IMG/VR virus record: IMGVR_UViG_3300045988_012637
Coordinates: 1 to 36,330 of that record
Source of the DNA: a virus
Strand: one strand, 5' to 3'
Length of the DNA stretch: 36,330 nt
Shown here: positions 1-36,330 of the stretch, piece by piece
How positions within the stretch are numbered: the stretch's first letter is position 1
How the letters are laid out: each line of letters begins with the position of its first letter
Notes under the pieces: model-generated
The model's input: the letters and a program-made list of their open reading frames with translations, nothing else
What the model was told of the DNA's origin: nothing
The model's database searches: none
Position numbers and translations under genes: made by a program

Positions 1-55
1 AATACTTGCTAGTTCAGAAGTTGAAGGGATGTACCGTTTGTATTCTACAACCGGG
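1..55. repeat. 55-bp terminal direct repeat, identical to 36276..36330 (assembly overlap of a circular or circularly permuted genome)
   Basis: Base-by-base comparison of AATACTTGCTAGTTCAGAAGTTGAAGGGATGTACCGTTTGTATTCTACAACCGGG at both ends shows exact identity. Confidence 0.95.
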
Positions 56-1180
56 TCTGTTTTTGGCGGTCTAGTTGAGGGCTACGATAGTGTCAGGTCC
101 CTAAACATGGCGGGCACTGCAGGCTCTTATGGCACAACTATTTACAAGGACGCGTATTTAAACGGACGGTTTGACATCGCAGGTACGAACGTATTTGGTA
201 ACACTAAGAAGCACGATACGAGCAATACACAGGATGTAAGCGGCATGCTGGTGAAGGGCCTGTTCAACGCGACTACTAACGGCAGCACCATATCGGGGAT
301 CGAGGCTAATAACGCGCGGGCCGTGGTGGCACAACCGTTTAGAGTTTCAGGGGCTGGGGGCGTATCGGTATCATCCCCCGTAGGAGTGGAATGCAACATA
401 TATCTAACTGATGCGACAAATAAGATACTAGTAAACACCGGGTACGTATCTGGGACTAATGCCCCCGCCGTACCAGCCCTCCCAGCTGTCTATGCGTACG
501 TAGCCATGAGGAAAACCAACGGGTCTGACATATTGTCCACGGATGAATTTAAAGGCGTAACCGTAACGGTGTACAACGGTTGTAAGATCGTGAACACAGG
601 CGCAACAGCGGTTAACATGAAGGGTAATATCCGCGTAGAGGATAACGCCACAATCGTCAACGCTGGCGTTACCGGAACGGGCTACTTCGGTGGTAATTCC
701 GTAGTGTACTATAATCCCGCTGTTTGGGCGGCCCTTGAATGTACCGGGTCGGCGTTCATGAAGGACAACGCGGTATTCGCGCCTACGTCGTTAGCAGGGG
801 CGTGTGCGCTTGTTCACATGGAGGGCAACGCAAAGTTTATCGGATCAGGTGCTAGATCTAGTACAGAACTTTCGTTCATCATGAGGGACAACGCTATTAT
901 CGAGGGGGTCTCTAATACACGGTCGGGTGTGTCTATGTCCGGTAATGCTAAAGTAACGTCTACGGGGGCTATCTCAGCCAATAGTCGCGGCGCTCTTGTA
1001 ATGAAGGATAACGCTAGCATTGAGGCGGCCACAACCGTTATCGGGGCTATTACGCTAGCGGGTAATTACAAGGGTAACGTAGTAAAAACGTGGACGGGCA
1101 AACGGACCATTACAGATGTAAACGAGCCGGAATACGATAATAACGTAAAAACTCAATATGAACATGAGCATAACTTTTAA
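2..1180 (+). CDS. C-terminal part of a wrap-around ~800-aa beta-solenoid-like tail fibre or receptor-binding protein (continues from 35056..36330)
   Basis: The frame of ORF 29..1180 stays open back to base 2. It is in phase with the stop-free ORF 35056..36330 once the 55-bp overlap is collapsed. M-[KRES]-[DG]-N-A motifs recur about every 20-21 aa (MKDNA, MEGNA, MRDNA, MSGNA, MKDNA). It lies in the virion module. Confidence 0.6.
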   Translation: MLASSEVEGMYRLYSTTGSVFGGLVEGYDSVRSLNMAGTAGSYGTTIYKDAYLNGRFDIAGTNVFGNTKKHDTSNTQDVSGMLVKGLFNATTNGSTISGIEANNARAVVAQPFRVSGAGGVSVSSPVGVECNIYLTDATNKILVNTGYVSGTNAPAVPALPAVYAYVAMRKTNGSDILSTDEFKGVTVTVYNGCKIVNTGATAVNMKGNIRVEDNATIVNAGVTGTGYFGGNSVVYYNPAVWAALECTGSAFMKDNAVFAPTSLAGACALVHMEGNAKFIGSGARSSTELSFIMRDNAIIEGVSNTRSGVSMSGNAKVTSTGAISANSRGALVMKDNASIEAATTVIGAITLAGNYKGNVVKTWTGKRTITDVNEPEYDNNVKTQYEHEHNF

Positions 1181-1568
1181 AGGAGTACTAGACCAAATAG
1201 GGACATGGGGGGCGCAACACGCGCTTCCCGTATTCTTCGGAGATGAATCTACACGTAATCGGCTGGCAAACGATATAACGGGTGATTTTATCTTTGTTGA
1301 TGTACCCGGCGGCAGGCAGGACTATAACGACTACGCCGCCGAGGCGTTCTCGATCACTGTGCTTATACAGGTACTGGGGACTTCTCACTACGAGCGTGAC
1401 GACGTGTCCGAGATCGACGTACTGGATCGGACGTTTACAGTCATAACGGACATAGCAAAGAAGGCGGTTTGCCTTTATGTGTCCGAGGGTGCGGCGGTTG
1501 TCAAGCGTCAAAACATATATGACAGTCCAAAGTCAGGCTGGGAGATAACACTAAATCTATCCGAGTAA
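1158..1568 (+). CDS. hypothetical virion-module protein (136 aa)
   Basis: ATG-initiated ORF that overlaps the end of the upstream gene and joins the next gene by TAATG. No recognisable motif. Confidence 0.5.
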   Translation: MNMSITFKGVLDQIGTWGAQHALPVFFGDESTRNRLANDITGDFIFVDVPGGRQDYNDYAAEAFSITVLIQVLGTSHYERDDVSEIDVLDRTFTVITDIAKKAVCLYVSEGAAVVKRQNIYDSPKSGWEITLNLSE

Positions 1569-2014
1569 TGGCACGTAACGCGATGTTGGAAATAGAGGTG
1601 CTGCTAACTAAGCTACGGGACGATATAGAAGCGTCTTACAAGGCTAAGGGGCTTATGGCATCCGGTAACTTTGCCAAGGACCTAAAGTTGGTTGTAAGCG
1701 GCAACAACGCTAAGATAACAGCACCGCGATATGTGGGTGCGATGGAAGGCGGAAGGGTAGCGGGCAAACGTCCGCCGTTGTGGATCATCCGGAAGTGGAT
1801 CGAGGACAAGAACAAGCAGGGCGCGAACATACCGTTAAGCGCCGCGTATCCGATCGCAAAGCTAATCGGTGAAGAAGGGATCAAAGTACCGAACAAGCAC
1901 AACCCCGGCGGCGTGGTGTCGGACGTTCTCAACCCTGCTAGGGTGCTTAAGTTACAAAACGAGATAGTAACTATAATTAAATACGCTATTATTGACACTT
2001 TAAATATTAAATAG
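1568..2014 (+). CDS. hypothetical virion-module protein (148 aa)
   Basis: ATG ORF packed tightly between neighbours (TAATG upstream; stop immediately followed by the next ATG). Confidence 0.5.
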   Translation: MARNAMLEIEVLLTKLRDDIEASYKAKGLMASGNFAKDLKLVVSGNNAKITAPRYVGAMEGGRVAGKRPPLWIIRKWIEDKNKQGANIPLSAAYPIAKLIGEEGIKVPNKHNPGGVVSDVLNPARVLKLQNEIVTIIKYAIIDTLNIK

Positions 2015-4240
2015 ATGAACGTACAAATACCGATAGCGGGCTTAACGCTAACAGATAATCAGACGTACGACGGACAGTTACCCGTGTGGGCTACGCGCCC
2101 TTTGATGATCCGCATAAAGCCGGACTACATAAGCGGAAACGAGTACCCGGTTTATATCCGTGTGTCGAACGGCGGGGCGGTCAAGAAGGAAATAGTTTTT
2201 CCTTATCAAGAGGAGGTAGACGTAGACCTGTCATTTGCCGCTCCACTGTTGAGGCGAGCAGACCGCAACAAATCCGAGGGTAACCCGGCTTTCCCGCAGC
2301 AAGAGGTAGAAATATGGAGTTCGGACATTGCTAATAAAATAACGCTTCCTGTGTTCCACTGTGACGAAACGTATTGGGACACGCTAGGCGTTGACGGCGC
2401 GCTCCCCCAACCGCCCAAACCGCGCATACCGGGTCAGACGCTGGACATTTATTTCCCATACCGGATACACCCGCTTGACGCGCTTTCCGTTGAGGTTGAG
2501 CCCGTGACAGGCGCGCCTAGTTCGGCTATCTTTCCTACTACCTACGTACTGGGAAATACTATCGATATAACGTACATTAAGAAGTTGACGATCAAAAACG
2601 TTTGGGGGTCGGGGCTTGATCAGGTGATTAACTATGAAGACCGCCTAATGTCTGACGTTGTTTATGACGAGAGCCTGCAATGCGCTTTGCGCGCTAGATG
2701 GAACATGCGCAACGGACAATGGTTTTGGGCTGCATTTAAGGATTATTTTTGGTCTAATAAGTTCACACCGATTCGAGGCCGTGGAGGCGTAACAGAACAA
2801 GCGGAGATCACTATAAATCTAGAGTATGGCGAAGAGTGGTACAACGTCTACCAAGAGTTGTTGGTATCGTCTAATGTCGTGTTCGATCTGAACATACCGG
2901 GAATAAATCAATATCAATCGAAACGCTTTAGGGCAGAAATTTCGGGGGATACGGGTGCGCGGTGGTCAAACAGTACTAAGACGTACAGACAGCAGGTGAG
3001 ATTCAGAACAACCGAGCTACAAGACAACTACGTGTTCCCGTTAGCGCCGGATCAACCGCCTACGCCGTCTATCGCGTTTAGCGCGCAGCGTAACCCGTGG
3101 ACGGTCGGTGCAGCGTATGCGGAAGGACTAGCTAATAGCATATATAGCAACGCGGCATGGGAGGTGCAGAGCGAGCCTAGCTGGCTTACTGTGACAAATG
3201 GCGCAACGTTATTAACGCCGGACGACTTCGAACAAGGCAGCGCATTAGCTACGCCGGGTCTGACGTGGGAACAGGCGAAAGCAAGCACACCGAACGGTAT
3301 AAGAACTAAGAAGGCGTTCACGGGTTTAAACAATGAAATTTATAGCCTTATATCCGGCGTTCCGGGATATATGGTTATACTTGTGTATCTTAACGCGGAC
3401 GGTACTATATCTGCTAATACGCCTTGGATTTCTATAAACGGTAGAGTAAATACAGGCACATATCAGCAAGTAGGAATGATAATAAAAAAAACGGACACTA
3501 CCGCGATCACGCCCGCAGACATCACAACGTTAAACGCCTATTGGGGGAAACGTTATCATCAATTCCCGGCGGGTAATTCTAATCTCACCGCAACGGTAGC
3601 CGCCAACACTGGTGAACCGAGAACGGGTAACATTGTGTTGAAAAGCAAGGTGGGGTCTGCTACATACAATATAGCCGTTACGCAGGCTGGGATTTCAGGC
3701 AATATATCAGTAGACACGCCGACGTTTAACGTAGACTATCTAACGCATCCGGTAACTGTAGACGTTACAGCGGTTGGCGCGTGGTCTGTGTCGCAGCGTG
3801 ATACGTGGATCACACCGGACTTAACCGAAGGCGCGCCCGGCGAAACAACCGTAACGTTAACGATCGCGGACAATGATTCGAATAACAACGCGCGAACCGG
3901 AACAATAATGTTCCACAATGACCAAACCGAGGAGATGGTGGTAGTTACCGTTAACCAAGCAGGTGCGCCAACTTCAATCGGTTTAACTCCGTTCCGTATT
4001 TCGGGCAGCAAGGCAGGTGGAGAATTACGCCCCGTTGTGTATATATCCGGCAATAACTGGACTATGGGAAGTGCCCCAAGTTGGGTATCTGTTACGCCTA
4101 CGTCAGGCACAGCCGGATCGGGCGCAATAAACGTAACGTTCAATACACCGAACCCGGGAGCAGCACGTACGGGGCAGTTGAGAATCAAGAATACAGTTAC
4201 GAACGAGATCGCAATTTGTTTAATCACACAGGAGGGATAA
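2015..4240 (+). CDS. tail protein with C-terminal BACON-like (Ig-like carbohydrate-binding) repeats
   Basis: There are three or four repeats of W-x-[VM]-x-S-x-x-x-W-[LIV]-[TS]-V... ending ...ARTG-x-[IL]-x-[FLI]...[VI]-T-Q-x-G. Examples are GEPRTGNIVLKSK..IAVTQAG, NARTGTIMFHND..VTVNQAG and AARTGQLRIKNT..CLITQEG. Confidence 0.65.
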   Translation: MNVQIPIAGLTLTDNQTYDGQLPVWATRPLMIRIKPDYISGNEYPVYIRVSNGGAVKKEIVFPYQEEVDVDLSFAAPLLRRADRNKSEGNPAFPQQEVEIWSSDIANKITLPVFHCDETYWDTLGVDGALPQPPKPRIPGQTLDIYFPYRIHPLDALSVEVEPVTGAPSSAIFPTTYVLGNTIDITYIKKLTIKNVWGSGLDQVINYEDRLMSDVVYDESLQCALRARWNMRNGQWFWAAFKDYFWSNKFTPIRGRGGVTEQAEITINLEYGEEWYNVYQELLVSSNVVFDLNIPGINQYQSKRFRAEISGDTGARWSNSTKTYRQQVRFRTTELQDNYVFPLAPDQPPTPSIAFSAQRNPWTVGAAYAEGLANSIYSNAAWEVQSEPSWLTVTNGATLLTPDDFEQGSALATPGLTWEQAKASTPNGIRTKKAFTGLNNEIYSLISGVPGYMVILVYLNADGTISANTPWISINGRVNTGTYQQVGMIIKKTDTTAITPADITTLNAYWGKRYHQFPAGNSNLTATVAANTGEPRTGNIVLKSKVGSATYNIAVTQAGISGNISVDTPTFNVDYLTHPVTVDVTAVGAWSVSQRDTWITPDLTEGAPGETTVTLTIADNDSNNNARTGTIMFHNDQTEEMVVVTVNQAGAPTSIGLTPFRISGSKAGGELRPVVYISGNNWTMGSAPSWVSVTPTSGTAGSGAINVTFNTPNPGAARTGQLRIKNTVTNEIAICLITQEG

Positions 4241-4241
4241 G

Positions 4242-5996
4242 ATGAAAATAGTATCATTGAGAGTTAACGGTTACGACATTGACGGACTAGATAACGCGAC
4301 GGTCAAAATCACATTAAACAACATTTCCCCGGTTACCATGACCGGGGATAGCGTCGCGTTCAGCGCGTCGGTAAAAGTGCCGAGAACGCCGGACAATGAC
4401 CGGACGTTTATAGGGCTGAACAAGGGTTTGCTTAACTGTGAGTATTACGTAGCCGAGGTGCGCGTATCATCCATTCCGTTCAAGTATTACGCTTATGTGT
4501 CCGACGAGCCTACACAGTTCTACGCGAAGGTGTCGGCGACTGAAACGGAGTACACTATAAACTTAATAGAGAGTACGGACAAGTGGTCCGACGTGAGCAA
4601 ACAAATTTCTTCGCCCTATGTGCATGCCGTTGTCCGGGACACCGAAAACTCACAGTATTTGGCGGCGGTGGATTTGTCGCAAATTGTGAGAACAAATTTT
4701 AATTTCCCGCAAATCGCTTTCCCTAACATTCAACCGTATTACGCTGACGGGACTAGACCCATAGATTACGATTCGTTACAGGCGCATCTTATTTGTTCGC
4801 GTGGTGCTTTATCGTGGAATTCTGATGTAGCGGCGGGTTCTACGAGCCTTATACCCCGAAACTCGACTAAAGGACGGGGCGGGTACATGTATCCAGACGT
4901 GGCGCAATATGTATTTGACAATGCTAGTATGTACTTGAATGCCTCTTATTTTGGCACAGCGCCCGGGGGGCTTCTGGCGGGGCTTAAGGTAAAACCTTCA
5001 CAAGAGGAAAGGTTCGCTACATTCTTGCTCGAATACACAGGGGATTCTATCCCCGCAACAAAACCGGATATAAATTTAGTAGGTAACTCTTCGGGGGAAC
5101 GCTTTAATTTTTTCGCAGGGGTTTACAAAGGGCAAGTATCCGAAAGGGTGTGGGTTTATTCTATGAAATTTGATTCGGCAGCGGGCGGGAACTTATTCCC
5201 GAAAGCCGACAGTCATTTATTAATATCTGCCACAATAAACGGTGAGACACGGACGGACTTTTTCAAAATACCTAACGGGTATTCACCGGGTGAATGCGTA
5301 CGATTCAAAGGGGAAGCCAAACCGGAAAACGATCTAAGCCCTACGGTCAAGACCGTTAACGACGTACCAATAGGATTCTCGTACACGGACGTAAAAAACA
5401 TTGTGGACGACATGTGCACGGCATGGCATTGGCGTAAAATTTACCGCAACGGTACGTTACGTGTCGAGCCGATAGTAGACGCCGATCTACGTGACGGTAC
5501 ATCAGCGGCATGGGCACATATACACGATTGGAGCGACAAACTACGTAGCGTTGAAACCGTAGACGTGCCGGACGAGTTCGCAGACCAATACGTGTGCACG
5601 CTAGATTCTACGCAATTCAGTTACACCAACGGTGCGGGAACGGTAACACCTGTTAAGGAGGCGTACAAGTCGGCGATTAAATTCCCGTACAGCCCTTATT
5701 TGTTTCCAAAAGTAGGGCTTACGGCGGCTTTCAGTAAGACGGGCTACGATCAACAGTATATCCACGTGAATGATATTTATTACCCGTATATAAACAGGCA
5801 TTTCAAGATGTTCAGATCACGGGTACAAGTGAAAATCAAGGCGCAACTGGAATACGGAGACGTTGAGAATCTGAAATTAGGGGACGCTTATTATTTTTCG
5901 CAGCTAAACAGCTACTTCTATATCAAATCTCTAGGCGAATATGACGTAGCAACCGGGAATTGTAAGCTATCTTTGTACAAAATGGATTTAAAATAA
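4242..5996 (+). CDS. putative tail/baseplate protein (584 aa)
   Basis: Long ORF lying between a tail protein and the tape-measure-like gene. The N-terminus (KIVSLRVNGYDIDGLDN) resembles phage distal tail proteins. Assignment is by position only. Confidence 0.45.
   Translation: MKIVSLRVNGYDIDGLDNATVKITLNNISPVTMTGDSVAFSASVKVPRTPDNDRTFIGLNKGLLNCEYYVAEVRVSSIPFKYYAYVSDEPTQFYAKVSATETEYTINLIESTDKWSDVSKQISSPYVHAVVRDTENSQYLAAVDLSQIVRTNFNFPQIAFPNIQPYYADGTRPIDYDSLQAHLICSRGALSWNSDVAAGSTSLIPRNSTKGRGGYMYPDVAQYVFDNASMYLNASYFGTAPGGLLAGLKVKPSQEERFATFLLEYTGDSIPATKPDINLVGNSSGERFNFFAGVYKGQVSERVWVYSMKFDSAAGGNLFPKADSHLLISATINGETRTDFFKIPNGYSPGECVRFKGEAKPENDLSPTVKTVNDVPIGFSYTDVKNIVDDMCTAWHWRKIYRNGTLRVEPIVDADLRDGTSAAWAHIHDWSDKLRSVETVDVPDEFADQYVCTLDSTQFSYTNGAGTVTPVKEAYKSAIKFPYSPYLFPKVGLTAAFSKTGYDQQYIHVNDIYYPYINRHFKMFRSRVQVKIKAQLEYGDVENLKLGDAYYFSQLNSYFYIKSLGEYDVATGNCKLSLYKMDLK
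5968..5975 (+). promoter_or_regulatory. candidate internal promoter -7 box TATCTTTG upstream of 6004
   Basis: Exact copy of the octamer used at the intergenic promoters, 29 nt before the ATG at 6004. No -33 TTTG at canonical spacing, and it lies inside the end of the preceding CDS. Confidence 0.35.
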
Positions 5997-6003
5997 CATA
6001 AAA

Positions 6004-8517
6004 ATGGCGGATCAAGTAACATTATTAGACCTAAATTTCGGCACGTCAGAAGCCGAGAAGGGGCTAGACGCGTTAATAGCCAAAAGCATGGCGCTTGCAA
6101 AGACTAAAAAGGATTTGCAGGCGGCGTACGCCTCCGAGAAGAAGGAGCTAGACGCGCTAAATCAGAACTACGCGGACGGTCTTGTACAGCAAGACAAGTA
6201 CGACGCGACTGTTAAGAAGCTGAATAAGTCTCTGATCGAGACGCAAAAAGCGATACTGGACAATACCGAGGCGAACAAAAAGAATAACGCCGAGATCAAG
6301 TCTACAAAAACGCTTCTCGACAACGAGGCTACGAGCGTCAACGCGCTACGCGCCCAACTGGCGCAAAACACCACGGAGCTTAACAAGATGAGCGAGGCGC
6401 AACGGACTACCAGCAAGGAAGGACAAGACCTAACCGAGCAAACCAAAGCGTTATCGGACAAGCTTAAGGAGATGGAGAAGGCGGTAGGCGACAACCGCCG
6501 CAACGTCGGTAATTACGCCGAGAGCGTCAAGGACGGTATACTCCAAACACAAGGGCTAACCGGGGGGACTGGTGCGCTGGTAGGGCAAATGAAAAGCGGA
6601 ATAGCAGGGGTACAGGCGTTCAACGCAGCGTTAAAGGCGAACCCTATTATATTCGTTGTGTCGCTTGTCTTATCGCTTATCGCTATCATCGAGAAGATGA
6701 TGAAACGTAACAGCGAGTTAGCGACTAGCCTTAACGCCGCATTCGCGCCTTTTAAGGTGATTTTCGGGCGTTTGCTGGACTGGATAACCGGATTGTTTGA
6801 AGGGGTGGCGTTCTTGCTTGAGAACCTTGCTAAAGCCGTTACATGGCTTCTAGACAAACTAGGGCTTATCAGTGAGGAGACGAAGAGAGCAGCGGCGGAA
6901 GGCGCCCGGCTGGCAGCCCAAACGCAGAAGATTTACCAGGCTGAAACGGCGGCACTCGTACCTATGGCACAGATGCGGCGCGAGATGGAAGAGCTTAAGA
7001 CGCTGGCAGCGGATCAAAACAAGTCAGCGGCGGAGCGTACTAAGTTGCTAGAACAAGCTAGGGAAAAGCTGCACGCTATTCGTGATATGGAATTGTCCGT
7101 ACTGGAAGCTAAATACAAGCAAATAAAAGCCGAGAACCAGCTAGGCTACACTAGTGACGAGGACGCACGGAAAGAACAAGAAGCCCTTGCAGCACTCGAA
7201 GCGGCACGCGCCCAATACGCTACACAGGAGAAAGAAATGGCGGGGCAGGTGTCCGGCTTCATAAAGCAGGAGCGCGACAAGCAGGCACAAGCGGCACAAG
7301 CGGCGGCGGCGAAGTCAGCGAAGGCGGCGGAAGACGCAGCGAAGCGGGAAGCAGACGCGCAAAAGAAGGCGCAGGACGCTATCAAGGCCGCACAGGACGC
7401 GCAACTTAAGAAATATTCGGAAGCGGTTACCGCAATGCAACTGGACATAGCGCAACGGGAACTAGAAGGCGCTCAAATCTCATTGCAAGAACTGCAAGCG
7501 GTGAACGATCAAAAGATAGAGATCGAGACGTACAGACGGGCACAGGGTTTGATTGGGGAACAGGAGTATATTAACAACGTCCGCCAACTCGAGCTGGAAT
7601 ACGCCGCGGAGGTTAAAGCCCGGAAGGACGAGGAAGACCAGAAGGAGCGAGACCGTCAAGCTCTCAACATGGAGAACGACCGCGCGCTAGCTGACATGAA
7701 AATGGGTAATGACTTGGAAAGCCAATTGGCCCGGTTGGAGGAGCGGAAGGCTCTAGAAATAGCGAACGCGGAAGCCATCGGGGCGGACACAACCGCGATA
7801 ACCGAACGTTACGCGGAAATGAAGAAAAAGCTTTTACAGGAATTCTATAACGCGCAATTAGAAATGGCAGCAGGCACAGCCGGACAACTCTCTAGCTTAC
7901 TGGGCGAAGAGAGCACGGCGGGGAAAGCGTTTGCCACGGCGCAGGCGCTTATCAACACGTATTTAGGCGCGTCTAAAGCTTTGGCACAGGGCGGCATCTG
8001 GGGTATCCCGCAGGCGGCTATGATTACTGCTTTTGGTATGAAACAGGTTATGAGCATTAACAAAACTAAAACGCCGGACACTAAGATAAACACGAGCGTT
8101 AAGAAATACGCGAAGGGCGGGCAGATTTACGGAGCCAGCCATGCGGCGGGCGGCGTGACGTTCACCGGATCAAACGGTCAACAGTTCGAAGCCGAAGGCG
8201 GGGAAAATATGTACATTCTAAACCGTAAAGCGTCCGGCGCGATCAACGCGTTATCAGCCCTTAACATGGAGTACGGCGGGCGTTCGTTCGGTTCGTCTGG
8301 CGTGTATCGGTACGCAAACGGTGGCAAAATCGACGTAGGCGGCGGATCAACTATGCAGTTACCTAGTAATTTCAGCCTGTCAAATGATAGTTTGCGGAAA
8401 CTGGCGGCAATTATGTACGATTCAGTGGCTAGCGTTCCCGCGCCACGGGTGGCAGTTACCGACATAGACGAGGGTCAACAGCAGTATAATAGTGTACAAG
8501 TAGCGGCTAGCCTGTAA
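6004..8517 (+). CDS. tape-measure-like or internal virion protein (837 aa)
   Basis: Long Ala/Lys/Glu/Gln-rich coiled-coil sequence with a hydrophobic segment (IIFVVSLVLSLIAIIEKMM and following) and a Gly-rich C-terminus. It is the largest gene of the tail module. Confidence 0.6.
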   Translation: MADQVTLLDLNFGTSEAEKGLDALIAKSMALAKTKKDLQAAYASEKKELDALNQNYADGLVQQDKYDATVKKLNKSLIETQKAILDNTEANKKNNAEIKSTKTLLDNEATSVNALRAQLAQNTTELNKMSEAQRTTSKEGQDLTEQTKALSDKLKEMEKAVGDNRRNVGNYAESVKDGILQTQGLTGGTGALVGQMKSGIAGVQAFNAALKANPIIFVVSLVLSLIAIIEKMMKRNSELATSLNAAFAPFKVIFGRLLDWITGLFEGVAFLLENLAKAVTWLLDKLGLISEETKRAAAEGARLAAQTQKIYQAETAALVPMAQMRREMEELKTLAADQNKSAAERTKLLEQAREKLHAIRDMELSVLEAKYKQIKAENQLGYTSDEDARKEQEALAALEAARAQYATQEKEMAGQVSGFIKQERDKQAQAAQAAAAKSAKAAEDAAKREADAQKKAQDAIKAAQDAQLKKYSEAVTAMQLDIAQRELEGAQISLQELQAVNDQKIEIETYRRAQGLIGEQEYINNVRQLELEYAAEVKARKDEEDQKERDRQALNMENDRALADMKMGNDLESQLARLEERKALEIANAEAIGADTTAITERYAEMKKKLLQEFYNAQLEMAAGTAGQLSSLLGEESTAGKAFATAQALINTYLGASKALAQGGIWGIPQAAMITAFGMKQVMSINKTKTPDTKINTSVKKYAKGGQIYGASHAAGGVTFTGSNGQQFEAEGGENMYILNRKASGAINALSALNMEYGGRSFGSSGVYRYANGGKIDVGGGSTMQLPSNFSLSNDSLRKLAAIMYDSVASVPAPRVAVTDIDEGQQQYNSVQVAASL

Positions 8518-8556
8518 ATCATAGGTAAAGCCGCGGCTTCGTGCCGTTTAATAATA

Positions 8557-8564
8557 TATCTTTG
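8557..8564 (+). promoter_or_regulatory. candidate promoter -7 box TATCTTTG upstream of the head genes
   Basis: Exact octamer in the 67-nt intergenic gap, 21 nt before the ATG at 8585. No clear -33 element. Confidence 0.4.
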
Positions 8565-8584
8565 TACCAATAATACAGTAATAT

Positions 8585-9619
8585 ATGAAAATATTTGAAA
8601 AGTTACGCATTATAGAAGCCGGGGAGACCGCAAACTACTATGAAGAAGGGGGAAAGGCTTATAAATTAGTCATCTCTGCTAGTGCTTTCCCGTCTCTAGT
8701 GGCTTTAGGTAATTCCCGGCCTATTCACGCACGCCGCACTCATAACGGCGCAGACTTGCTTGACGGGTATATAGGACACTTCGCTAACTTCACACACGAC
8801 GAAAATGCCGTTTACGCCGACCTAGTTATGTCGGAAGCTTTGGAAAGCGCGTATCCTAGCGAATATAATTTTATGGTTGCCATGATCGAGAAGGAGCCGG
8901 AGCTATTGGGCGTATCGGTGAATCAGTCTGACGTTAAACAGTTGGACGAAGAAGCGCAAACCGCAACCGTAACAGAAGTAAGAGAATTATTTAGTGCCGA
9001 TTTGGTGGGACTTCCCGCGGCTACTAGTTCTTTATTTAATAACAATTTAAACAAATTATCAATGAGTAAATTTTGGACAAAATTAGCCGAGCTGGTTAAG
9101 TCTACTAAGCTGGCTAGGGAAACCGTCACAACCAAAGAGGGAAAAGAGCTTGTTATTATCGCGCAAGGCGAACAAGCTGCATTGGGTGACGAGGTACAGG
9201 ACGCCGAGGGTAAACCCGTAGAGGATGGCGATTATTACATTTCTATTGGCGAAGGTGAGGACATGATTATTTCAGTCGTAGCCGGAAAGATTTCCGACGT
9301 GAAGGAAGTGGAAAGCGAAGCTAAACGCGAAGAAGAGGGTCAAGAGGAATTCGCGGAAGACGAGGACAAGGAAGACGAGGACAAGGAAGACGAGGACAAA
9401 AAGAAAACGGCTACCCCGGAAGAACTTGCAGCGATCCGCAAAGAAGTTACCGAGTTGAAGACAATTGTCGCAGGTCTTAAGACCCAACTAAGCAAGCGTA
9501 CAGGCGCACCGGCAGCAGCAAAAACAGAGCTGAAGACCGAAATTAAGACCGAAACAAAATTGAGCCGTGAAGAGGTTCAGAAGGCCGCAGCAGAAATGCG
9601 TAAAAAATTCAAATATTAA
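8585..9619 (+). CDS. putative prohead protease fused to a scaffolding domain
   Basis: The N-terminal half shows HK97-type prohead protease features (HNGADLLDGYIGH..., ELFSADLVGLPAATSS resembling the conserved V..PA strand). The C-terminal half is acidic coiled coil. The gene sits directly upstream of the capsid gene. Confidence 0.5.
   Translation: MKIFEKLRIIEAGETANYYEEGGKAYKLVISASAFPSLVALGNSRPIHARRTHNGADLLDGYIGHFANFTHDENAVYADLVMSEALESAYPSEYNFMVAMIEKEPELLGVSVNQSDVKQLDEEAQTATVTEVRELFSADLVGLPAATSSLFNNNLNKLSMSKFWTKLAELVKSTKLARETVTTKEGKELVIIAQGEQAALGDEVQDAEGKPVEDGDYYISIGEGEDMIISVVAGKISDVKEVESEAKREEEGQEEFAEDEDKEDEDKEDEDKKKTATPEELAAIRKEVTELKTIVAGLKTQLSKRTGAPAAAKTELKTEIKTETKLSREEVQKAAAEMRKKFKY
9356..9400 (+). 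repeat. 3 x 15-bp in-frame tandem repeat (GAAGACGAGGACAAG), encoding (EDEDK)3
   Basis: Read directly from the sequence; the third unit ends in AAA instead of AAG. Confidence 0.9.
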
Positions 9620-9639
9620 TCTACTAAAACATTAAAATT

Positions 9640-10596
9640 ATGGCATTTACATTTAGCGATTTAAACAAATTGAATATCGACAGCCTAGCCGATGTTATTT
9701 CTTTGACACTGGGGCTGGAAGGCGAACTTTCCAACGGTGTAACCGTGTTAGCGGGTATTGAAAAGGGTAAACCTATCTTGACTTTCACCGCAACAGACAA
9801 AGCGGTAAGACGTTCCGCGGGTTGTGATAGCGAATACAAGTATAGTTCTCTTAACGATAAGGTTAAATACTATGATCACGCACAGATTGAGTTGCCTATC
9901 GTGGTTTGTCTGCAAGACTTGTGGGGCAAAATGGTTGCAAAAGGTGTTCACCTTTCAGCTGATTTCGACCAAACACAGTTGGCAGCGTTCATGCAGAACG
10001 AAATTCTGAAAGTGCTGGAGGCTGACATGTTACGTCTCGTATGGCTGGACGGTCTGAAAACAACCGATACAGCGGGTGTGTACACAGTGTTTAAAAACGG
10101 TGGTATCATCAAGCAAATGCAGGCTTCAACCGAATCTATTAAGGCCCTTGTTCCTTCTGGAGCTGGCGCAAACGTGCTCGAGTGTCTGAAATGGTGTATC
10201 GACAATCAGCGTGCCGATCAACTGGACGAATCCGAGTTCTACGTATCTAGCAACATTATGCGCGCTTACAAGGACTTGGTAGAAGCAAAAGATAACCATT
10301 TGGCACAGGCTAACATGGAGAACGGCAAACCCGCGTACTACTTCGAAGGTTACAAGGTGAACGAACTTCGCCACGTGTCTAACAGCGCTAAGGGCGACGC
10401 GCTTACAGTTCAGTCCTTTATTGCATTCTCTCCGAAAACTAACATTCAGTTGGCTTTGGAAGACTCGAGTCTGACTATTGATCCGTTCATCCGCGATGCT
10501 AAGGACCGTAAATATTACAGTACAACTGTATTTGCGGCTGACGCTATGCTGGCAGTTCCGGAGTATATGAAATTGTGCACCGCAGCAGGTGTTTAA
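9640..10596 (+). CDS. putative major capsid protein (HK97-fold, lambda gpE-like size)
   Basis: 318-aa ORF immediately after the protease/scaffold gene. Size and C-terminal region are typical of capsid proteins. Assignment is positional. Confidence 0.55.
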   Translation: MAFTFSDLNKLNIDSLADVISLTLGLEGELSNGVTVLAGIEKGKPILTFTATDKAVRRSAGCDSEYKYSSLNDKVKYYDHAQIELPIVVCLQDLWGKMVAKGVHLSADFDQTQLAAFMQNEILKVLEADMLRLVWLDGLKTTDTAGVYTVFKNGGIIKQMQASTESIKALVPSGAGANVLECLKWCIDNQRADQLDESEFYVSSNIMRAYKDLVEAKDNHLAQANMENGKPAYYFEGYKVNELRHVSNSAKGDALTVQSFIAFSPKTNIQLALEDSSLTIDPFIRDAKDRKYYSTTVFAADAMLAVPEYMKLCTAAGV

Positions 10597-10615
10597 TAAC
10601 TAAAACAAAGTTTAA

Positions 10616-11149
10616 ATGGCTTGTATAAAGACATTAAATAAAGCAATTACCTACGACTGCCAACCCGGTAGCGTAGGTATCGCTGAAATGTATCTTATTA
10701 ACTTTGACGACGTAACGGGCGGAACTGTAGACGCTAGTAACATCCTGTCGGGTGTCACCCTTAAGGCGGGTGCGAAGACTATTCCGGTAGAATGTTACAA
10801 GAACGGCGCAAAGTTTACGGAAGCGTTGAAGTTATCAGATGTTTCAGCAGGTTTGGATCAGTCCGTTATGTTTACGATATATGAAAAAAATGCTAATGCT
10901 AGAACTACCATATCGGCATTATTGTCGGGGCGTTTCATGGCGGCTATCAAATTGAACGATATTAACTCAACGCCGATAATGGCGGGGTACAAATGTGGGC
11001 TTGAAATTTCACAAGCTGATACGGATTCCAATGCGAACGGCGGTTTTACTACGGTCACGATTAAGACGCCAGACGATGCACGAGGTGAAAATGGTATTAC
11101 CATAACATCCGCATCATGGACAGTTATTGTAAACGCAAAAATAGCTTAA
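10616..11149 (+). CDS. structural protein, paralog 1 of 3 (possible tail tube or capsid-associated)
   Basis: Shares with the next two ORFs the N-terminus M-[AG]-C-[IL]-x-K-L-[DN]..I..DC, a central LL/L.G.F block and a C-terminal N-A-N-G-G-F-T-T-[VI]-T-[IL]-[KS]-T. Lengths are similar (177/175/179 aa). Confidence 0.6.
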   Translation: MACIKTLNKAITYDCQPGSVGIAEMYLINFDDVTGGTVDASNILSGVTLKAGAKTIPVECYKNGAKFTEALKLSDVSAGLDQSVMFTIYEKNANARTTISALLSGRFMAAIKLNDINSTPIMAGYKCGLEISQADTDSNANGGFTTVTIKTPDDARGENGITITSASWTVIVNAKIA

Positions 11150-11152
11150 AAT

Positions 11153-11680
11153 ATGGGATGTTTAAATAAGTTAGATAGAGCGATCTTAGTAGATTGCGAC
11201 GGAGGGGCGACAGGCGTAGCCGAGATGCTTCTTATCAATTTCGCAGATATTGCGTCAAAGAGCATATCGAATAGTGTTGCTACTGTAACACTGGCAGCGA
11301 GCGCTAAGGCGGTGTTGGTTGAGAGTAACAAGAAGGGCGTAAACGCTACGGAAGAGATCAAGGAAAACGACAACGCGCCAACAGCATTAACGCAGGCGGT
11401 TACGTTTACGCTGTATCAGGGTGACGTAGAGGGAGCGCGGACCGTAAATCAGATTTTAAACGGTACATTTTTGGCGCTGGTTAAAACTAAGGCCGGAAAA
11501 ATTCGGGTATACGGGTATAATTACGGTTTGAACCCTACTGCTATTTCGGAGGACTTGAACGCGAACGGCGGTTTTACTACCATCACGTTATCCACATCGG
11601 AAAATGTTATCGGCGAGACCCGTCTAAGCTTCGCGGATGCTAGTTATAACACGTTGAGAGCTGCGGCGATCGTATCATAA
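11153..11680 (+). CDS. structural protein, paralog 2 of 3
   Basis: Same evidence as for 10616..11149. Confidence 0.6.
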   Translation: MGCLNKLDRAILVDCDGGATGVAEMLLINFADIASKSISNSVATVTLAASAKAVLVESNKKGVNATEEIKENDNAPTALTQAVTFTLYQGDVEGARTVNQILNGTFLALVKTKAGKIRVYGYNYGLNPTAISEDLNANGGFTTITLSTSENVIGETRLSFADASYNTLRAAAIVS

Positions 11681-11693
11681 AGGAGGAACTTAT

Positions 11694-12233
11694 ATGGCAT
11701 GTTTAAAAAAACTAGATAGTGATATTACATTTGATTGCGCCAATTTTGTATTGACAGGCGGAACGGGTGAAATAGATGAAGCGATTATTATAAATTCTTC
11801 GGATATTTCCACCATATCGGAAACCGGAGGGGCGGGGACAATCACGATGCTAACCGGGAAAAAAGGATATATAGTTAACTCTATTAACAACTCTGTGATG
11901 TACCAGGAAGCAATTAAAGCAAACGATATAGTACCCGCGGCAGAGGATCAAAGCATTGTTATTAAGGTTATGTCCTCCATGGATAGCACCGCATACCGTT
12001 TAGCGTTAACGAGCCTTTTAAAAGGTAATTTTAGGGTAGCCCTGAAGTCTAAATCGGGTAACTATTATTTAGCAGGTGCGTTTTGCGGTTTGGAAGCTTC
12101 GGACATGGCGACTGATTCAAGTACGGGCGGTATTTCAACGGTGACACTTAAAACACCGGAAGCGTCAACGGGCGATATGCTGGTAACGATCACCAAAGCG
12201 GCGTACGACGGTCTAAAGATACCGAAAGTTTAA
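11694..12233 (+). CDS. structural protein, paralog 3 of 3 (most divergent)
   Basis: Has MACLKKLDSDITFDC and STGGISTVTLKTP. Preceded by AAGGAGG. Confidence 0.6.
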   Translation: MACLKKLDSDITFDCANFVLTGGTGEIDEAIIINSSDISTISETGGAGTITMLTGKKGYIVNSINNSVMYQEAIKANDIVPAAEDQSIVIKVMSSMDSTAYRLALTSLLKGNFRVALKSKSGNYYLAGAFCGLEASDMATDSSTGGISTVTLKTPEASTGDMLVTITKAAYDGLKIPKV

Positions 12234-12254
12234 TAAATTAAAACAGTTTAAAAG

Positions 12255-12758
12255 ATGGAAAAAATTACAGATATAGGGCAGATCGTTTCATTGTGCCAAA
12301 CAATGACTAATCTAAAATTGGATATTGTGTGCGGGGCGGATCGTCTGTTTGCGCAACGCTGGTATGAAGAACGTTATTTAACCGGCCAGCACACGCGCTA
12401 CGTGATGAAGCCAGGACTATTCATCAACTCGATTGAAGACGGAAGAGTGTACCGCGCTTTCAACACAAGCGACGAGAAGGCCGTGGAGTTCATGGAAGCC
12501 GATGAAAATTACAAGGACTATTTCATAGACTTGCAGGCGGAAGCGGTTACAATTCCCGAAACAGGTGACGACCCGCTCGCACCGGAAGCCGCACCGGAAG
12601 CCGCACCGGAAGCCCCAGCAGAAGAACCGGAACTATCGGAGGAAGAGATCGCCGCGGCTAAACGCAGCGAAGCGGCTAAAAAGGCAGCGGCTACACGCGC
12701 AGCGAAAAAGGCAGCAGAAGCAGAAGCCGCCGAGGGCCTTAAGGAGTTCGAAGAATAA
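12255..12758 (+). CDS. hypothetical protein with a low-complexity Pro/Ala/Glu/Lys C-terminus
   Basis: ATG ORF whose C-terminus reads APEAAPEAAPEAPAEEPELSEEEIAAAKRSEAAKKAAATRAAKKAAEAEAA. Confidence 0.5.
   Translation: MEKITDIGQIVSLCQTMTNLKLDIVCGADRLFAQRWYEERYLTGQHTRYVMKPGLFINSIEDGRVYRAFNTSDEKAVEFMEADENYKDYFIDLQAEAVTIPETGDDPLAPEAAPEAAPEAPAEEPELSEEEIAAAKRSEAAKKAAATRAAKKAAEAEAAEGLKEFEE
12579..12614 (+). repeat. 3 x 12-bp perfect in-frame tandem repeat (GCACCGGAAGCC), encoding (APEA)3
   Basis: Read directly from the sequence. Confidence 0.9.
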
Positions 12759-12775
12759 TATAAAAATGTAAATCA

Positions 12776-13927
12776 ATGATCGCAGCAAAGAAAATAGAGT
12801 TAATAGTACGTAGGGCGCTGAATTTAGTGCCCCGTACTTCTGAAGGGGTGGTTAGTTACGATGTAGATAATCTATACCCGCAACGTATCGCAAATCTTAT
12901 CGACGCTAGTAAGACCGCTACGGCGTGTTGCGACAAGGCGAAAGAAAACATCATTTGCGAAGGGTTCGTTAACGAAGAATTTGCGGCGAGAACCAACGAG
13001 CACGGCCAGGACATGAACGATGTTTTAGAATTCGTAGCGGACGAGATACCGAGATACAGGGGTTACGCGTTAATAGTACAATACGGCGGCGATGGTCGCC
13101 CGTTGTACTGTTATCCCGTTCCGTTCGGTTACGTTCGTGCCGTTCTTAATGAGGACTACAAACGGGATTCTATCGTGCGGAAATGGCGTGTATTTGATAA
13201 CTGGGAGCGCGAGATGCTCAAGGACACGAACGTTAAAACGGGCGTAGTTTACCCTAACTTCAATCCGAAAAATTTTTGGAAGGAATGCGAAGAGTACGGA
13301 GGCATTGAAAACCATCCGGGACAACTCTATTACGCCAACTTCTCAAACCGTCGCCCTTATCCGATCAGCCCGTTTCACGCGGTACAGCCCGAAATGGGGG
13401 CGGAGCACGGGAACGCGTTGTATGTCGAAAACGTACTGGCACGCGGATTCCACGCTTGCAGCGTCGTATCACACGGAATGTTTCAAAGCGATCAGGAGCA
13501 AAACGAGTTCCGGGATGCCATTACCGAAATGATGGGCGTTGAAGGTACCGGCGCAGTTCTCACAGTACGAGACGAGAATGTAGGTATTACAGAGAAGCCC
13601 TTTATCAGAGTGGATCAAATCGGTACGCCGATTGATTCCGACCTGTATAAGTCGTATTGTGAGCCATTGCGAAAAGACATTGCGATTTCTTGCTTCACTA
13701 TTCCGATCCCGCTTATTGATTCATCGTTGATCAGCTTTTCGAACGCGTCCGGCGAAGTGGTTAAGGAAATGCAGCGCGTATACCGCCGTTCATTGTCGCG
13801 TGTCCGTGATAAAATTTCCCGAGACCTGGCCTATATATTCGACCTGGACCCGGAACTAACTAAAATTGAAAACGATTTGGAAGGCGACGCGGATATTGTA
13901 CCCGCCAACCAAGTAATAACAGATTAA
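12776..13927 (+). CDS. putative portal protein
   Basis: 383-aa ORF in the head module. No other ORF in the genome has portal size and character. The C-terminal region (IPIPLIDSSLISFSNASGEVVKEMQRVYRRSL) resembles portal tunnel/crown segments. Tentative. Confidence 0.4.
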   Translation: MIAAKKIELIVRRALNLVPRTSEGVVSYDVDNLYPQRIANLIDASKTATACCDKAKENIICEGFVNEEFAARTNEHGQDMNDVLEFVADEIPRYRGYALIVQYGGDGRPLYCYPVPFGYVRAVLNEDYKRDSIVRKWRVFDNWEREMLKDTNVKTGVVYPNFNPKNFWKECEEYGGIENHPGQLYYANFSNRRPYPISPFHAVQPEMGAEHGNALYVENVLARGFHACSVVSHGMFQSDQEQNEFRDAITEMMGVEGTGAVLTVRDENVGITEKPFIRVDQIGTPIDSDLYKSYCEPLRKDIAISCFTIPIPLIDSSLISFSNASGEVVKEMQRVYRRSLSRVRDKISRDLAYIFDLDPELTKIENDLEGDADIVPANQVITD

Positions 13928-13928
13928 T

Positions 13929-14366
13929 ATGGCATACCCGATCCAATTACTACGAGATTTGTTTACGATCGCGAAGGACGTTAAGGACAGCGACATTGAG
14001 AAGGCATTTTATGAAGCCGATATGCTCGACATGTCGCCGCAGCTCAAACGATCGTATGAAGAGATACCGCCGGAATACTTAGTTGATACCACGGCGCGTA
14101 CAGGAGCTAATAAAGTATTATGCTACTATGCCTTTGCGCGCTACTTGCAGACAAGCGAGCAGCAAAGTACGGCAAGCGGCCTAAAAATACAAAACTATGG
14201 TGGCAGCTACGTTCTAGCCGATGATAACAAGGCGAGGCGGTTTGAAGCCGAACGCGGAAAAGCTGATTTATTTATAGTCCCGTTAATCAAGGCGTTTAAA
14301 GACGCTAAACTGATTGAGGAGGAATGTTCACACAGGGTACAATCACGGATATGTTTGATAAAATAA
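13929..14366 (+). CDS. hypothetical protein (possible head-tail adaptor)
   Basis: ATG ORF starting 1 nt after the stop of the putative portal gene. Function is a guess from position only. Confidence 0.4.
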   Translation: MAYPIQLLRDLFTIAKDVKDSDIEKAFYEADMLDMSPQLKRSYEEIPPEYLVDTTARTGANKVLCYYAFARYLQTSEQQSTASGLKIQNYGGSYVLADDNKARRFEAERGKADLFIVPLIKAFKDAKLIEEECSHRVQSRICLIK

Positions 14367-14896
14367 TGGACGGAGTTTTTGATACGGCGCGCGTCGCGTC
14401 TCTAGCTTTCCTACTAACCGTTACTAACGATGTGATGACTTTCTTTGTTCTGATCATTTTGTTCGGGATGCTGAATTTTATAGTGGGACTTATCGCAGGC
14501 TTACGGGCTGGCGAAAAATATAGTCATAAAAAGGCTTTCCATGCTTTTTTCGAGTATGCGATCGCGGCGATAGTGATTCTATTCACAGCGGCGGGTGCGC
14601 GGCTTATAGAGCCGGAGGGGAACTATACGGACTTATTACGATTACTCACAACGCTTTTCGCGCTGGTGTATTCCAAGAATATTATCCGTAACTTTAAAAA
14701 GATCCAACCGGATAACGAATTTATAGCGGTATTGGATATTCTGATTAATACAAAATATTTGGACTTTATAAAAAATTTGAAAAATGCGAAACTTCACAAT
14801 CCAAGAGCTAACCGCGTCAACGACAGCGGTGGCGAAGAAGATCAACAACGATCCGACGCCGGAAGCGGAGGAGAGTCTGAAACAGCTAGTCAATAA
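14324..14896 (+). CDS. putative holin (multi-pass membrane protein); the true start may be ATG 14351 or 14366
   Basis: About three hydrophobic helices (LAFLLTV.., FFVLIILFGMLNFIVGLIAGL, AIAAIVILFTAAG, LLTTLFALVY) and a charged tail. It lies directly upstream of the endolysin. ATG 14366 forms TAATG with the upstream stop. Confidence 0.55.
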   Translation: MFTQGTITDMFDKIMDGVFDTARVASLAFLLTVTNDVMTFFVLIILFGMLNFIVGLIAGLRAGEKYSHKKAFHAFFEYAIAAIVILFTAAGARLIEPEGNYTDLLRLLTTLFALVYSKNIIRNFKKIQPDNEFIAVLDILINTKYLDFIKNLKNAKLHNPRANRVNDSGGEEDQQRSDAGSGGESETASQ

Positions 14897-15182
14897 CGTG
14901 CTAGACCCTCTTAGGGACGCGTACGGCAAACCGATCCGGGTTAATAGCGGATATAGATCACCCGCACTAAACGCGGCGGTGAAGGGCTCTAAAACGTCGC
15001 AGCACATGAAGGGGCAAGCGGCGGACATAACAGGGGGTAGCAAAGCGGAAAATAAGAAACTCTTTGAACTGGCACAGGAACTCAATCTGCCTTATTGTCA
15101 GCTTATCGATGAGAAGAATTTTTCATGGGTGCATATCTCATACGATAAGAACAATGTGAAACGTCAAATACTGCACCTATGA
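14784..15182 (+). CDS. endolysin, peptidase M15 family (D-Ala-D-Ala carboxypeptidase/VanY-like zinc peptidase)
   Basis: SGYRSPALNAAVKGSKTSQHMKGQAADI (H-x6-D zinc motif) plus a downstream WVHISY histidine. The N-terminus FTIQELTAS..A is typical of the family. Confidence 0.8.
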   Translation: MRNFTIQELTASTTAVAKKINNDPTPEAEESLKQLVNNVLDPLRDAYGKPIRVNSGYRSPALNAAVKGSKTSQHMKGQAADITGGSKAENKKLFELAQELNLPYCQLIDEKNFSWVHISYDKNNVKRQILHL

Positions 15183-15766
15183 AAATAACATTAAATAAGA
15201 TATTGGTGTGTTTAGCGGTCCTTCTAGCCATTTTATTGTACGCGTCGTATAAGACAGTACAAAAACAGAGAAGAGAGCTAGAAAGGCAGGAAAACAACAT
15301 CACTGCGCTTAACGCCGAGGCCGTAGCGTTCAAGACTACGGCGGGTGATTATGCGGAACAGGCTAGACAGTTAAGACTAGAGAAGGACGAGCTGGAACTA
15401 TATAACGCCGATCTATATAATAAGGTACGCGAGGCAGGAATAAAGATAAGGGAGCTTAAGAACGCGACGCGTGCCGAGACAGTTACCAAGGTGGACACTG
15501 TGGTTAAGACAGAATACCGGGACGGGAACAAAGAAAGCCGATTCGCCCACTACTTCGACGGATGGAATGATATACAAGTTGATTCTAAACCGGACACCAC
15601 AATTATAAAATCTAGCAGTACCGACACGATCGACGTGATCGGATCAGTCAGGCAAAAGCGGTTTTTATTCTTTCGGATCGGAAAACCGAAACAAACTATA
15701 ACCGTATCGAATAAAAACCCAAAATCTAAAATACACGTAGAATTCTCGGCAGAATTCGACAAATAA
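15179..15766 (+). CDS. spanin-like lysis accessory protein (N-terminal TM helix plus coiled coil)
   Basis: ILVCLAVLLAILLYA membrane anchor followed by a heptad-rich region (QRRELERQENNITALNAEA..LRLEKDELELYN). ATGA overlap with the endolysin gene. Confidence 0.45.
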   Translation: MKITLNKILVCLAVLLAILLYASYKTVQKQRRELERQENNITALNAEAVAFKTTAGDYAEQARQLRLEKDELELYNADLYNKVREAGIKIRELKNATRAETVTKVDTVVKTEYRDGNKESRFAHYFDGWNDIQVDSKPDTTIIKSSSTDTIDVIGSVRQKRFLFFRIGKPKQTITVSNKNPKSKIHVEFSAEFDK

Positions 15767-15816
15767 TGCCTTTCATCTTTCACAAACGTCCTTTCATCTT
15801 TTACACTTGAAAACTT

Positions 15817-15847
15817 AAAACGCTGATTCATAACGAGTTGGCGTTTT
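15817..15847 (+). terminator. possible terminator hairpin after the lysis genes (AAAACGC...GCGTTTT followed by T)
   Basis: 7-bp stem, 17-nt loop, T-rich 3' arm and tail. The tail overlaps the -33 TTTG of the next promoter. Confidence 0.35.
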
Positions 15848-15878
15848 TGCTTGTCAATTATTAAAATTTGTATCTTTG
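15846..15878 (+). promoter_or_regulatory. strong Bacteroidota-type promoter P-A1 (-33 TTTG, 21-nt spacer, -7 TATCTTTG)
   Basis: Matches the TTTG / TAnnTTTG consensus. 27 nt (ATTAAAATTTGTATCTTTGACACTTAA) are identical to 32003..32029. Confidence 0.7.
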
Positions 15879-16078
15879 ACACTTAATTCACTAATAACTA
15901 GTACTTTATCTATTGATATATATCATTTGTAAAAGATGGAAAGATGTTATATAGAGCTAAGAATGAAATAGTAATATAATCTATAATATATGTAAATATA
16001 TGAATTAATATGTGAATGAATTTATAGAAATATTTAAATATAAACTAATAGGGAAACTATGTTTCATCTTAGACATTT
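15860..16078 (+). other. copy A of a paralogous promoter / conserved leader / AT-rich core / 3' box element (candidate cis-regulatory RNA, sRNA or origin-like DNA element)
   Basis: Collinear with 32003..32232. The two share blocks at identical spacing and an A/T core of 109 vs 112 nt. No conserved ORF. Confidence 0.5.
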
Positions 16079-16093
16079 CACCCGTTTTTGCCA

Positions 16094-16122
16094 CTTAACT
16101 AGCTGATACGCAATTAGTTAAG
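16094..16122 (+). terminator. hairpin CTTAACTA-(13 nt, GCTGATACGCAAT)-TAGTTAAG, a member of a three-hairpin family
   Basis: 8-bp perfect stem with no U-tract. The loop shares TGATACGC with the hairpin at 24014..24043, and the stem shares TTAACTA with the hairpin at 31752..31803. Confidence 0.35.
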
Positions 16123-16226
16123 GGTGGAAAGACCCGCTTAAAAAGGGGTATTTGTCATTGACACTGTTACTAAACCTTCAAAACCGTTAAACAGAGTTAA
16201 ATTACTAAAGTTTTTTGGGAAATAGT

Positions 16227-16256
16227 TTTGTAGTCCAAAATAAAGCCGTATCTTTG
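16227..16256 (+). promoter_or_regulatory. promoter P-A2 (-33 TTTG, 18-nt spacer, -7 TATCTTTG) for the replication module
   Basis: Consensus boxes are present. The upstream block CTAAAGTTTTTTGGGAAA is repeated at 24058, and AAAATAAAGC before the -7 box is repeated at 18791. Confidence 0.6.
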
Positions 16257-16470
16257 TAACATCGAAAGAGAAATGAGAACCCCGCCAATCGTAACCAAAG
16301 GGGGCTAGAAGGGAAACACGGACGGTATCCCAATTCATTTGAAAAGACGGTGCGGTATCCGCTTAATTGAAGCTATAAAGCCAGAATCTCAATCGATAAA
16401 ACAACTGAAAAGCCTACTAAATTTGTTGAACTATTCCGAGATCGGAGAATCGTTTTAAACATTACTAGAT

Positions 16471-16803
16471 ATGGCAGCAATAGACATTTATAAGTTAGAA
16501 GCGTTCTTTTATAAGATTATACGGGAGAGGATTACAGCGTGCAAAACGATAGGCGAGGCTACAATGCTATACGGCTATCCGGGCAACTCGAAAATGGTGT
16601 TCGACGATTTGCAACGAGAAGAAGAAGAAGCCGGAAAAAAGTTTAAGTATAAAATCCGGGGCTTTATAATTCCACACGCCAAACGTTACGAAACCATTTT
16701 CGAACAGGCCCGGCGCGCCGCTTATTCCGATCACGTACAAACTTATCGAACGTCTGACAAATTGAGTTTTAAATTTAATGAAAAGATGAAATGGAAAAAG
16801 TAG
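16471..16803 (+). CDS. hypothetical protein (110 aa), first gene of the replication module
   Basis: ATG ORF; no motif recognised. Confidence 0.5.
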   Translation: MAAIDIYKLEAFFYKIIRERITACKTIGEATMLYGYPGNSKMVFDDLQREEEEAGKKFKYKIRGFIIPHAKRYETIFEQARRAAYSDHVQTYRTSDKLSFKFNEKMKWKK

Positions 16804-16970
16804 AACTTATCACAGTGGCGGAAGCCGCCCGGTTAGCGGAGTGCACCGAAAACGCAATACGCTACCAGCTCAACGCCGGAAAGCTCACACGGTACGAGAA
16901 CGGAACGGGCAAAATCAGAGTGAGCAAAAACGAACTATTAGAAACAATTTTTAATTTTAAGAAAAAATGA
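16791..16970 (+). CDS. small helix-turn-helix DNA-binding protein (excisionase/MerR-like HTH), 59 aa
   Basis: Hand translation gives MEKVELITVAEAARLAECTENAIRYQLNAGKLTRYENGTGKIRVSKNELLETIFNFKKK. The pattern [IV]T..EAA..L....ai.y....G.l is typical of HTH_17-type domains. It overlaps both neighbours, with ATGA at its 3' end. It is below the ORF-track length cutoff. Confidence 0.6.
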   Translation: MEKVELITVAEAARLAECTENAIRYQLNAGKLTRYENGTGKIRVSKNELLETIFNFKKK

Positions 16971-17581
16971 AAGTAGTAATCGAATTAATCGGAAATGAGA
17001 GTAAAGAATCTTTGTTAGCAACATCTAACTATTTACGTGAATTGGCAGGGGGCGTTTTGCCTGTACCAACGGAAGCCAAAGTTCATGACCCGAACTATGA
17101 GGCAAAGCCTCTGAACGTTGAAGCAGCAAAAACCGACCTCGATAAGTTGGCGGACGCGGTTGTAGAGGCAACAAAGGTGAAGGACGAAGAGAAGCCTAAA
17201 ACAGTTTCCGAGATGGTGGAATCTGAACGCGCCAAGACACGCGCTAGGCGTGCCGTGAAGCCTGCAGAGGTTGAAGAGCCTGCAGAGGTTGAAGAGCCTG
17301 CACCGGTTGAAGAGCCTGCACCGGAAAAAGTGAAAGAAGAAGCTCCCGCACCAGTGGAAGAACCTGCAAAGGTAGAAGAACCTGCAAAGGTAGAAGAACC
17401 CGAAACGGATGCAGCATCTTATACTATTGATGATTGCAAGACTTATGCGATGAAGGCACTAAACGCGAAGAAACGCCCGATTGTACAAGAAGCTTTTGAA
17501 AGCGTAGGCGCTTCCAGTTTCCCGACGTTGAAGGAGGAAATGTTTAACGATTTTGTTGCATACATTTCAAGCCGTCTATAA
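16967..17581 (+). CDS. hypothetical protein with a central acidic Pro/Glu/Val repeat linker
   Basis: ATG ORF joined to neighbours by ATGA and TAATG. Central PAEVEEPAEVEEPAPVEEPAP...EEPAKVEEPAKVEEP. Confidence 0.5.
   Translation: MKVVIELIGNESKESLLATSNYLRELAGGVLPVPTEAKVHDPNYEAKPLNVEAAKTDLDKLADAVVEATKVKDEEKPKTVSEMVESERAKTRARRAVKPAEVEEPAEVEEPAPVEEPAPEKVKEEAPAPVEEPAKVEEPAKVEEPETDAASYTIDDCKTYAMKALNAKKRPIVQEAFESVGASSFPTLKEEMFNDFVAYISSRL
17261..17400 (+). repeat. in-frame tandem repeats: ~3.5 x 18 bp (CCTGCAGAGGTTGAAGAG family), then 2 x 18 bp (GAAGAACCTGCAAAGGTA)
   Basis: Read directly from the sequence. Confidence 0.85.
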
Positions 17582-18744
17582 TGGGACACGCAGAAAGAGA
17601 TCACGCGATTCTATCGCCGAGTAGCGCGAAACGATGGATTCATTGCACGCCATCGGCGCTACTAGCAGAAGCCGCCGGAAGCAAGTCAAGCGTTTACGCC
17701 GAGGAAGGCACACTAGCCCACGAAATGGCCGAACACGCTTTGACTAGATACCTGGAAGGCACATATGATCCAATCATAGATGGTGCCCTGACAATCAAGG
17801 ATGAACATTTCCGAAACCCGCTGTTTAGTATTGACATGGCGAATTACATTCGCGACTATTGCAATTACGTTATCGGTGAAAATTACGAAATGCAGAAGGC
17901 GGACGGCAAATGTAGAATGTATTTAGAGCGTCGAGTAGACATTACCGATTATGCGCCAGATTCTTTCGGATCGGTAGACGTAACACTAGTATCTGACAAG
18001 ACAATACACATTATAGATCTGAAGTACGGCGCAGGTGTTAAGGTAACCGCCGATCACAACGAACAAATGATGTTGTATGCTTTGGGAACTTTGAAGGCGG
18101 CAGCGTCGAAGGACATAACAAAAATCCGAATGACGATCGCACAAGTCAGATTAGACCACTACGACACGTTTGAAATGTCAAAGGGTGAGTTACTCGACTG
18201 GGCGGAGAAAGTCCTGAAACCAGCCGCAAAAGCGGCAATACAGGGCAAAGGGAAACAAGTTATTGGAAGCTGGTGCGGATTTTGTCCGGTTAAGGCCCAA
18301 TGCAGGGCGCAACGTGACGCAATACTTGCAGACTTCGACGAAAAGCCCGAGCCTCTTCTATTGTCTGACGAAGAAGTAACCGACCTAATCGGTAAGATCG
18401 ACACGTATAAGAGCTGGATCGAATCAGTTAATAAGTACGTTTACGATAGAGCGATACAGGGGCATAAATGGGAGGGCTACAAGCTCGTTGCGGGTAGAAC
18501 TAGTCGAGTTATCAAGGACGAGGCGAAGATACGTCAAGCGCTCTTAAATGAGTTCCTAGAGGACGAAGTACTAAACATCAAGTTAAAAGGTATCGGAGAT
18601 CTCGAAAAGTTGGTAGGCAAAAAAGTATTTAGTGCGAGGTTTGGAGATGCGATCGAATCAAGACCCGGAGCGCCTAAACTAGTGCCGGAATCCGCTAAGG
18701 GCGTGGAATATAGCCCGCTCTGCGACTTCGACATCGAAGGCTAA
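17581..18744 (+). CDS. PD-(D/E)XK nuclease, DUF2800/Cas4-like (phage recombination exonuclease)
   Basis: N-terminus HA.LSPSSAKRW.HC.PS is characteristic of DUF2800. IIDLKYGAG matches the D-x-K nuclease motif. C-terminal cysteines WCGFCPVKAQC resemble the Cas4 cluster. Confidence 0.75.
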   Translation: MGHAERDHAILSPSSAKRWIHCTPSALLAEAAGSKSSVYAEEGTLAHEMAEHALTRYLEGTYDPIIDGALTIKDEHFRNPLFSIDMANYIRDYCNYVIGENYEMQKADGKCRMYLERRVDITDYAPDSFGSVDVTLVSDKTIHIIDLKYGAGVKVTADHNEQMMLYALGTLKAAASKDITKIRMTIAQVRLDHYDTFEMSKGELLDWAEKVLKPAAKAAIQGKGKQVIGSWCGFCPVKAQCRAQRDAILADFDEKPEPLLLSDEEVTDLIGKIDTYKSWIESVNKYVYDRAIQGHKWEGYKLVAGRTSRVIKDEAKIRQALLNEFLEDEVLNIKLKGIGDLEKLVGKKVFSARFGDAIESRPGAPKLVPESAKGVEYSPLCDFDIEG

Positions 18745-18780
18745 CAGAAGTTAAAAAACAATTAAAGAATGTATAAACGG

Positions 18781-18810
18781 TTTGAAGTTTAAAATAAAGC
18801 GATATCTTTG
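18781..18810 (+). promoter_or_regulatory. promoter (-33 TTTG, 18-nt spacer, -7 TATCTTTG) upstream of the SSB gene
   Basis: Consensus boxes lie in the 106-nt intergenic gap. AAAATAAAGCGATATCTTTG parallels AAAATAAAGCCGTATCTTTG at 16237. Confidence 0.6.
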
Positions 18811-18850
18811 AACCGTGTTAGAAAAATAACAAATTAAAATCTTAAAAATT

Positions 18851-19432
18851 ATGAGTAGAAAATTGATCTTAAAAAACGTGCGTTTCTCTTATGTAAGAGT
18901 TTTCGAGGCAGAACAATTCAACGGAGTAGGTGACTTCCATTACAGTGTTGTTCTTCTGATCCCAAAAACTGACGTCGCCCTGGTTAAGCAAATCAACGAT
19001 GCGGTAAAGGCGGAAGCACAGGACTATTTTTCAAGGGACCCCAAATTCAAGGGACGTGTACCGGAAAATTACAAAAGCCCGTTAAAGGATGGCGACGCGC
19101 CAGAAAAAGAAGGGCAAGCCGGATTTGAAGGTATGTACTACATCACAGCGAAAAGGAAAGAGGAACACGGGCAACCGATCGTAATTGACAAAGGTAAACG
19201 CCCTATCACAGCGAAAGAGGATATGTATTCCGGATGTTGGGGAGTAGCTTCCATTTCAATCTACGGTTACAACATGAGCGCCGACAACCGCGGTATAACC
19301 TCCGGATTGAATGGAATTCAGAAGGTAACTGATGACGATAGACTGGACGGCGGATCAAGCGTCAACGACTTCGAAGATTTGAGTGATGAAAACGATGACC
19401 CGTTTGGAATGAACGAAAAATTACCATTTTAA
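18851..19432 (+). CDS. DUF2815-type single-stranded DNA-binding protein
   Basis: N-terminus LKNVRFSYVRVFE and an acidic C-terminal tail (DFEDLSDENDDPF). The canonical position is between the DUF2800 nuclease and DNA polymerase A. Confidence 0.65.
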   Translation: MSRKLILKNVRFSYVRVFEAEQFNGVGDFHYSVVLLIPKTDVALVKQINDAVKAEAQDYFSRDPKFKGRVPENYKSPLKDGDAPEKEGQAGFEGMYYITAKRKEEHGQPIVIDKGKRPITAKEDMYSGCWGVASISIYGYNMSADNRGITSGLNGIQKVTDDDRLDGGSSVNDFEDLSDENDDPFGMNEKLPF

Positions 19433-19499
19433 ATTAATCAGTGAATTTTTAAATATAATTATTAATCAATCTCGTTAAAACAAGTGTAAAATGATTCTC

Positions 19500-19533
19500 A
19501 AAAGCCGTGCCGAGTAGAAGCGGCGCGGCTTTT
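19500..19533 (+). terminator. rho-independent terminator (13-bp stem including one G-U pair, 8-nt loop, T-run)
   Basis: AAAAGCCGTGCCG-AGTAGAAG-CGGCGCGGCTTTT followed by AACTTT. It lies in the gap between the SSB and polymerase genes. Confidence 0.7.
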
Positions 19534-19557
19534 AACTTTAAAAACCCCTAAAAAGAC

Positions 19558-21558
19558 ATGAAACCAATTTATATAGATTTTGAAACTTATTCAAGCGAGG
19601 ACATTAAGAGCGGCGGCGCGTACAGATATACGCAATCGCCCGACTTTGAGATACTCCTTATTGGATACGCAGTCGGCGCAGGACCCGTTCATATTGTTGA
19701 TATGACGGGCGTAGATGCCTACGAGCGGTTTACGGACTTCGTGACCTTGATACTAGACGAGCAATATACGATCGTAGCGCACAACGCGCAGTTTGAACGG
19801 TTGTGTTTGATGGCATACGGTATCAACATTCCCGCGGAACGTTTCCTATGTACCGCGACTATGGCGTTATACGCCGGATTCCCTGAAAGTTTGGGAAATC
19901 TTTCTAAAGCCCTCGATCTGAAAGAGGGCAAAAAGGGCACAGGGCTAGCCCTTATAAAATTCTTCTGCCAACCACAGAAGCCGACTAAGGCGGACCCGGA
20001 AGGGTACCGGAACGATCCGAGAGATTATCCGGAAAAATGGGAAGAGTTTATAGACTACCTACGTTATGATATTCTTTCAGAACGTGAAGCGCAGGCACGC
20101 CTAGACTATTGCAAGTTCCCGCAGTCGGAGATAGACCTGTACCGGCTGGATCAAGACATTAACGACAACGGCATAGCCGTGGATATGGAACTAGCCGAAC
20201 GCGCGGACGCTCTGAACGAGGAATTTTGCAACGAATTGAAAAACCGTATTAAAACTAAGTACGGTATATCCTCTCTTAAGTCTACAATGCAACTAAAGGA
20301 CTTTGTAATGATCCAAACCGGAAAGTCTTTCGATTCGTTCCGGAAAGAGGACATAGAGCAGATTATGCAGGAGTGCGACAACGAACGAGTAGACGAAGTA
20401 CTAAACGCCCGGAAGATCATAAACAAGACTAGTAACGCCAAATATACAGCGATGCGCAACTGTGTGTGCTTCGATGGACGTGTACACGGCTTATATAGAT
20501 TTTATGGCGCGGGCCGTACTGGCAGATGGGCGGGTAGACTAGTCCAGATGCAGAATTTGCCGCGTAACTACATACACGACCTTGACGGCGCGCGTGATAA
20601 TGTTAAACACATGTGTTTGGCAGACTTCGAAACGTTTTGGGGGAATGTACCTGACACGTTATCGCAGCTTATCAGAACAACGTTTGTAGCTCCAAAGGGA
20701 ACTATATTCCATATCGCCGACTATTCAGCCATTGAAGCCCGTGTACTGGCGTGCCTGTGTCGCGAGGAATGGCGTATTGAAGCGTTCCGCAACGGGAAAG
20801 ATATTTATGTAGTGTCTGCAAGTATGACATTTAGTTTGCCCGAAAATCAATGCGGCAAAGGTACTCATTACCGCCAACAAGGTAAAGTGACCGAGCTAGC
20901 CCTAGGTTATGGCGGTTGGGTAGGTGCTATGTCTACGATGGACTACGAGAACGCAATTGACCCGGCATTATACAAGGATATTATATTGAGATGGCGTGCC
21001 GCCTCTCCACGAATAGTTGAGTTTTGGGAGGAGCTGGATAGCCGTGCAAAACTCTGTATCAGGAACAAGAAAGACGTGGAGGTTATCCGGTACGGTGTAC
21101 ACGTTTGTACATTTCAATGGTTTAAAGAAAACAATTCTCTAGCAATTTTATTACCTTCGGGCCGTCGTTTGTTTTATCCGTTTTGCCGGATTGCTACGAA
21201 AAGCGTGCATGGACGAGATCGAGAGGTTATAACATACAAGGGTCAGGACTTAACCGGAAAATGGGCGGACCTTGACACGTATGGCGGAAAGCTAACCGAA
21301 AATATAACGCAGGCAGTCAGCCGTGACTTATTGGCATACGGCATGCAAGAGATTGTAAAACGTTACCCGGCTGTTAAAATTGTGGGGCATATCCATGATG
21401 AGACGGTAAACGAAACGCCCTTAGATGATTTTGGCGAGCCAACCGTGTCACTTAAAGAGATTTGCGAAGCTATGGCAGCCACGCCAAAATGGGCGGACGC
21501 TTTCGGGATTCCGTTGAAGGCCGAAGGGTTCACTAGTAATTATTATAAGAAAGATTAA
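19558..21558 (+). CDS. family A DNA polymerase with 3'-5' exonuclease domain
   Basis: Exo motifs: IDFETYS, HNAQFE, YLRYDIL. Polymerase motif A is IADYSAIEARVLA, motif B is RQQGKVTELALGYGG and motif C is GHIHDE. Confidence 0.9.
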   Translation: MKPIYIDFETYSSEDIKSGGAYRYTQSPDFEILLIGYAVGAGPVHIVDMTGVDAYERFTDFVTLILDEQYTIVAHNAQFERLCLMAYGINIPAERFLCTATMALYAGFPESLGNLSKALDLKEGKKGTGLALIKFFCQPQKPTKADPEGYRNDPRDYPEKWEEFIDYLRYDILSEREAQARLDYCKFPQSEIDLYRLDQDINDNGIAVDMELAERADALNEEFCNELKNRIKTKYGISSLKSTMQLKDFVMIQTGKSFDSFRKEDIEQIMQECDNERVDEVLNARKIINKTSNAKYTAMRNCVCFDGRVHGLYRFYGAGRTGRWAGRLVQMQNLPRNYIHDLDGARDNVKHMCLADFETFWGNVPDTLSQLIRTTFVAPKGTIFHIADYSAIEARVLACLCREEWRIEAFRNGKDIYVVSASMTFSLPENQCGKGTHYRQQGKVTELALGYGGWVGAMSTMDYENAIDPALYKDIILRWRAASPRIVEFWEELDSRAKLCIRNKKDVEVIRYGVHVCTFQWFKENNSLAILLPSGRRLFYPFCRIATKSVHGRDREVITYKGQDLTGKWADLDTYGGKLTENITQAVSRDLLAYGMQEIVKRYPAVKIVGHIHDETVNETPLDDFGEPTVSLKEICEAMAATPKWADAFGIPLKAEGFTSNYYKKD

Positions 21559-21563
21559 TTAAC

Positions 21564-23954
21564 ATGGAAAAATACACTTTATCACTTGCGGGTTCTTCGG
21601 CTTCATTGAAGTGGAAGTCCGTACGTATGACCTGGGAAGCATTTTTGGAAAGACTAGGAACGCCAGTTATCACTAACGAAACGGTACGCGAGTTCGATAG
21701 ACTGGACAAGCCCGCTAAATCGTCTTTGAAGGACGTAGGCGGATTCATGGCTGGCGAGTTGTCTGGCGCTCAACGCCTTAAGAAGGCCGTTATGTCCCGT
21801 TCGATGATTACATTAGACGTAGATTTTGGGGACGATCTTTTCCCGTTCGATTTTGCGGATCGTTTTCCAGGTGTGGCGGCAGCTATTTATACCACTAGAT
21901 CAGACCGTCCCGGATCGCGCCGTTACCGTCTTATCATGCCGTTTAAAGAAGAAGTTACAGACGTTACTATGTACGAAGCCGCGGCGCGTAAAGTAGCCGA
22001 GTTGTTAGGTATCGATTTATTCGACAAAACAACGTTTCAGCCGGAACGTATGATGTACTGGCAATCTCTTTCCAAAGATCAAACCGGACTATTCGAAGTG
22101 TTCGAAGGCGAACCGATCAGCGCGGAGTATCTCGTAGGTTTGTACGGAGACAATGAAGAATGGCGCGACGTGCGCAAATGGGCATTCCATTCAGAGGTAG
22201 AACGTGATACCCGCGCCGTTATTAGTAAGGAGATGGCGAAAGACCCCCGCGATAAAGAAGGTTTGGTAGGCGCGTTTTGCCGCTCGTACACCATCCCCGA
22301 AGCCATAGAGAAATACTTGTCAGACGTTTACACGGAGGTAGACAACGGACGGTACACCTACGCACTTGGATCGGGCGCGGCTGGCCTAGTTGTGTACGAC
22401 GATGTACTGTGTTTTTCCCACCACTCAACCGACCCTATTGGAGACGGACACGCTTATAACGCTTATGATTTGGTACGTGTGCACAAGTTCGGACACCTAG
22501 GCAAGGAAGACAGTACCCGCGAGATGAACAAGCTAATTTGCGCGGATAAAGAGTGCGTTAAGGATATGGTAGCCGTGGACGATGATCTAGCTGACTTTGA
22601 AGAATACACGGACGATGTTAAGAGCGACGCGCAGACCGCCGCCGAGCTTGTTTGGGACTTAGATCGCAAAGGTGATAAATTGTGTACCGTTCGCAACTTC
22701 GTTAACGCTTTCAAGTGTGATCCGCTATTAAATGATCTATTAGCTTACGACTTGTTTCTCGATACGATCGTGTACACCCGTACGCCGTTCTTCTCGAAGG
22801 ACATAAAGAAGGGTGATATGTTGGACGACACAGCTGTAGCAATTATCCGTGGACGCATTGAGGATTTGCACGGTATTTATAATGACAGCAAATTAAACGA
22901 CGCGCTGGAAAAGGTTTGCAGCGAAAACGCTTTCCATCCTATCAAGAAGTACCTGGAGGCACTAAGATGGGACGGCGTGAAACGGATAGATAATTTCCTG
23001 GTCGATTACATGGGGGCAGAGCCTAACATCTACGTGTCCGAGGCGTTCCGCAAAATGCTGGTTGCCGCCGTTACTAGAGTGTACGAGCCGGGCCGCAAAT
23101 TTGATACGGCGCTTGTTATGTATTCAGGGCAGGGCGCGGGAAAGTCCACGCTTATACAGTCCCTTTCAAAAGGTTGGTTTAACGATTCGCTAACGGACGT
23201 GTCCGGGCAAAAAGCATATGAAGCGATACAACACGCCTGGATCGTGGAGCTAGCCGAGTTGTCGGCCCTTCGCCGTTCGGACGTGGAGGCTACTAAGAAC
23301 TTCATAAGCAAGCGCGAAGATACATATCGTAGTGCATACGCCCGCCGCGTCAAGACACACCGTAGACAATGCGTATTTTTCGGGTCTACTAACGACGATG
23401 AGTTTTTGAAGGACAAAACCGGAAACCGCCGTTTCTTTCCGATCGAGGTACGTGCCAACAAGAACACGCACAAGCTGTTTGAGAAGTCATTTGATAAAGT
23501 AGTAGACCAACTTTGGGCGGAAGCAATGGAGCTGTACATGTTGGGCGAAAGCCTTATCTTATCGGACGAAGCGGAAGCGATCGCTAACGAGGGACGCGAG
23601 GAATTTACAGAAGAAAGCCCACTAGTAGGTATTATAGAAAACTATGTAGATAAACTTTTCCCGGCTGACTACGAAGAGCGCACCGAACAGCAACGCGCCG
23701 ACTTCCTAGCCGGATCACTGGAAGAGATTGGGACGGTTCAAAAAAATACATTCTGTTTAATGGAGCTATGGGTAGACGCTTTGGGGCGCAAGAAAGAAGA
23801 TTATACAAGCGCGAAAGGGCGAGAACTGGCAACAGCTATGAGACAGATAGGCGGATGGTACAAGGGAAAGTTAAATAGAACTAAATTGTACGGCCGACAA
23901 GTAATTTATATCCGTAAAGGTAGCAAGGAAAGCCAAAAATTACTATCTTTGTGA
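21564..23954 (+). CDS. primase-helicase: N-terminal AEP/prim-pol-like domain fused to a VirE/D5-type P-loop NTPase
   Basis: ITLDVDFGD matches the AEP DxD motif. Walker A is YSGQGAGKSTL and Walker B is WIVELAEL. Size and position are typical of the DUF2800-PolA module. Confidence 0.8.
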   Translation: MEKYTLSLAGSSASLKWKSVRMTWEAFLERLGTPVITNETVREFDRLDKPAKSSLKDVGGFMAGELSGAQRLKKAVMSRSMITLDVDFGDDLFPFDFADRFPGVAAAIYTTRSDRPGSRRYRLIMPFKEEVTDVTMYEAAARKVAELLGIDLFDKTTFQPERMMYWQSLSKDQTGLFEVFEGEPISAEYLVGLYGDNEEWRDVRKWAFHSEVERDTRAVISKEMAKDPRDKEGLVGAFCRSYTIPEAIEKYLSDVYTEVDNGRYTYALGSGAAGLVVYDDVLCFSHHSTDPIGDGHAYNAYDLVRVHKFGHLGKEDSTREMNKLICADKECVKDMVAVDDDLADFEEYTDDVKSDAQTAAELVWDLDRKGDKLCTVRNFVNAFKCDPLLNDLLAYDLFLDTIVYTRTPFFSKDIKKGDMLDDTAVAIIRGRIEDLHGIYNDSKLNDALEKVCSENAFHPIKKYLEALRWDGVKRIDNFLVDYMGAEPNIYVSEAFRKMLVAAVTRVYEPGRKFDTALVMYSGQGAGKSTLIQSLSKGWFNDSLTDVSGQKAYEAIQHAWIVELAELSALRRSDVEATKNFISKREDTYRSAYARRVKTHRRQCVFFGSTNDDEFLKDKTGNRRFFPIEVRANKNTHKLFEKSFDKVVDQLWAEAMELYMLGESLILSDEAEAIANEGREEFTEESPLVGIIENYVDKLFPADYEERTEQQRADFLAGSLEEIGTVQKNTFCLMELWVDALGRKKEDYTSAKGRELATAMRQIGGWYKGKLNRTKLYGRQVIYIRKGSKESQKLLSL

Positions 23955-24013
23955 TACAAAACTTTCTTTTCTAATTTTTAAGGTTAATACTTTTAGGGTG
24001 GTTTTTCAGTTAA

Positions 24014-24050
24014 AAAGTCTTTCGTAGTGATACGCGAGACTTTATTTTTG
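24014..24050 (+). terminator. terminator-like hairpin AAAGTCT-(16 nt)-AGACTTT followed by ATTTTTG
   Basis: 7-bp stem with a T-run 1 nt downstream. The loop contains TGATACGC, shared with the 16094 hairpin. It follows the primase gene. Confidence 0.5.
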
Positions 24051-24079
24051 TTAATATACTAAAGTTTTTTGGGAAAAGT

Positions 24080-24110
24080 TTTGGTACTTCATAATTAAGT
24101 CGTATCTTTG
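24080..24110 (+). promoter_or_regulatory. promoter (-33 TTTG, 19-nt spacer, -7 TATCTTTG) with a conserved leader
   Basis: Consensus boxes are present. GTATCTTTGAAATGTCAAAAGGAAATAA plus CAATTAAAAATTA is duplicated at 25692. Confidence 0.7.
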
Positions 24111-24149
24111 AAATGTCAAAAGGAAATAAACCAATTAAAAATTAAAGAT

Positions 24150-24290
24150 ATGAAAAAGTATTATGTAAATGGAAAAGAGATCACAGAACAAGAAGCCATT
24201 GAAATTAAAACTAAAAACGCAGAATTGCAAAAGAGTACAGACCTCAATGACTGGTTAGGTATTCAATGGATAACGGAGATAAAAAAGTAA
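24150..24290 (+). CDS. small hypothetical protein (46 aa)
   Basis: The ORF-track entry 24108..24290 begins at a TTG inside the promoter -7 box. The first ATG is at 24150 (MKKYYVNGKEITEQE...). Confidence 0.45.
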   Translation: MKKYYVNGKEITEQEAIEIKTKNAELQKSTDLNDWLGIQWITEIKK

Positions 24291-24297
24291 ATAACCC

Positions 24298-24315
24298 GGC
24301 GGGGTAACACCCGCC
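24298..24315 (+). terminator. GC-rich hairpin GGCGGG-GTAACA-CCCGCC (no T-run)
   Basis: 6-bp perfect GC stem 8 nt after the stop at 24290. It is followed by an A-rich rather than T-rich tract. Confidence 0.3.
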
Positions 24316-24331
24316 ATAACACTAAAAAAAT

Positions 24332-24418
24332 ATGAAACAATTTGTAGTTTACACGTTTTGGGCGATCCTGTTTGTATTATTCATCTTATTGTGCTGCGAG
24401 CCAACAACTAGCGTATGA
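24332..24418 (+). CDS. possible small hydrophobic peptide (28 aa)
   Basis: Hand translation gives MKQFVVYTFWAILFVLFILLCCEPTTSV. ATGA overlap with the next ORF. Confidence 0.35.
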   Translation: MKQFVVYTFWAILFVLFILLCCEPTTSV

Positions 24419-24609
24419 TACAAATACTAAGGGCGGTGATTATAACGACGGACGGCGTTATAGTACAGGACTATGCAGAAGTCCAAGATAGTTTAGGTGT
24501 GTATGTCTGTTACGACATAGAAGCGGAACGGCGGTATATCGCCGAGTGTCAGACCCGAATGGGATTTACGGTTAAGCGGGTTAATCTAACTTATGTAACG
24601 AAGGAATGA
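24415..24609 (+). CDS. hypothetical protein (64 aa)
   Basis: ATG ORF coupled to its neighbours. Confidence 0.45.
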   Translation: MIQILRAVIITTDGVIVQDYAEVQDSLGVYVCYDIEAERRYIAECQTRMGFTVKRVNLTYVTKE

Positions 24610-25073
24610 TGTATATTATATTAGCGGCGGTACTTATCGTGATCGCCGCATATTATCCAATTAAACTTATAAAATTTTATTGTATGGAAAGTAAAGAACA
24701 AGGCTTGGAAGCCAAAATTACACGGGACTTAAGAGAAGGGAGAGTTTCTACTAACCTTGTTTTGCTGACAATTGGCGCGGGTGGTTTGCGTCTCACGCGT
24801 AACCATCTGGACGCTATTTTCGAATGGATGGTTCAGAATACGAACGCGTGGAGAGTGCACACGTACGCAGACGAAAAGATAGTGGTGGTGTTTTCGCATT
24901 CGCCATTCCACCCGGAAGAGTGGGACAATTGCGAGGACTACAAACACGTTATGCACCGAATGTTCGGCGATTTCGGAACAAAGGATTTTTTCACGTCCCG
25001 CGCCACTGTGGAAGAATCTGACCGTATTAGGGAAAACCTAGAAATTTTATTAAAAGAATATAGCAATGAGTAA
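24606..25073 (+). CDS. hypothetical membrane-anchored protein (155 aa)
   Basis: N-terminal hydrophobic helix MMYIILAAVLIVIAAYYPI followed by a soluble domain. Confidence 0.5.
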   Translation: MMYIILAAVLIVIAAYYPIKLIKFYCMESKEQGLEAKITRDLREGRVSTNLVLLTIGAGGLRLTRNHLDAIFEWMVQNTNAWRVHTYADEKIVVVFSHSPFHPEEWDNCEDYKHVMHRMFGDFGTKDFFTSRATVEESDRIRENLEILLKEYSNE

Positions 25074-25335
25074 CAAGAAGAAATTAAAATCAAAGGACGG
25101 TGCTACACGGATCACACCGGATAAGAGCGTAGGGTATTTTTGCGGTATGTATAAGCTGCAAGCGTACGACAAGAAGGCCGACCAATGGGGCGATATAGAA
25201 GGGTGCGCCCTTCTTACATGGACAGAAGCAACCACGGCCCGAAAGAACTTCGTAGCACTGCGGAAAGCGTGCAAAGTGGCAAACGGCGTGAGCCTTAACA
25301 TTAACGTACCAACGGATGAAAGCAACGGAAACTAG
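25066..25335 (+). CDS. hypothetical protein (89 aa)
   Basis: ATG ORF overlapping both neighbours by a few codons. Confidence 0.45.
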   Translation: MSNKKKLKSKDGATRITPDKSVGYFCGMYKLQAYDKKADQWGDIEGCALLTWTEATTARKNFVALRKACKVANGVSLNINVPTDESNGN

Positions 25336-25624
25336 CGAAAAGGTATTCGAGCGCACTATGTCTAGGTACGTGGAGAGTAAAGGAGGGATGGCAGTTAAGC
25401 TGCTATCCCAATTTATTAACGGTTTGCCGGATCGGATGTACTTGTTACCGGGTGGGACGGTTATCTTTGTTGAATTCAAGTCTACAGGATGCAAACCAAG
25501 GCCGATACAGCGTGTTATACTCGATCGGATCGCCGCGCTTGACTTCAATGTACGCGTAGTGTCGAACCCGGAAGAATACAACGATTTGAAGGAATTAATA
25601 GACTTCTACGTTAACGGACGTTAA
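25316..25624 (+). CDS. VRR-NUC domain nuclease (PD-(D/E)XK)
   Basis: GLPDRMYLLPGGTVIFVEFKSTGCKPRPIQ matches the G-x-P-D ... E-x-K ... Q signature of VRR-NUC. The size is about 100 aa. Confidence 0.75.
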   Translation: MKATETSEKVFERTMSRYVESKGGMAVKLLSQFINGLPDRMYLLPGGTVIFVEFKSTGCKPRPIQRVILDRIAALDFNVRVVSNPEEYNDLKELIDFYVNGR

Positions 25625-25669
25625 CTAAGAGCATTTAATGCAAATCAAAGTTAAGAGTTTACCCTATAT

Positions 25670-25700
25670 TTTGGTAGTATGAAAAGAACCCGTATCTTTG
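25670..25700 (+). promoter_or_regulatory. promoter (-33 TTTG, 19-nt spacer, -7 TATCTTTG) with the same leader as 24103
   Basis: Consensus boxes and a duplicated leader sequence. Confidence 0.7.
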
Positions 25701-25739
25701 AAATGTCAAAAGGAAATAATCAATTAAAAATTAGAAATC

Positions 25740-26177
25740 ATGAAAAAGTTAATCAGTATTTTAGCAGTAGTTTTATTATCAGTTAGCGCAATGGCGCAAG
25801 TATCATCCGCATCAGGCGATTTAAAAACGCTTAAGTCTTTCCGCCTGGGAGCTTGTAAGATCGTGGAAGTCACGAAGGGCGACGCGGTAACGTATAAGAT
25901 CACCGGACGGCCGGTCGATACAACAACAATAGAAATGAACATAGCATTAGGGGACGCGGACGCGGCGGTTAAGACGCTCTTAAGCCTGGCCGAGTACAAA
26001 ACGTCAAGCTCTAGAGAAGTTGTAAACCTCAACAACCCCGGAGATAACGCCGCGCGATATGACAAATTTTTTGCGGGTTGGAGGATCCAAAGTCAGGGAG
26101 GGCAATTTGAGCTTCACGTCTCTAGGGGCGAACTTAAGAAGATGGCAGAAGCAATTAATAAATCTCTAAACAAATAA
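25740..26177 (+). CDS. secreted/exported protein of unknown function (145 aa)
   Basis: Classical signal peptide MKKLISILAVVLLSVSAMAQ. The gene has its own promoter. Confidence 0.6.
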   Translation: MKKLISILAVVLLSVSAMAQVSSASGDLKTLKSFRLGACKIVEVTKGDAVTYKITGRPVDTTTIEMNIALGDADAAVKTLLSLAEYKTSSSREVVNLNNPGDNAARYDKFFAGWRIQSQGGQFELHVSRGELKKMAEAINKSLNK

Positions 26178-26181
26178 GATC

Positions 26182-26592
26182 ATGGAAATATATAGAAAAT
26201 CAAATCACGATCTACTGCGGGTAGAAAAGCTACAAAACGGTAGACTAATGAGTAAGAGCAACGGCGAAACGAAGAGTTTCGAGAATTACAAGCAGTTCGC
26301 AGTACACCTGTACAACAAAGGTTTTCACATTGCTATGACTGACAGAAGCAGACAGTTTGCGCACAACTTTATAGAAGCCGGAAAAATGGAAGAACTTAAA
26401 AACCTTCTTCCCAATAATGAACTAGCGTTTAGAAAGGACGGCGATATATACACAGGGTGGTTTATAGCGTTCAAGCCGGACGGGTTCGTAGAACTAAAGA
26501 GCAATACGGATTTCTCGTACACCAACGAACTAGGATATAAAGCCGTAACGGTTAGGATTGATGAACTTATTTTAATTAGGGGAGATATTTAA
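26182..26592 (+). CDS. hypothetical protein (136 aa)
   Basis: ATG ORF; no motif recognised. Confidence 0.5.
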   Translation: MEIYRKSNHDLLRVEKLQNGRLMSKSNGETKSFENYKQFAVHLYNKGFHIAMTDRSRQFAHNFIEAGKMEELKNLLPNNELAFRKDGDIYTGWFIAFKPDGFVELKSNTDFSYTNELGYKAVTVRIDELILIRGDI

Positions 26593-26594
26593 TT

Positions 26595-27023
26595 ATGGTA
26601 GACTTCAATAAGAAACTAAAGGTAGACCGCATCAACCTATTTTGTGACGTGGTTACGAAGATGGCGCACGGAACGCCCGCCGAGGGCTACGCGATCGGGG
26701 ACGCTATTAAACAGTTACCGGAGAACCTGCAACAGTATCTAATATCAGAAGTACCGGACAGCATACTAAGAAGAGAGTACAGCCGCCGGGAACTACACAA
26801 GGGTGACAACGTAGCGTTCGAAGGGCCCGACACAGTGGCAGAGGTTTACAAGGAAGAAGTGTTTAACACCAATAAGGCGGAAGCCGTGAAAGACTTGCTA
26901 GGGATTAAATCGAAGTTCCCCGATATATTGGACGTTATCGCCGAGGTCCTTAAGTGTTTCCCGGAGCGGTACACGCTGGACGATATTTACGATATGTTGT
27001 ATAAAAAAGATTTAGGGTTATGA
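26595..27023 (+). CDS. hypothetical protein (142 aa)
   Basis: ATG ORF; no motif recognised. Confidence 0.5.
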   Translation: MVDFNKKLKVDRINLFCDVVTKMAHGTPAEGYAIGDAIKQLPENLQQYLISEVPDSILRREYSRRELHKGDNVAFEGPDTVAEVYKEEVFNTNKAEAVKDLLGIKSKFPDILDVIAEVLKCFPERYTLDDIYDMLYKKDLGL

Positions 27024-27238
27024 AAACAATAAGAATAGACGGACGTACATACGCTGCGGTGGAAGTAGACGAGAACTTAGTGTGCAAAGGTTGCATATTT
27101 TATACCGTTGGTTGGGACACGAACACTCCACAGTGTACAGCGGTTAATATCCCCGAGCTTCAATGCGACGCGGATAACAGGGAGGACGGGAAGAATGTGA
27201 TATTTAAATTAATGGCTAACAATGTTACAGAGGAGTAA
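27020..27238 (+). CDS. small Cys-containing protein (72 aa), possibly zinc-binding
   Basis: CKGC ... C ... C arrangement; ATGA coupling upstream. Confidence 0.45.
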   Translation: MKTIRIDGRTYAAVEVDENLVCKGCIFYTVGWDTNTPQCTAVNIPELQCDADNREDGKNVIFKLMANNVTEE

Positions 27239-28595
27239 TTTACATGGCTATCAGCGTACCGCCGTCGAGCATATCAAGGAACACCCGGACGCGGCTCTAT
27301 TCCTTGATATGGGGCTAGGAAAGACGGTGAGTACGCTAACAGCCGTAGCCGACCTAATAAACGAGTTCGAAGTAACTAAGGTGCTGATAGTAGCGCCTAA
27401 ACGCGTCGCGGAAATGACTTGGGGCGACGAGATCGAGAACTGGGCACATATCCGGCACCTTCGTTTATCGGTGATAAAGGGCACAGCGAAGCAACGCGAG
27501 ATAGCCGCACGGGCTGACGCTGACGTTTACACAGTGAGCCGGGACAATCTCGTTTGGCTTCTGCAAATGTGGGGCGGGTCTAGAGTACCGTACGACATGC
27601 TAGTACTGGACGAGTTAAGCAGCTTCAAGAACCACCAATCTAAACGCTTCAAGGCGGCAAAGATCATACGCCGAAGTGTTAGCCGGGTGGTGGGCCTGAC
27701 GGGAACGCCTGCGCCGAACGGACTAATAGACCTATGGGCGCAAATGTATTTAGTAGACGGCGGGCAACGGTTGGGAAAGACGATCACCGATTACCGGGCC
27801 AACTATTTCAGACCGGGCGCGCAGAACGGCGGGATCGTTTACGAGTACAAACCACTTGCAACGACCGAGGCGGTATTAGGCGAGAAGATAGCCGACATCA
27901 CGTTATCGATGAAAGCCCTGGACTTCTTGGATATGCCGGAACTTACGTACCTAAACAACTACGTAGAGTTATCGCCAAAGGTGAAGAAGCAGTACGATAA
28001 GTTTGAAGAGGATCAAGTGCTGGAGCTTATGCAGGAAGAAGAGATCACAGCGTTAAGCGCGGCAGCCCTATCGAACAAATTGTTACAGTTCGCGGGCGGT
28101 GCGATCTATGACGCAGACCGGCAGGTACACGAGGTCCACAACGAGAAACTGGAAACGCTGGTAGAGATGGTAGAGGCCGCGAACGGGTCGCCCGTGCTGG
28201 TGGCGTACAACTTCCAGCACGAGAAACACCGCATACTAAAGGCTCTAAAGGGCCTTGGGGCGGAAGCGCTGGAAGGCGTGGAGAGCGTACGCCGGTGGAA
28301 CGAGGGGAAGATACCCGTCCTAGTGACACACCCGGCTAGCGCGGGGCATGGTCTGAATATGCAGAAGGGCGGCAACCGTATAATATGGTACGGTACTACT
28401 TGGAGCCTGGAGTTATACCAACAGTTCAACGCCCGGCTATGGAGACAGGGACAAAAGAATAGTGTGTTTGTCCATCACATTATAACGCGGGGTACAATTG
28501 ACGAAAGGGTTATTGGAGCGTTGACCGGGAAAGCGGATACGCAAAACGGCTTAATGGATATGGTTAAGGAATTAATTAAAAAATATAGAATATGA
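27222..28595 (+). CDS. SNF2-family helicase/ATPase
   Basis: LHGYQ, motif I DMGLGKT, motif II LVLDELS, motif III LTGTPAPNGLIDLW, motif VI QQFNARLWRQGQ. Confidence 0.85.
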   Translation: MLQRSNLHGYQRTAVEHIKEHPDAALFLDMGLGKTVSTLTAVADLINEFEVTKVLIVAPKRVAEMTWGDEIENWAHIRHLRLSVIKGTAKQREIAARADADVYTVSRDNLVWLLQMWGGSRVPYDMLVLDELSSFKNHQSKRFKAAKIIRRSVSRVVGLTGTPAPNGLIDLWAQMYLVDGGQRLGKTITDYRANYFRPGAQNGGIVYEYKPLATTEAVLGEKIADITLSMKALDFLDMPELTYLNNYVELSPKVKKQYDKFEEDQVLELMQEEEITALSAAALSNKLLQFAGGAIYDADRQVHEVHNEKLETLVEMVEAANGSPVLVAYNFQHEKHRILKALKGLGAEALEGVESVRRWNEGKIPVLVTHPASAGHGLNMQKGGNRIIWYGTTWSLELYQQFNARLWRQGQKNSVFVHHIITRGTIDERVIGALTGKADTQNGLMDMVKELIKKYRI

Positions 28596-29320
28596 TATAC
28601 ATGGGGAGCAAGCGGCGGATAGCCGAACAAATTTTGACCATTATATTAGAAGGTAGAAAAGATGGTCAATATTATGTAGAGCCGTTCTGCGGAGGGTGCA
28701 ATATGATTGATAAAGTGCAGGGAAATAGAATAGCTAATGATAGAAACCCGTATTTAATTGCAATGTGGGAGGCGTTATCTTGGGGGTGGGACCCACCAAA
28801 GACCATAGACAGGGAGCATTATTGCAATGTGCGGACATGCTATAACCAAAATTCGGATGAGTACCCGATGCACTATGTAGGATGGGTGGGATTTGTGGGA
28901 AGCTTTAACGGAAGGTTTTTTGACGGGGGGTATTCAGGGCATTCAGTTATGGACGCGCACGGAGGAGTTGTAGATTATATAGGCAGAGCAGTTCGTAACA
29001 TATTAGCACAAGTCCCGTTAATAGAAGGGGTTCAATTCACTAATCACAGTTATGCAGATATGAGTATCCCCCCTAATTCTATTATATATTGTGACCCTCC
29101 GTATGCGGGTGTGAAAAAATACGCGTACTCGGTAGACCACGAAAATTTCTGGGCCTGGTGCAGAGAAAAAGTAGCCGAAGGGCATGATGTGTTTGTTTCC
29201 GAATACAACGCCCCGGACGATTTCGTTTGTGTATGGGAACAAAATTTGAGAGTACTCGTTAAACCCTGTAGCGGTAAACAAGCAGTAGAGAAATTATTTA
29301 TTCATAAATCAAGAGTATGA
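28592..29320 (+). CDS. N6-adenine DNA methyltransferase (Dam/D12-class-like), orphan
   Basis: MGSKRR N-terminus, SAM motif EPFCGGCN, catalytic DPPY (IIYCDPPYAG). No adjacent restriction endonuclease candidate. Confidence 0.8.
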   Translation: MIYMGSKRRIAEQILTIILEGRKDGQYYVEPFCGGCNMIDKVQGNRIANDRNPYLIAMWEALSWGWDPPKTIDREHYCNVRTCYNQNSDEYPMHYVGWVGFVGSFNGRFFDGGYSGHSVMDAHGGVVDYIGRAVRNILAQVPLIEGVQFTNHSYADMSIPPNSIIYCDPPYAGVKKYAYSVDHENFWAWCREKVAEGHDVFVSEYNAPDDFVCVWEQNLRVLVKPCSGKQAVEKLFIHKSRV

Positions 29321-30378
29321 ATGTATTGAGTTTATTTGACGGTATGAGTTGCGGGCAAATCGCCCTGACTAATCTGGGATGCTTCCCAAATAAATACTAC
29401 GCGTCCGAGGTGGATAAGTTCGCCATACAGCAGACGCGCCACGTGTTCCCGGAAACTATCCACATAGGTGACGTTACACAGGTAGACGTATCACAGTTGG
29501 ATAAAATAGATTTGATTATAGGCGGAAGCCCATGCCAATCGTTTTCATTTGCGGGGAAACAGGCGGGGATGGCTACGACGGAGAACATAGAGATAACCGA
29601 CCTGGATCAGTATCTCGACCTTAAAATAATGGGGTTCGAGTTTACCGGGCAGTCGTACCTGTTTTGGGAGTACATGCGGATATTGACGGAAGTACGGAAG
29701 TACAACCCGGACGTGAAGTTCCTGCTGGAGAATGTGGTTATGTCGAAGAAGTGGGAAGCGGTACTAACTAACGCGATCGGAGTTGAACCCGTAATGATTA
29801 ACAGCAACCTCGTATCCGCGCAGAACCGTAAACGCCTGTATTGGACGAACATCGCGGAGATCACGCAGCCGGAAGATGAGGGTATATTCATCCGTGATAT
29901 TCTCGAGGACGACGTAGACGGTATAATAGTAGCTAGTCGGGGAAGAACTGGCACGGACGGGGTGACCCGGCAACGCCTAGAGCCGAGAACGGACGGAAAG
30001 TCGAATTGCCTCACAACGGTGCAAAAAGATAACTTGTTGGCGGTATTTAAAGAAATGAGTCCGCGGGTGGGGGGCGTGTCAATCAGCGAGAACGGAATAA
30101 GACCCCGCAGGGGAGACGCGCGGAAGTCCGGTATCGGAGAACTGGGAACTATCCGGTTTGAGTCTTCTAAAGCGGACACGCTCCTAACGAATGCGAAACA
30201 ATTGATATTAGATCAAGCCCACCGTATAAGACGGTTAACGCCTGTGGAGTGCGCGCGCTTGCAGACCGTGCCGGACTGGTACGAGTGGGCAGTGTCGGAC
30301 ACGCAGATATACCGGATGTGCGGGAACGGTTGGACGGTCAAAGTTATTGAACATATATTAAAAAATTTATTCGTATGA
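29317..30378 (+). CDS. DNA cytosine-5 methyltransferase, orphan
   Basis: Motif I LSLFDGMSCG, motif IV GGSPCQSFSFAG, motif VI LLENV, motif VIII QNRKRLYW, motif X CGNGW. Confidence 0.9.
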   Translation: MNVLSLFDGMSCGQIALTNLGCFPNKYYASEVDKFAIQQTRHVFPETIHIGDVTQVDVSQLDKIDLIIGGSPCQSFSFAGKQAGMATTENIEITDLDQYLDLKIMGFEFTGQSYLFWEYMRILTEVRKYNPDVKFLLENVVMSKKWEAVLTNAIGVEPVMINSNLVSAQNRKRLYWTNIAEITQPEDEGIFIRDILEDDVDGIIVASRGRTGTDGVTRQRLEPRTDGKSNCLTTVQKDNLLAVFKEMSPRVGGVSISENGIRPRRGDARKSGIGELGTIRFESSKADTLLTNAKQLILDQAHRIRRLTPVECARLQTVPDWYEWAVSDTQIYRMCGNGWTVKVIEHILKNLFV

Positions 30379-30632
30379 AAAAGTTAATCAATTGGTGGAA
30401 GGCGTCTAATCGCTGGAAGCATTTCTTATTTGCAATCCCGCTTGGTGCGGTGTGTGGTGCTCCGTTCACTACGGGTGTGGGTTTAGGTATGGAAGTAAAG
30501 GATCACTTATACGGCGGGAAGGCTGATTTCGTAGATTTCCTTCTAACCGCGGTCGGCGGTGTGATCGGGCACGGCGTTATGCTGGTGGTGGGGCTGGACT
30601 ATGTGATAGGGTATTTAATCGATTTAATATAA
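30375..30632 (+). CDS. small membrane protein (85 aa)
   Basis: Two or three hydrophobic segments (HFLFAIPLGAVCGAPF, FLLTAVGGVIGHGVMLVVGL). Confidence 0.5.
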   Translation: MKKLINWWKASNRWKHFLFAIPLGAVCGAPFTTGVGLGMEVKDHLYGGKADFVDFLLTAVGGVIGHGVMLVVGLDYVIGYLIDLI

Positions 30633-30638
30633 TAAGGT

Positions 30639-30818
30639 ATGGAAAGTATGGAATTTCTTAGAATTTGCATTTGGACGGCGGTGATCGGTTTTGTGTGTAT
30701 GCTGGCGTTCCTATTATTTTGGAAGAGCGATAAAGGCGCGGCGGATATATTTCAAGTGCTTTTCGTATCGTTTTATGCAGTTTCAGTTTTAGCGGGTGTG
30801 TTATATTTAATATTTTAA
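30639..30818 (+). CDS. small membrane protein (59 aa)
   Basis: Hand translation gives MESMEFLRICIWTAVIGFVCMLAFLLFWKSDKGAADIFQVLFVSFYAVSVLAGVLYLIF, with two TM helices. It fills an otherwise empty gap. Confidence 0.45.
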   Translation: MESMEFLRICIWTAVIGFVCMLAFLLFWKSDKGAADIFQVLFVSFYAVSVLAGVLYLIF

Positions 30819-30821
30819 ATT

Positions 30822-31109
30822 ATGGAAAATATGAATTACTTATTTGAGATGCAACAGATTGAAGAGATGCAGAAAGCAACGGGCCGTTTCAAGACAGCCC
30901 TAGGGAAAGAGGGCAAACCGCAGTGCGAACGTATTACAAAGATCGCGCCCGATAAAGTGGAGGTTTACGCCGAGCGCGTACCGCGTAGCGCTAAAGAGAT
31001 TACGACGATCACGATTTACAGGAAGAGCGAGCCGGAACGCCGGGTGGACTTATCAAGAATTGAGGCGTTGCGTTTGATTGGCGAACTTAAGGAGGCGTTG
31101 AAGCTATGA
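30822..31109 (+). CDS. hypothetical protein (95 aa)
   Basis: ATG ORF. Confidence 0.5.
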   Translation: MENMNYLFEMQQIEEMQKATGRFKTALGKEGKPQCERITKIAPDKVEVYAERVPRSAKEITTITIYRKSEPERRVDLSRIEALRLIGELKEALKL

Positions 31110-31204
31110 GGGGGGCAATGAAAATGCTGGGACAAATGGTCCTGGCGATAGCGGCGGGAATTGCGCTTGGTTGTATTTTAGTATGTATCTTAAATAATTT
31201 ATAG
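31106..31204 (+). CDS. possible small membrane peptide (32 aa)
   Basis: Hand translation gives MRGAMKMLGQMVLAIAAGIALGCILVCILNNL. ATGA overlap upstream, and its stop lies 1 nt before the next ATG. Confidence 0.35.
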   Translation: MRGAMKMLGQMVLAIAAGIALGCILVCILNNL

Positions 31205-31205
31205 T

Positions 31206-31745
31206 ATGCCGACACCATATATTAAGAAGAAACAAAGAAAAGTGCTGCTTATCGAAGATATGGCACGAGTTTATAACATTCACGCGTTTTTCATATTCAA
31301 CTGGCTTGAGGCAAACGGCGTGAAGTACGCCAAGGTGAAGGGCAAACCGTTCCACGCCGTAAATGCCGAGATATTCTGCGAGGCGATCCGGGACATAATG
31401 TACGCGGCTAGCAAGGTACGGGACGACAGGAACACCCGGATCGAACCGGAACGCATTCCGACAATAGAGAATATGCTGTACCGTGACAAGGACAAGAAGC
31501 GCGTAGGACCGTACGAGAATGACGATATAGAACGCCCGATCTATGCGAGCAAGGACACAGTTTTAAACCGTAACGGGGTGGAGGTCTCCATGTTATACAG
31601 GGTTAATATGTACTGCGATGGCAGTAGGACGCTAGACAAGTTGAACCACCGTACTTTGAAATGGGAAAACATAGAAAGGGCGGAGAAATGGAAATGTAAA
31701 GATATTTTGGACGATTGGAAGGTTCTGTATAACTTGGATTGTTAA
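31206..31745 (+). CDS. hypothetical protein (179 aa), possible DNA-binding N-terminus
   Basis: ATG ORF. The N-terminal basic stretch followed by LIEDMARVYNIHAFFIFNWLEANGV is HTH-like. It is the last gene before the late-operon control region. Confidence 0.45.
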   Translation: MPTPYIKKKQRKVLLIEDMARVYNIHAFFIFNWLEANGVKYAKVKGKPFHAVNAEIFCEAIRDIMYAASKVRDDRNTRIEPERIPTIENMLYRDKDKKRVGPYENDDIERPIYASKDTVLNRNGVEVSMLYRVNMYCDGSRTLDKLNHRTLKWENIERAEKWKCKDILDDWKVLYNLDC

Positions 31746-31751
31746 TTGGAT

Positions 31752-31803
31752 TTAACTAAAAGTCGTGTTTTCGTATAAAAACGTTAATGCGACTTTTAGT
31801 TAA
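31752..31803 (+). terminator. 14-bp perfect hairpin TTAACTAAAAGTCG-(24 nt)-CGACTTTTAGTTAA, likely a transcription stop or processing structure
   Basis: Perfect inverted repeat starting 7 nt after the stop at 31745. The loop contains an inner GTTTT/AAAAC pairing. It is followed by an A-run rather than a T-run. Confidence 0.5.
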
Positions 31804-31824
31804 AAAATTTAACGCACTTCGGAA

Positions 31825-31856
31825 AAAACTTTGTGAGAGAAAACTTTTTAGAGAGA
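31825..31856 (+). repeat. two adjacent 16-nt direct repeats (AAAACTTTGTGAGAGA / AAACTTTTTAGAGAGA)
   Basis: Read directly from the sequence; imperfect. Confidence 0.6.
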
Positions 31857-31989
31857 ATGCTTGATTTTAACGGTATTTTAACTAAAAAGCCTGTTTTTGA
31901 CAAAAAAGTGGTGAAAACGTCTTTGACAACTCGATTTCATGTTTGACACCCGACCAGCTCCACAGGACGCAGAACGCGCTTTTCAAGTT

Positions 31990-32021
31990 TTTGATGTGAA
32001 AGATTAAAATTTGTATCTTTG
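31990..32021 (+). promoter_or_regulatory. strong Bacteroidota-type promoter P-C1 (-33 TTTG, 20-nt spacer, -7 TATCTTTG)
   Basis: Consensus boxes; 27 nt identical to P-A1. Confidence 0.7.
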
Positions 32022-32232
32022 ACACTTAACTTGCTTATTTATAGTACTTTATCATATAATATATACTATATGTCAAAGATGGAAAGATATATACTAGTGG
32101 ATTACATTATAAAAAGTAATAATATAGTTAACATAAATATACTATTGTATAAAAAGGATAATAAAATTATGGAAAATATTTAAAATATATCTATAGGGAA
32201 AACGTCTTTTTATCTTTCCATCGTTGACACTT
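32003..32232 (+). other. copy C of the paralogous promoter / conserved leader / AT-rich core / 3' box element
   Basis: Collinear with 15860..16078. GTCAAAGATGGAAAGATA (32072-32089) and TATCTTTCCATCGTTGAC (32211-32228) form a 17/18 inverted repeat that encloses the A/T core. Confidence 0.5.
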
Positions 32233-32318
32233 GGGCTGAAATGCCCTGTTCATCGGGGTTTGGGGGTGGAATGATGTTTTTGGTAGGTGGAAAGATGGCA
32301 ATTTGGGCGGAAAAAGAG

Positions 32319-32326
32319 TAATTTTG
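32319..32326 (+). promoter_or_regulatory. possible -7 box TAATTTTG just upstream of terS
   Basis: Fits TAnnTTTG, 22 nt before the ATG at 32349. No -33 at canonical spacing. Confidence 0.3.
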
Positions 32327-32348
32327 TAGAGTTGTAAATAAAAATTAT

Positions 32349-33038
32349 ATGGCTATAAAGAAGAAAGAAATTATAGAGACGAAGGAAGCGGTGCAGCTGC
32401 CAAAAGTCGAGAAGGTTAGGCCGGATTACGCGCACTTCCGTCTAGCTCCCACATACGCGACCACCAAGTATTTGGCGGACTCGTTCAATTACACCAAGTG
32501 CTACCAGGTCGCCACGGCGCACTTAGGTATGACGCCCATTTGGCAGGAGCCGAAGGAGCTGTGGGAGGCATACGCGATTTACTCGGCTTGGTGCGAGGCT
32601 ACGCCCGTTATAACAATGGAGGCTGTAAAGTCCGGTAACATGGCTGGAACGCTCTACGAAGTGCCGAAGAAACACCTTCAATCGGAGGGTGAGTTCTGCA
32701 TGTTTCTGGGCGCTAGCGTCAGTTATCTAAACAGGAGGCGGGCTGCATACGCCGAGAACCTGAAAGAGTTCGATCTGACGATATGCGCGGACTTTATCGA
32801 AGTGATTGATAAGATACGCGACGCCATCGCACAGGACCTCGATCAAGGTGCGACGGTGGGACAGTTCGACGCCAACTACGTTCGTGCTCTACGGGGCATT
32901 AAAACGCAGATGGACTACACTTCTAACGGCGAAGCTATCAAGGGCGGCTTGACGGTTAACGTAACCGATCCGAAAGTGCGTGCGAAGGTTAGCTCAATCA
33001 AGAACTTTAAAAAGGATCATAAAGAGGAGGAGAAATAA
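32349..33038 (+). CDS. terS: putative terminase small subunit
   Basis: 229-aa ORF directly upstream of terL and coupled to it by TAATG. The ELWEAYAIYSAWCEA segment resembles small-terminase N-terminal regions. Mostly positional. Confidence 0.5.
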   Translation: MAIKKKEIIETKEAVQLPKVEKVRPDYAHFRLAPTYATTKYLADSFNYTKCYQVATAHLGMTPIWQEPKELWEAYAIYSAWCEATPVITMEAVKSGNMAGTLYEVPKKHLQSEGEFCMFLGASVSYLNRRRAAYAENLKEFDLTICADFIEVIDKIRDAIAQDLDQGATVGQFDANYVRALRGIKTQMDYTSNGEAIKGGLTVNVTDPKVRAKVSSIKNFKKDHKEEEK

Positions 33039-34210
33039 TGAATTGCACCTATGTATTCAATAAGATGATAGGACCGTTTTGCGACCCCTATATAAGAGGT
33101 ATAGCGAGCAAGGGCGGTACGCGTTCATCAAAGACGTGGAGTGTGTTACAGCTCCTCTATTTGGTCGCTAACGAAAGCACCGAGCCTCTGATGATCTCGT
33201 GTGTTACCGACACGCTCCCGGCGGTCAAGCGCGGTATGTTCCGTGACTTCCAGAATATGTTATTAGACGAGGGGGTCTGGGACGACAACGCGCTTAACAA
33301 GTCTGATCTGATCTACACGGTGAAGCCGGGGGTCTGCATCGAGTTCTTTGGGTGTGACAACGCGTCGAAGGTTCACGGCCCGGCCCGTGACATTCTTTTC
33401 ATCAACGAGGCGCAGCGTGTGCCCCGCGAGATATTCCGACAGTTGGACGTACGTACCACGATCAAGGTTATCATTGACTTTAACCCGGTGCGGCGGTTCT
33501 GGGGTGAGACGGACTTCACAGGCGACAAGTACGTAACGATCCACTCGACGTACAAGGATAACCCGTACTTGTCCAAGCAACAAGTAGAGGCGATAGAACG
33601 AAACGCCAAGGACGCCAATTGGTGGCGCGTATACGGTGAAGGGCTGACTGGCGGGCTGGAAGGCCTCGTATATCCCCAAATTGAGACGATCGATAGTCTA
33701 CCGGAGGATTTAACGGGCGAGGACGTTAAGTTCGTCACAGGGCTTGATTTCGGCTTCCAGAACGACCCGACCGCTATTGTTAAAATCTACATGCGGGGCA
33801 TGAACCTGTATATCGACGAGGTGTGCTACGAGACGAAGATGTTAAACCGAACGATCGCCGAGCGGCTTAAGGCGGAAAGGCTGGACCGTACCATTACGGT
33901 ATGCGACAACGCCGAACAGAAGTCTATTATAGAGCTACGCGGCCTAGGCTGTAACACGATCCCATGTATCAAGGGGAAAGGATCGATCCGTGCGGGCATA
34001 CAACAGGTGAAGCAGTTCAACCTGTTCGTAACGAAGCGGAGCACTAACGTACTGGACGAGGCGGACAATTACACCTACGTCAAGGACAACCTAACGGACA
34101 CGTACACAAACGAGCCGGTAGACGCTTACAACCACGCATTGGACGCTGTGCGTTATGGCGTTGACTATCTTATACGTAAATACCGCCCGAGATACGCAAA
34201 TAATGATTAG
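33038..34210 (+). CDS. terL: terminase large subunit (PBSX/Terminase_3-like)
   Basis: Walker A GIASKGGTRSSKTWS, Walker B ILFINEA, C-terminal nuclease region with DAYNHALDAVRYG. Confidence 0.85.
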   Translation: MNCTYVFNKMIGPFCDPYIRGIASKGGTRSSKTWSVLQLLYLVANESTEPLMISCVTDTLPAVKRGMFRDFQNMLLDEGVWDDNALNKSDLIYTVKPGVCIEFFGCDNASKVHGPARDILFINEAQRVPREIFRQLDVRTTIKVIIDFNPVRRFWGETDFTGDKYVTIHSTYKDNPYLSKQQVEAIERNAKDANWWRVYGEGLTGGLEGLVYPQIETIDSLPEDLTGEDVKFVTGLDFGFQNDPTAIVKIYMRGMNLYIDEVCYETKMLNRTIAERLKAERLDRTITVCDNAEQKSIIELRGLGCNTIPCIKGKGSIRAGIQQVKQFNLFVTKRSTNVLDEADNYTYVKDNLTDTYTNEPVDAYNHALDAVRYGVDYLIRKYRPRYANND

Positions 34211-34219
34211 ATTTGCAGC

Positions 34220-34378
34220 ATGAAAGTAGACGACCGAGTACGACTTAAATACGATTACGCCGGGGACACGGGAACGGTTACAGAGACCGACGTGTTAGGC
34301 GTGGTTGTACATTGGGACGGATCGGACGTTGAGGAGTGGTATTATTACGAAGAACTAGAACTGATTGAATATGAGTAA
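34220..34378 (+). CDS. small hypothetical protein (52 aa), SH3/Tudor-like beta character
   Basis: Hand translation gives MKVDDRVRLKYDYAGDTGTVTETDVLGVVVHWDGSDVEEWYYYEELELIEYE. ATGAGTAA overlap with the next gene. Confidence 0.4.
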   Translation: MKVDDRVRLKYDYAGDTGTVTETDVLGVVVHWDGSDVEEWYYYEELELIEYE

Positions 34379-35051
34379 AATAAAGTTTTATGGCGTGGAG
34401 CGGTTGATACTCCAAGCGCCGACCGGATGGAGAGGGAAGATTAAAAACGTATTCCGCCGCTTATGGTGGAAAATTTGTGGGTATTACAACCGCAAACAAT
34501 TGGAATATATTTGTAACTTGCATCCGAATTACAAGGGCGGCCTAACTTCTGACCAAGCAGCGACACTTAACGCGGTGGCAGGGTACGCTAAGGCCGACCC
34601 TTTTATTGTAAAAAATGGCAAGCTCGTGTACCGTATCCCTCGTATCGAGGACGTGACGCTATGGCAGGTTATAGAGGCGAGAAGGAGTGAGACGGCAACG
34701 GAGAAGGTCACGAAGTGGTGTACGCTTAGCGAGTACCAACCCGCGGAGTATGCGCCGGATAACATCTACCATTTGCTATGCGCTACTAAGTACATTAAGG
34801 AGCAGATAGAGACGGCGGACGGACTGGAGAAGCGGTTGTTCCCTTTCGACGCGGGAAGCACGCCGGAAGACGATCCGATCAAGGAGGCGAAGAACGTGCT
34901 GACACTCGTACAGGCTACGGCGGAATTGTTCGCTTGTTCGTTCGAGGACGCGAAGCGGATCAATTATCTAGACGCAATGTTGGCATTGTCAAAGCGTCAC
35001 GAGGAGAACGAGAAACAGAAGGCAGAGATGAAGAAACATTATAAATCATAA
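34371..35051 (+). CDS. hypothetical protein (226 aa from ATG 34371; the ORF track starts at TTG 34365)
   Basis: Long ORF in the virion module. The first ATG is at 34371. Confidence 0.5.
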   Translation: MSKIKFYGVERLILQAPTGWRGKIKNVFRRLWWKICGYYNRKQLEYICNLHPNYKGGLTSDQAATLNAVAGYAKADPFIVKNGKLVYRIPRIEDVTLWQVIEARRSETATEKVTKWCTLSEYQPAEYAPDNIYHLLCATKYIKEQIETADGLEKRLFPFDAGSTPEDDPIKEAKNVLTLVQATAELFACSFEDAKRINYLDAMLALSKRHEENEKQKAEMKKHYKS

Positions 35052-35055
35052 CGTT

Positions 35056-36330
35056 ATGGGTTTAAAAAAGTATGAGATTATTACAGTAGGGAGCGACAGG
35101 AGAGTACGCGCCCTTCGTTCGTGGCAGGTGGGAGACCGTTACGTCAATATTGGCGACGTGGGCGGTATCGTGTACGACGAGAAGACATTATCGCAGGACG
35201 GCGCTTGCTGGCTGTTTAGGGGCAACTTTGGCTTTCCTGGTGCACGCATCGGCGGGGATTCGATCGTGGACGTAGCCGAGGCTGCACTAAGCGCCACAGG
35301 TGCGCCTAACGTAGACATTCTAGGGTCTAGTGTTGTGGTGGGTAGTAAATTACAATTTGAATCGGAACAGACAGAGGCGAACGCGGTGGTACTGACGGCG
35401 GCGGACTTCGAGCAGGGCACATTTGCTAGCTATGTTAAAGGTCAGAAGCTAAGAACGGTTGACTCCGCAAATTATATCAGAACTAAAAACCCTATATTTT
35501 TGGGGGGTAAGTCGTTGATTGTTAAATGTGGAATTCCGGGATTTATAATTACGGGGATTGTAACGGACGTGGACGGGCATATCTCCGACGATGAACGAAC
35601 CGTTCAAAGCAAAGACGGCGGTGCTTTAGCATTACCCGCCGGGCAGTACTTTAGTATTGTCATTACGAAAAACCCGGCAGCGGCAACAGTCCCGGCAGAC
35701 GCGACAGCCGCTCAAATCACGTTTACAGGCACTTTCGAAACTAAGCTTTCAATCATCGATTCACGTGTGGAGATCAACCCGGCGATTAGCACAGGCACAC
35801 TGACTATAAGACCGGGCGGGGTTCATACAATGGCACCCGGCAAGAAGTATCCCGAGTGTGTTATACGAAATTCTAAGGTGTCTATGATGGCGCATGCTAC
35901 GGCTAATAGGACCTTTAGAATTATGGGACAAATTATCGGATCGACTGCAACGCTAGACGGCACAACGGAAGGCATTACAACGGCCGGGTTGTATAGCAAT
36001 GTCAAGAACTTAATGATTTCGGGCATATTATCCACCGCCTTGAATGAAAAAGCGTATAGTAATATACAGGCTACCGACTGCGATAACTTCGCTGTATCAC
36101 CTACAATCTTTACAGGACGGGTAGCAGCCTTAACGGCTAACATGCCTTTCATCTTTCAAGGTTGTAACGTCCCTAATGGTATATTCTACCATCACGCGCA
36201 GATAGCCAACACTTACAAGAATATTGATTTTGTGCTGGCTCAATCTGATTTGGGTAGATCTATCGCATCCGGTGAAATACTTGCTAGTTCAGAAGTTGAA
36301 GGGATGTACCGTTTGTATTCTACAACCGGG
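35056..36330 (+). CDS. N-terminal part of the wrap-around ~800-aa fibre/beta-solenoid protein (no stop before the contig end)
   Basis: ATG at 35056, 4 nt after the previous stop. Hand translation of all 425 codons to base 36330 shows no stop. The phase matches 56..1180 across the junction. The ORF is absent from the ORF track because it lacks a stop. Confidence 0.65.
   Translation, partial: MGLKKYEIITVGSDRRVRALRSWQVGDRYVNIGDVGGIVYDEKTLSQDGACWLFRGNFGFPGARIGGDSIVDVAEAALSATGAPNVDILGSSVVVGSKLQFESEQTEANAVVLTAADFEQGTFASYVKGQKLRTVDSANYIRTKNPIFLGGKSLIVKCGIPGFIITGIVTDVDGHISDDERTVQSKDGGALALPAGQYFSIVITKNPAAATVPADATAAQITFTGTFETKLSIIDSRVEINPAISTGTLTIRPGGVHTMAPGKKYPECVIRNSKVSMMAHATANRTFRIMGQIIGSTATLDGTTEGITTAGLYSNVKNLMISGILSTALNEKAYSNIQATDCDNFAVSPTIFTGRVAALTANMPFIFQGCNVPNGIFYHHAQIANTYKNIDFVLAQSDLGRSIASGEILASSEVEGMYRLYSTTG
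36276..36330. repeat. 55-bp terminal direct repeat, identical to 1..55
   Basis: Exact identity with the first 55 bases. Confidence 0.95.

What the first reader, a model, noticed from the sequence alone, without database searches (positions are those of the whole stretch)
15767..16130. Copy A of a duplicated element (strong promoter, conserved leader, A/T core, 3' box) in a 704-nt ORF-free gap at the lysis/replication boundary
No credible ORF lies between the stop at 15766 and the ATG at 16471. A near-consensus Bacteroidota promoter sits here (TTTG 15846-15849, 21-nt spacer, TATCTTTG 15871-15878). From 15860 the sequence is collinear with 32003 onward. The two share 27 identical nt (ATTAAAATTTGTATCTTTGACACTTAA). 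After a 12-nt variable spacer both have TAGTACTTTATC, and after an 18-nt variable spacer both have GT[A/C]AAAGATGGAAAGAT. Next comes an almost pure A/T core of nearly equal length (109 nt here, 112 nt in copy C). Both then have GAAA(A)TATTTAAA(A)TATA..CTA(A)TAGGGAAA(A)C and a 17-18-nt box (TTTCATCTTAGACATTT here, TTTCCATCGTTGACACTT in copy C). The short ORFs opening at the shared ATGGAAAGA are MERCYIELRMK here and 34 aa in copy C. They diverge after about 5 codons, while nucleotide blocks outside them are conserved. The constraint therefore looks non-coding. Each copy sits at the head of a long unidirectional gene block. I see three hypotheses. (i) It is a cis-acting leader RNA that modifies RNA polymerase, in the way putL/putR do in phage HK022. 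(ii) It is a ~200-nt phage sRNA. (iii) It is a DNA-level element, such as an unwinding region flanked by protein-binding boxes that acts as an origin. I know of no described element of this architecture.
Basis: partly seen in the sequence, partly recalled or inferred. Interest (0 to 1): 0.8.

Follow-up and report, generated by a model that had tools for sequence, protein, structure and literature searches.

The report
Twin iteron-type phage replication origins
The duplicated non-coding element is most likely one of two replication-origin-like DNA sites (short protein-binding repeats around an easily melted A/T core) read by the phage's own primase-helicase, not an RNA gene; this is a familiar kind of element, newly located in a family of gut Bacteroides phages.

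Summary
Copy A (about 15772-16165) and copy C (about 31893-32297) are collinear, and each lies in a gap between the two gene blocks of a complete ~36.3-kb Bacteroides siphophage genome.

The leader-RNA and sRNA readings are not supported. The "promoter" -7 box is kept as TAnnTTTG in only 4/29 and 5/25 relatives. There is no Rfam hit, and no RNA covariation beyond one base.

Each copy is an array of at least 8 short boxes (ATCTTTGACA / ATCTTTCCA) in both orientations. The boxes flank the two least stable 110-nt stretches of the genome (14.5% GC).

The same layout, in two copies, recurs in B. caccae and B. uniformis phages, but with different boxes. Within clades the box allele switches together at all boxes of both copies. 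It tracks one residue (R778 versus A/V/Q/S) in the C-terminal winged-helix domain of the phage primase-helicase. That protein is a homologue of SaPI Rep, an initiator that binds iterons flanking an AT-rich centre.

Best reading: a pair of iteron/unwinding-element origins, comparable to SaPI ori and to SPP1 oriL/oriR. This is a new member of a known kind. Binding and origin firing are inferred, not shown.

The parts
15772..15808 (+). Copy A, two tandem direct boxes a1 and a2 (TTTCATCTTTCACAA / TTTCATCTTTTACACTT)
   Evidence: Their number varies from 1 to 3 among relatives.
15860..15886 (+). Copy A, the 27-nt block shared with copy C. It contains box a3 (15870-15884), which in this genome also reads as a Bacteroides -7 box (TATCTTTG, 15871-15878; the -33 TTTG is at 15846-15849).
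   Evidence: The -7 consensus is kept in only 4/29 relatives.
15899..15910 (+). Conserved block TAGTACTTTATC (function unknown)
15929..15945 (-). Copy A, inverted box pair a4/a5. GTAAAAGATGGAAAGAT is the reverse complement of ATCTTTCCATCTTTTAC.
   Evidence: The allele switches with the other boxes.
15940..16049 (.). Copy A, A/T core and putative DNA unwinding element (14.5% GC). Its sequence is highly conserved in close relatives.
   Evidence: nearest-neighbour dG is -108 against a genome mean of -152 +/- 9.9.
16027..16057 (+). Conserved right-edge block GAAATATTTAAATATAAACTAATAGGGAAAC. Its (C)TATAGG(G)AA core is kept across clades whose boxes differ.
16062..16078 (+). Copy A, direct box a6 to the right of the core (TTTCATCTTAGACATTT)
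16094..16122 (+). Hairpin / motif CTTAACTAGCTGA...TAGTTAAG that follows the box. The motif CTTAACTnGCTGA recurs after boxes in other clades.
   Evidence: 0 mismatches here; 1 mismatch at 32025; 2 at 15814
16124..16165 (.). Copy A, distal boxes a7 (GGTGGAAAGACC, - strand) and a8 (TTTGTCATTGACAC, + strand)
16227..16256 (+). Canonical Bacteroides promoter (TTTG-N18-TATCTTTG) of the replication gene block. It lies downstream of the element and is not part of it.
   Evidence: (family D3). TAnnTTTG is kept in 29/29 relatives.
31893..31951 (+). Copy C, upstream direct boxes (GTTTTTGACAAA; CGTCTTTGACAAC; TTTCATGTTTGACACCC)
   Evidence: Alleles c1 and c2 track residue 778.
31995..32029 (.). Copy C, inverted box c0 (TGTGAAAGAT) plus the 27-nt shared block with box c3. 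Together they form the palindrome TGTGAAAGAT-TAAAATTTGT-ATCTTTGACA.
32072..32088 (-). Copy C, inverted box pair c4/c5 (GTCAAAGATGGAAAGAT)
32086..32195 (.). Copy C, A/T core and putative DNA unwinding element (14.5% GC)
   Evidence: this is the least stable 110-nt window of the genome.
32210..32232 (+). Copy C, direct box pair c6/c7 to the right of the core (TTATCTTTCCATCGTTGACACTT)
32264..32297 (-). Copy C, distal inverted boxes c8 (GGGTGGAATGATG) and c9 (GGTGGAAAGATGG)
32319..32326 (+). Conserved -7 box TAATTTTG, 23 nt before the terS ATG. It is the likely promoter of the packaging/structural block and lies downstream of the element.
   Evidence: TAnnTTTG is kept in 25/25 relatives.
21564..23954 (+). 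Primase-helicase (796 aa), the proposed initiator. It has an N-terminal primase region, a VapE/D5-like SF3 helicase domain (residues 464-682), and a C-terminal winged-helix domain (about 679-796).
23895..23897 (+). Codon of R778 in the wing of the C-terminal winged helix. This residue co-varies with the box allele.

Best explanation
Copy A, and its twin copy C, is a double-stranded-DNA element of the iteron-origin type. Each copy has at least eight copies of a roughly 9-10-bp box (ATCTTTGACA / ATCTTTCCA) in both orientations. The boxes surround a ~110-bp A/T core that is the easiest DNA in the genome to melt.

The boxes are recognised by the C-terminal winged-helix domain of the phage's own primase-helicase (21564-23954), a homologue of the self-loading Rep initiators of staphylococcal pathogenicity islands.

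Proposed mechanism:
1. Rep-like hexamers assemble on the box arrays on either side of the core.
2. They melt the core and load themselves.
3. The fused primase domain primes.
4. The phage PolA, SSB and exonuclease module extends.

The element exists twice per genome, once at each boundary between the two gene blocks: after the lysis genes and before terS. The two copies would be either two origins, or one origin plus a second Rep-bound site. The second site could be a cis enhancer like P4 crr, or a fork barrier like SPP1 oriR.

What is shown:
- the architecture;
- its conservation in two copies across clades;
- the coupled switching of box alleles at both loci together with wing residues of the winged-helix domain;
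- the homology of the protein.

What is inferred: physical binding, melting, origin firing, and the division of labour between the two copies.
For: **Architecture**
- Boxes occur on both strands around the core, at about 18 per kb in both elements against 0.25 per kb elsewhere.
- The cores are the two least stable 110-nt windows of the genome, more than 4 SD below the mean.

**Family-wide conservation with changing boxes**
- The close clade has TCTTTGACA or TCTTTTACA.
- Other clades have CTATTACA, CTGTGACAC, GGATAGAT, CGGAACAC, GCACAG / ACACAG / GACCAG, and TGGAACA / GTGACAA.
- The layout stays the same throughout.
- B. caccae phage BC679P1 and B. uniformis phage BU183P1 also carry two copies at the same two positions.

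**Coupled alleles**
- In the 24 genomes where both copies could be typed, the box alleles of A and C agree although they are 16 kb apart.
- All boxes switch together, including those upstream of the putative transcription start.

**Link to the protein**
- A column-by-column scan of the 42 window proteins gave residue 778 of the primase-helicase as the best hit. It is R in 8/9 G-type genomes and A/V/Q in 15/15 T-type genomes. No other protein typed in at least 20 genomes exceeded 0.86 accuracy, and neighbouring genes show no signal.
- Ten further non-duplicate genomes all fit: 3 with R and G-type boxes, 7 without R and T-type boxes. By my arithmetic, Fisher gives 0.008 for this set and about 4e-8 for all genomes combined.
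- BK687P6 has S778 and a third box allele.
- In the B. uniformis clade the hexapeptide at the wing tip partitions perfectly with three box types in 31 genomes, and BU183P1 also fits.
- In far relatives the same YG-x-Q position differs (R / Q / K) along with the box.

**Protein identity**
- Pfam VapE-like domain, E = 1e-76.
- SaPI1 Rep1 (PDB 7pds), E = 7e-74.
- A profile of the C-terminal domains hits the Rep1 C-terminal domain at E = 3e-7.
- The AF2 model of the C-terminal domain has pLDDT 90 and a winged-helix fold. R778 sits at the start of the second wing strand.
- Foldseek's top six hits are all 7pds chains, with TM 0.70.

**Literature**
- The SaPI Rep C-terminal winged helix binds 5-6-nt iterons. 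There are 6-12 per ori, with an AT-rich centre and iterons pointing in opposite directions (PMC9371898).
- SPP1 has two similarly built origins bound by one protein (PMC6316719).
Against: - There is no experimental binding, melting or replication data.
- GC skew is monotonic and uninformative.
- The protein-box link rests on covariation. One G-type genome carries A778, and its element is a G/T hybrid.
- Phylogenetic non-independence inflates the Fisher values.
- Structural (tail) proteins could not be scanned for association, because the loci did not cover them.
- Unlike SaPI ori, the elements are not adjacent to the rep gene. They lie 5.4 kb upstream and 8 kb downstream of it.
- Several strongly conserved non-box blocks have no role in the simple iteron/unwinding-element model: TAGTACTTTATC, the copy-A core sequence, TATAGGGAA and CTTAACTnGCTGA.
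- In this particular genome box a3/c3 does form a consensus promoter, so transcription into the core cannot be excluded.
Confidence: 0.7

Rival explanations
1. The arrays are operators, not origins. The primase-helicase C-terminal domain, or another phage protein, binds the box arrays to switch or insulate transcription of the two gene blocks. For example, it could repress the box-embedded promoter, or autoregulate as Rep does on the inverted repeats of iteron plasmids. Replication would start elsewhere.
For: - Each copy sits exactly between a terminator-ended block and the promoter of the next block.
- Box a3/c3 overlaps a consensus -7 in this genome.
- The palindrome around the 27-nt block looks like an operator.
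Against: - The layout of a ~110-bp, 14.5% GC core flanked by opposed boxes is the origin layout of the homologous SaPI Rep system.
- No other iteron cluster exists in the genome to serve as the origin, including next to the rep gene.
- The box-embedded promoter is not conserved.
Confidence: 0.13
2. RNA element. A transcript starting about 7 nt after 15878 (and after 32021) forms a cis-acting leader that modifies RNA polymerase (put-like), or a ~200-nt sRNA.
For: - A consensus TTTG-N21-TATCTTTG is present in both copies of this genome.
- The copy C RNA folds better than shuffles (z = -3.4), through pairing of the inverted boxes with the 3' boxes.
Against: - The -7 box is kept in only 4/29 and 5/25 relatives, and is absent in the B. 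caccae and B. uniformis clades.
- Copy A folds with z = -1.8.
- RNAalifold gives -4.1 kcal/mol with one covarying pair, which is the box allele.
- The same allele changes in boxes upstream of the start site, in both orientations, and tracks a DNA-binding domain residue.
- Rfam finds nothing.
Confidence: 0.05
3. Packaging signal. The boxes are terS recognition sites (pac), with copy C next to terS and copy A a second or decoy site.
For: - Copy C lies directly upstream of terS in every clade.
- The terS N-terminal region diverges fast between clades.
Against: - Within the close clade, genomes with opposite box alleles share the same first 75 terS residues.
- No terS column associates with the box allele; the best is 0.80.
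- Copy A is 16 kb from terS.
Confidence: 0.04

Closest known systems
SaPI replication origin with its Rep / PriRep initiator (Staphylococcus aureus pathogenicity islands; PMC9371898, PDB 7pds)
   Same: - The initiator is homologous: the SF3 VapE-like helicase matches at E = 7e-74, and the C-terminal winged-helix domain matches by profile (E = 3e-7) and by fold (TM 0.70).
- The primase is fused, as in SaPI5 PriRep5.
- The origin layout is the same: 6-12 short iterons, an AT-rich centre, and iterons on both sides in opposite orientation.
- Specificity resides in the C-terminal domain and differs between elements.
   Different: - Here the element is not immediately downstream of rep.
- It exists in two copies 16 kb apart, at the block boundaries.
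- It is about 400 bp long, with boxes of about 9-10 bp and several conserved non-iteron blocks.
- The host is a lytic-type Bacteroides siphophage with its own PolA module, not a satellite.
- Nothing has been tested biochemically.
Bacillus phage SPP1 oriL / oriR (PMC6316719)
   Same: - There are two similarly organised loci (repeats plus an AT-rich unwinding element), many kb apart on a genome transcribed from one strand.
- Both are bound by a single phage origin-binding protein.
- One locus lies in an intergenic gap bracketed by transcription signals in the late region.
- SPP1 oriR is proposed to stall forks and trigger the theta-to-sigma switch, which is a possible model for one of the two copies here.
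   Different: - The SPP1 initiator gp38 is unrelated. It works with a separate loader (gp39) and a DnaB-type helicase (gp40).
- SPP1 oriL lies inside gene 38.
Satellite phage P4 ori and crr with the alpha protein (own knowledge: Ziegelin et al. 1993/1995; Yeo et al. 2002)
   Same: - One polypeptide carries a primase, an SF3 helicase and a C-terminal winged-helix origin-binding domain.
- Two separate cis loci carry the same iterons, and both are bound by that protein.
   Different: - No sequence or fold match to the P4 alpha origin-binding domain was recovered.
- P4 crr is a pair of 120-bp repeats, not a copy of ori.
- This comparison rests on memory and was not tested here.
HK022 putL/putR
   Same: Two related cis elements sit at the heads of two operons.
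   Different: - put sites act as structured nascent RNA.
- Here the promoter is not conserved and no RNA structure is supported.
- The repeats occur in both orientations and co-vary with a DNA-binding domain.

Membership tests
SaPI-type Rep / iteron origin | The initiator is a self-loading SF3 (VapE/D5-like) helicase. | tested here: met
   Pfam PF05272 at E = 1.3e-76 over residues 464-682. PDB 7pds_A (SaPI1 Rep1) at E = 6.8e-74 over residues 386-711.
SaPI-type Rep / iteron origin | The initiator has a C-terminal domain with a winged helix that reads the iterons. | tested here: met
   - A profile of the C-terminal domains hits 7pds residues 338-461 at E = 3.2e-7.
- The AF2 model has pLDDT 90.2 with H-H-H-beta-hairpin topology.
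- Foldseek's top six hits are 7pds chains, TM 0.70.
- DNA contact itself is inferred from covariation.
SaPI-type Rep / iteron origin | 6-12 short repeats (iterons) per origin. | tested here: met
   At least 8 boxes in each copy. Other clades have 5-10.
SaPI-type Rep / iteron origin | An AT-rich region near the centre, with at least 2 iterons on each side pointing in opposite directions. | tested here: met
   - The cores 15940-16049 and 32086-32195 are 14.5% GC and are the least stable DNA in the genome.
- An inverted box pair lies to the left of each core.
- Direct boxes lie to the right: one in copy A (a6), a pair in copy C.
SaPI-type Rep / iteron origin | Iteron sequence and C-terminal domain specificity are matched and differ between elements. 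| tested here: met
   - R778 goes with G-type boxes, A/V/Q with T-type boxes, and S with a third allele.
- The hexapeptide at the wing tip matches ACACAG / GCACAG / GACCAG.
- This is correlation only.
SaPI-type Rep / iteron origin | The ori lies immediately downstream of the rep ORF. | tested here: not met
   Rep ends at 23954. The arrays are at 15772-16165 and 31893-32297, and there is no box cluster near 23954.
SaPI-type Rep / iteron origin | Rep binds and melts the ori, and the ori supports replication. | not testable with these tools
   This needs EMSA or footprinting, permanganate probing, marker-frequency analysis, or ori-plasmid assays.
SPP1-type dual origins | Two distant loci share the same repeat plus unwinding-element organisation. 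| tested here: met
SPP1-type dual origins | The origin-binding protein is of the gp38 family, with a separate loader and a DnaB-type helicase. | tested here: not met
   The initiator here is a fused primase and SF3 helicase. No DnaB-type helicase was found among the annotated genes.
put-type antitermination RNA / phage sRNA | A conserved promoter or transcript, plus an RNA structure supported by covariation. | tested here: not met

The most novel reading that the evidence does not exclude
The two Rep-bound arrays may not be redundant origins but a functionally split pair conserved across the whole phage family. One would fire. The other, always abutting terS, would act as a Rep-bound fork trap or pairing partner. 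It would switch replication from theta to concatemer mode and couple that switch to packaging.

In addition, the clade-invariant motifs at the edge of the core (TATAGG(G)AA, CTTAACTnGCTGA) may mark a defined priming or loading site. That site would be read by the conserved, non-specificity part of the primase-helicase. In G-type phages the box-embedded promoter may add transcriptional activation.
Probability: 0.2. Interest if true: 0.65.

Novelty: new member of a known kind. Interest (0 to 1): 0.45.

Why it matters
- Replication origins and initiators of gut Bacteroides phages are unannotated. GenBank records leave these gaps empty or fill them with doubtful short ORFs, and a full-text search found no paper linking Bacteroides phages and iterons.
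- This work places a pair of candidate origins and their cognate initiator in a large family of B. ovatus, B. caccae and B. uniformis siphophages.
- It also gives a concrete and cheap test of protein-DNA recognition: R778 with a G in the box, and A/V/Q with a T. That test could be used to study origin specificity, phage incompatibility or recombination between co-infecting phages, or to build phage-derived replicons for Bacteroides.
- The mechanism class itself is already known.

Tried and rejected
- **GC and AT skew.** Cumulative GC skew rises monotonically because all genes are on one strand, so it gives no origin or terminus signal.
- **sigma-70 promoter and terminator scan.** The results are at chance level and do not apply to Bacteroides.
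- **Rfam.** Gathering and E-value scans found nothing. The one hit was a plant snoRNA at E = 0.39.
- **tRNA/tmRNA.** None found.
- **RNA folding and RNAalifold.** See the RNA rival explanation.
- **terS, the 59-aa HTH_17 protein, the 110-aa and 204-aa proteins and all other covered genes as the box reader.** No associated column was found.
- **First AF2 run with a 7-sequence alignment.** pLDDT was 48 and the model was unusable. A 33-sequence alignment replaced it.
- **Conserved translated peptide across the core.** The only ORFs are 28-29 aa. The cores of A and C differ in length and sequence, and relatives carry indels.
- **Second copy in the B. uniformis clade, searched by its conserved core 15-mer.** The motif occurs once per contig because the right halves of the two copies differ. 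The second copy was then found in BU183P1.
- **Within-genome homogenisation of A and C in the close clade.** Identity is 0.836 within genomes against 0.830 between genomes, which is not significant on 7 genomes. Concerted evolution is therefore claimed only at the clade level and for the box allele.
- **Validation set.** Five of the metagenome 'validation' contigs turned out to duplicate discovery contigs and were removed from the test.
Full report
**Context.** The window is a complete phage genome. Bases 1-55 repeat at 36276-36330, an assembly overlap, and all genes are on the + strand. It is 84-93% identical to cultured Bacteroides ovatus, koreensis and kribbi siphophages such as BO1, BKO1-1, BKR1 and the BK687P, BK735P, BK745P and BO668P series.

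The genome has two gene blocks:
- terS (32349), terL, structural genes, and holin plus a DUF6549 protein, ending at 15766.
- A replication block from 16471 to 31745: DUF2800 exonuclease, Enc34-type SSB, PolA, a 796-aa primase-helicase, an SNF2-like helicase and methyltransferases.

Copy A fills the gap after the first block. Copy C fills the gap before terS.

**Observation.** The two copies align at 79% over 101 nt without gaps and remain collinear over about 400 nt. The gap has no credible ORF. The A/T cores are the two most AT-rich and least stable 110-nt windows of the genome: 14.5% GC, nearest-neighbour dG -108 against -152 +/- 9.9, with the next window at -121.

**One repeated box.** They are one motif. 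TCATCTTTGACACTT occurs 8 times at up to 3 mismatches against 0.74 expected, and 7 of the 8 lie in the two copies. GTMAAAGATGGAAAGAT is an inverted pair of the same box. With a looser, admittedly element-derived pattern, each copy holds 8 boxes on both strands, which is about 18 per kb against 0.25 per kb elsewhere. The layout of each copy is:
- direct boxes;
- a box within a 27-nt quasi-palindrome;
- an inverted pair;
- the A/T core;
- direct box or boxes;
- distal boxes.

**Relatives.** I fetched the two gaps from IMG/VR, metagenome and GenBank relatives.

The variants are TATCTTTT, TATCTTTC, TATCTATT and CATCTTCC. The canonical promoters just downstream are intact in 29/29 (16249-16256) and 25/25 (32319-32326). 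B. caccae phage BC679P1 and B. uniformis phage BU183P1 have the element but no promoter consensus at that place.

*Two copies.* Both of those phages also carry two copies, at the same two genome positions. Their copies resemble each other far more than they resemble the window's copies.

*Boxes change, architecture stays.* The clades carry:
- TCTTTGACA or TCTTTTACA (close clade);
- CTATTACA;
- CTGTGACAC;
- GGATAGAT;
- CGGAACAC;
- GCACAG, ACACAG or GACCAG (B. uniformis clade);
- TGGAACA or GTGACAA (far relatives).

Boxes in both orientations that are replaced together at every site point to recognition of double-stranded DNA by a co-evolving protein. They do not point to an RNA.

**Which protein.** Within the close clade the boxes come in a G type (TCTTTGACA, TGGAAAGA) and a T type (TCTTTTACA, TGTAAAGA). 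The alleles of copy A and copy C agree in the 24 genomes where both could be typed, although the copies are 16 kb apart.

I scanned every column of the 42 window proteins for association with the allele. The best column by far was residue 778 of the primase-helicase:
- R in 8 of 9 G-type genomes;
- A, V or Q in 15 of 15 T-type genomes.

No protein typed in at least 20 genomes exceeded 0.86 accuracy. PolA and the small genes flanking the primase-helicase show no signal, and the first 75 terS residues are the same in genomes with opposite box alleles. Nearly identical C-terminal backgrounds differ only at residue 778, for example L093 (R) against L107 (V), and L102 (R) against L091 (A).

Further support:
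- After removing five duplicates, ten further genomes all fit. Four are cultured phages: BK687P3 has A with T-type boxes, and BK687P2, BC422P2 and BO668P1 have R with G-type boxes.
- By my arithmetic Fisher's exact test gives 0.008 for this set and about 4e-8 overall. These values are uncorrected for relatedness.
- BK687P6 has S778 and a third box allele.
- The single exception, contig 035735, has a hybrid G/T element.
- Box-by-box, boxes c1 and c2 lie upstream of the putative transcription start, and they switch together with c4, c5, c7, c8 and c9.
- In the B. uniformis clade the hexapeptide following GW.R partitions perfectly with three box types in 31 distinct genomes: AANGKT and relatives with GCACAG, SADAKS / SAEAKA / AAEARP with ACACAG, and AAGRRA with GACCAG. 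BU183P1 also fits.
- In far relatives the position equivalent to 778 is R, Q or K, with boxes TGGAACA, GTGACAA or GGAACAA respectively.

**What the protein is.**
- Residues 464-682 are a VapE-like SF3 helicase domain, E = 1e-76.
- The best solved relative is SaPI1 Rep1 (7pds), E = 7e-74.
- The N-terminal third matches phage primase families.
- A profile of 12 diverse C-terminal domains hits the C-terminal domain of Rep1, residues 338-461, at E = 3e-7. The phage YG-x-Q aligns to Rep1 IGKQ.
- With a 33-sequence alignment, AlphaFold2 gives a confident winged helix: pLDDT 90.2, helices at 54-61 and 71-84, and a beta-hairpin at 87-95 / 99-106.
- R778 is model residue 100, the first residue of the second wing strand. 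The variable hexapeptide of the B. uniformis clade maps to the tip of the first wing strand.
- Foldseek's six best PDB hits are all 7pds chains (E = 2e-5, TM 0.70). Everything else is a weak generic winged-helix match.

According to PMC9371898:
- SaPI Reps are self-loading helicases whose C-terminal winged helix recognises 5-6-nt iterons.
- There are 6-12 iterons per ori, with an AT-rich region at the centre.
- At least two iterons sit on each side, pointing in opposite directions.
- In SaPI5 the primase and Rep are fused.

That is the architecture seen here.

**Interpretation.** Copy A and copy C are iteron-plus-unwinding-element arrays read by the phage Rep-like primase-helicase, so they are most likely replication origins. 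SPP1 gives a precedent for two such loci on one phage genome. Its oriL and oriR are about 13 kb apart, share the same organisation, and are both bound by gp38. oriR is proposed to stall forks and trigger the theta-to-sigma switch (PMC6316719). P4 ori/crr is a further precedent, from my own knowledge.

Whether both copies fire, or whether one is an enhancer or a barrier, cannot be decided here. GC skew is uninformative.

The promoter-like reading of box a3/c3 holds in this genome but is not conserved. If the promoter is active, it would transcribe into the core and would be occluded by bound Rep. That is an inference.

**RNA hypotheses.**
- Rfam finds nothing.
- The copy A RNA folds no better than shuffles (z = -1.8).
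- Copy C gives z = -3.4, only because the inverted boxes pair with the 3' boxes.
- RNAalifold on 25 copy-C sequences gives -4.1 kcal/mol with a single covarying pair. That pair is the variable base of the box.

**Unexplained residue.** Several non-box blocks are more conserved than the boxes and have no assigned role:
- TAGTACTTTATC.
- The copy-A core sequence.
- The motif (C)TATAGG(G)AA at the right edge of the core, which persists in clades whose boxes are completely different.
- CTTAACTnGCTGA after boxes.

These may be sites for the conserved part of the replication machinery or for a host factor.

**Novelty.** A full-text search found no paper that links Bacteroides phages with iterons, and none that names these phages. 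The GenBank records leave the gaps unannotated or place doubtful ORFs in them. The kind of element is known, so this is a new member in a new phage family. The conserved two-copy arrangement and a readable specificity code are its distinctive points.

Noticed in passing
window 1-55 and 36276-36330: There is an exact 55-nt direct repeat at the two ends of the window. It is an assembly overlap of a circular or circularly permuted genome, so the unique length is 36275 bp.
   Followed up: partly
window 16196-16268, 18781-18810, 24050-24159, 25669-25749: A second, canonical promoter family (TTTG-N18-19-TATCTTTG) has a shared upstream stretch (GTTAA.TTACTAAAGTTTTTTGGGAAA) and, for two members, a shared leader. 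These promoters head sub-operons of the replication block. They keep TAnnTTTG in all relatives, unlike the box-embedded 'promoter'.
   Followed up: partly
window 16262-16400: A ~75-140-nt segment of the leader of gene 16471 is present in some close relatives and cleanly absent in others. It contains the direct repeat ACGG(A/T)GCGGTATCC. The B. uniformis clade has analogous variable leader inserts, tandemly duplicated in L086. The RNA fold is no better than shuffles (z = +0.57) and there is no Rfam hit. BKO1-1 annotates a 61-aa hypothetical CDS there.
   Followed up: partly
window 17259-17404 (inside ORF 16967-17581): An 18-nt tandem repeat encodes PAEVEE-like repeats. Many metagenome contigs and several GenBank records of relatives start or end here, so those record ends are assembly breaks and not physical termini.
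   Followed up: no
window 16040-16057 and 32189-32203; L120 ~12985-13005; L154 ~15495-15512; L167/L168 ~12665-12680; L347 15868-15885: The motif (C)TATAGG(G)AA sits at the right edge of the A/T core, just before the right-hand boxes. It is kept across clades whose boxes are entirely different; the B. uniformis clade has CCACTATAGAGCGAG. It is possibly a priming or loading site. It superficially resembles the initiation region of T7/SP6-type promoters, but no single-subunit RNA polymerase gene is present.
   Followed up: partly
window 16094-16106, 32025-32037, 15814-15826: The motif CTTAACTnGCTGA follows boxes in both copies and recurs after boxes in other clades (TAACTCGCTGA, TAACTTGCTG, TAACTCACTGA). 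The overall count at 3 mismatches is not above chance, but the 0- and 1-mismatch hits are both inside the elements.
   Followed up: partly
window 31742-31800 (and L008-L032 upstream of copy C): A long hairpin follows the last gene of the replication block. It occurs in two alternative sequence versions among relatives (TTAACTAAAAGTCG...CGACTTTTAGTTAA against GGGGTTAA...TTAACCCC plus a T-run). It is probably the terminator that isolates copy C from upstream transcription. The B. uniformis clade has clear intrinsic terminators before both copies.
   Followed up: no
window 32349-33038 (terS) compared with L120, L129, L154, L159: terS diverges much faster between clades than terL or the helicases: 35-48% against 57-83% identity. 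Its N-terminal 40-80 residues are unalignable. Within the close clade it does not track the box allele.
   Followed up: partly
L171 (OP172647, BC679P1) 1057-1359; L002 (BKO1-1) 3774-3959: GenBank annotations place short hypothetical CDSs inside gap A or its leader, one of them on the opposite strand. These are probably spurious calls over the non-coding element.
   Followed up: no
L210 (OP172686, BK687P6) 32760-33170 and 12900-13300: A third specificity allele in a cultured phage: S778 (with QIIYY instead of QV(I/V)YI), and boxes TCTTTC(G/T)CA / GATATAAAGAT. It would make a natural third partner for specificity-swap experiments.
   Followed up: partly

Follow-up and report, generated by a model that had tools for sequence, protein, structure and literature searches.

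The window, by which we mean the whole 36,330-nt stretch that was analysed (IMG/VR record IMGVR_UViG_3300045988_012637), carries two intergenic copies of an element that is organised around an A/T-rich core. Copy C (~31915-32300) lies directly upstream of terS, a gene identified by a PHROG 606 match (8e-12) and by the annotation of relatives, and whose ATG is indeed found at 32349, where the original prediction had placed it. Copy A (~15770-16170) lies at the start of the early block, 16 kb from terS, and the centres of the two copies, at ~32.1 kb and ~16.0 kb, are likewise 16 kb apart. When aligned, the copies have 101 nt in common at 79% identity, which bears out the two-copy element with a common architecture that had been described earlier; a repeat search gave no third copy of the box and A/T-core element within the window. 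Repeats are also present at 24050-24159 and 25669-25749, and these are an early promoter plus leader module. The features of both copies, and of the protein that we propose acts on them, are listed below, where 'iteron' denotes the box pattern of copies A and C, ATCTTTGACA (putative initiator sites).

Copy C
31918-31928 and 31938-31948, plus strand: two upstream iterons in direct orientation, CGTCTTTGACA and CATGTTTGACA (pattern matches)
31995-32005, minus strand: inverted iteron (pattern match)
32004-32020, no strand assigned: invariant 17-nt core TTAAAATTTGTATCTTT, pairwise identity 0.99 among relatives
32014-32024: iteron C3, TATCTTTGACA, which mimics a -7 promoter box in this window
32071-32089, minus strand: left arm, a double iteron, TATCTTTCC + CATCTTTGACA (repeat search, box patterns)
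32090-32210, no strand assigned: A/T-rich core, putative DNA unwinding element, 121 nt
32193-32201: conserved motif ATAGGGAAA inside the A/T-rich core
32211-32229, plus strand: right arm, a double iteron, TATCTTTCC + CATCGTTGACA (repeat search, box patterns)
32233-32258, no strand assigned: conserved G+C-rich hairpin region, GGGCTGAAATGCCC / CCCTGTTCATCGGGG, pairwise identity 0.92
32263-32276 and 32285-32298, minus strand: two downstream iteron-like boxes, CATCATTCCACCCC and CCATCTTTCCACCT
32302-32326, plus strand: late (terS) promoter, TTTG + 13 nt + TAATTTTG (box 32319-32326), outside the putative origin

Copy A
15774-15784 and 15795-15805, plus strand: upstream iterons CATCTTTCACA and CATCTTTTACA (pattern matches)
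15861-15877, plus strand: invariant core, identity 0.97
15871-15881, plus strand: iteron A3, TATCTTTGACA, -7 consensus intact in 3/20 relatives
15928-15946, minus strand: left arm, a double iteron, plus-strand letters TGTAAAAGATGGAAAGATG
15947-16059, no strand assigned: A/T-rich core, 113 nt, 15.9% GC, with motif ATAGGGAAA at 16048-16056
16065-16075, plus strand: iteron CATCTTAGACA, right side
16094-16121: hairpin with stem CTTAACTA/TAGTTAAG, right side
16122-16133, minus strand: box GGGTGGAAAGAC, a minus-strand iteron, right side
16154-16164, plus strand: iteron GTCATTGACAC, right side

Proposed trans-acting partner
21564-23954, plus strand: 796-aa primase-helicase of PriRep type, with an N-terminal primase and a VapE-like SF3 helicase at aa 464-682 (Pfam, PHROG)
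23661-23951: predicted C-terminal winged helix, aa 700-796 (AlphaFold2)
23895-23897: codon 778, which tracks the iteron variant

Iterons and the A/T-rich core

A repeat search of the window gave TGTCAAAGATGGAAAGATA as the left arm of copy C (32071-32089) and TATCTTTCCATCGTTGACA as the right arm (32211-32229). The arms are 19 nt each, are complementary at 18/19 positions (95%) and stand 121 nt apart, and are the same repeat that had been reported as a 17/18 match between 32072-32089 and 32211-32228. The ~120-nt A/T-rich stretch said to separate them measures 121 nt, with a GC content of 17.4% compared with 46.8% for the genome. In 60 dinucleotide shuffles of the genome the best repeat had 17 matching positions and none had 18/19, a value that just one of 2000 shuffles of the same intergenic region attained. 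We conclude that the copy C inverted repeat is beyond chance. As expected, the arms of copy A pair only partially (12/19 complementary), and all of the individual boxes singled out in the original prediction were recovered, at 32263-32276 (GGGGTGGAATGATG), 32285-32298 (AGGTGGAAAGATGG) and 16122-16133 (GGGTGGAAAGAC).

Judged by their sequence, the arms are double copies of a 10-11-bp box, ATCTTT(G/T)ACA(C), and not an RNA stem. There are eight exact matches to ATCNTTNACA genome-wide and all eight fall inside copies A and C, against 0.93 expected; when one mismatch was allowed in the 11-mer, 11 of 13 matches fell there. Each copy has at least seven iterons, in both orientations and on both sides of the A/T core, such that two double iterons point opposite ways across a 113-121-bp core of 16-17% GC, with further iterons, a hairpin and a promoter outside. 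The motif CTGAWACGC is common to the hairpin region of copy C and the hairpin loop of copy A, and in one relative (L008) the hairpin segment 32233-32258 is inverted.

The layout of iterons around the core is kept in 25-30 close relatives and also in a clade whose helicase is 87% identical, where the two elements have seven and eight perfect copies of ATCTTTTACA. Clades with helicases of 70% and 68% identity keep the layout with boxes of their own (ATCTGTGACA / ATCTATTACA), and in a more distant clade the site of copy A is occupied by TTACACAGAC repeats; an iteron-pattern search for a second copy in the most distant clade gave the copy A site alone. The box architecture is conserved in four clades, and the inverted arrangement around the A/T core, the loss of which in relatives would have told against the original prediction, is kept. 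The core itself has a 100-nt window of 10-16% GC in every relative, while its identity among relatives is 0.71-0.82 (0.71 for copy C) compared with a genome mean of 0.85. It therefore appears to behave like an unwinding element, in that composition is kept while the letters drift faster than the genome average. A search of 185,579 bacterial and archaeal species genomes with the invariant core gave no match, and there is accordingly no sign in them of a host or satellite copy.

Covariation of the iterons with a primase-helicase residue

Among ~50 related phages the box occurs as TTGACA, TTTACA or ATTACA, and it can be seen that the variants change together. The G/T positions of the two upstream iterons of copy C (31925 and 31945) switch jointly with all other boxes in the relatives, and the association (r2) with box class is 0.88 and 0.77 for positions 32074 and 32082 of the left arm and 1.0 for position 32226 of the right arm. 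In copy A it is 0.88 for each of positions 15931 and 15939 in the left arm and 1.0 for position 16160, which agrees with copy C in all 21 genomes having both loci. The box at 32263-32276 turns into a canonical iteron in T-class relatives (for example ATCGTTTACACC). Overall, the G/T variant is identical in copies A and C in 21/21 genomes that have both. Linkage and wholesale gene conversion both fail to explain this agreement, since the median r2 with box class across 7,966 informative sites is 0.04, and since the identity of copy A to copy C is 0.811 within genomes and 0.807 between genomes; conversion of the whole element was rejected as its cause on the latter comparison.

Apart from the boxes themselves, just two positions genome-wide have an r2 of 0.7 or more; both are in the helicase gene, and codon 778 is one of the two. 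Among ~2,900 informative protein positions, residue 778 ranks first: boxes of the G type go with Arg778, and those of the T type with Ala, Gln, Val, Ser or Thr. Arg778 was found in 10 of 11 G-class genomes and a residue other than Arg in 20 of 21 T-class genomes (Fisher p = 1.8e-6, for genomes that are phylogenetically non-independent), and the family-wise permutation p value was 9/300 (~0.03, discovery set). The two exceptions in the discovery set are IMG/VR contig 035735, which has Ala with mostly G-boxes, and contig 038600, which has Arg with T-boxes. Likewise, among 14 isolates, some of which are near-duplicates, GAC boxes were present in 11/11 Arg phages and in 0/3 non-Arg phages (p = 0.0027). 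The C-terminal domain has two distinct haplotype backgrounds on which Arg goes with G-boxes. The covariation concerns the single residue 778, and this is not a simple code, as the 70% clade has Pro at this position with G-type and T-type boxes together; the 87% clade has Thr778 and the 68% clade Ala, each with T-boxes only.

The protein that contains this residue is, by homology, a candidate phage initiator of the VapE/Rep family of SF3 helicases, with a match to Pfam VapE-like_dom (1.3e-76 over aa 464-682) and a match of residues 386-711 to SaPI1 Rep (PDB 7PDS; E = 6.8e-74). In an AlphaFold2 model of its C-terminal 97 aa (pLDDT 77) the elements follow the order H-b-H-H-b-wing-b and residue 778 falls in the wing, and the top Foldseek matches for this domain are mostly winged-helix domains, including 7pds, although the best E value is only 0.03. 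A search with the C-terminal 130 aa alone returned only fragments as homologues, so that the alignment behind the model is shallow, with 16 sequences, and we assign the winged-helix fold with medium confidence. We found that no other candidate binding protein tracked the box variant; the maximum r2 was 0.35 for a 204-aa protein, followed by TerS (0.31), the first early protein (110 aa; 0.26), a 179-aa protein encoded upstream of copy C (0.23) and the HTH protein of 59 aa at 16791-16970 (0.19). Within the predicted recognition helix of the primase-helicase, aa 756 and 762/763 have an r2 of 0.46-0.54 with other box positions, an association that is confounded with clade. The fact that wing residue 778 co-varies with base 7 of the iteron indirectly suggests that the C-terminal winged helix recognises the iterons.

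Leader, packaging and operator explanations

The original prediction was that a promoter in copy C, P-C1 (31990-32021), gives the late operon a ~320-nt leader; on this reading the stem 32071-89/32211-29 would regulate read-through or the translation of terS and the structural genes. It is the case that TTTG-N20-TATCTTTG fits the Bacteroides promoter consensus in this window, and that a 323-nt leader RNA folds better than shuffled controls (z = -3.25) with the inverted repeat used as the stem. However, we do not take this fold as evidence for an RNA, as the inverted repeat by itself accounts for it and comparison among relatives gives it no support. The -7 box of P-C1 (32014-32021) and its twin in copy A (15871-15878) fit TAnnTTTG in only 3/20 relatives each, whereas the other five promoters, including the one proximal to terS, keep their consensus in every covered relative. 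Arm complementarity falls to 12-16/19 in many relatives (range 12-19 for copy C; mean 12.5/19 for copy A), and the supposed loop interior is the least conserved part of the element. Compensatory changes between pairing partners had been proposed as a check on the fold, but the changes are common to boxes that do not pair: some boxes are unable to do so, being directly oriented or situated 16 kb off in the other copy, and these co-vary equally tightly. Moreover, the box variant tracks a residue of a DNA helicase. Rfam gave no match for the whole window at gathering thresholds and only a chance snoRNA match for both intergenic regions at E <= 1, and no tRNA or tmRNA was found. The early 5' UTR (16262-16470) has an unremarkable fold (z = +0.57). 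We conclude that a regulatory leader of this kind is very improbable. Some transcription may cross copy C, given that box C3 forms a complete Bacteroides promoter consensus in this window. The late operon nevertheless likely starts at the promoter at 32302-32326 (pairwise identity 0.93); its TAATTTTG box is present at 32319-32326 as had been noted, but the description of it as weak did not hold, as the TAnnTTTG box is intact in 20/20 relatives.

Two further explanations assign the boxes to proteins acting on DNA. Headful phages often have their pac site in or near terS, and the location of copy C directly upstream of this gene led to the suggestion that it might be a packaging site, with the boxes as TerS recognition repeats; in addition, the GenBank record of the relative BKO1-1 starts ~35 nt upstream of the first box, which may be the depositor's choice. 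Against this, there is a full second copy at a distance of 16 kb, where the early block starts; the box variant is tracked by a residue of the primase-helicase but by none of TerS; inverted iterons with an A/T core between them are arranged as in an origin; and the records or contigs of most relatives break at ~17.3 kb, in a tandem repeat and not at the element. A pac role is thus, in our estimation, highly unlikely. A somewhat less remote but still improbable explanation is that the boxes are operator arrays only, through which the winged helix of the primase-helicase or some other regulator would control the promoters at 16227-16256 and 32302-32326. Many initiators repress their own transcription through iterons, as in iteron plasmids, and each copy does lie 40-70 nt upstream of a conserved promoter heading one large gene block. 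Operators would not, however, need a 113-121-bp core of 10-17% GC between opposed sites, which is a hallmark of an unwinding element; the proposed binding protein is a homologue of a self-loading helicase; and nowhere else in the genome do repeats and an A/T core combine into a candidate origin. An operator role is compatible with an origin, and may well be an additional function.

Replication initiation had entered the original prediction only among the outcomes that would refute it, and the evidence favours replication. Most likely, the inverted repeat is neither an RNA leader nor a packaging site but part of an origin copy (with putative primase-helicase sites).

Proposed twin origins and comparable systems

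We consider it probable, from the pattern of conservation and covariation, that copies C and A are iteron-type replication origins of a circular ~36.3-kb Bacteroides siphophage. GC/AT skew was discarded as an origin indicator, since the profile is dominated by the single coding strand. In the mechanism that we propose, the C-terminal winged helix of the primase-helicase would recognise the iterons, with wing residue 778 reading the variable seventh base; a self-loading SF3 hexamer would assemble either side of the A/T core and melt it; the N-terminal primase domain would prime synthesis; and replication would then be handed over to the phage PolA (19558-21558) and the Enc34-type SSB (18851-19432). 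That the primase-helicase binds, melts and fires the origin at copies A and C is what we infer, and we would expect either that both copies fire or that one is an auxiliary site like P4 crr or SPP1 oriR.

A close parallel in layout is with the SaPI origins, which have 6-12 iterons and an A/T-rich centre, with at least two iterons per side pointing oppositely; there, it is the winged helix in the C-terminal domain of Rep that binds the iterons (PMC9371898). The phage copies have the same layout, with at least seven short iterons split by an A/T-rich centre and opposed on its two sides. Residues 386-711 of the phage protein are homologous to SaPI1 Rep, the phage protein is a fusion of primase and helicase like SaPI5 PriRep5, and a C-terminal winged helix is predicted. 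In SaPIs, iteron and C-terminal domain are matched variant by variant, and the covariation suggests the same for the phage. In contrast, the SaPI origin is single and lies directly downstream of rep, whereas the candidate initiator gene of the phage (21564-23954) has a full copy on either side, one 5.6 kb upstream and the other 8 kb downstream. SaPI iterons are 5-6 bp long and those of the phage 10-11 bp, the C-terminal domains are without detectable sequence similarity, and one system is a Gram-positive satellite while the other is a virulent-looking Bacteroides siphophage.

The P4 alpha protein combines primase, SF3 helicase and a C-terminal winged-helix origin-binding domain in one polypeptide, and P4 has two separate iteron clusters, ori and crr, that are bound by the same domain. 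The phage resembles P4 in its single-polypeptide architecture and in having two iteron clusters per genome, although binding in the phage is putative. It differs in that the P4 primase is of the DnaG/Toprim type, and in that crr, ~4.5 kb from ori, is no copy of it and does not have the same unwinding-element layout, while the phage loci are paralogous copies with the same complete architecture. The combination of primase, SF3 helicase and winged helix is common to P4 alpha and pRN1 ORF904 (PMC2777425).

A twin-origin arrangement has been described for the siphophage SPP1, in which oriL and oriR are organised alike, both combining repeats with an A/T-rich unwinding element, lie ~13 kb apart on the circularised genome and are both bound by one phage protein, one of them being in a late-gene intergenic region (PMC6316719). 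The phage studied here likewise would have twin origins with repeats and an A/T-rich element, one of them among late genes, and as in a bipartite origin two distant loci carry the same boxes (8/8 exact matches, with the variant identical in 21/21 genomes). The SPP1 initiator gp38 is, however, unrelated and depends on gp39 as a separate loader and on gp40 as a DnaB-type helicase; oriL is inside gene 38, and oriR is a proposed fork barrier triggering the theta-to-sigma switch. In eukaryotic viruses, the SF3 initiators SV40 large T antigen and papillomavirus E1 use inverted sites beside an A/T-rich segment, with two hexamers and bidirectional unwinding (see also PMC9894130). SF3 helicase, inverted sites and A/T-rich segment are all features in common with the phage, but the fold of the origin-binding domain differs, the origins are compact (~64-100 bp) and the hosts are eukaryotic.

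A full-text literature search gave no described replication origin for these Bacteroides phages, and the paper describing the family does not discuss non-coding elements. If our reading is right, copies A and C and the primase-helicase would supply the cis and trans replicon parts for an abundant family of human-gut Bacteroides phages. They would also provide a second example of the SPP1-type twin-origin layout, with an unrelated initiator, and a natural case of initiator/iteron co-evolution that can be read from sequence, in which a wing arginine pairs with guanine. Phage-dependent plasmids could be one practical use and the defence of starter or therapeutic strains by origin titration another, and the two long 'empty' intergenic regions of this phage family could be better annotated. 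As each copy lies directly upstream of a promoter heading one gene block (early/replication or late/structural), the origins might do more than provide redundant starting points: their occupancy or firing by the primase-helicase might couple transcription of both gene blocks to replication, with the Arg/non-Arg and G/T/ATTACA variants marking natural replication-specificity groups in gut Bacteroides phages that circulate together, a proposal that we regard as doubtful at present. If it is true, such groups would stop an initiator from firing, or being titrated by, the origins of a co-infecting relative, and would be a phage analogue of plasmid incompatibility groups that is readable from sequence.

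Genome setting and anatomy of the two elements

Bases 1-55 recur exactly at 36276-36330, an end overlap typical of a contig assembled as a circle, and the true length of this circular phage genome (46.8% GC, all credible genes on the plus strand) is ~36,275 bp. Copy C, the element upstream of terS, is flanked by the final gene of the early/replication block (31206-31745) and by terS (32349). Its twin, copy A, at ~15770-16170, follows the last late gene (15179-15766) and precedes the first early gene (16471). Products of the early block are a DUF2800 nuclease, an Enc34-type SSB, a family A DNA polymerase, a 796-aa primase-helicase, a VRR-NUC protein and an SNF2 helicase. The nearest relatives are the Bacteroides siphophages BO1, BKR1, the BK687P/BK735P/BK745P series and BO668P, placed in group 3 of the proposed 'Bacteroiduroviridae' (PMC12694917); each carries both copies, with 82-89% identity across the region.

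Several other features of the genome vary among relatives or recur within it. An 18-nt tandem repeat, AGCCTGCAGAGGTTGAAG, is present in five copies at 17259-17404 within ORF 16967-17581. Many relatives' IMG/VR contigs and GenBank records start or stop near it, and since these 'ends' cluster at the repeat we regard them as assembly breaks and not physical termini. The methyltransferase region (~28600-30400) is swapped between relatives, holding Dam in some, Dmt or other genes in others, and none in the rest. It aligns poorly: the 29-30 kb interval yields just 5 informative sites. A terminator-like hairpin at 31751-31804, 3' of ORF 31206-31745, has two alternative alleles, TAACTAAAAGTCG...CGACTTTTAGTTA and GGGGTTAA...TTAACCCC, each self-complementary.

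The original prediction described a long-range inverted repeat in copy C, and this is real: arms at 32071-32089 and 32211-32229 match at 18/19 positions across a spacing of 121 nt, the segment between them having 17.4% GC. When the genome was dinucleotide-shuffled 60 times, an equally good repeat never arose; it did so in 1/2000 shuffles of the intergenic region alone. Copy A has its parts in the same order, around an A/T core of 113 nt (15.9% GC), and its arms pair at only 12/19 positions, the partial pairing that had been claimed; the two copies have 101 nt in common at 79% identity. The small motifs listed previously were all found at their positions. The arms are not isolated: each is made of two copies of a 10-11-bp box, or iteron, ATCTTT(G/T)ACA(C), whose base 7 defines a G class and a T class. 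The GGGTGGAAAGA 'echoes' are minus-strand boxes, the T-class counterparts of which are canonical iterons, for example ATCGTTTACACC. The degenerate 10-mer ATCNTTNACA matches the genome 8 times against 0.93 expected, four times in each element and nowhere outside; with one mismatch allowed, 11 of the 13 genome matches to the 11-mer fall inside the two elements.

Parts of copy C, in order
31918 and 31938: two direct boxes
31995: inverted box
32004-32024: invariant 17-nt core, overlapping box C3
32071-32089, minus strand: left double box
Between the double boxes: A/T core
32211-32229, plus strand: right double box
32233-32258: conserved G+C hairpin
32263-32298, minus strand: two further boxes
32302-32326: terS promoter

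The invariant core had no match among 185,579 bacterial and archaeal species genomes. In every relative the A/T core holds its GC content at 10-16% over 100 nt, yet the sequence itself diverges faster than the genome does on average, and with composition kept and sequence drifting it behaves like a putative unwinding element. Two motifs are common to both copies and recognisable also in aligned diverged relatives: ATAGGGAAA at the right-hand edge of both A/T cores (16048-16056, 32193-32201) and CTGAWACGC in the hairpin loop 3' of the core (16102-16110, 32236-32244). They might serve for priming or as a site for a host factor.

Covariation of the boxes with the primase-helicase

The alignments comprised 25 IMG/VR relatives for copy C and 29 for copy A. 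G-class boxes contain TTGACA (arm GTCAAAGATGG) and T-class boxes TTTACA (arm GTAAAAGATGT); ATTACA is a third, less frequent form. Each genome uses one variant in all its boxes, irrespective of orientation, and the variant at copy A 16160 equals that at copy C 31945 in 21/21 genomes with both loci. Linkage was rejected as the cause of this uniformity because, when 35 genomes related to one another were placed on window coordinates, r2 with box class had a median of just 0.04 over 7,966 informative sites (99th percentile 0.34). Homogenisation of the copies was also rejected, since A-to-C identity is about the same within genomes (0.811) as between them (0.807). Only ten sites reached an r2 of at least 0.7: eight box positions together with 23006 and 23896, which lie within the primase-helicase gene.

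The N-terminal 345 aa of this protein are classed as a primase by PHROGs, and a VapE-like SF3 helicase domain occupies aa 464-682 (Pfam). Residues 386-711 match chain 7PDS (E = 6.8e-74), the Rep1 helicase of the S. aureus pathogenicity island SaPI1 (PMC9371898). Modelled with AlphaFold2 (pLDDT 77, medium confidence), aa 700-796 show the winged-helix order of elements, with 749-762 as the modelled recognition helix and residue 778 predicted to lie where the wing loop ends. Foldseek matches were weak (best E = 0.03), those ranked top being mostly winged-helix domains, including three 7pds chains.

When all 43 proteins were scanned (~2,900 informative positions), the position most strongly associated with box class was primase-helicase residue 778, which lies within the motif KLYG-x-QV (r2 0.74). 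Arg778 is found in 10/11 G-class genomes and Ala, Gln or Val in 20/21 T-class genomes (Fisher p = 1.8e-6, for related genomes and one residue; family-wise p = 9/300 by permutation of class labels), leaving two exceptions among the discovery genomes. Arg together with G-boxes occurs on both haplotype backgrounds of the C-terminal domain. The prediction from residue 778 was then checked on 14 sequenced isolates, where GAC boxes were present in 11/11 Arg phages and 0/3 non-Arg phages (Ala, Ser, Ser; p = 0.0027). Direct base readout, a step that we infer, would predict a wing Arg switching with a guanine in the site.

Diverged clades, named by helicase identity, retain their own element in duplicate (~390 bp, ~70% identity) at the same two positions. 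The residue is Thr in the 87% clade, where 15/15 iterons are ATCTTTTACA, and Ala in the 68% clade, where every iteron is ATCTATTACA. The 70% clade has Pro and carries GTGACA and ATTACA boxes together; there is therefore no simple residue-base code. In a clade more distant still, the copy A position is occupied by TTACACAGAC repeats. L008 (IMGVR_UViG_3300045988_038600), one of the two genomes that break the Arg778/G-box rule, is also alone among relatives in carrying the copy C hairpin segment GAAACGCCCTGTTCATCGGGGTTTC, aligned to window 32240-32262, in exact reverse complement.

Promoters and other readings of the boxes

It had been proposed that a transcript from promoter P-C1 (box 32014-32021) carries copy C as a 5' leader of the late operon. 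A promoter match is indeed present in this window, but the last base of its -7 box is the variable iteron base in relatives, TAnnTTTG is intact in only 3/20 relatives for each copy, and the stem is imperfect in most of them. By comparison, four early -7 boxes are intact in 20/20, 13/13, 20/20 and 19/19 relatives, and the terS-proximal box that had been called weak is intact in 20/20. We consider a leader role very improbable. A packaging site (pac), also raised in the original prediction, fares no better: it leaves copy A unaccounted for and TerS does not covary with the box variant, making it highly unlikely. That the boxes are operator arrays only, controlling adjacent promoters and not the start of replication, seems unlikely too, if slightly less so; such control may instead be an added function, compatible with an origin.

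Four early transcription units are each preceded, at 16196-16268, 18781-18810, 24050-24159 and 25669-25749, by a repeated promoter-plus-leader module (TTTG-N18-TATCTTTG and then a similar leader) that is separate from the iteron element. Its -7 boxes are kept in every covered relative. In the late terS promoter (32302-32326) the spacing from TTTG to TAATTTTG is 13 nt, against ~18-21 nt in early promoters, which may reflect a need for an activator or dependence on replication. An early leader stem-loop at 16278-16306 (within 16275-16405), CCCC-GCCAATCGTAACCAAAG-GGGG, has a 17-nt loop that is retained by the 70% and 87% clades, with a compensatory change in its stem (GCGCC/GGCGC) in the relative L150. 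The ~130-nt segment holding it is present in about half of close relatives; it has no Rfam match and the whole-UTR fold is unremarkable.

A probable Rep-type-like origin in variant arrangement

SaPI Reps are self-loading helicases whose C-terminal winged helix recognises iterons, and SaPI origins have 6-12 iterons and an A/T-rich centre with at least two opposed iterons per side (PMC9371898). This is the layout of copies A and C, and by homology and layout the SaPI Rep/iteron origin is the closest system. The SaPI origin is single and directly downstream of rep, unlike the phage element, which we file as a Rep-type-like origin, variant in its arrangement. P4 ori/crr is a precedent for a two-locus arrangement, as is SPP1 oriL/oriR with an unrelated initiator. 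The P4 initiator has the same three-domain plan (PMC2777425). No paper dealing with iteron origins of Bacteroides phages came up in a full-text literature search.

We propose that early transcription from the conserved promoters would supply the primase-helicase, the winged helix of which would bind the iterons. Hexamers would load in opposing orientations on the two flanks of the A/T core and melt it, the N-terminal primase would prime, and the phage polymerase and SSB would take over. By analogy, instead of both copies firing, one may be auxiliary, comparable to P4 crr or to the fork barrier oriR of SPP1 (PMC6316719).
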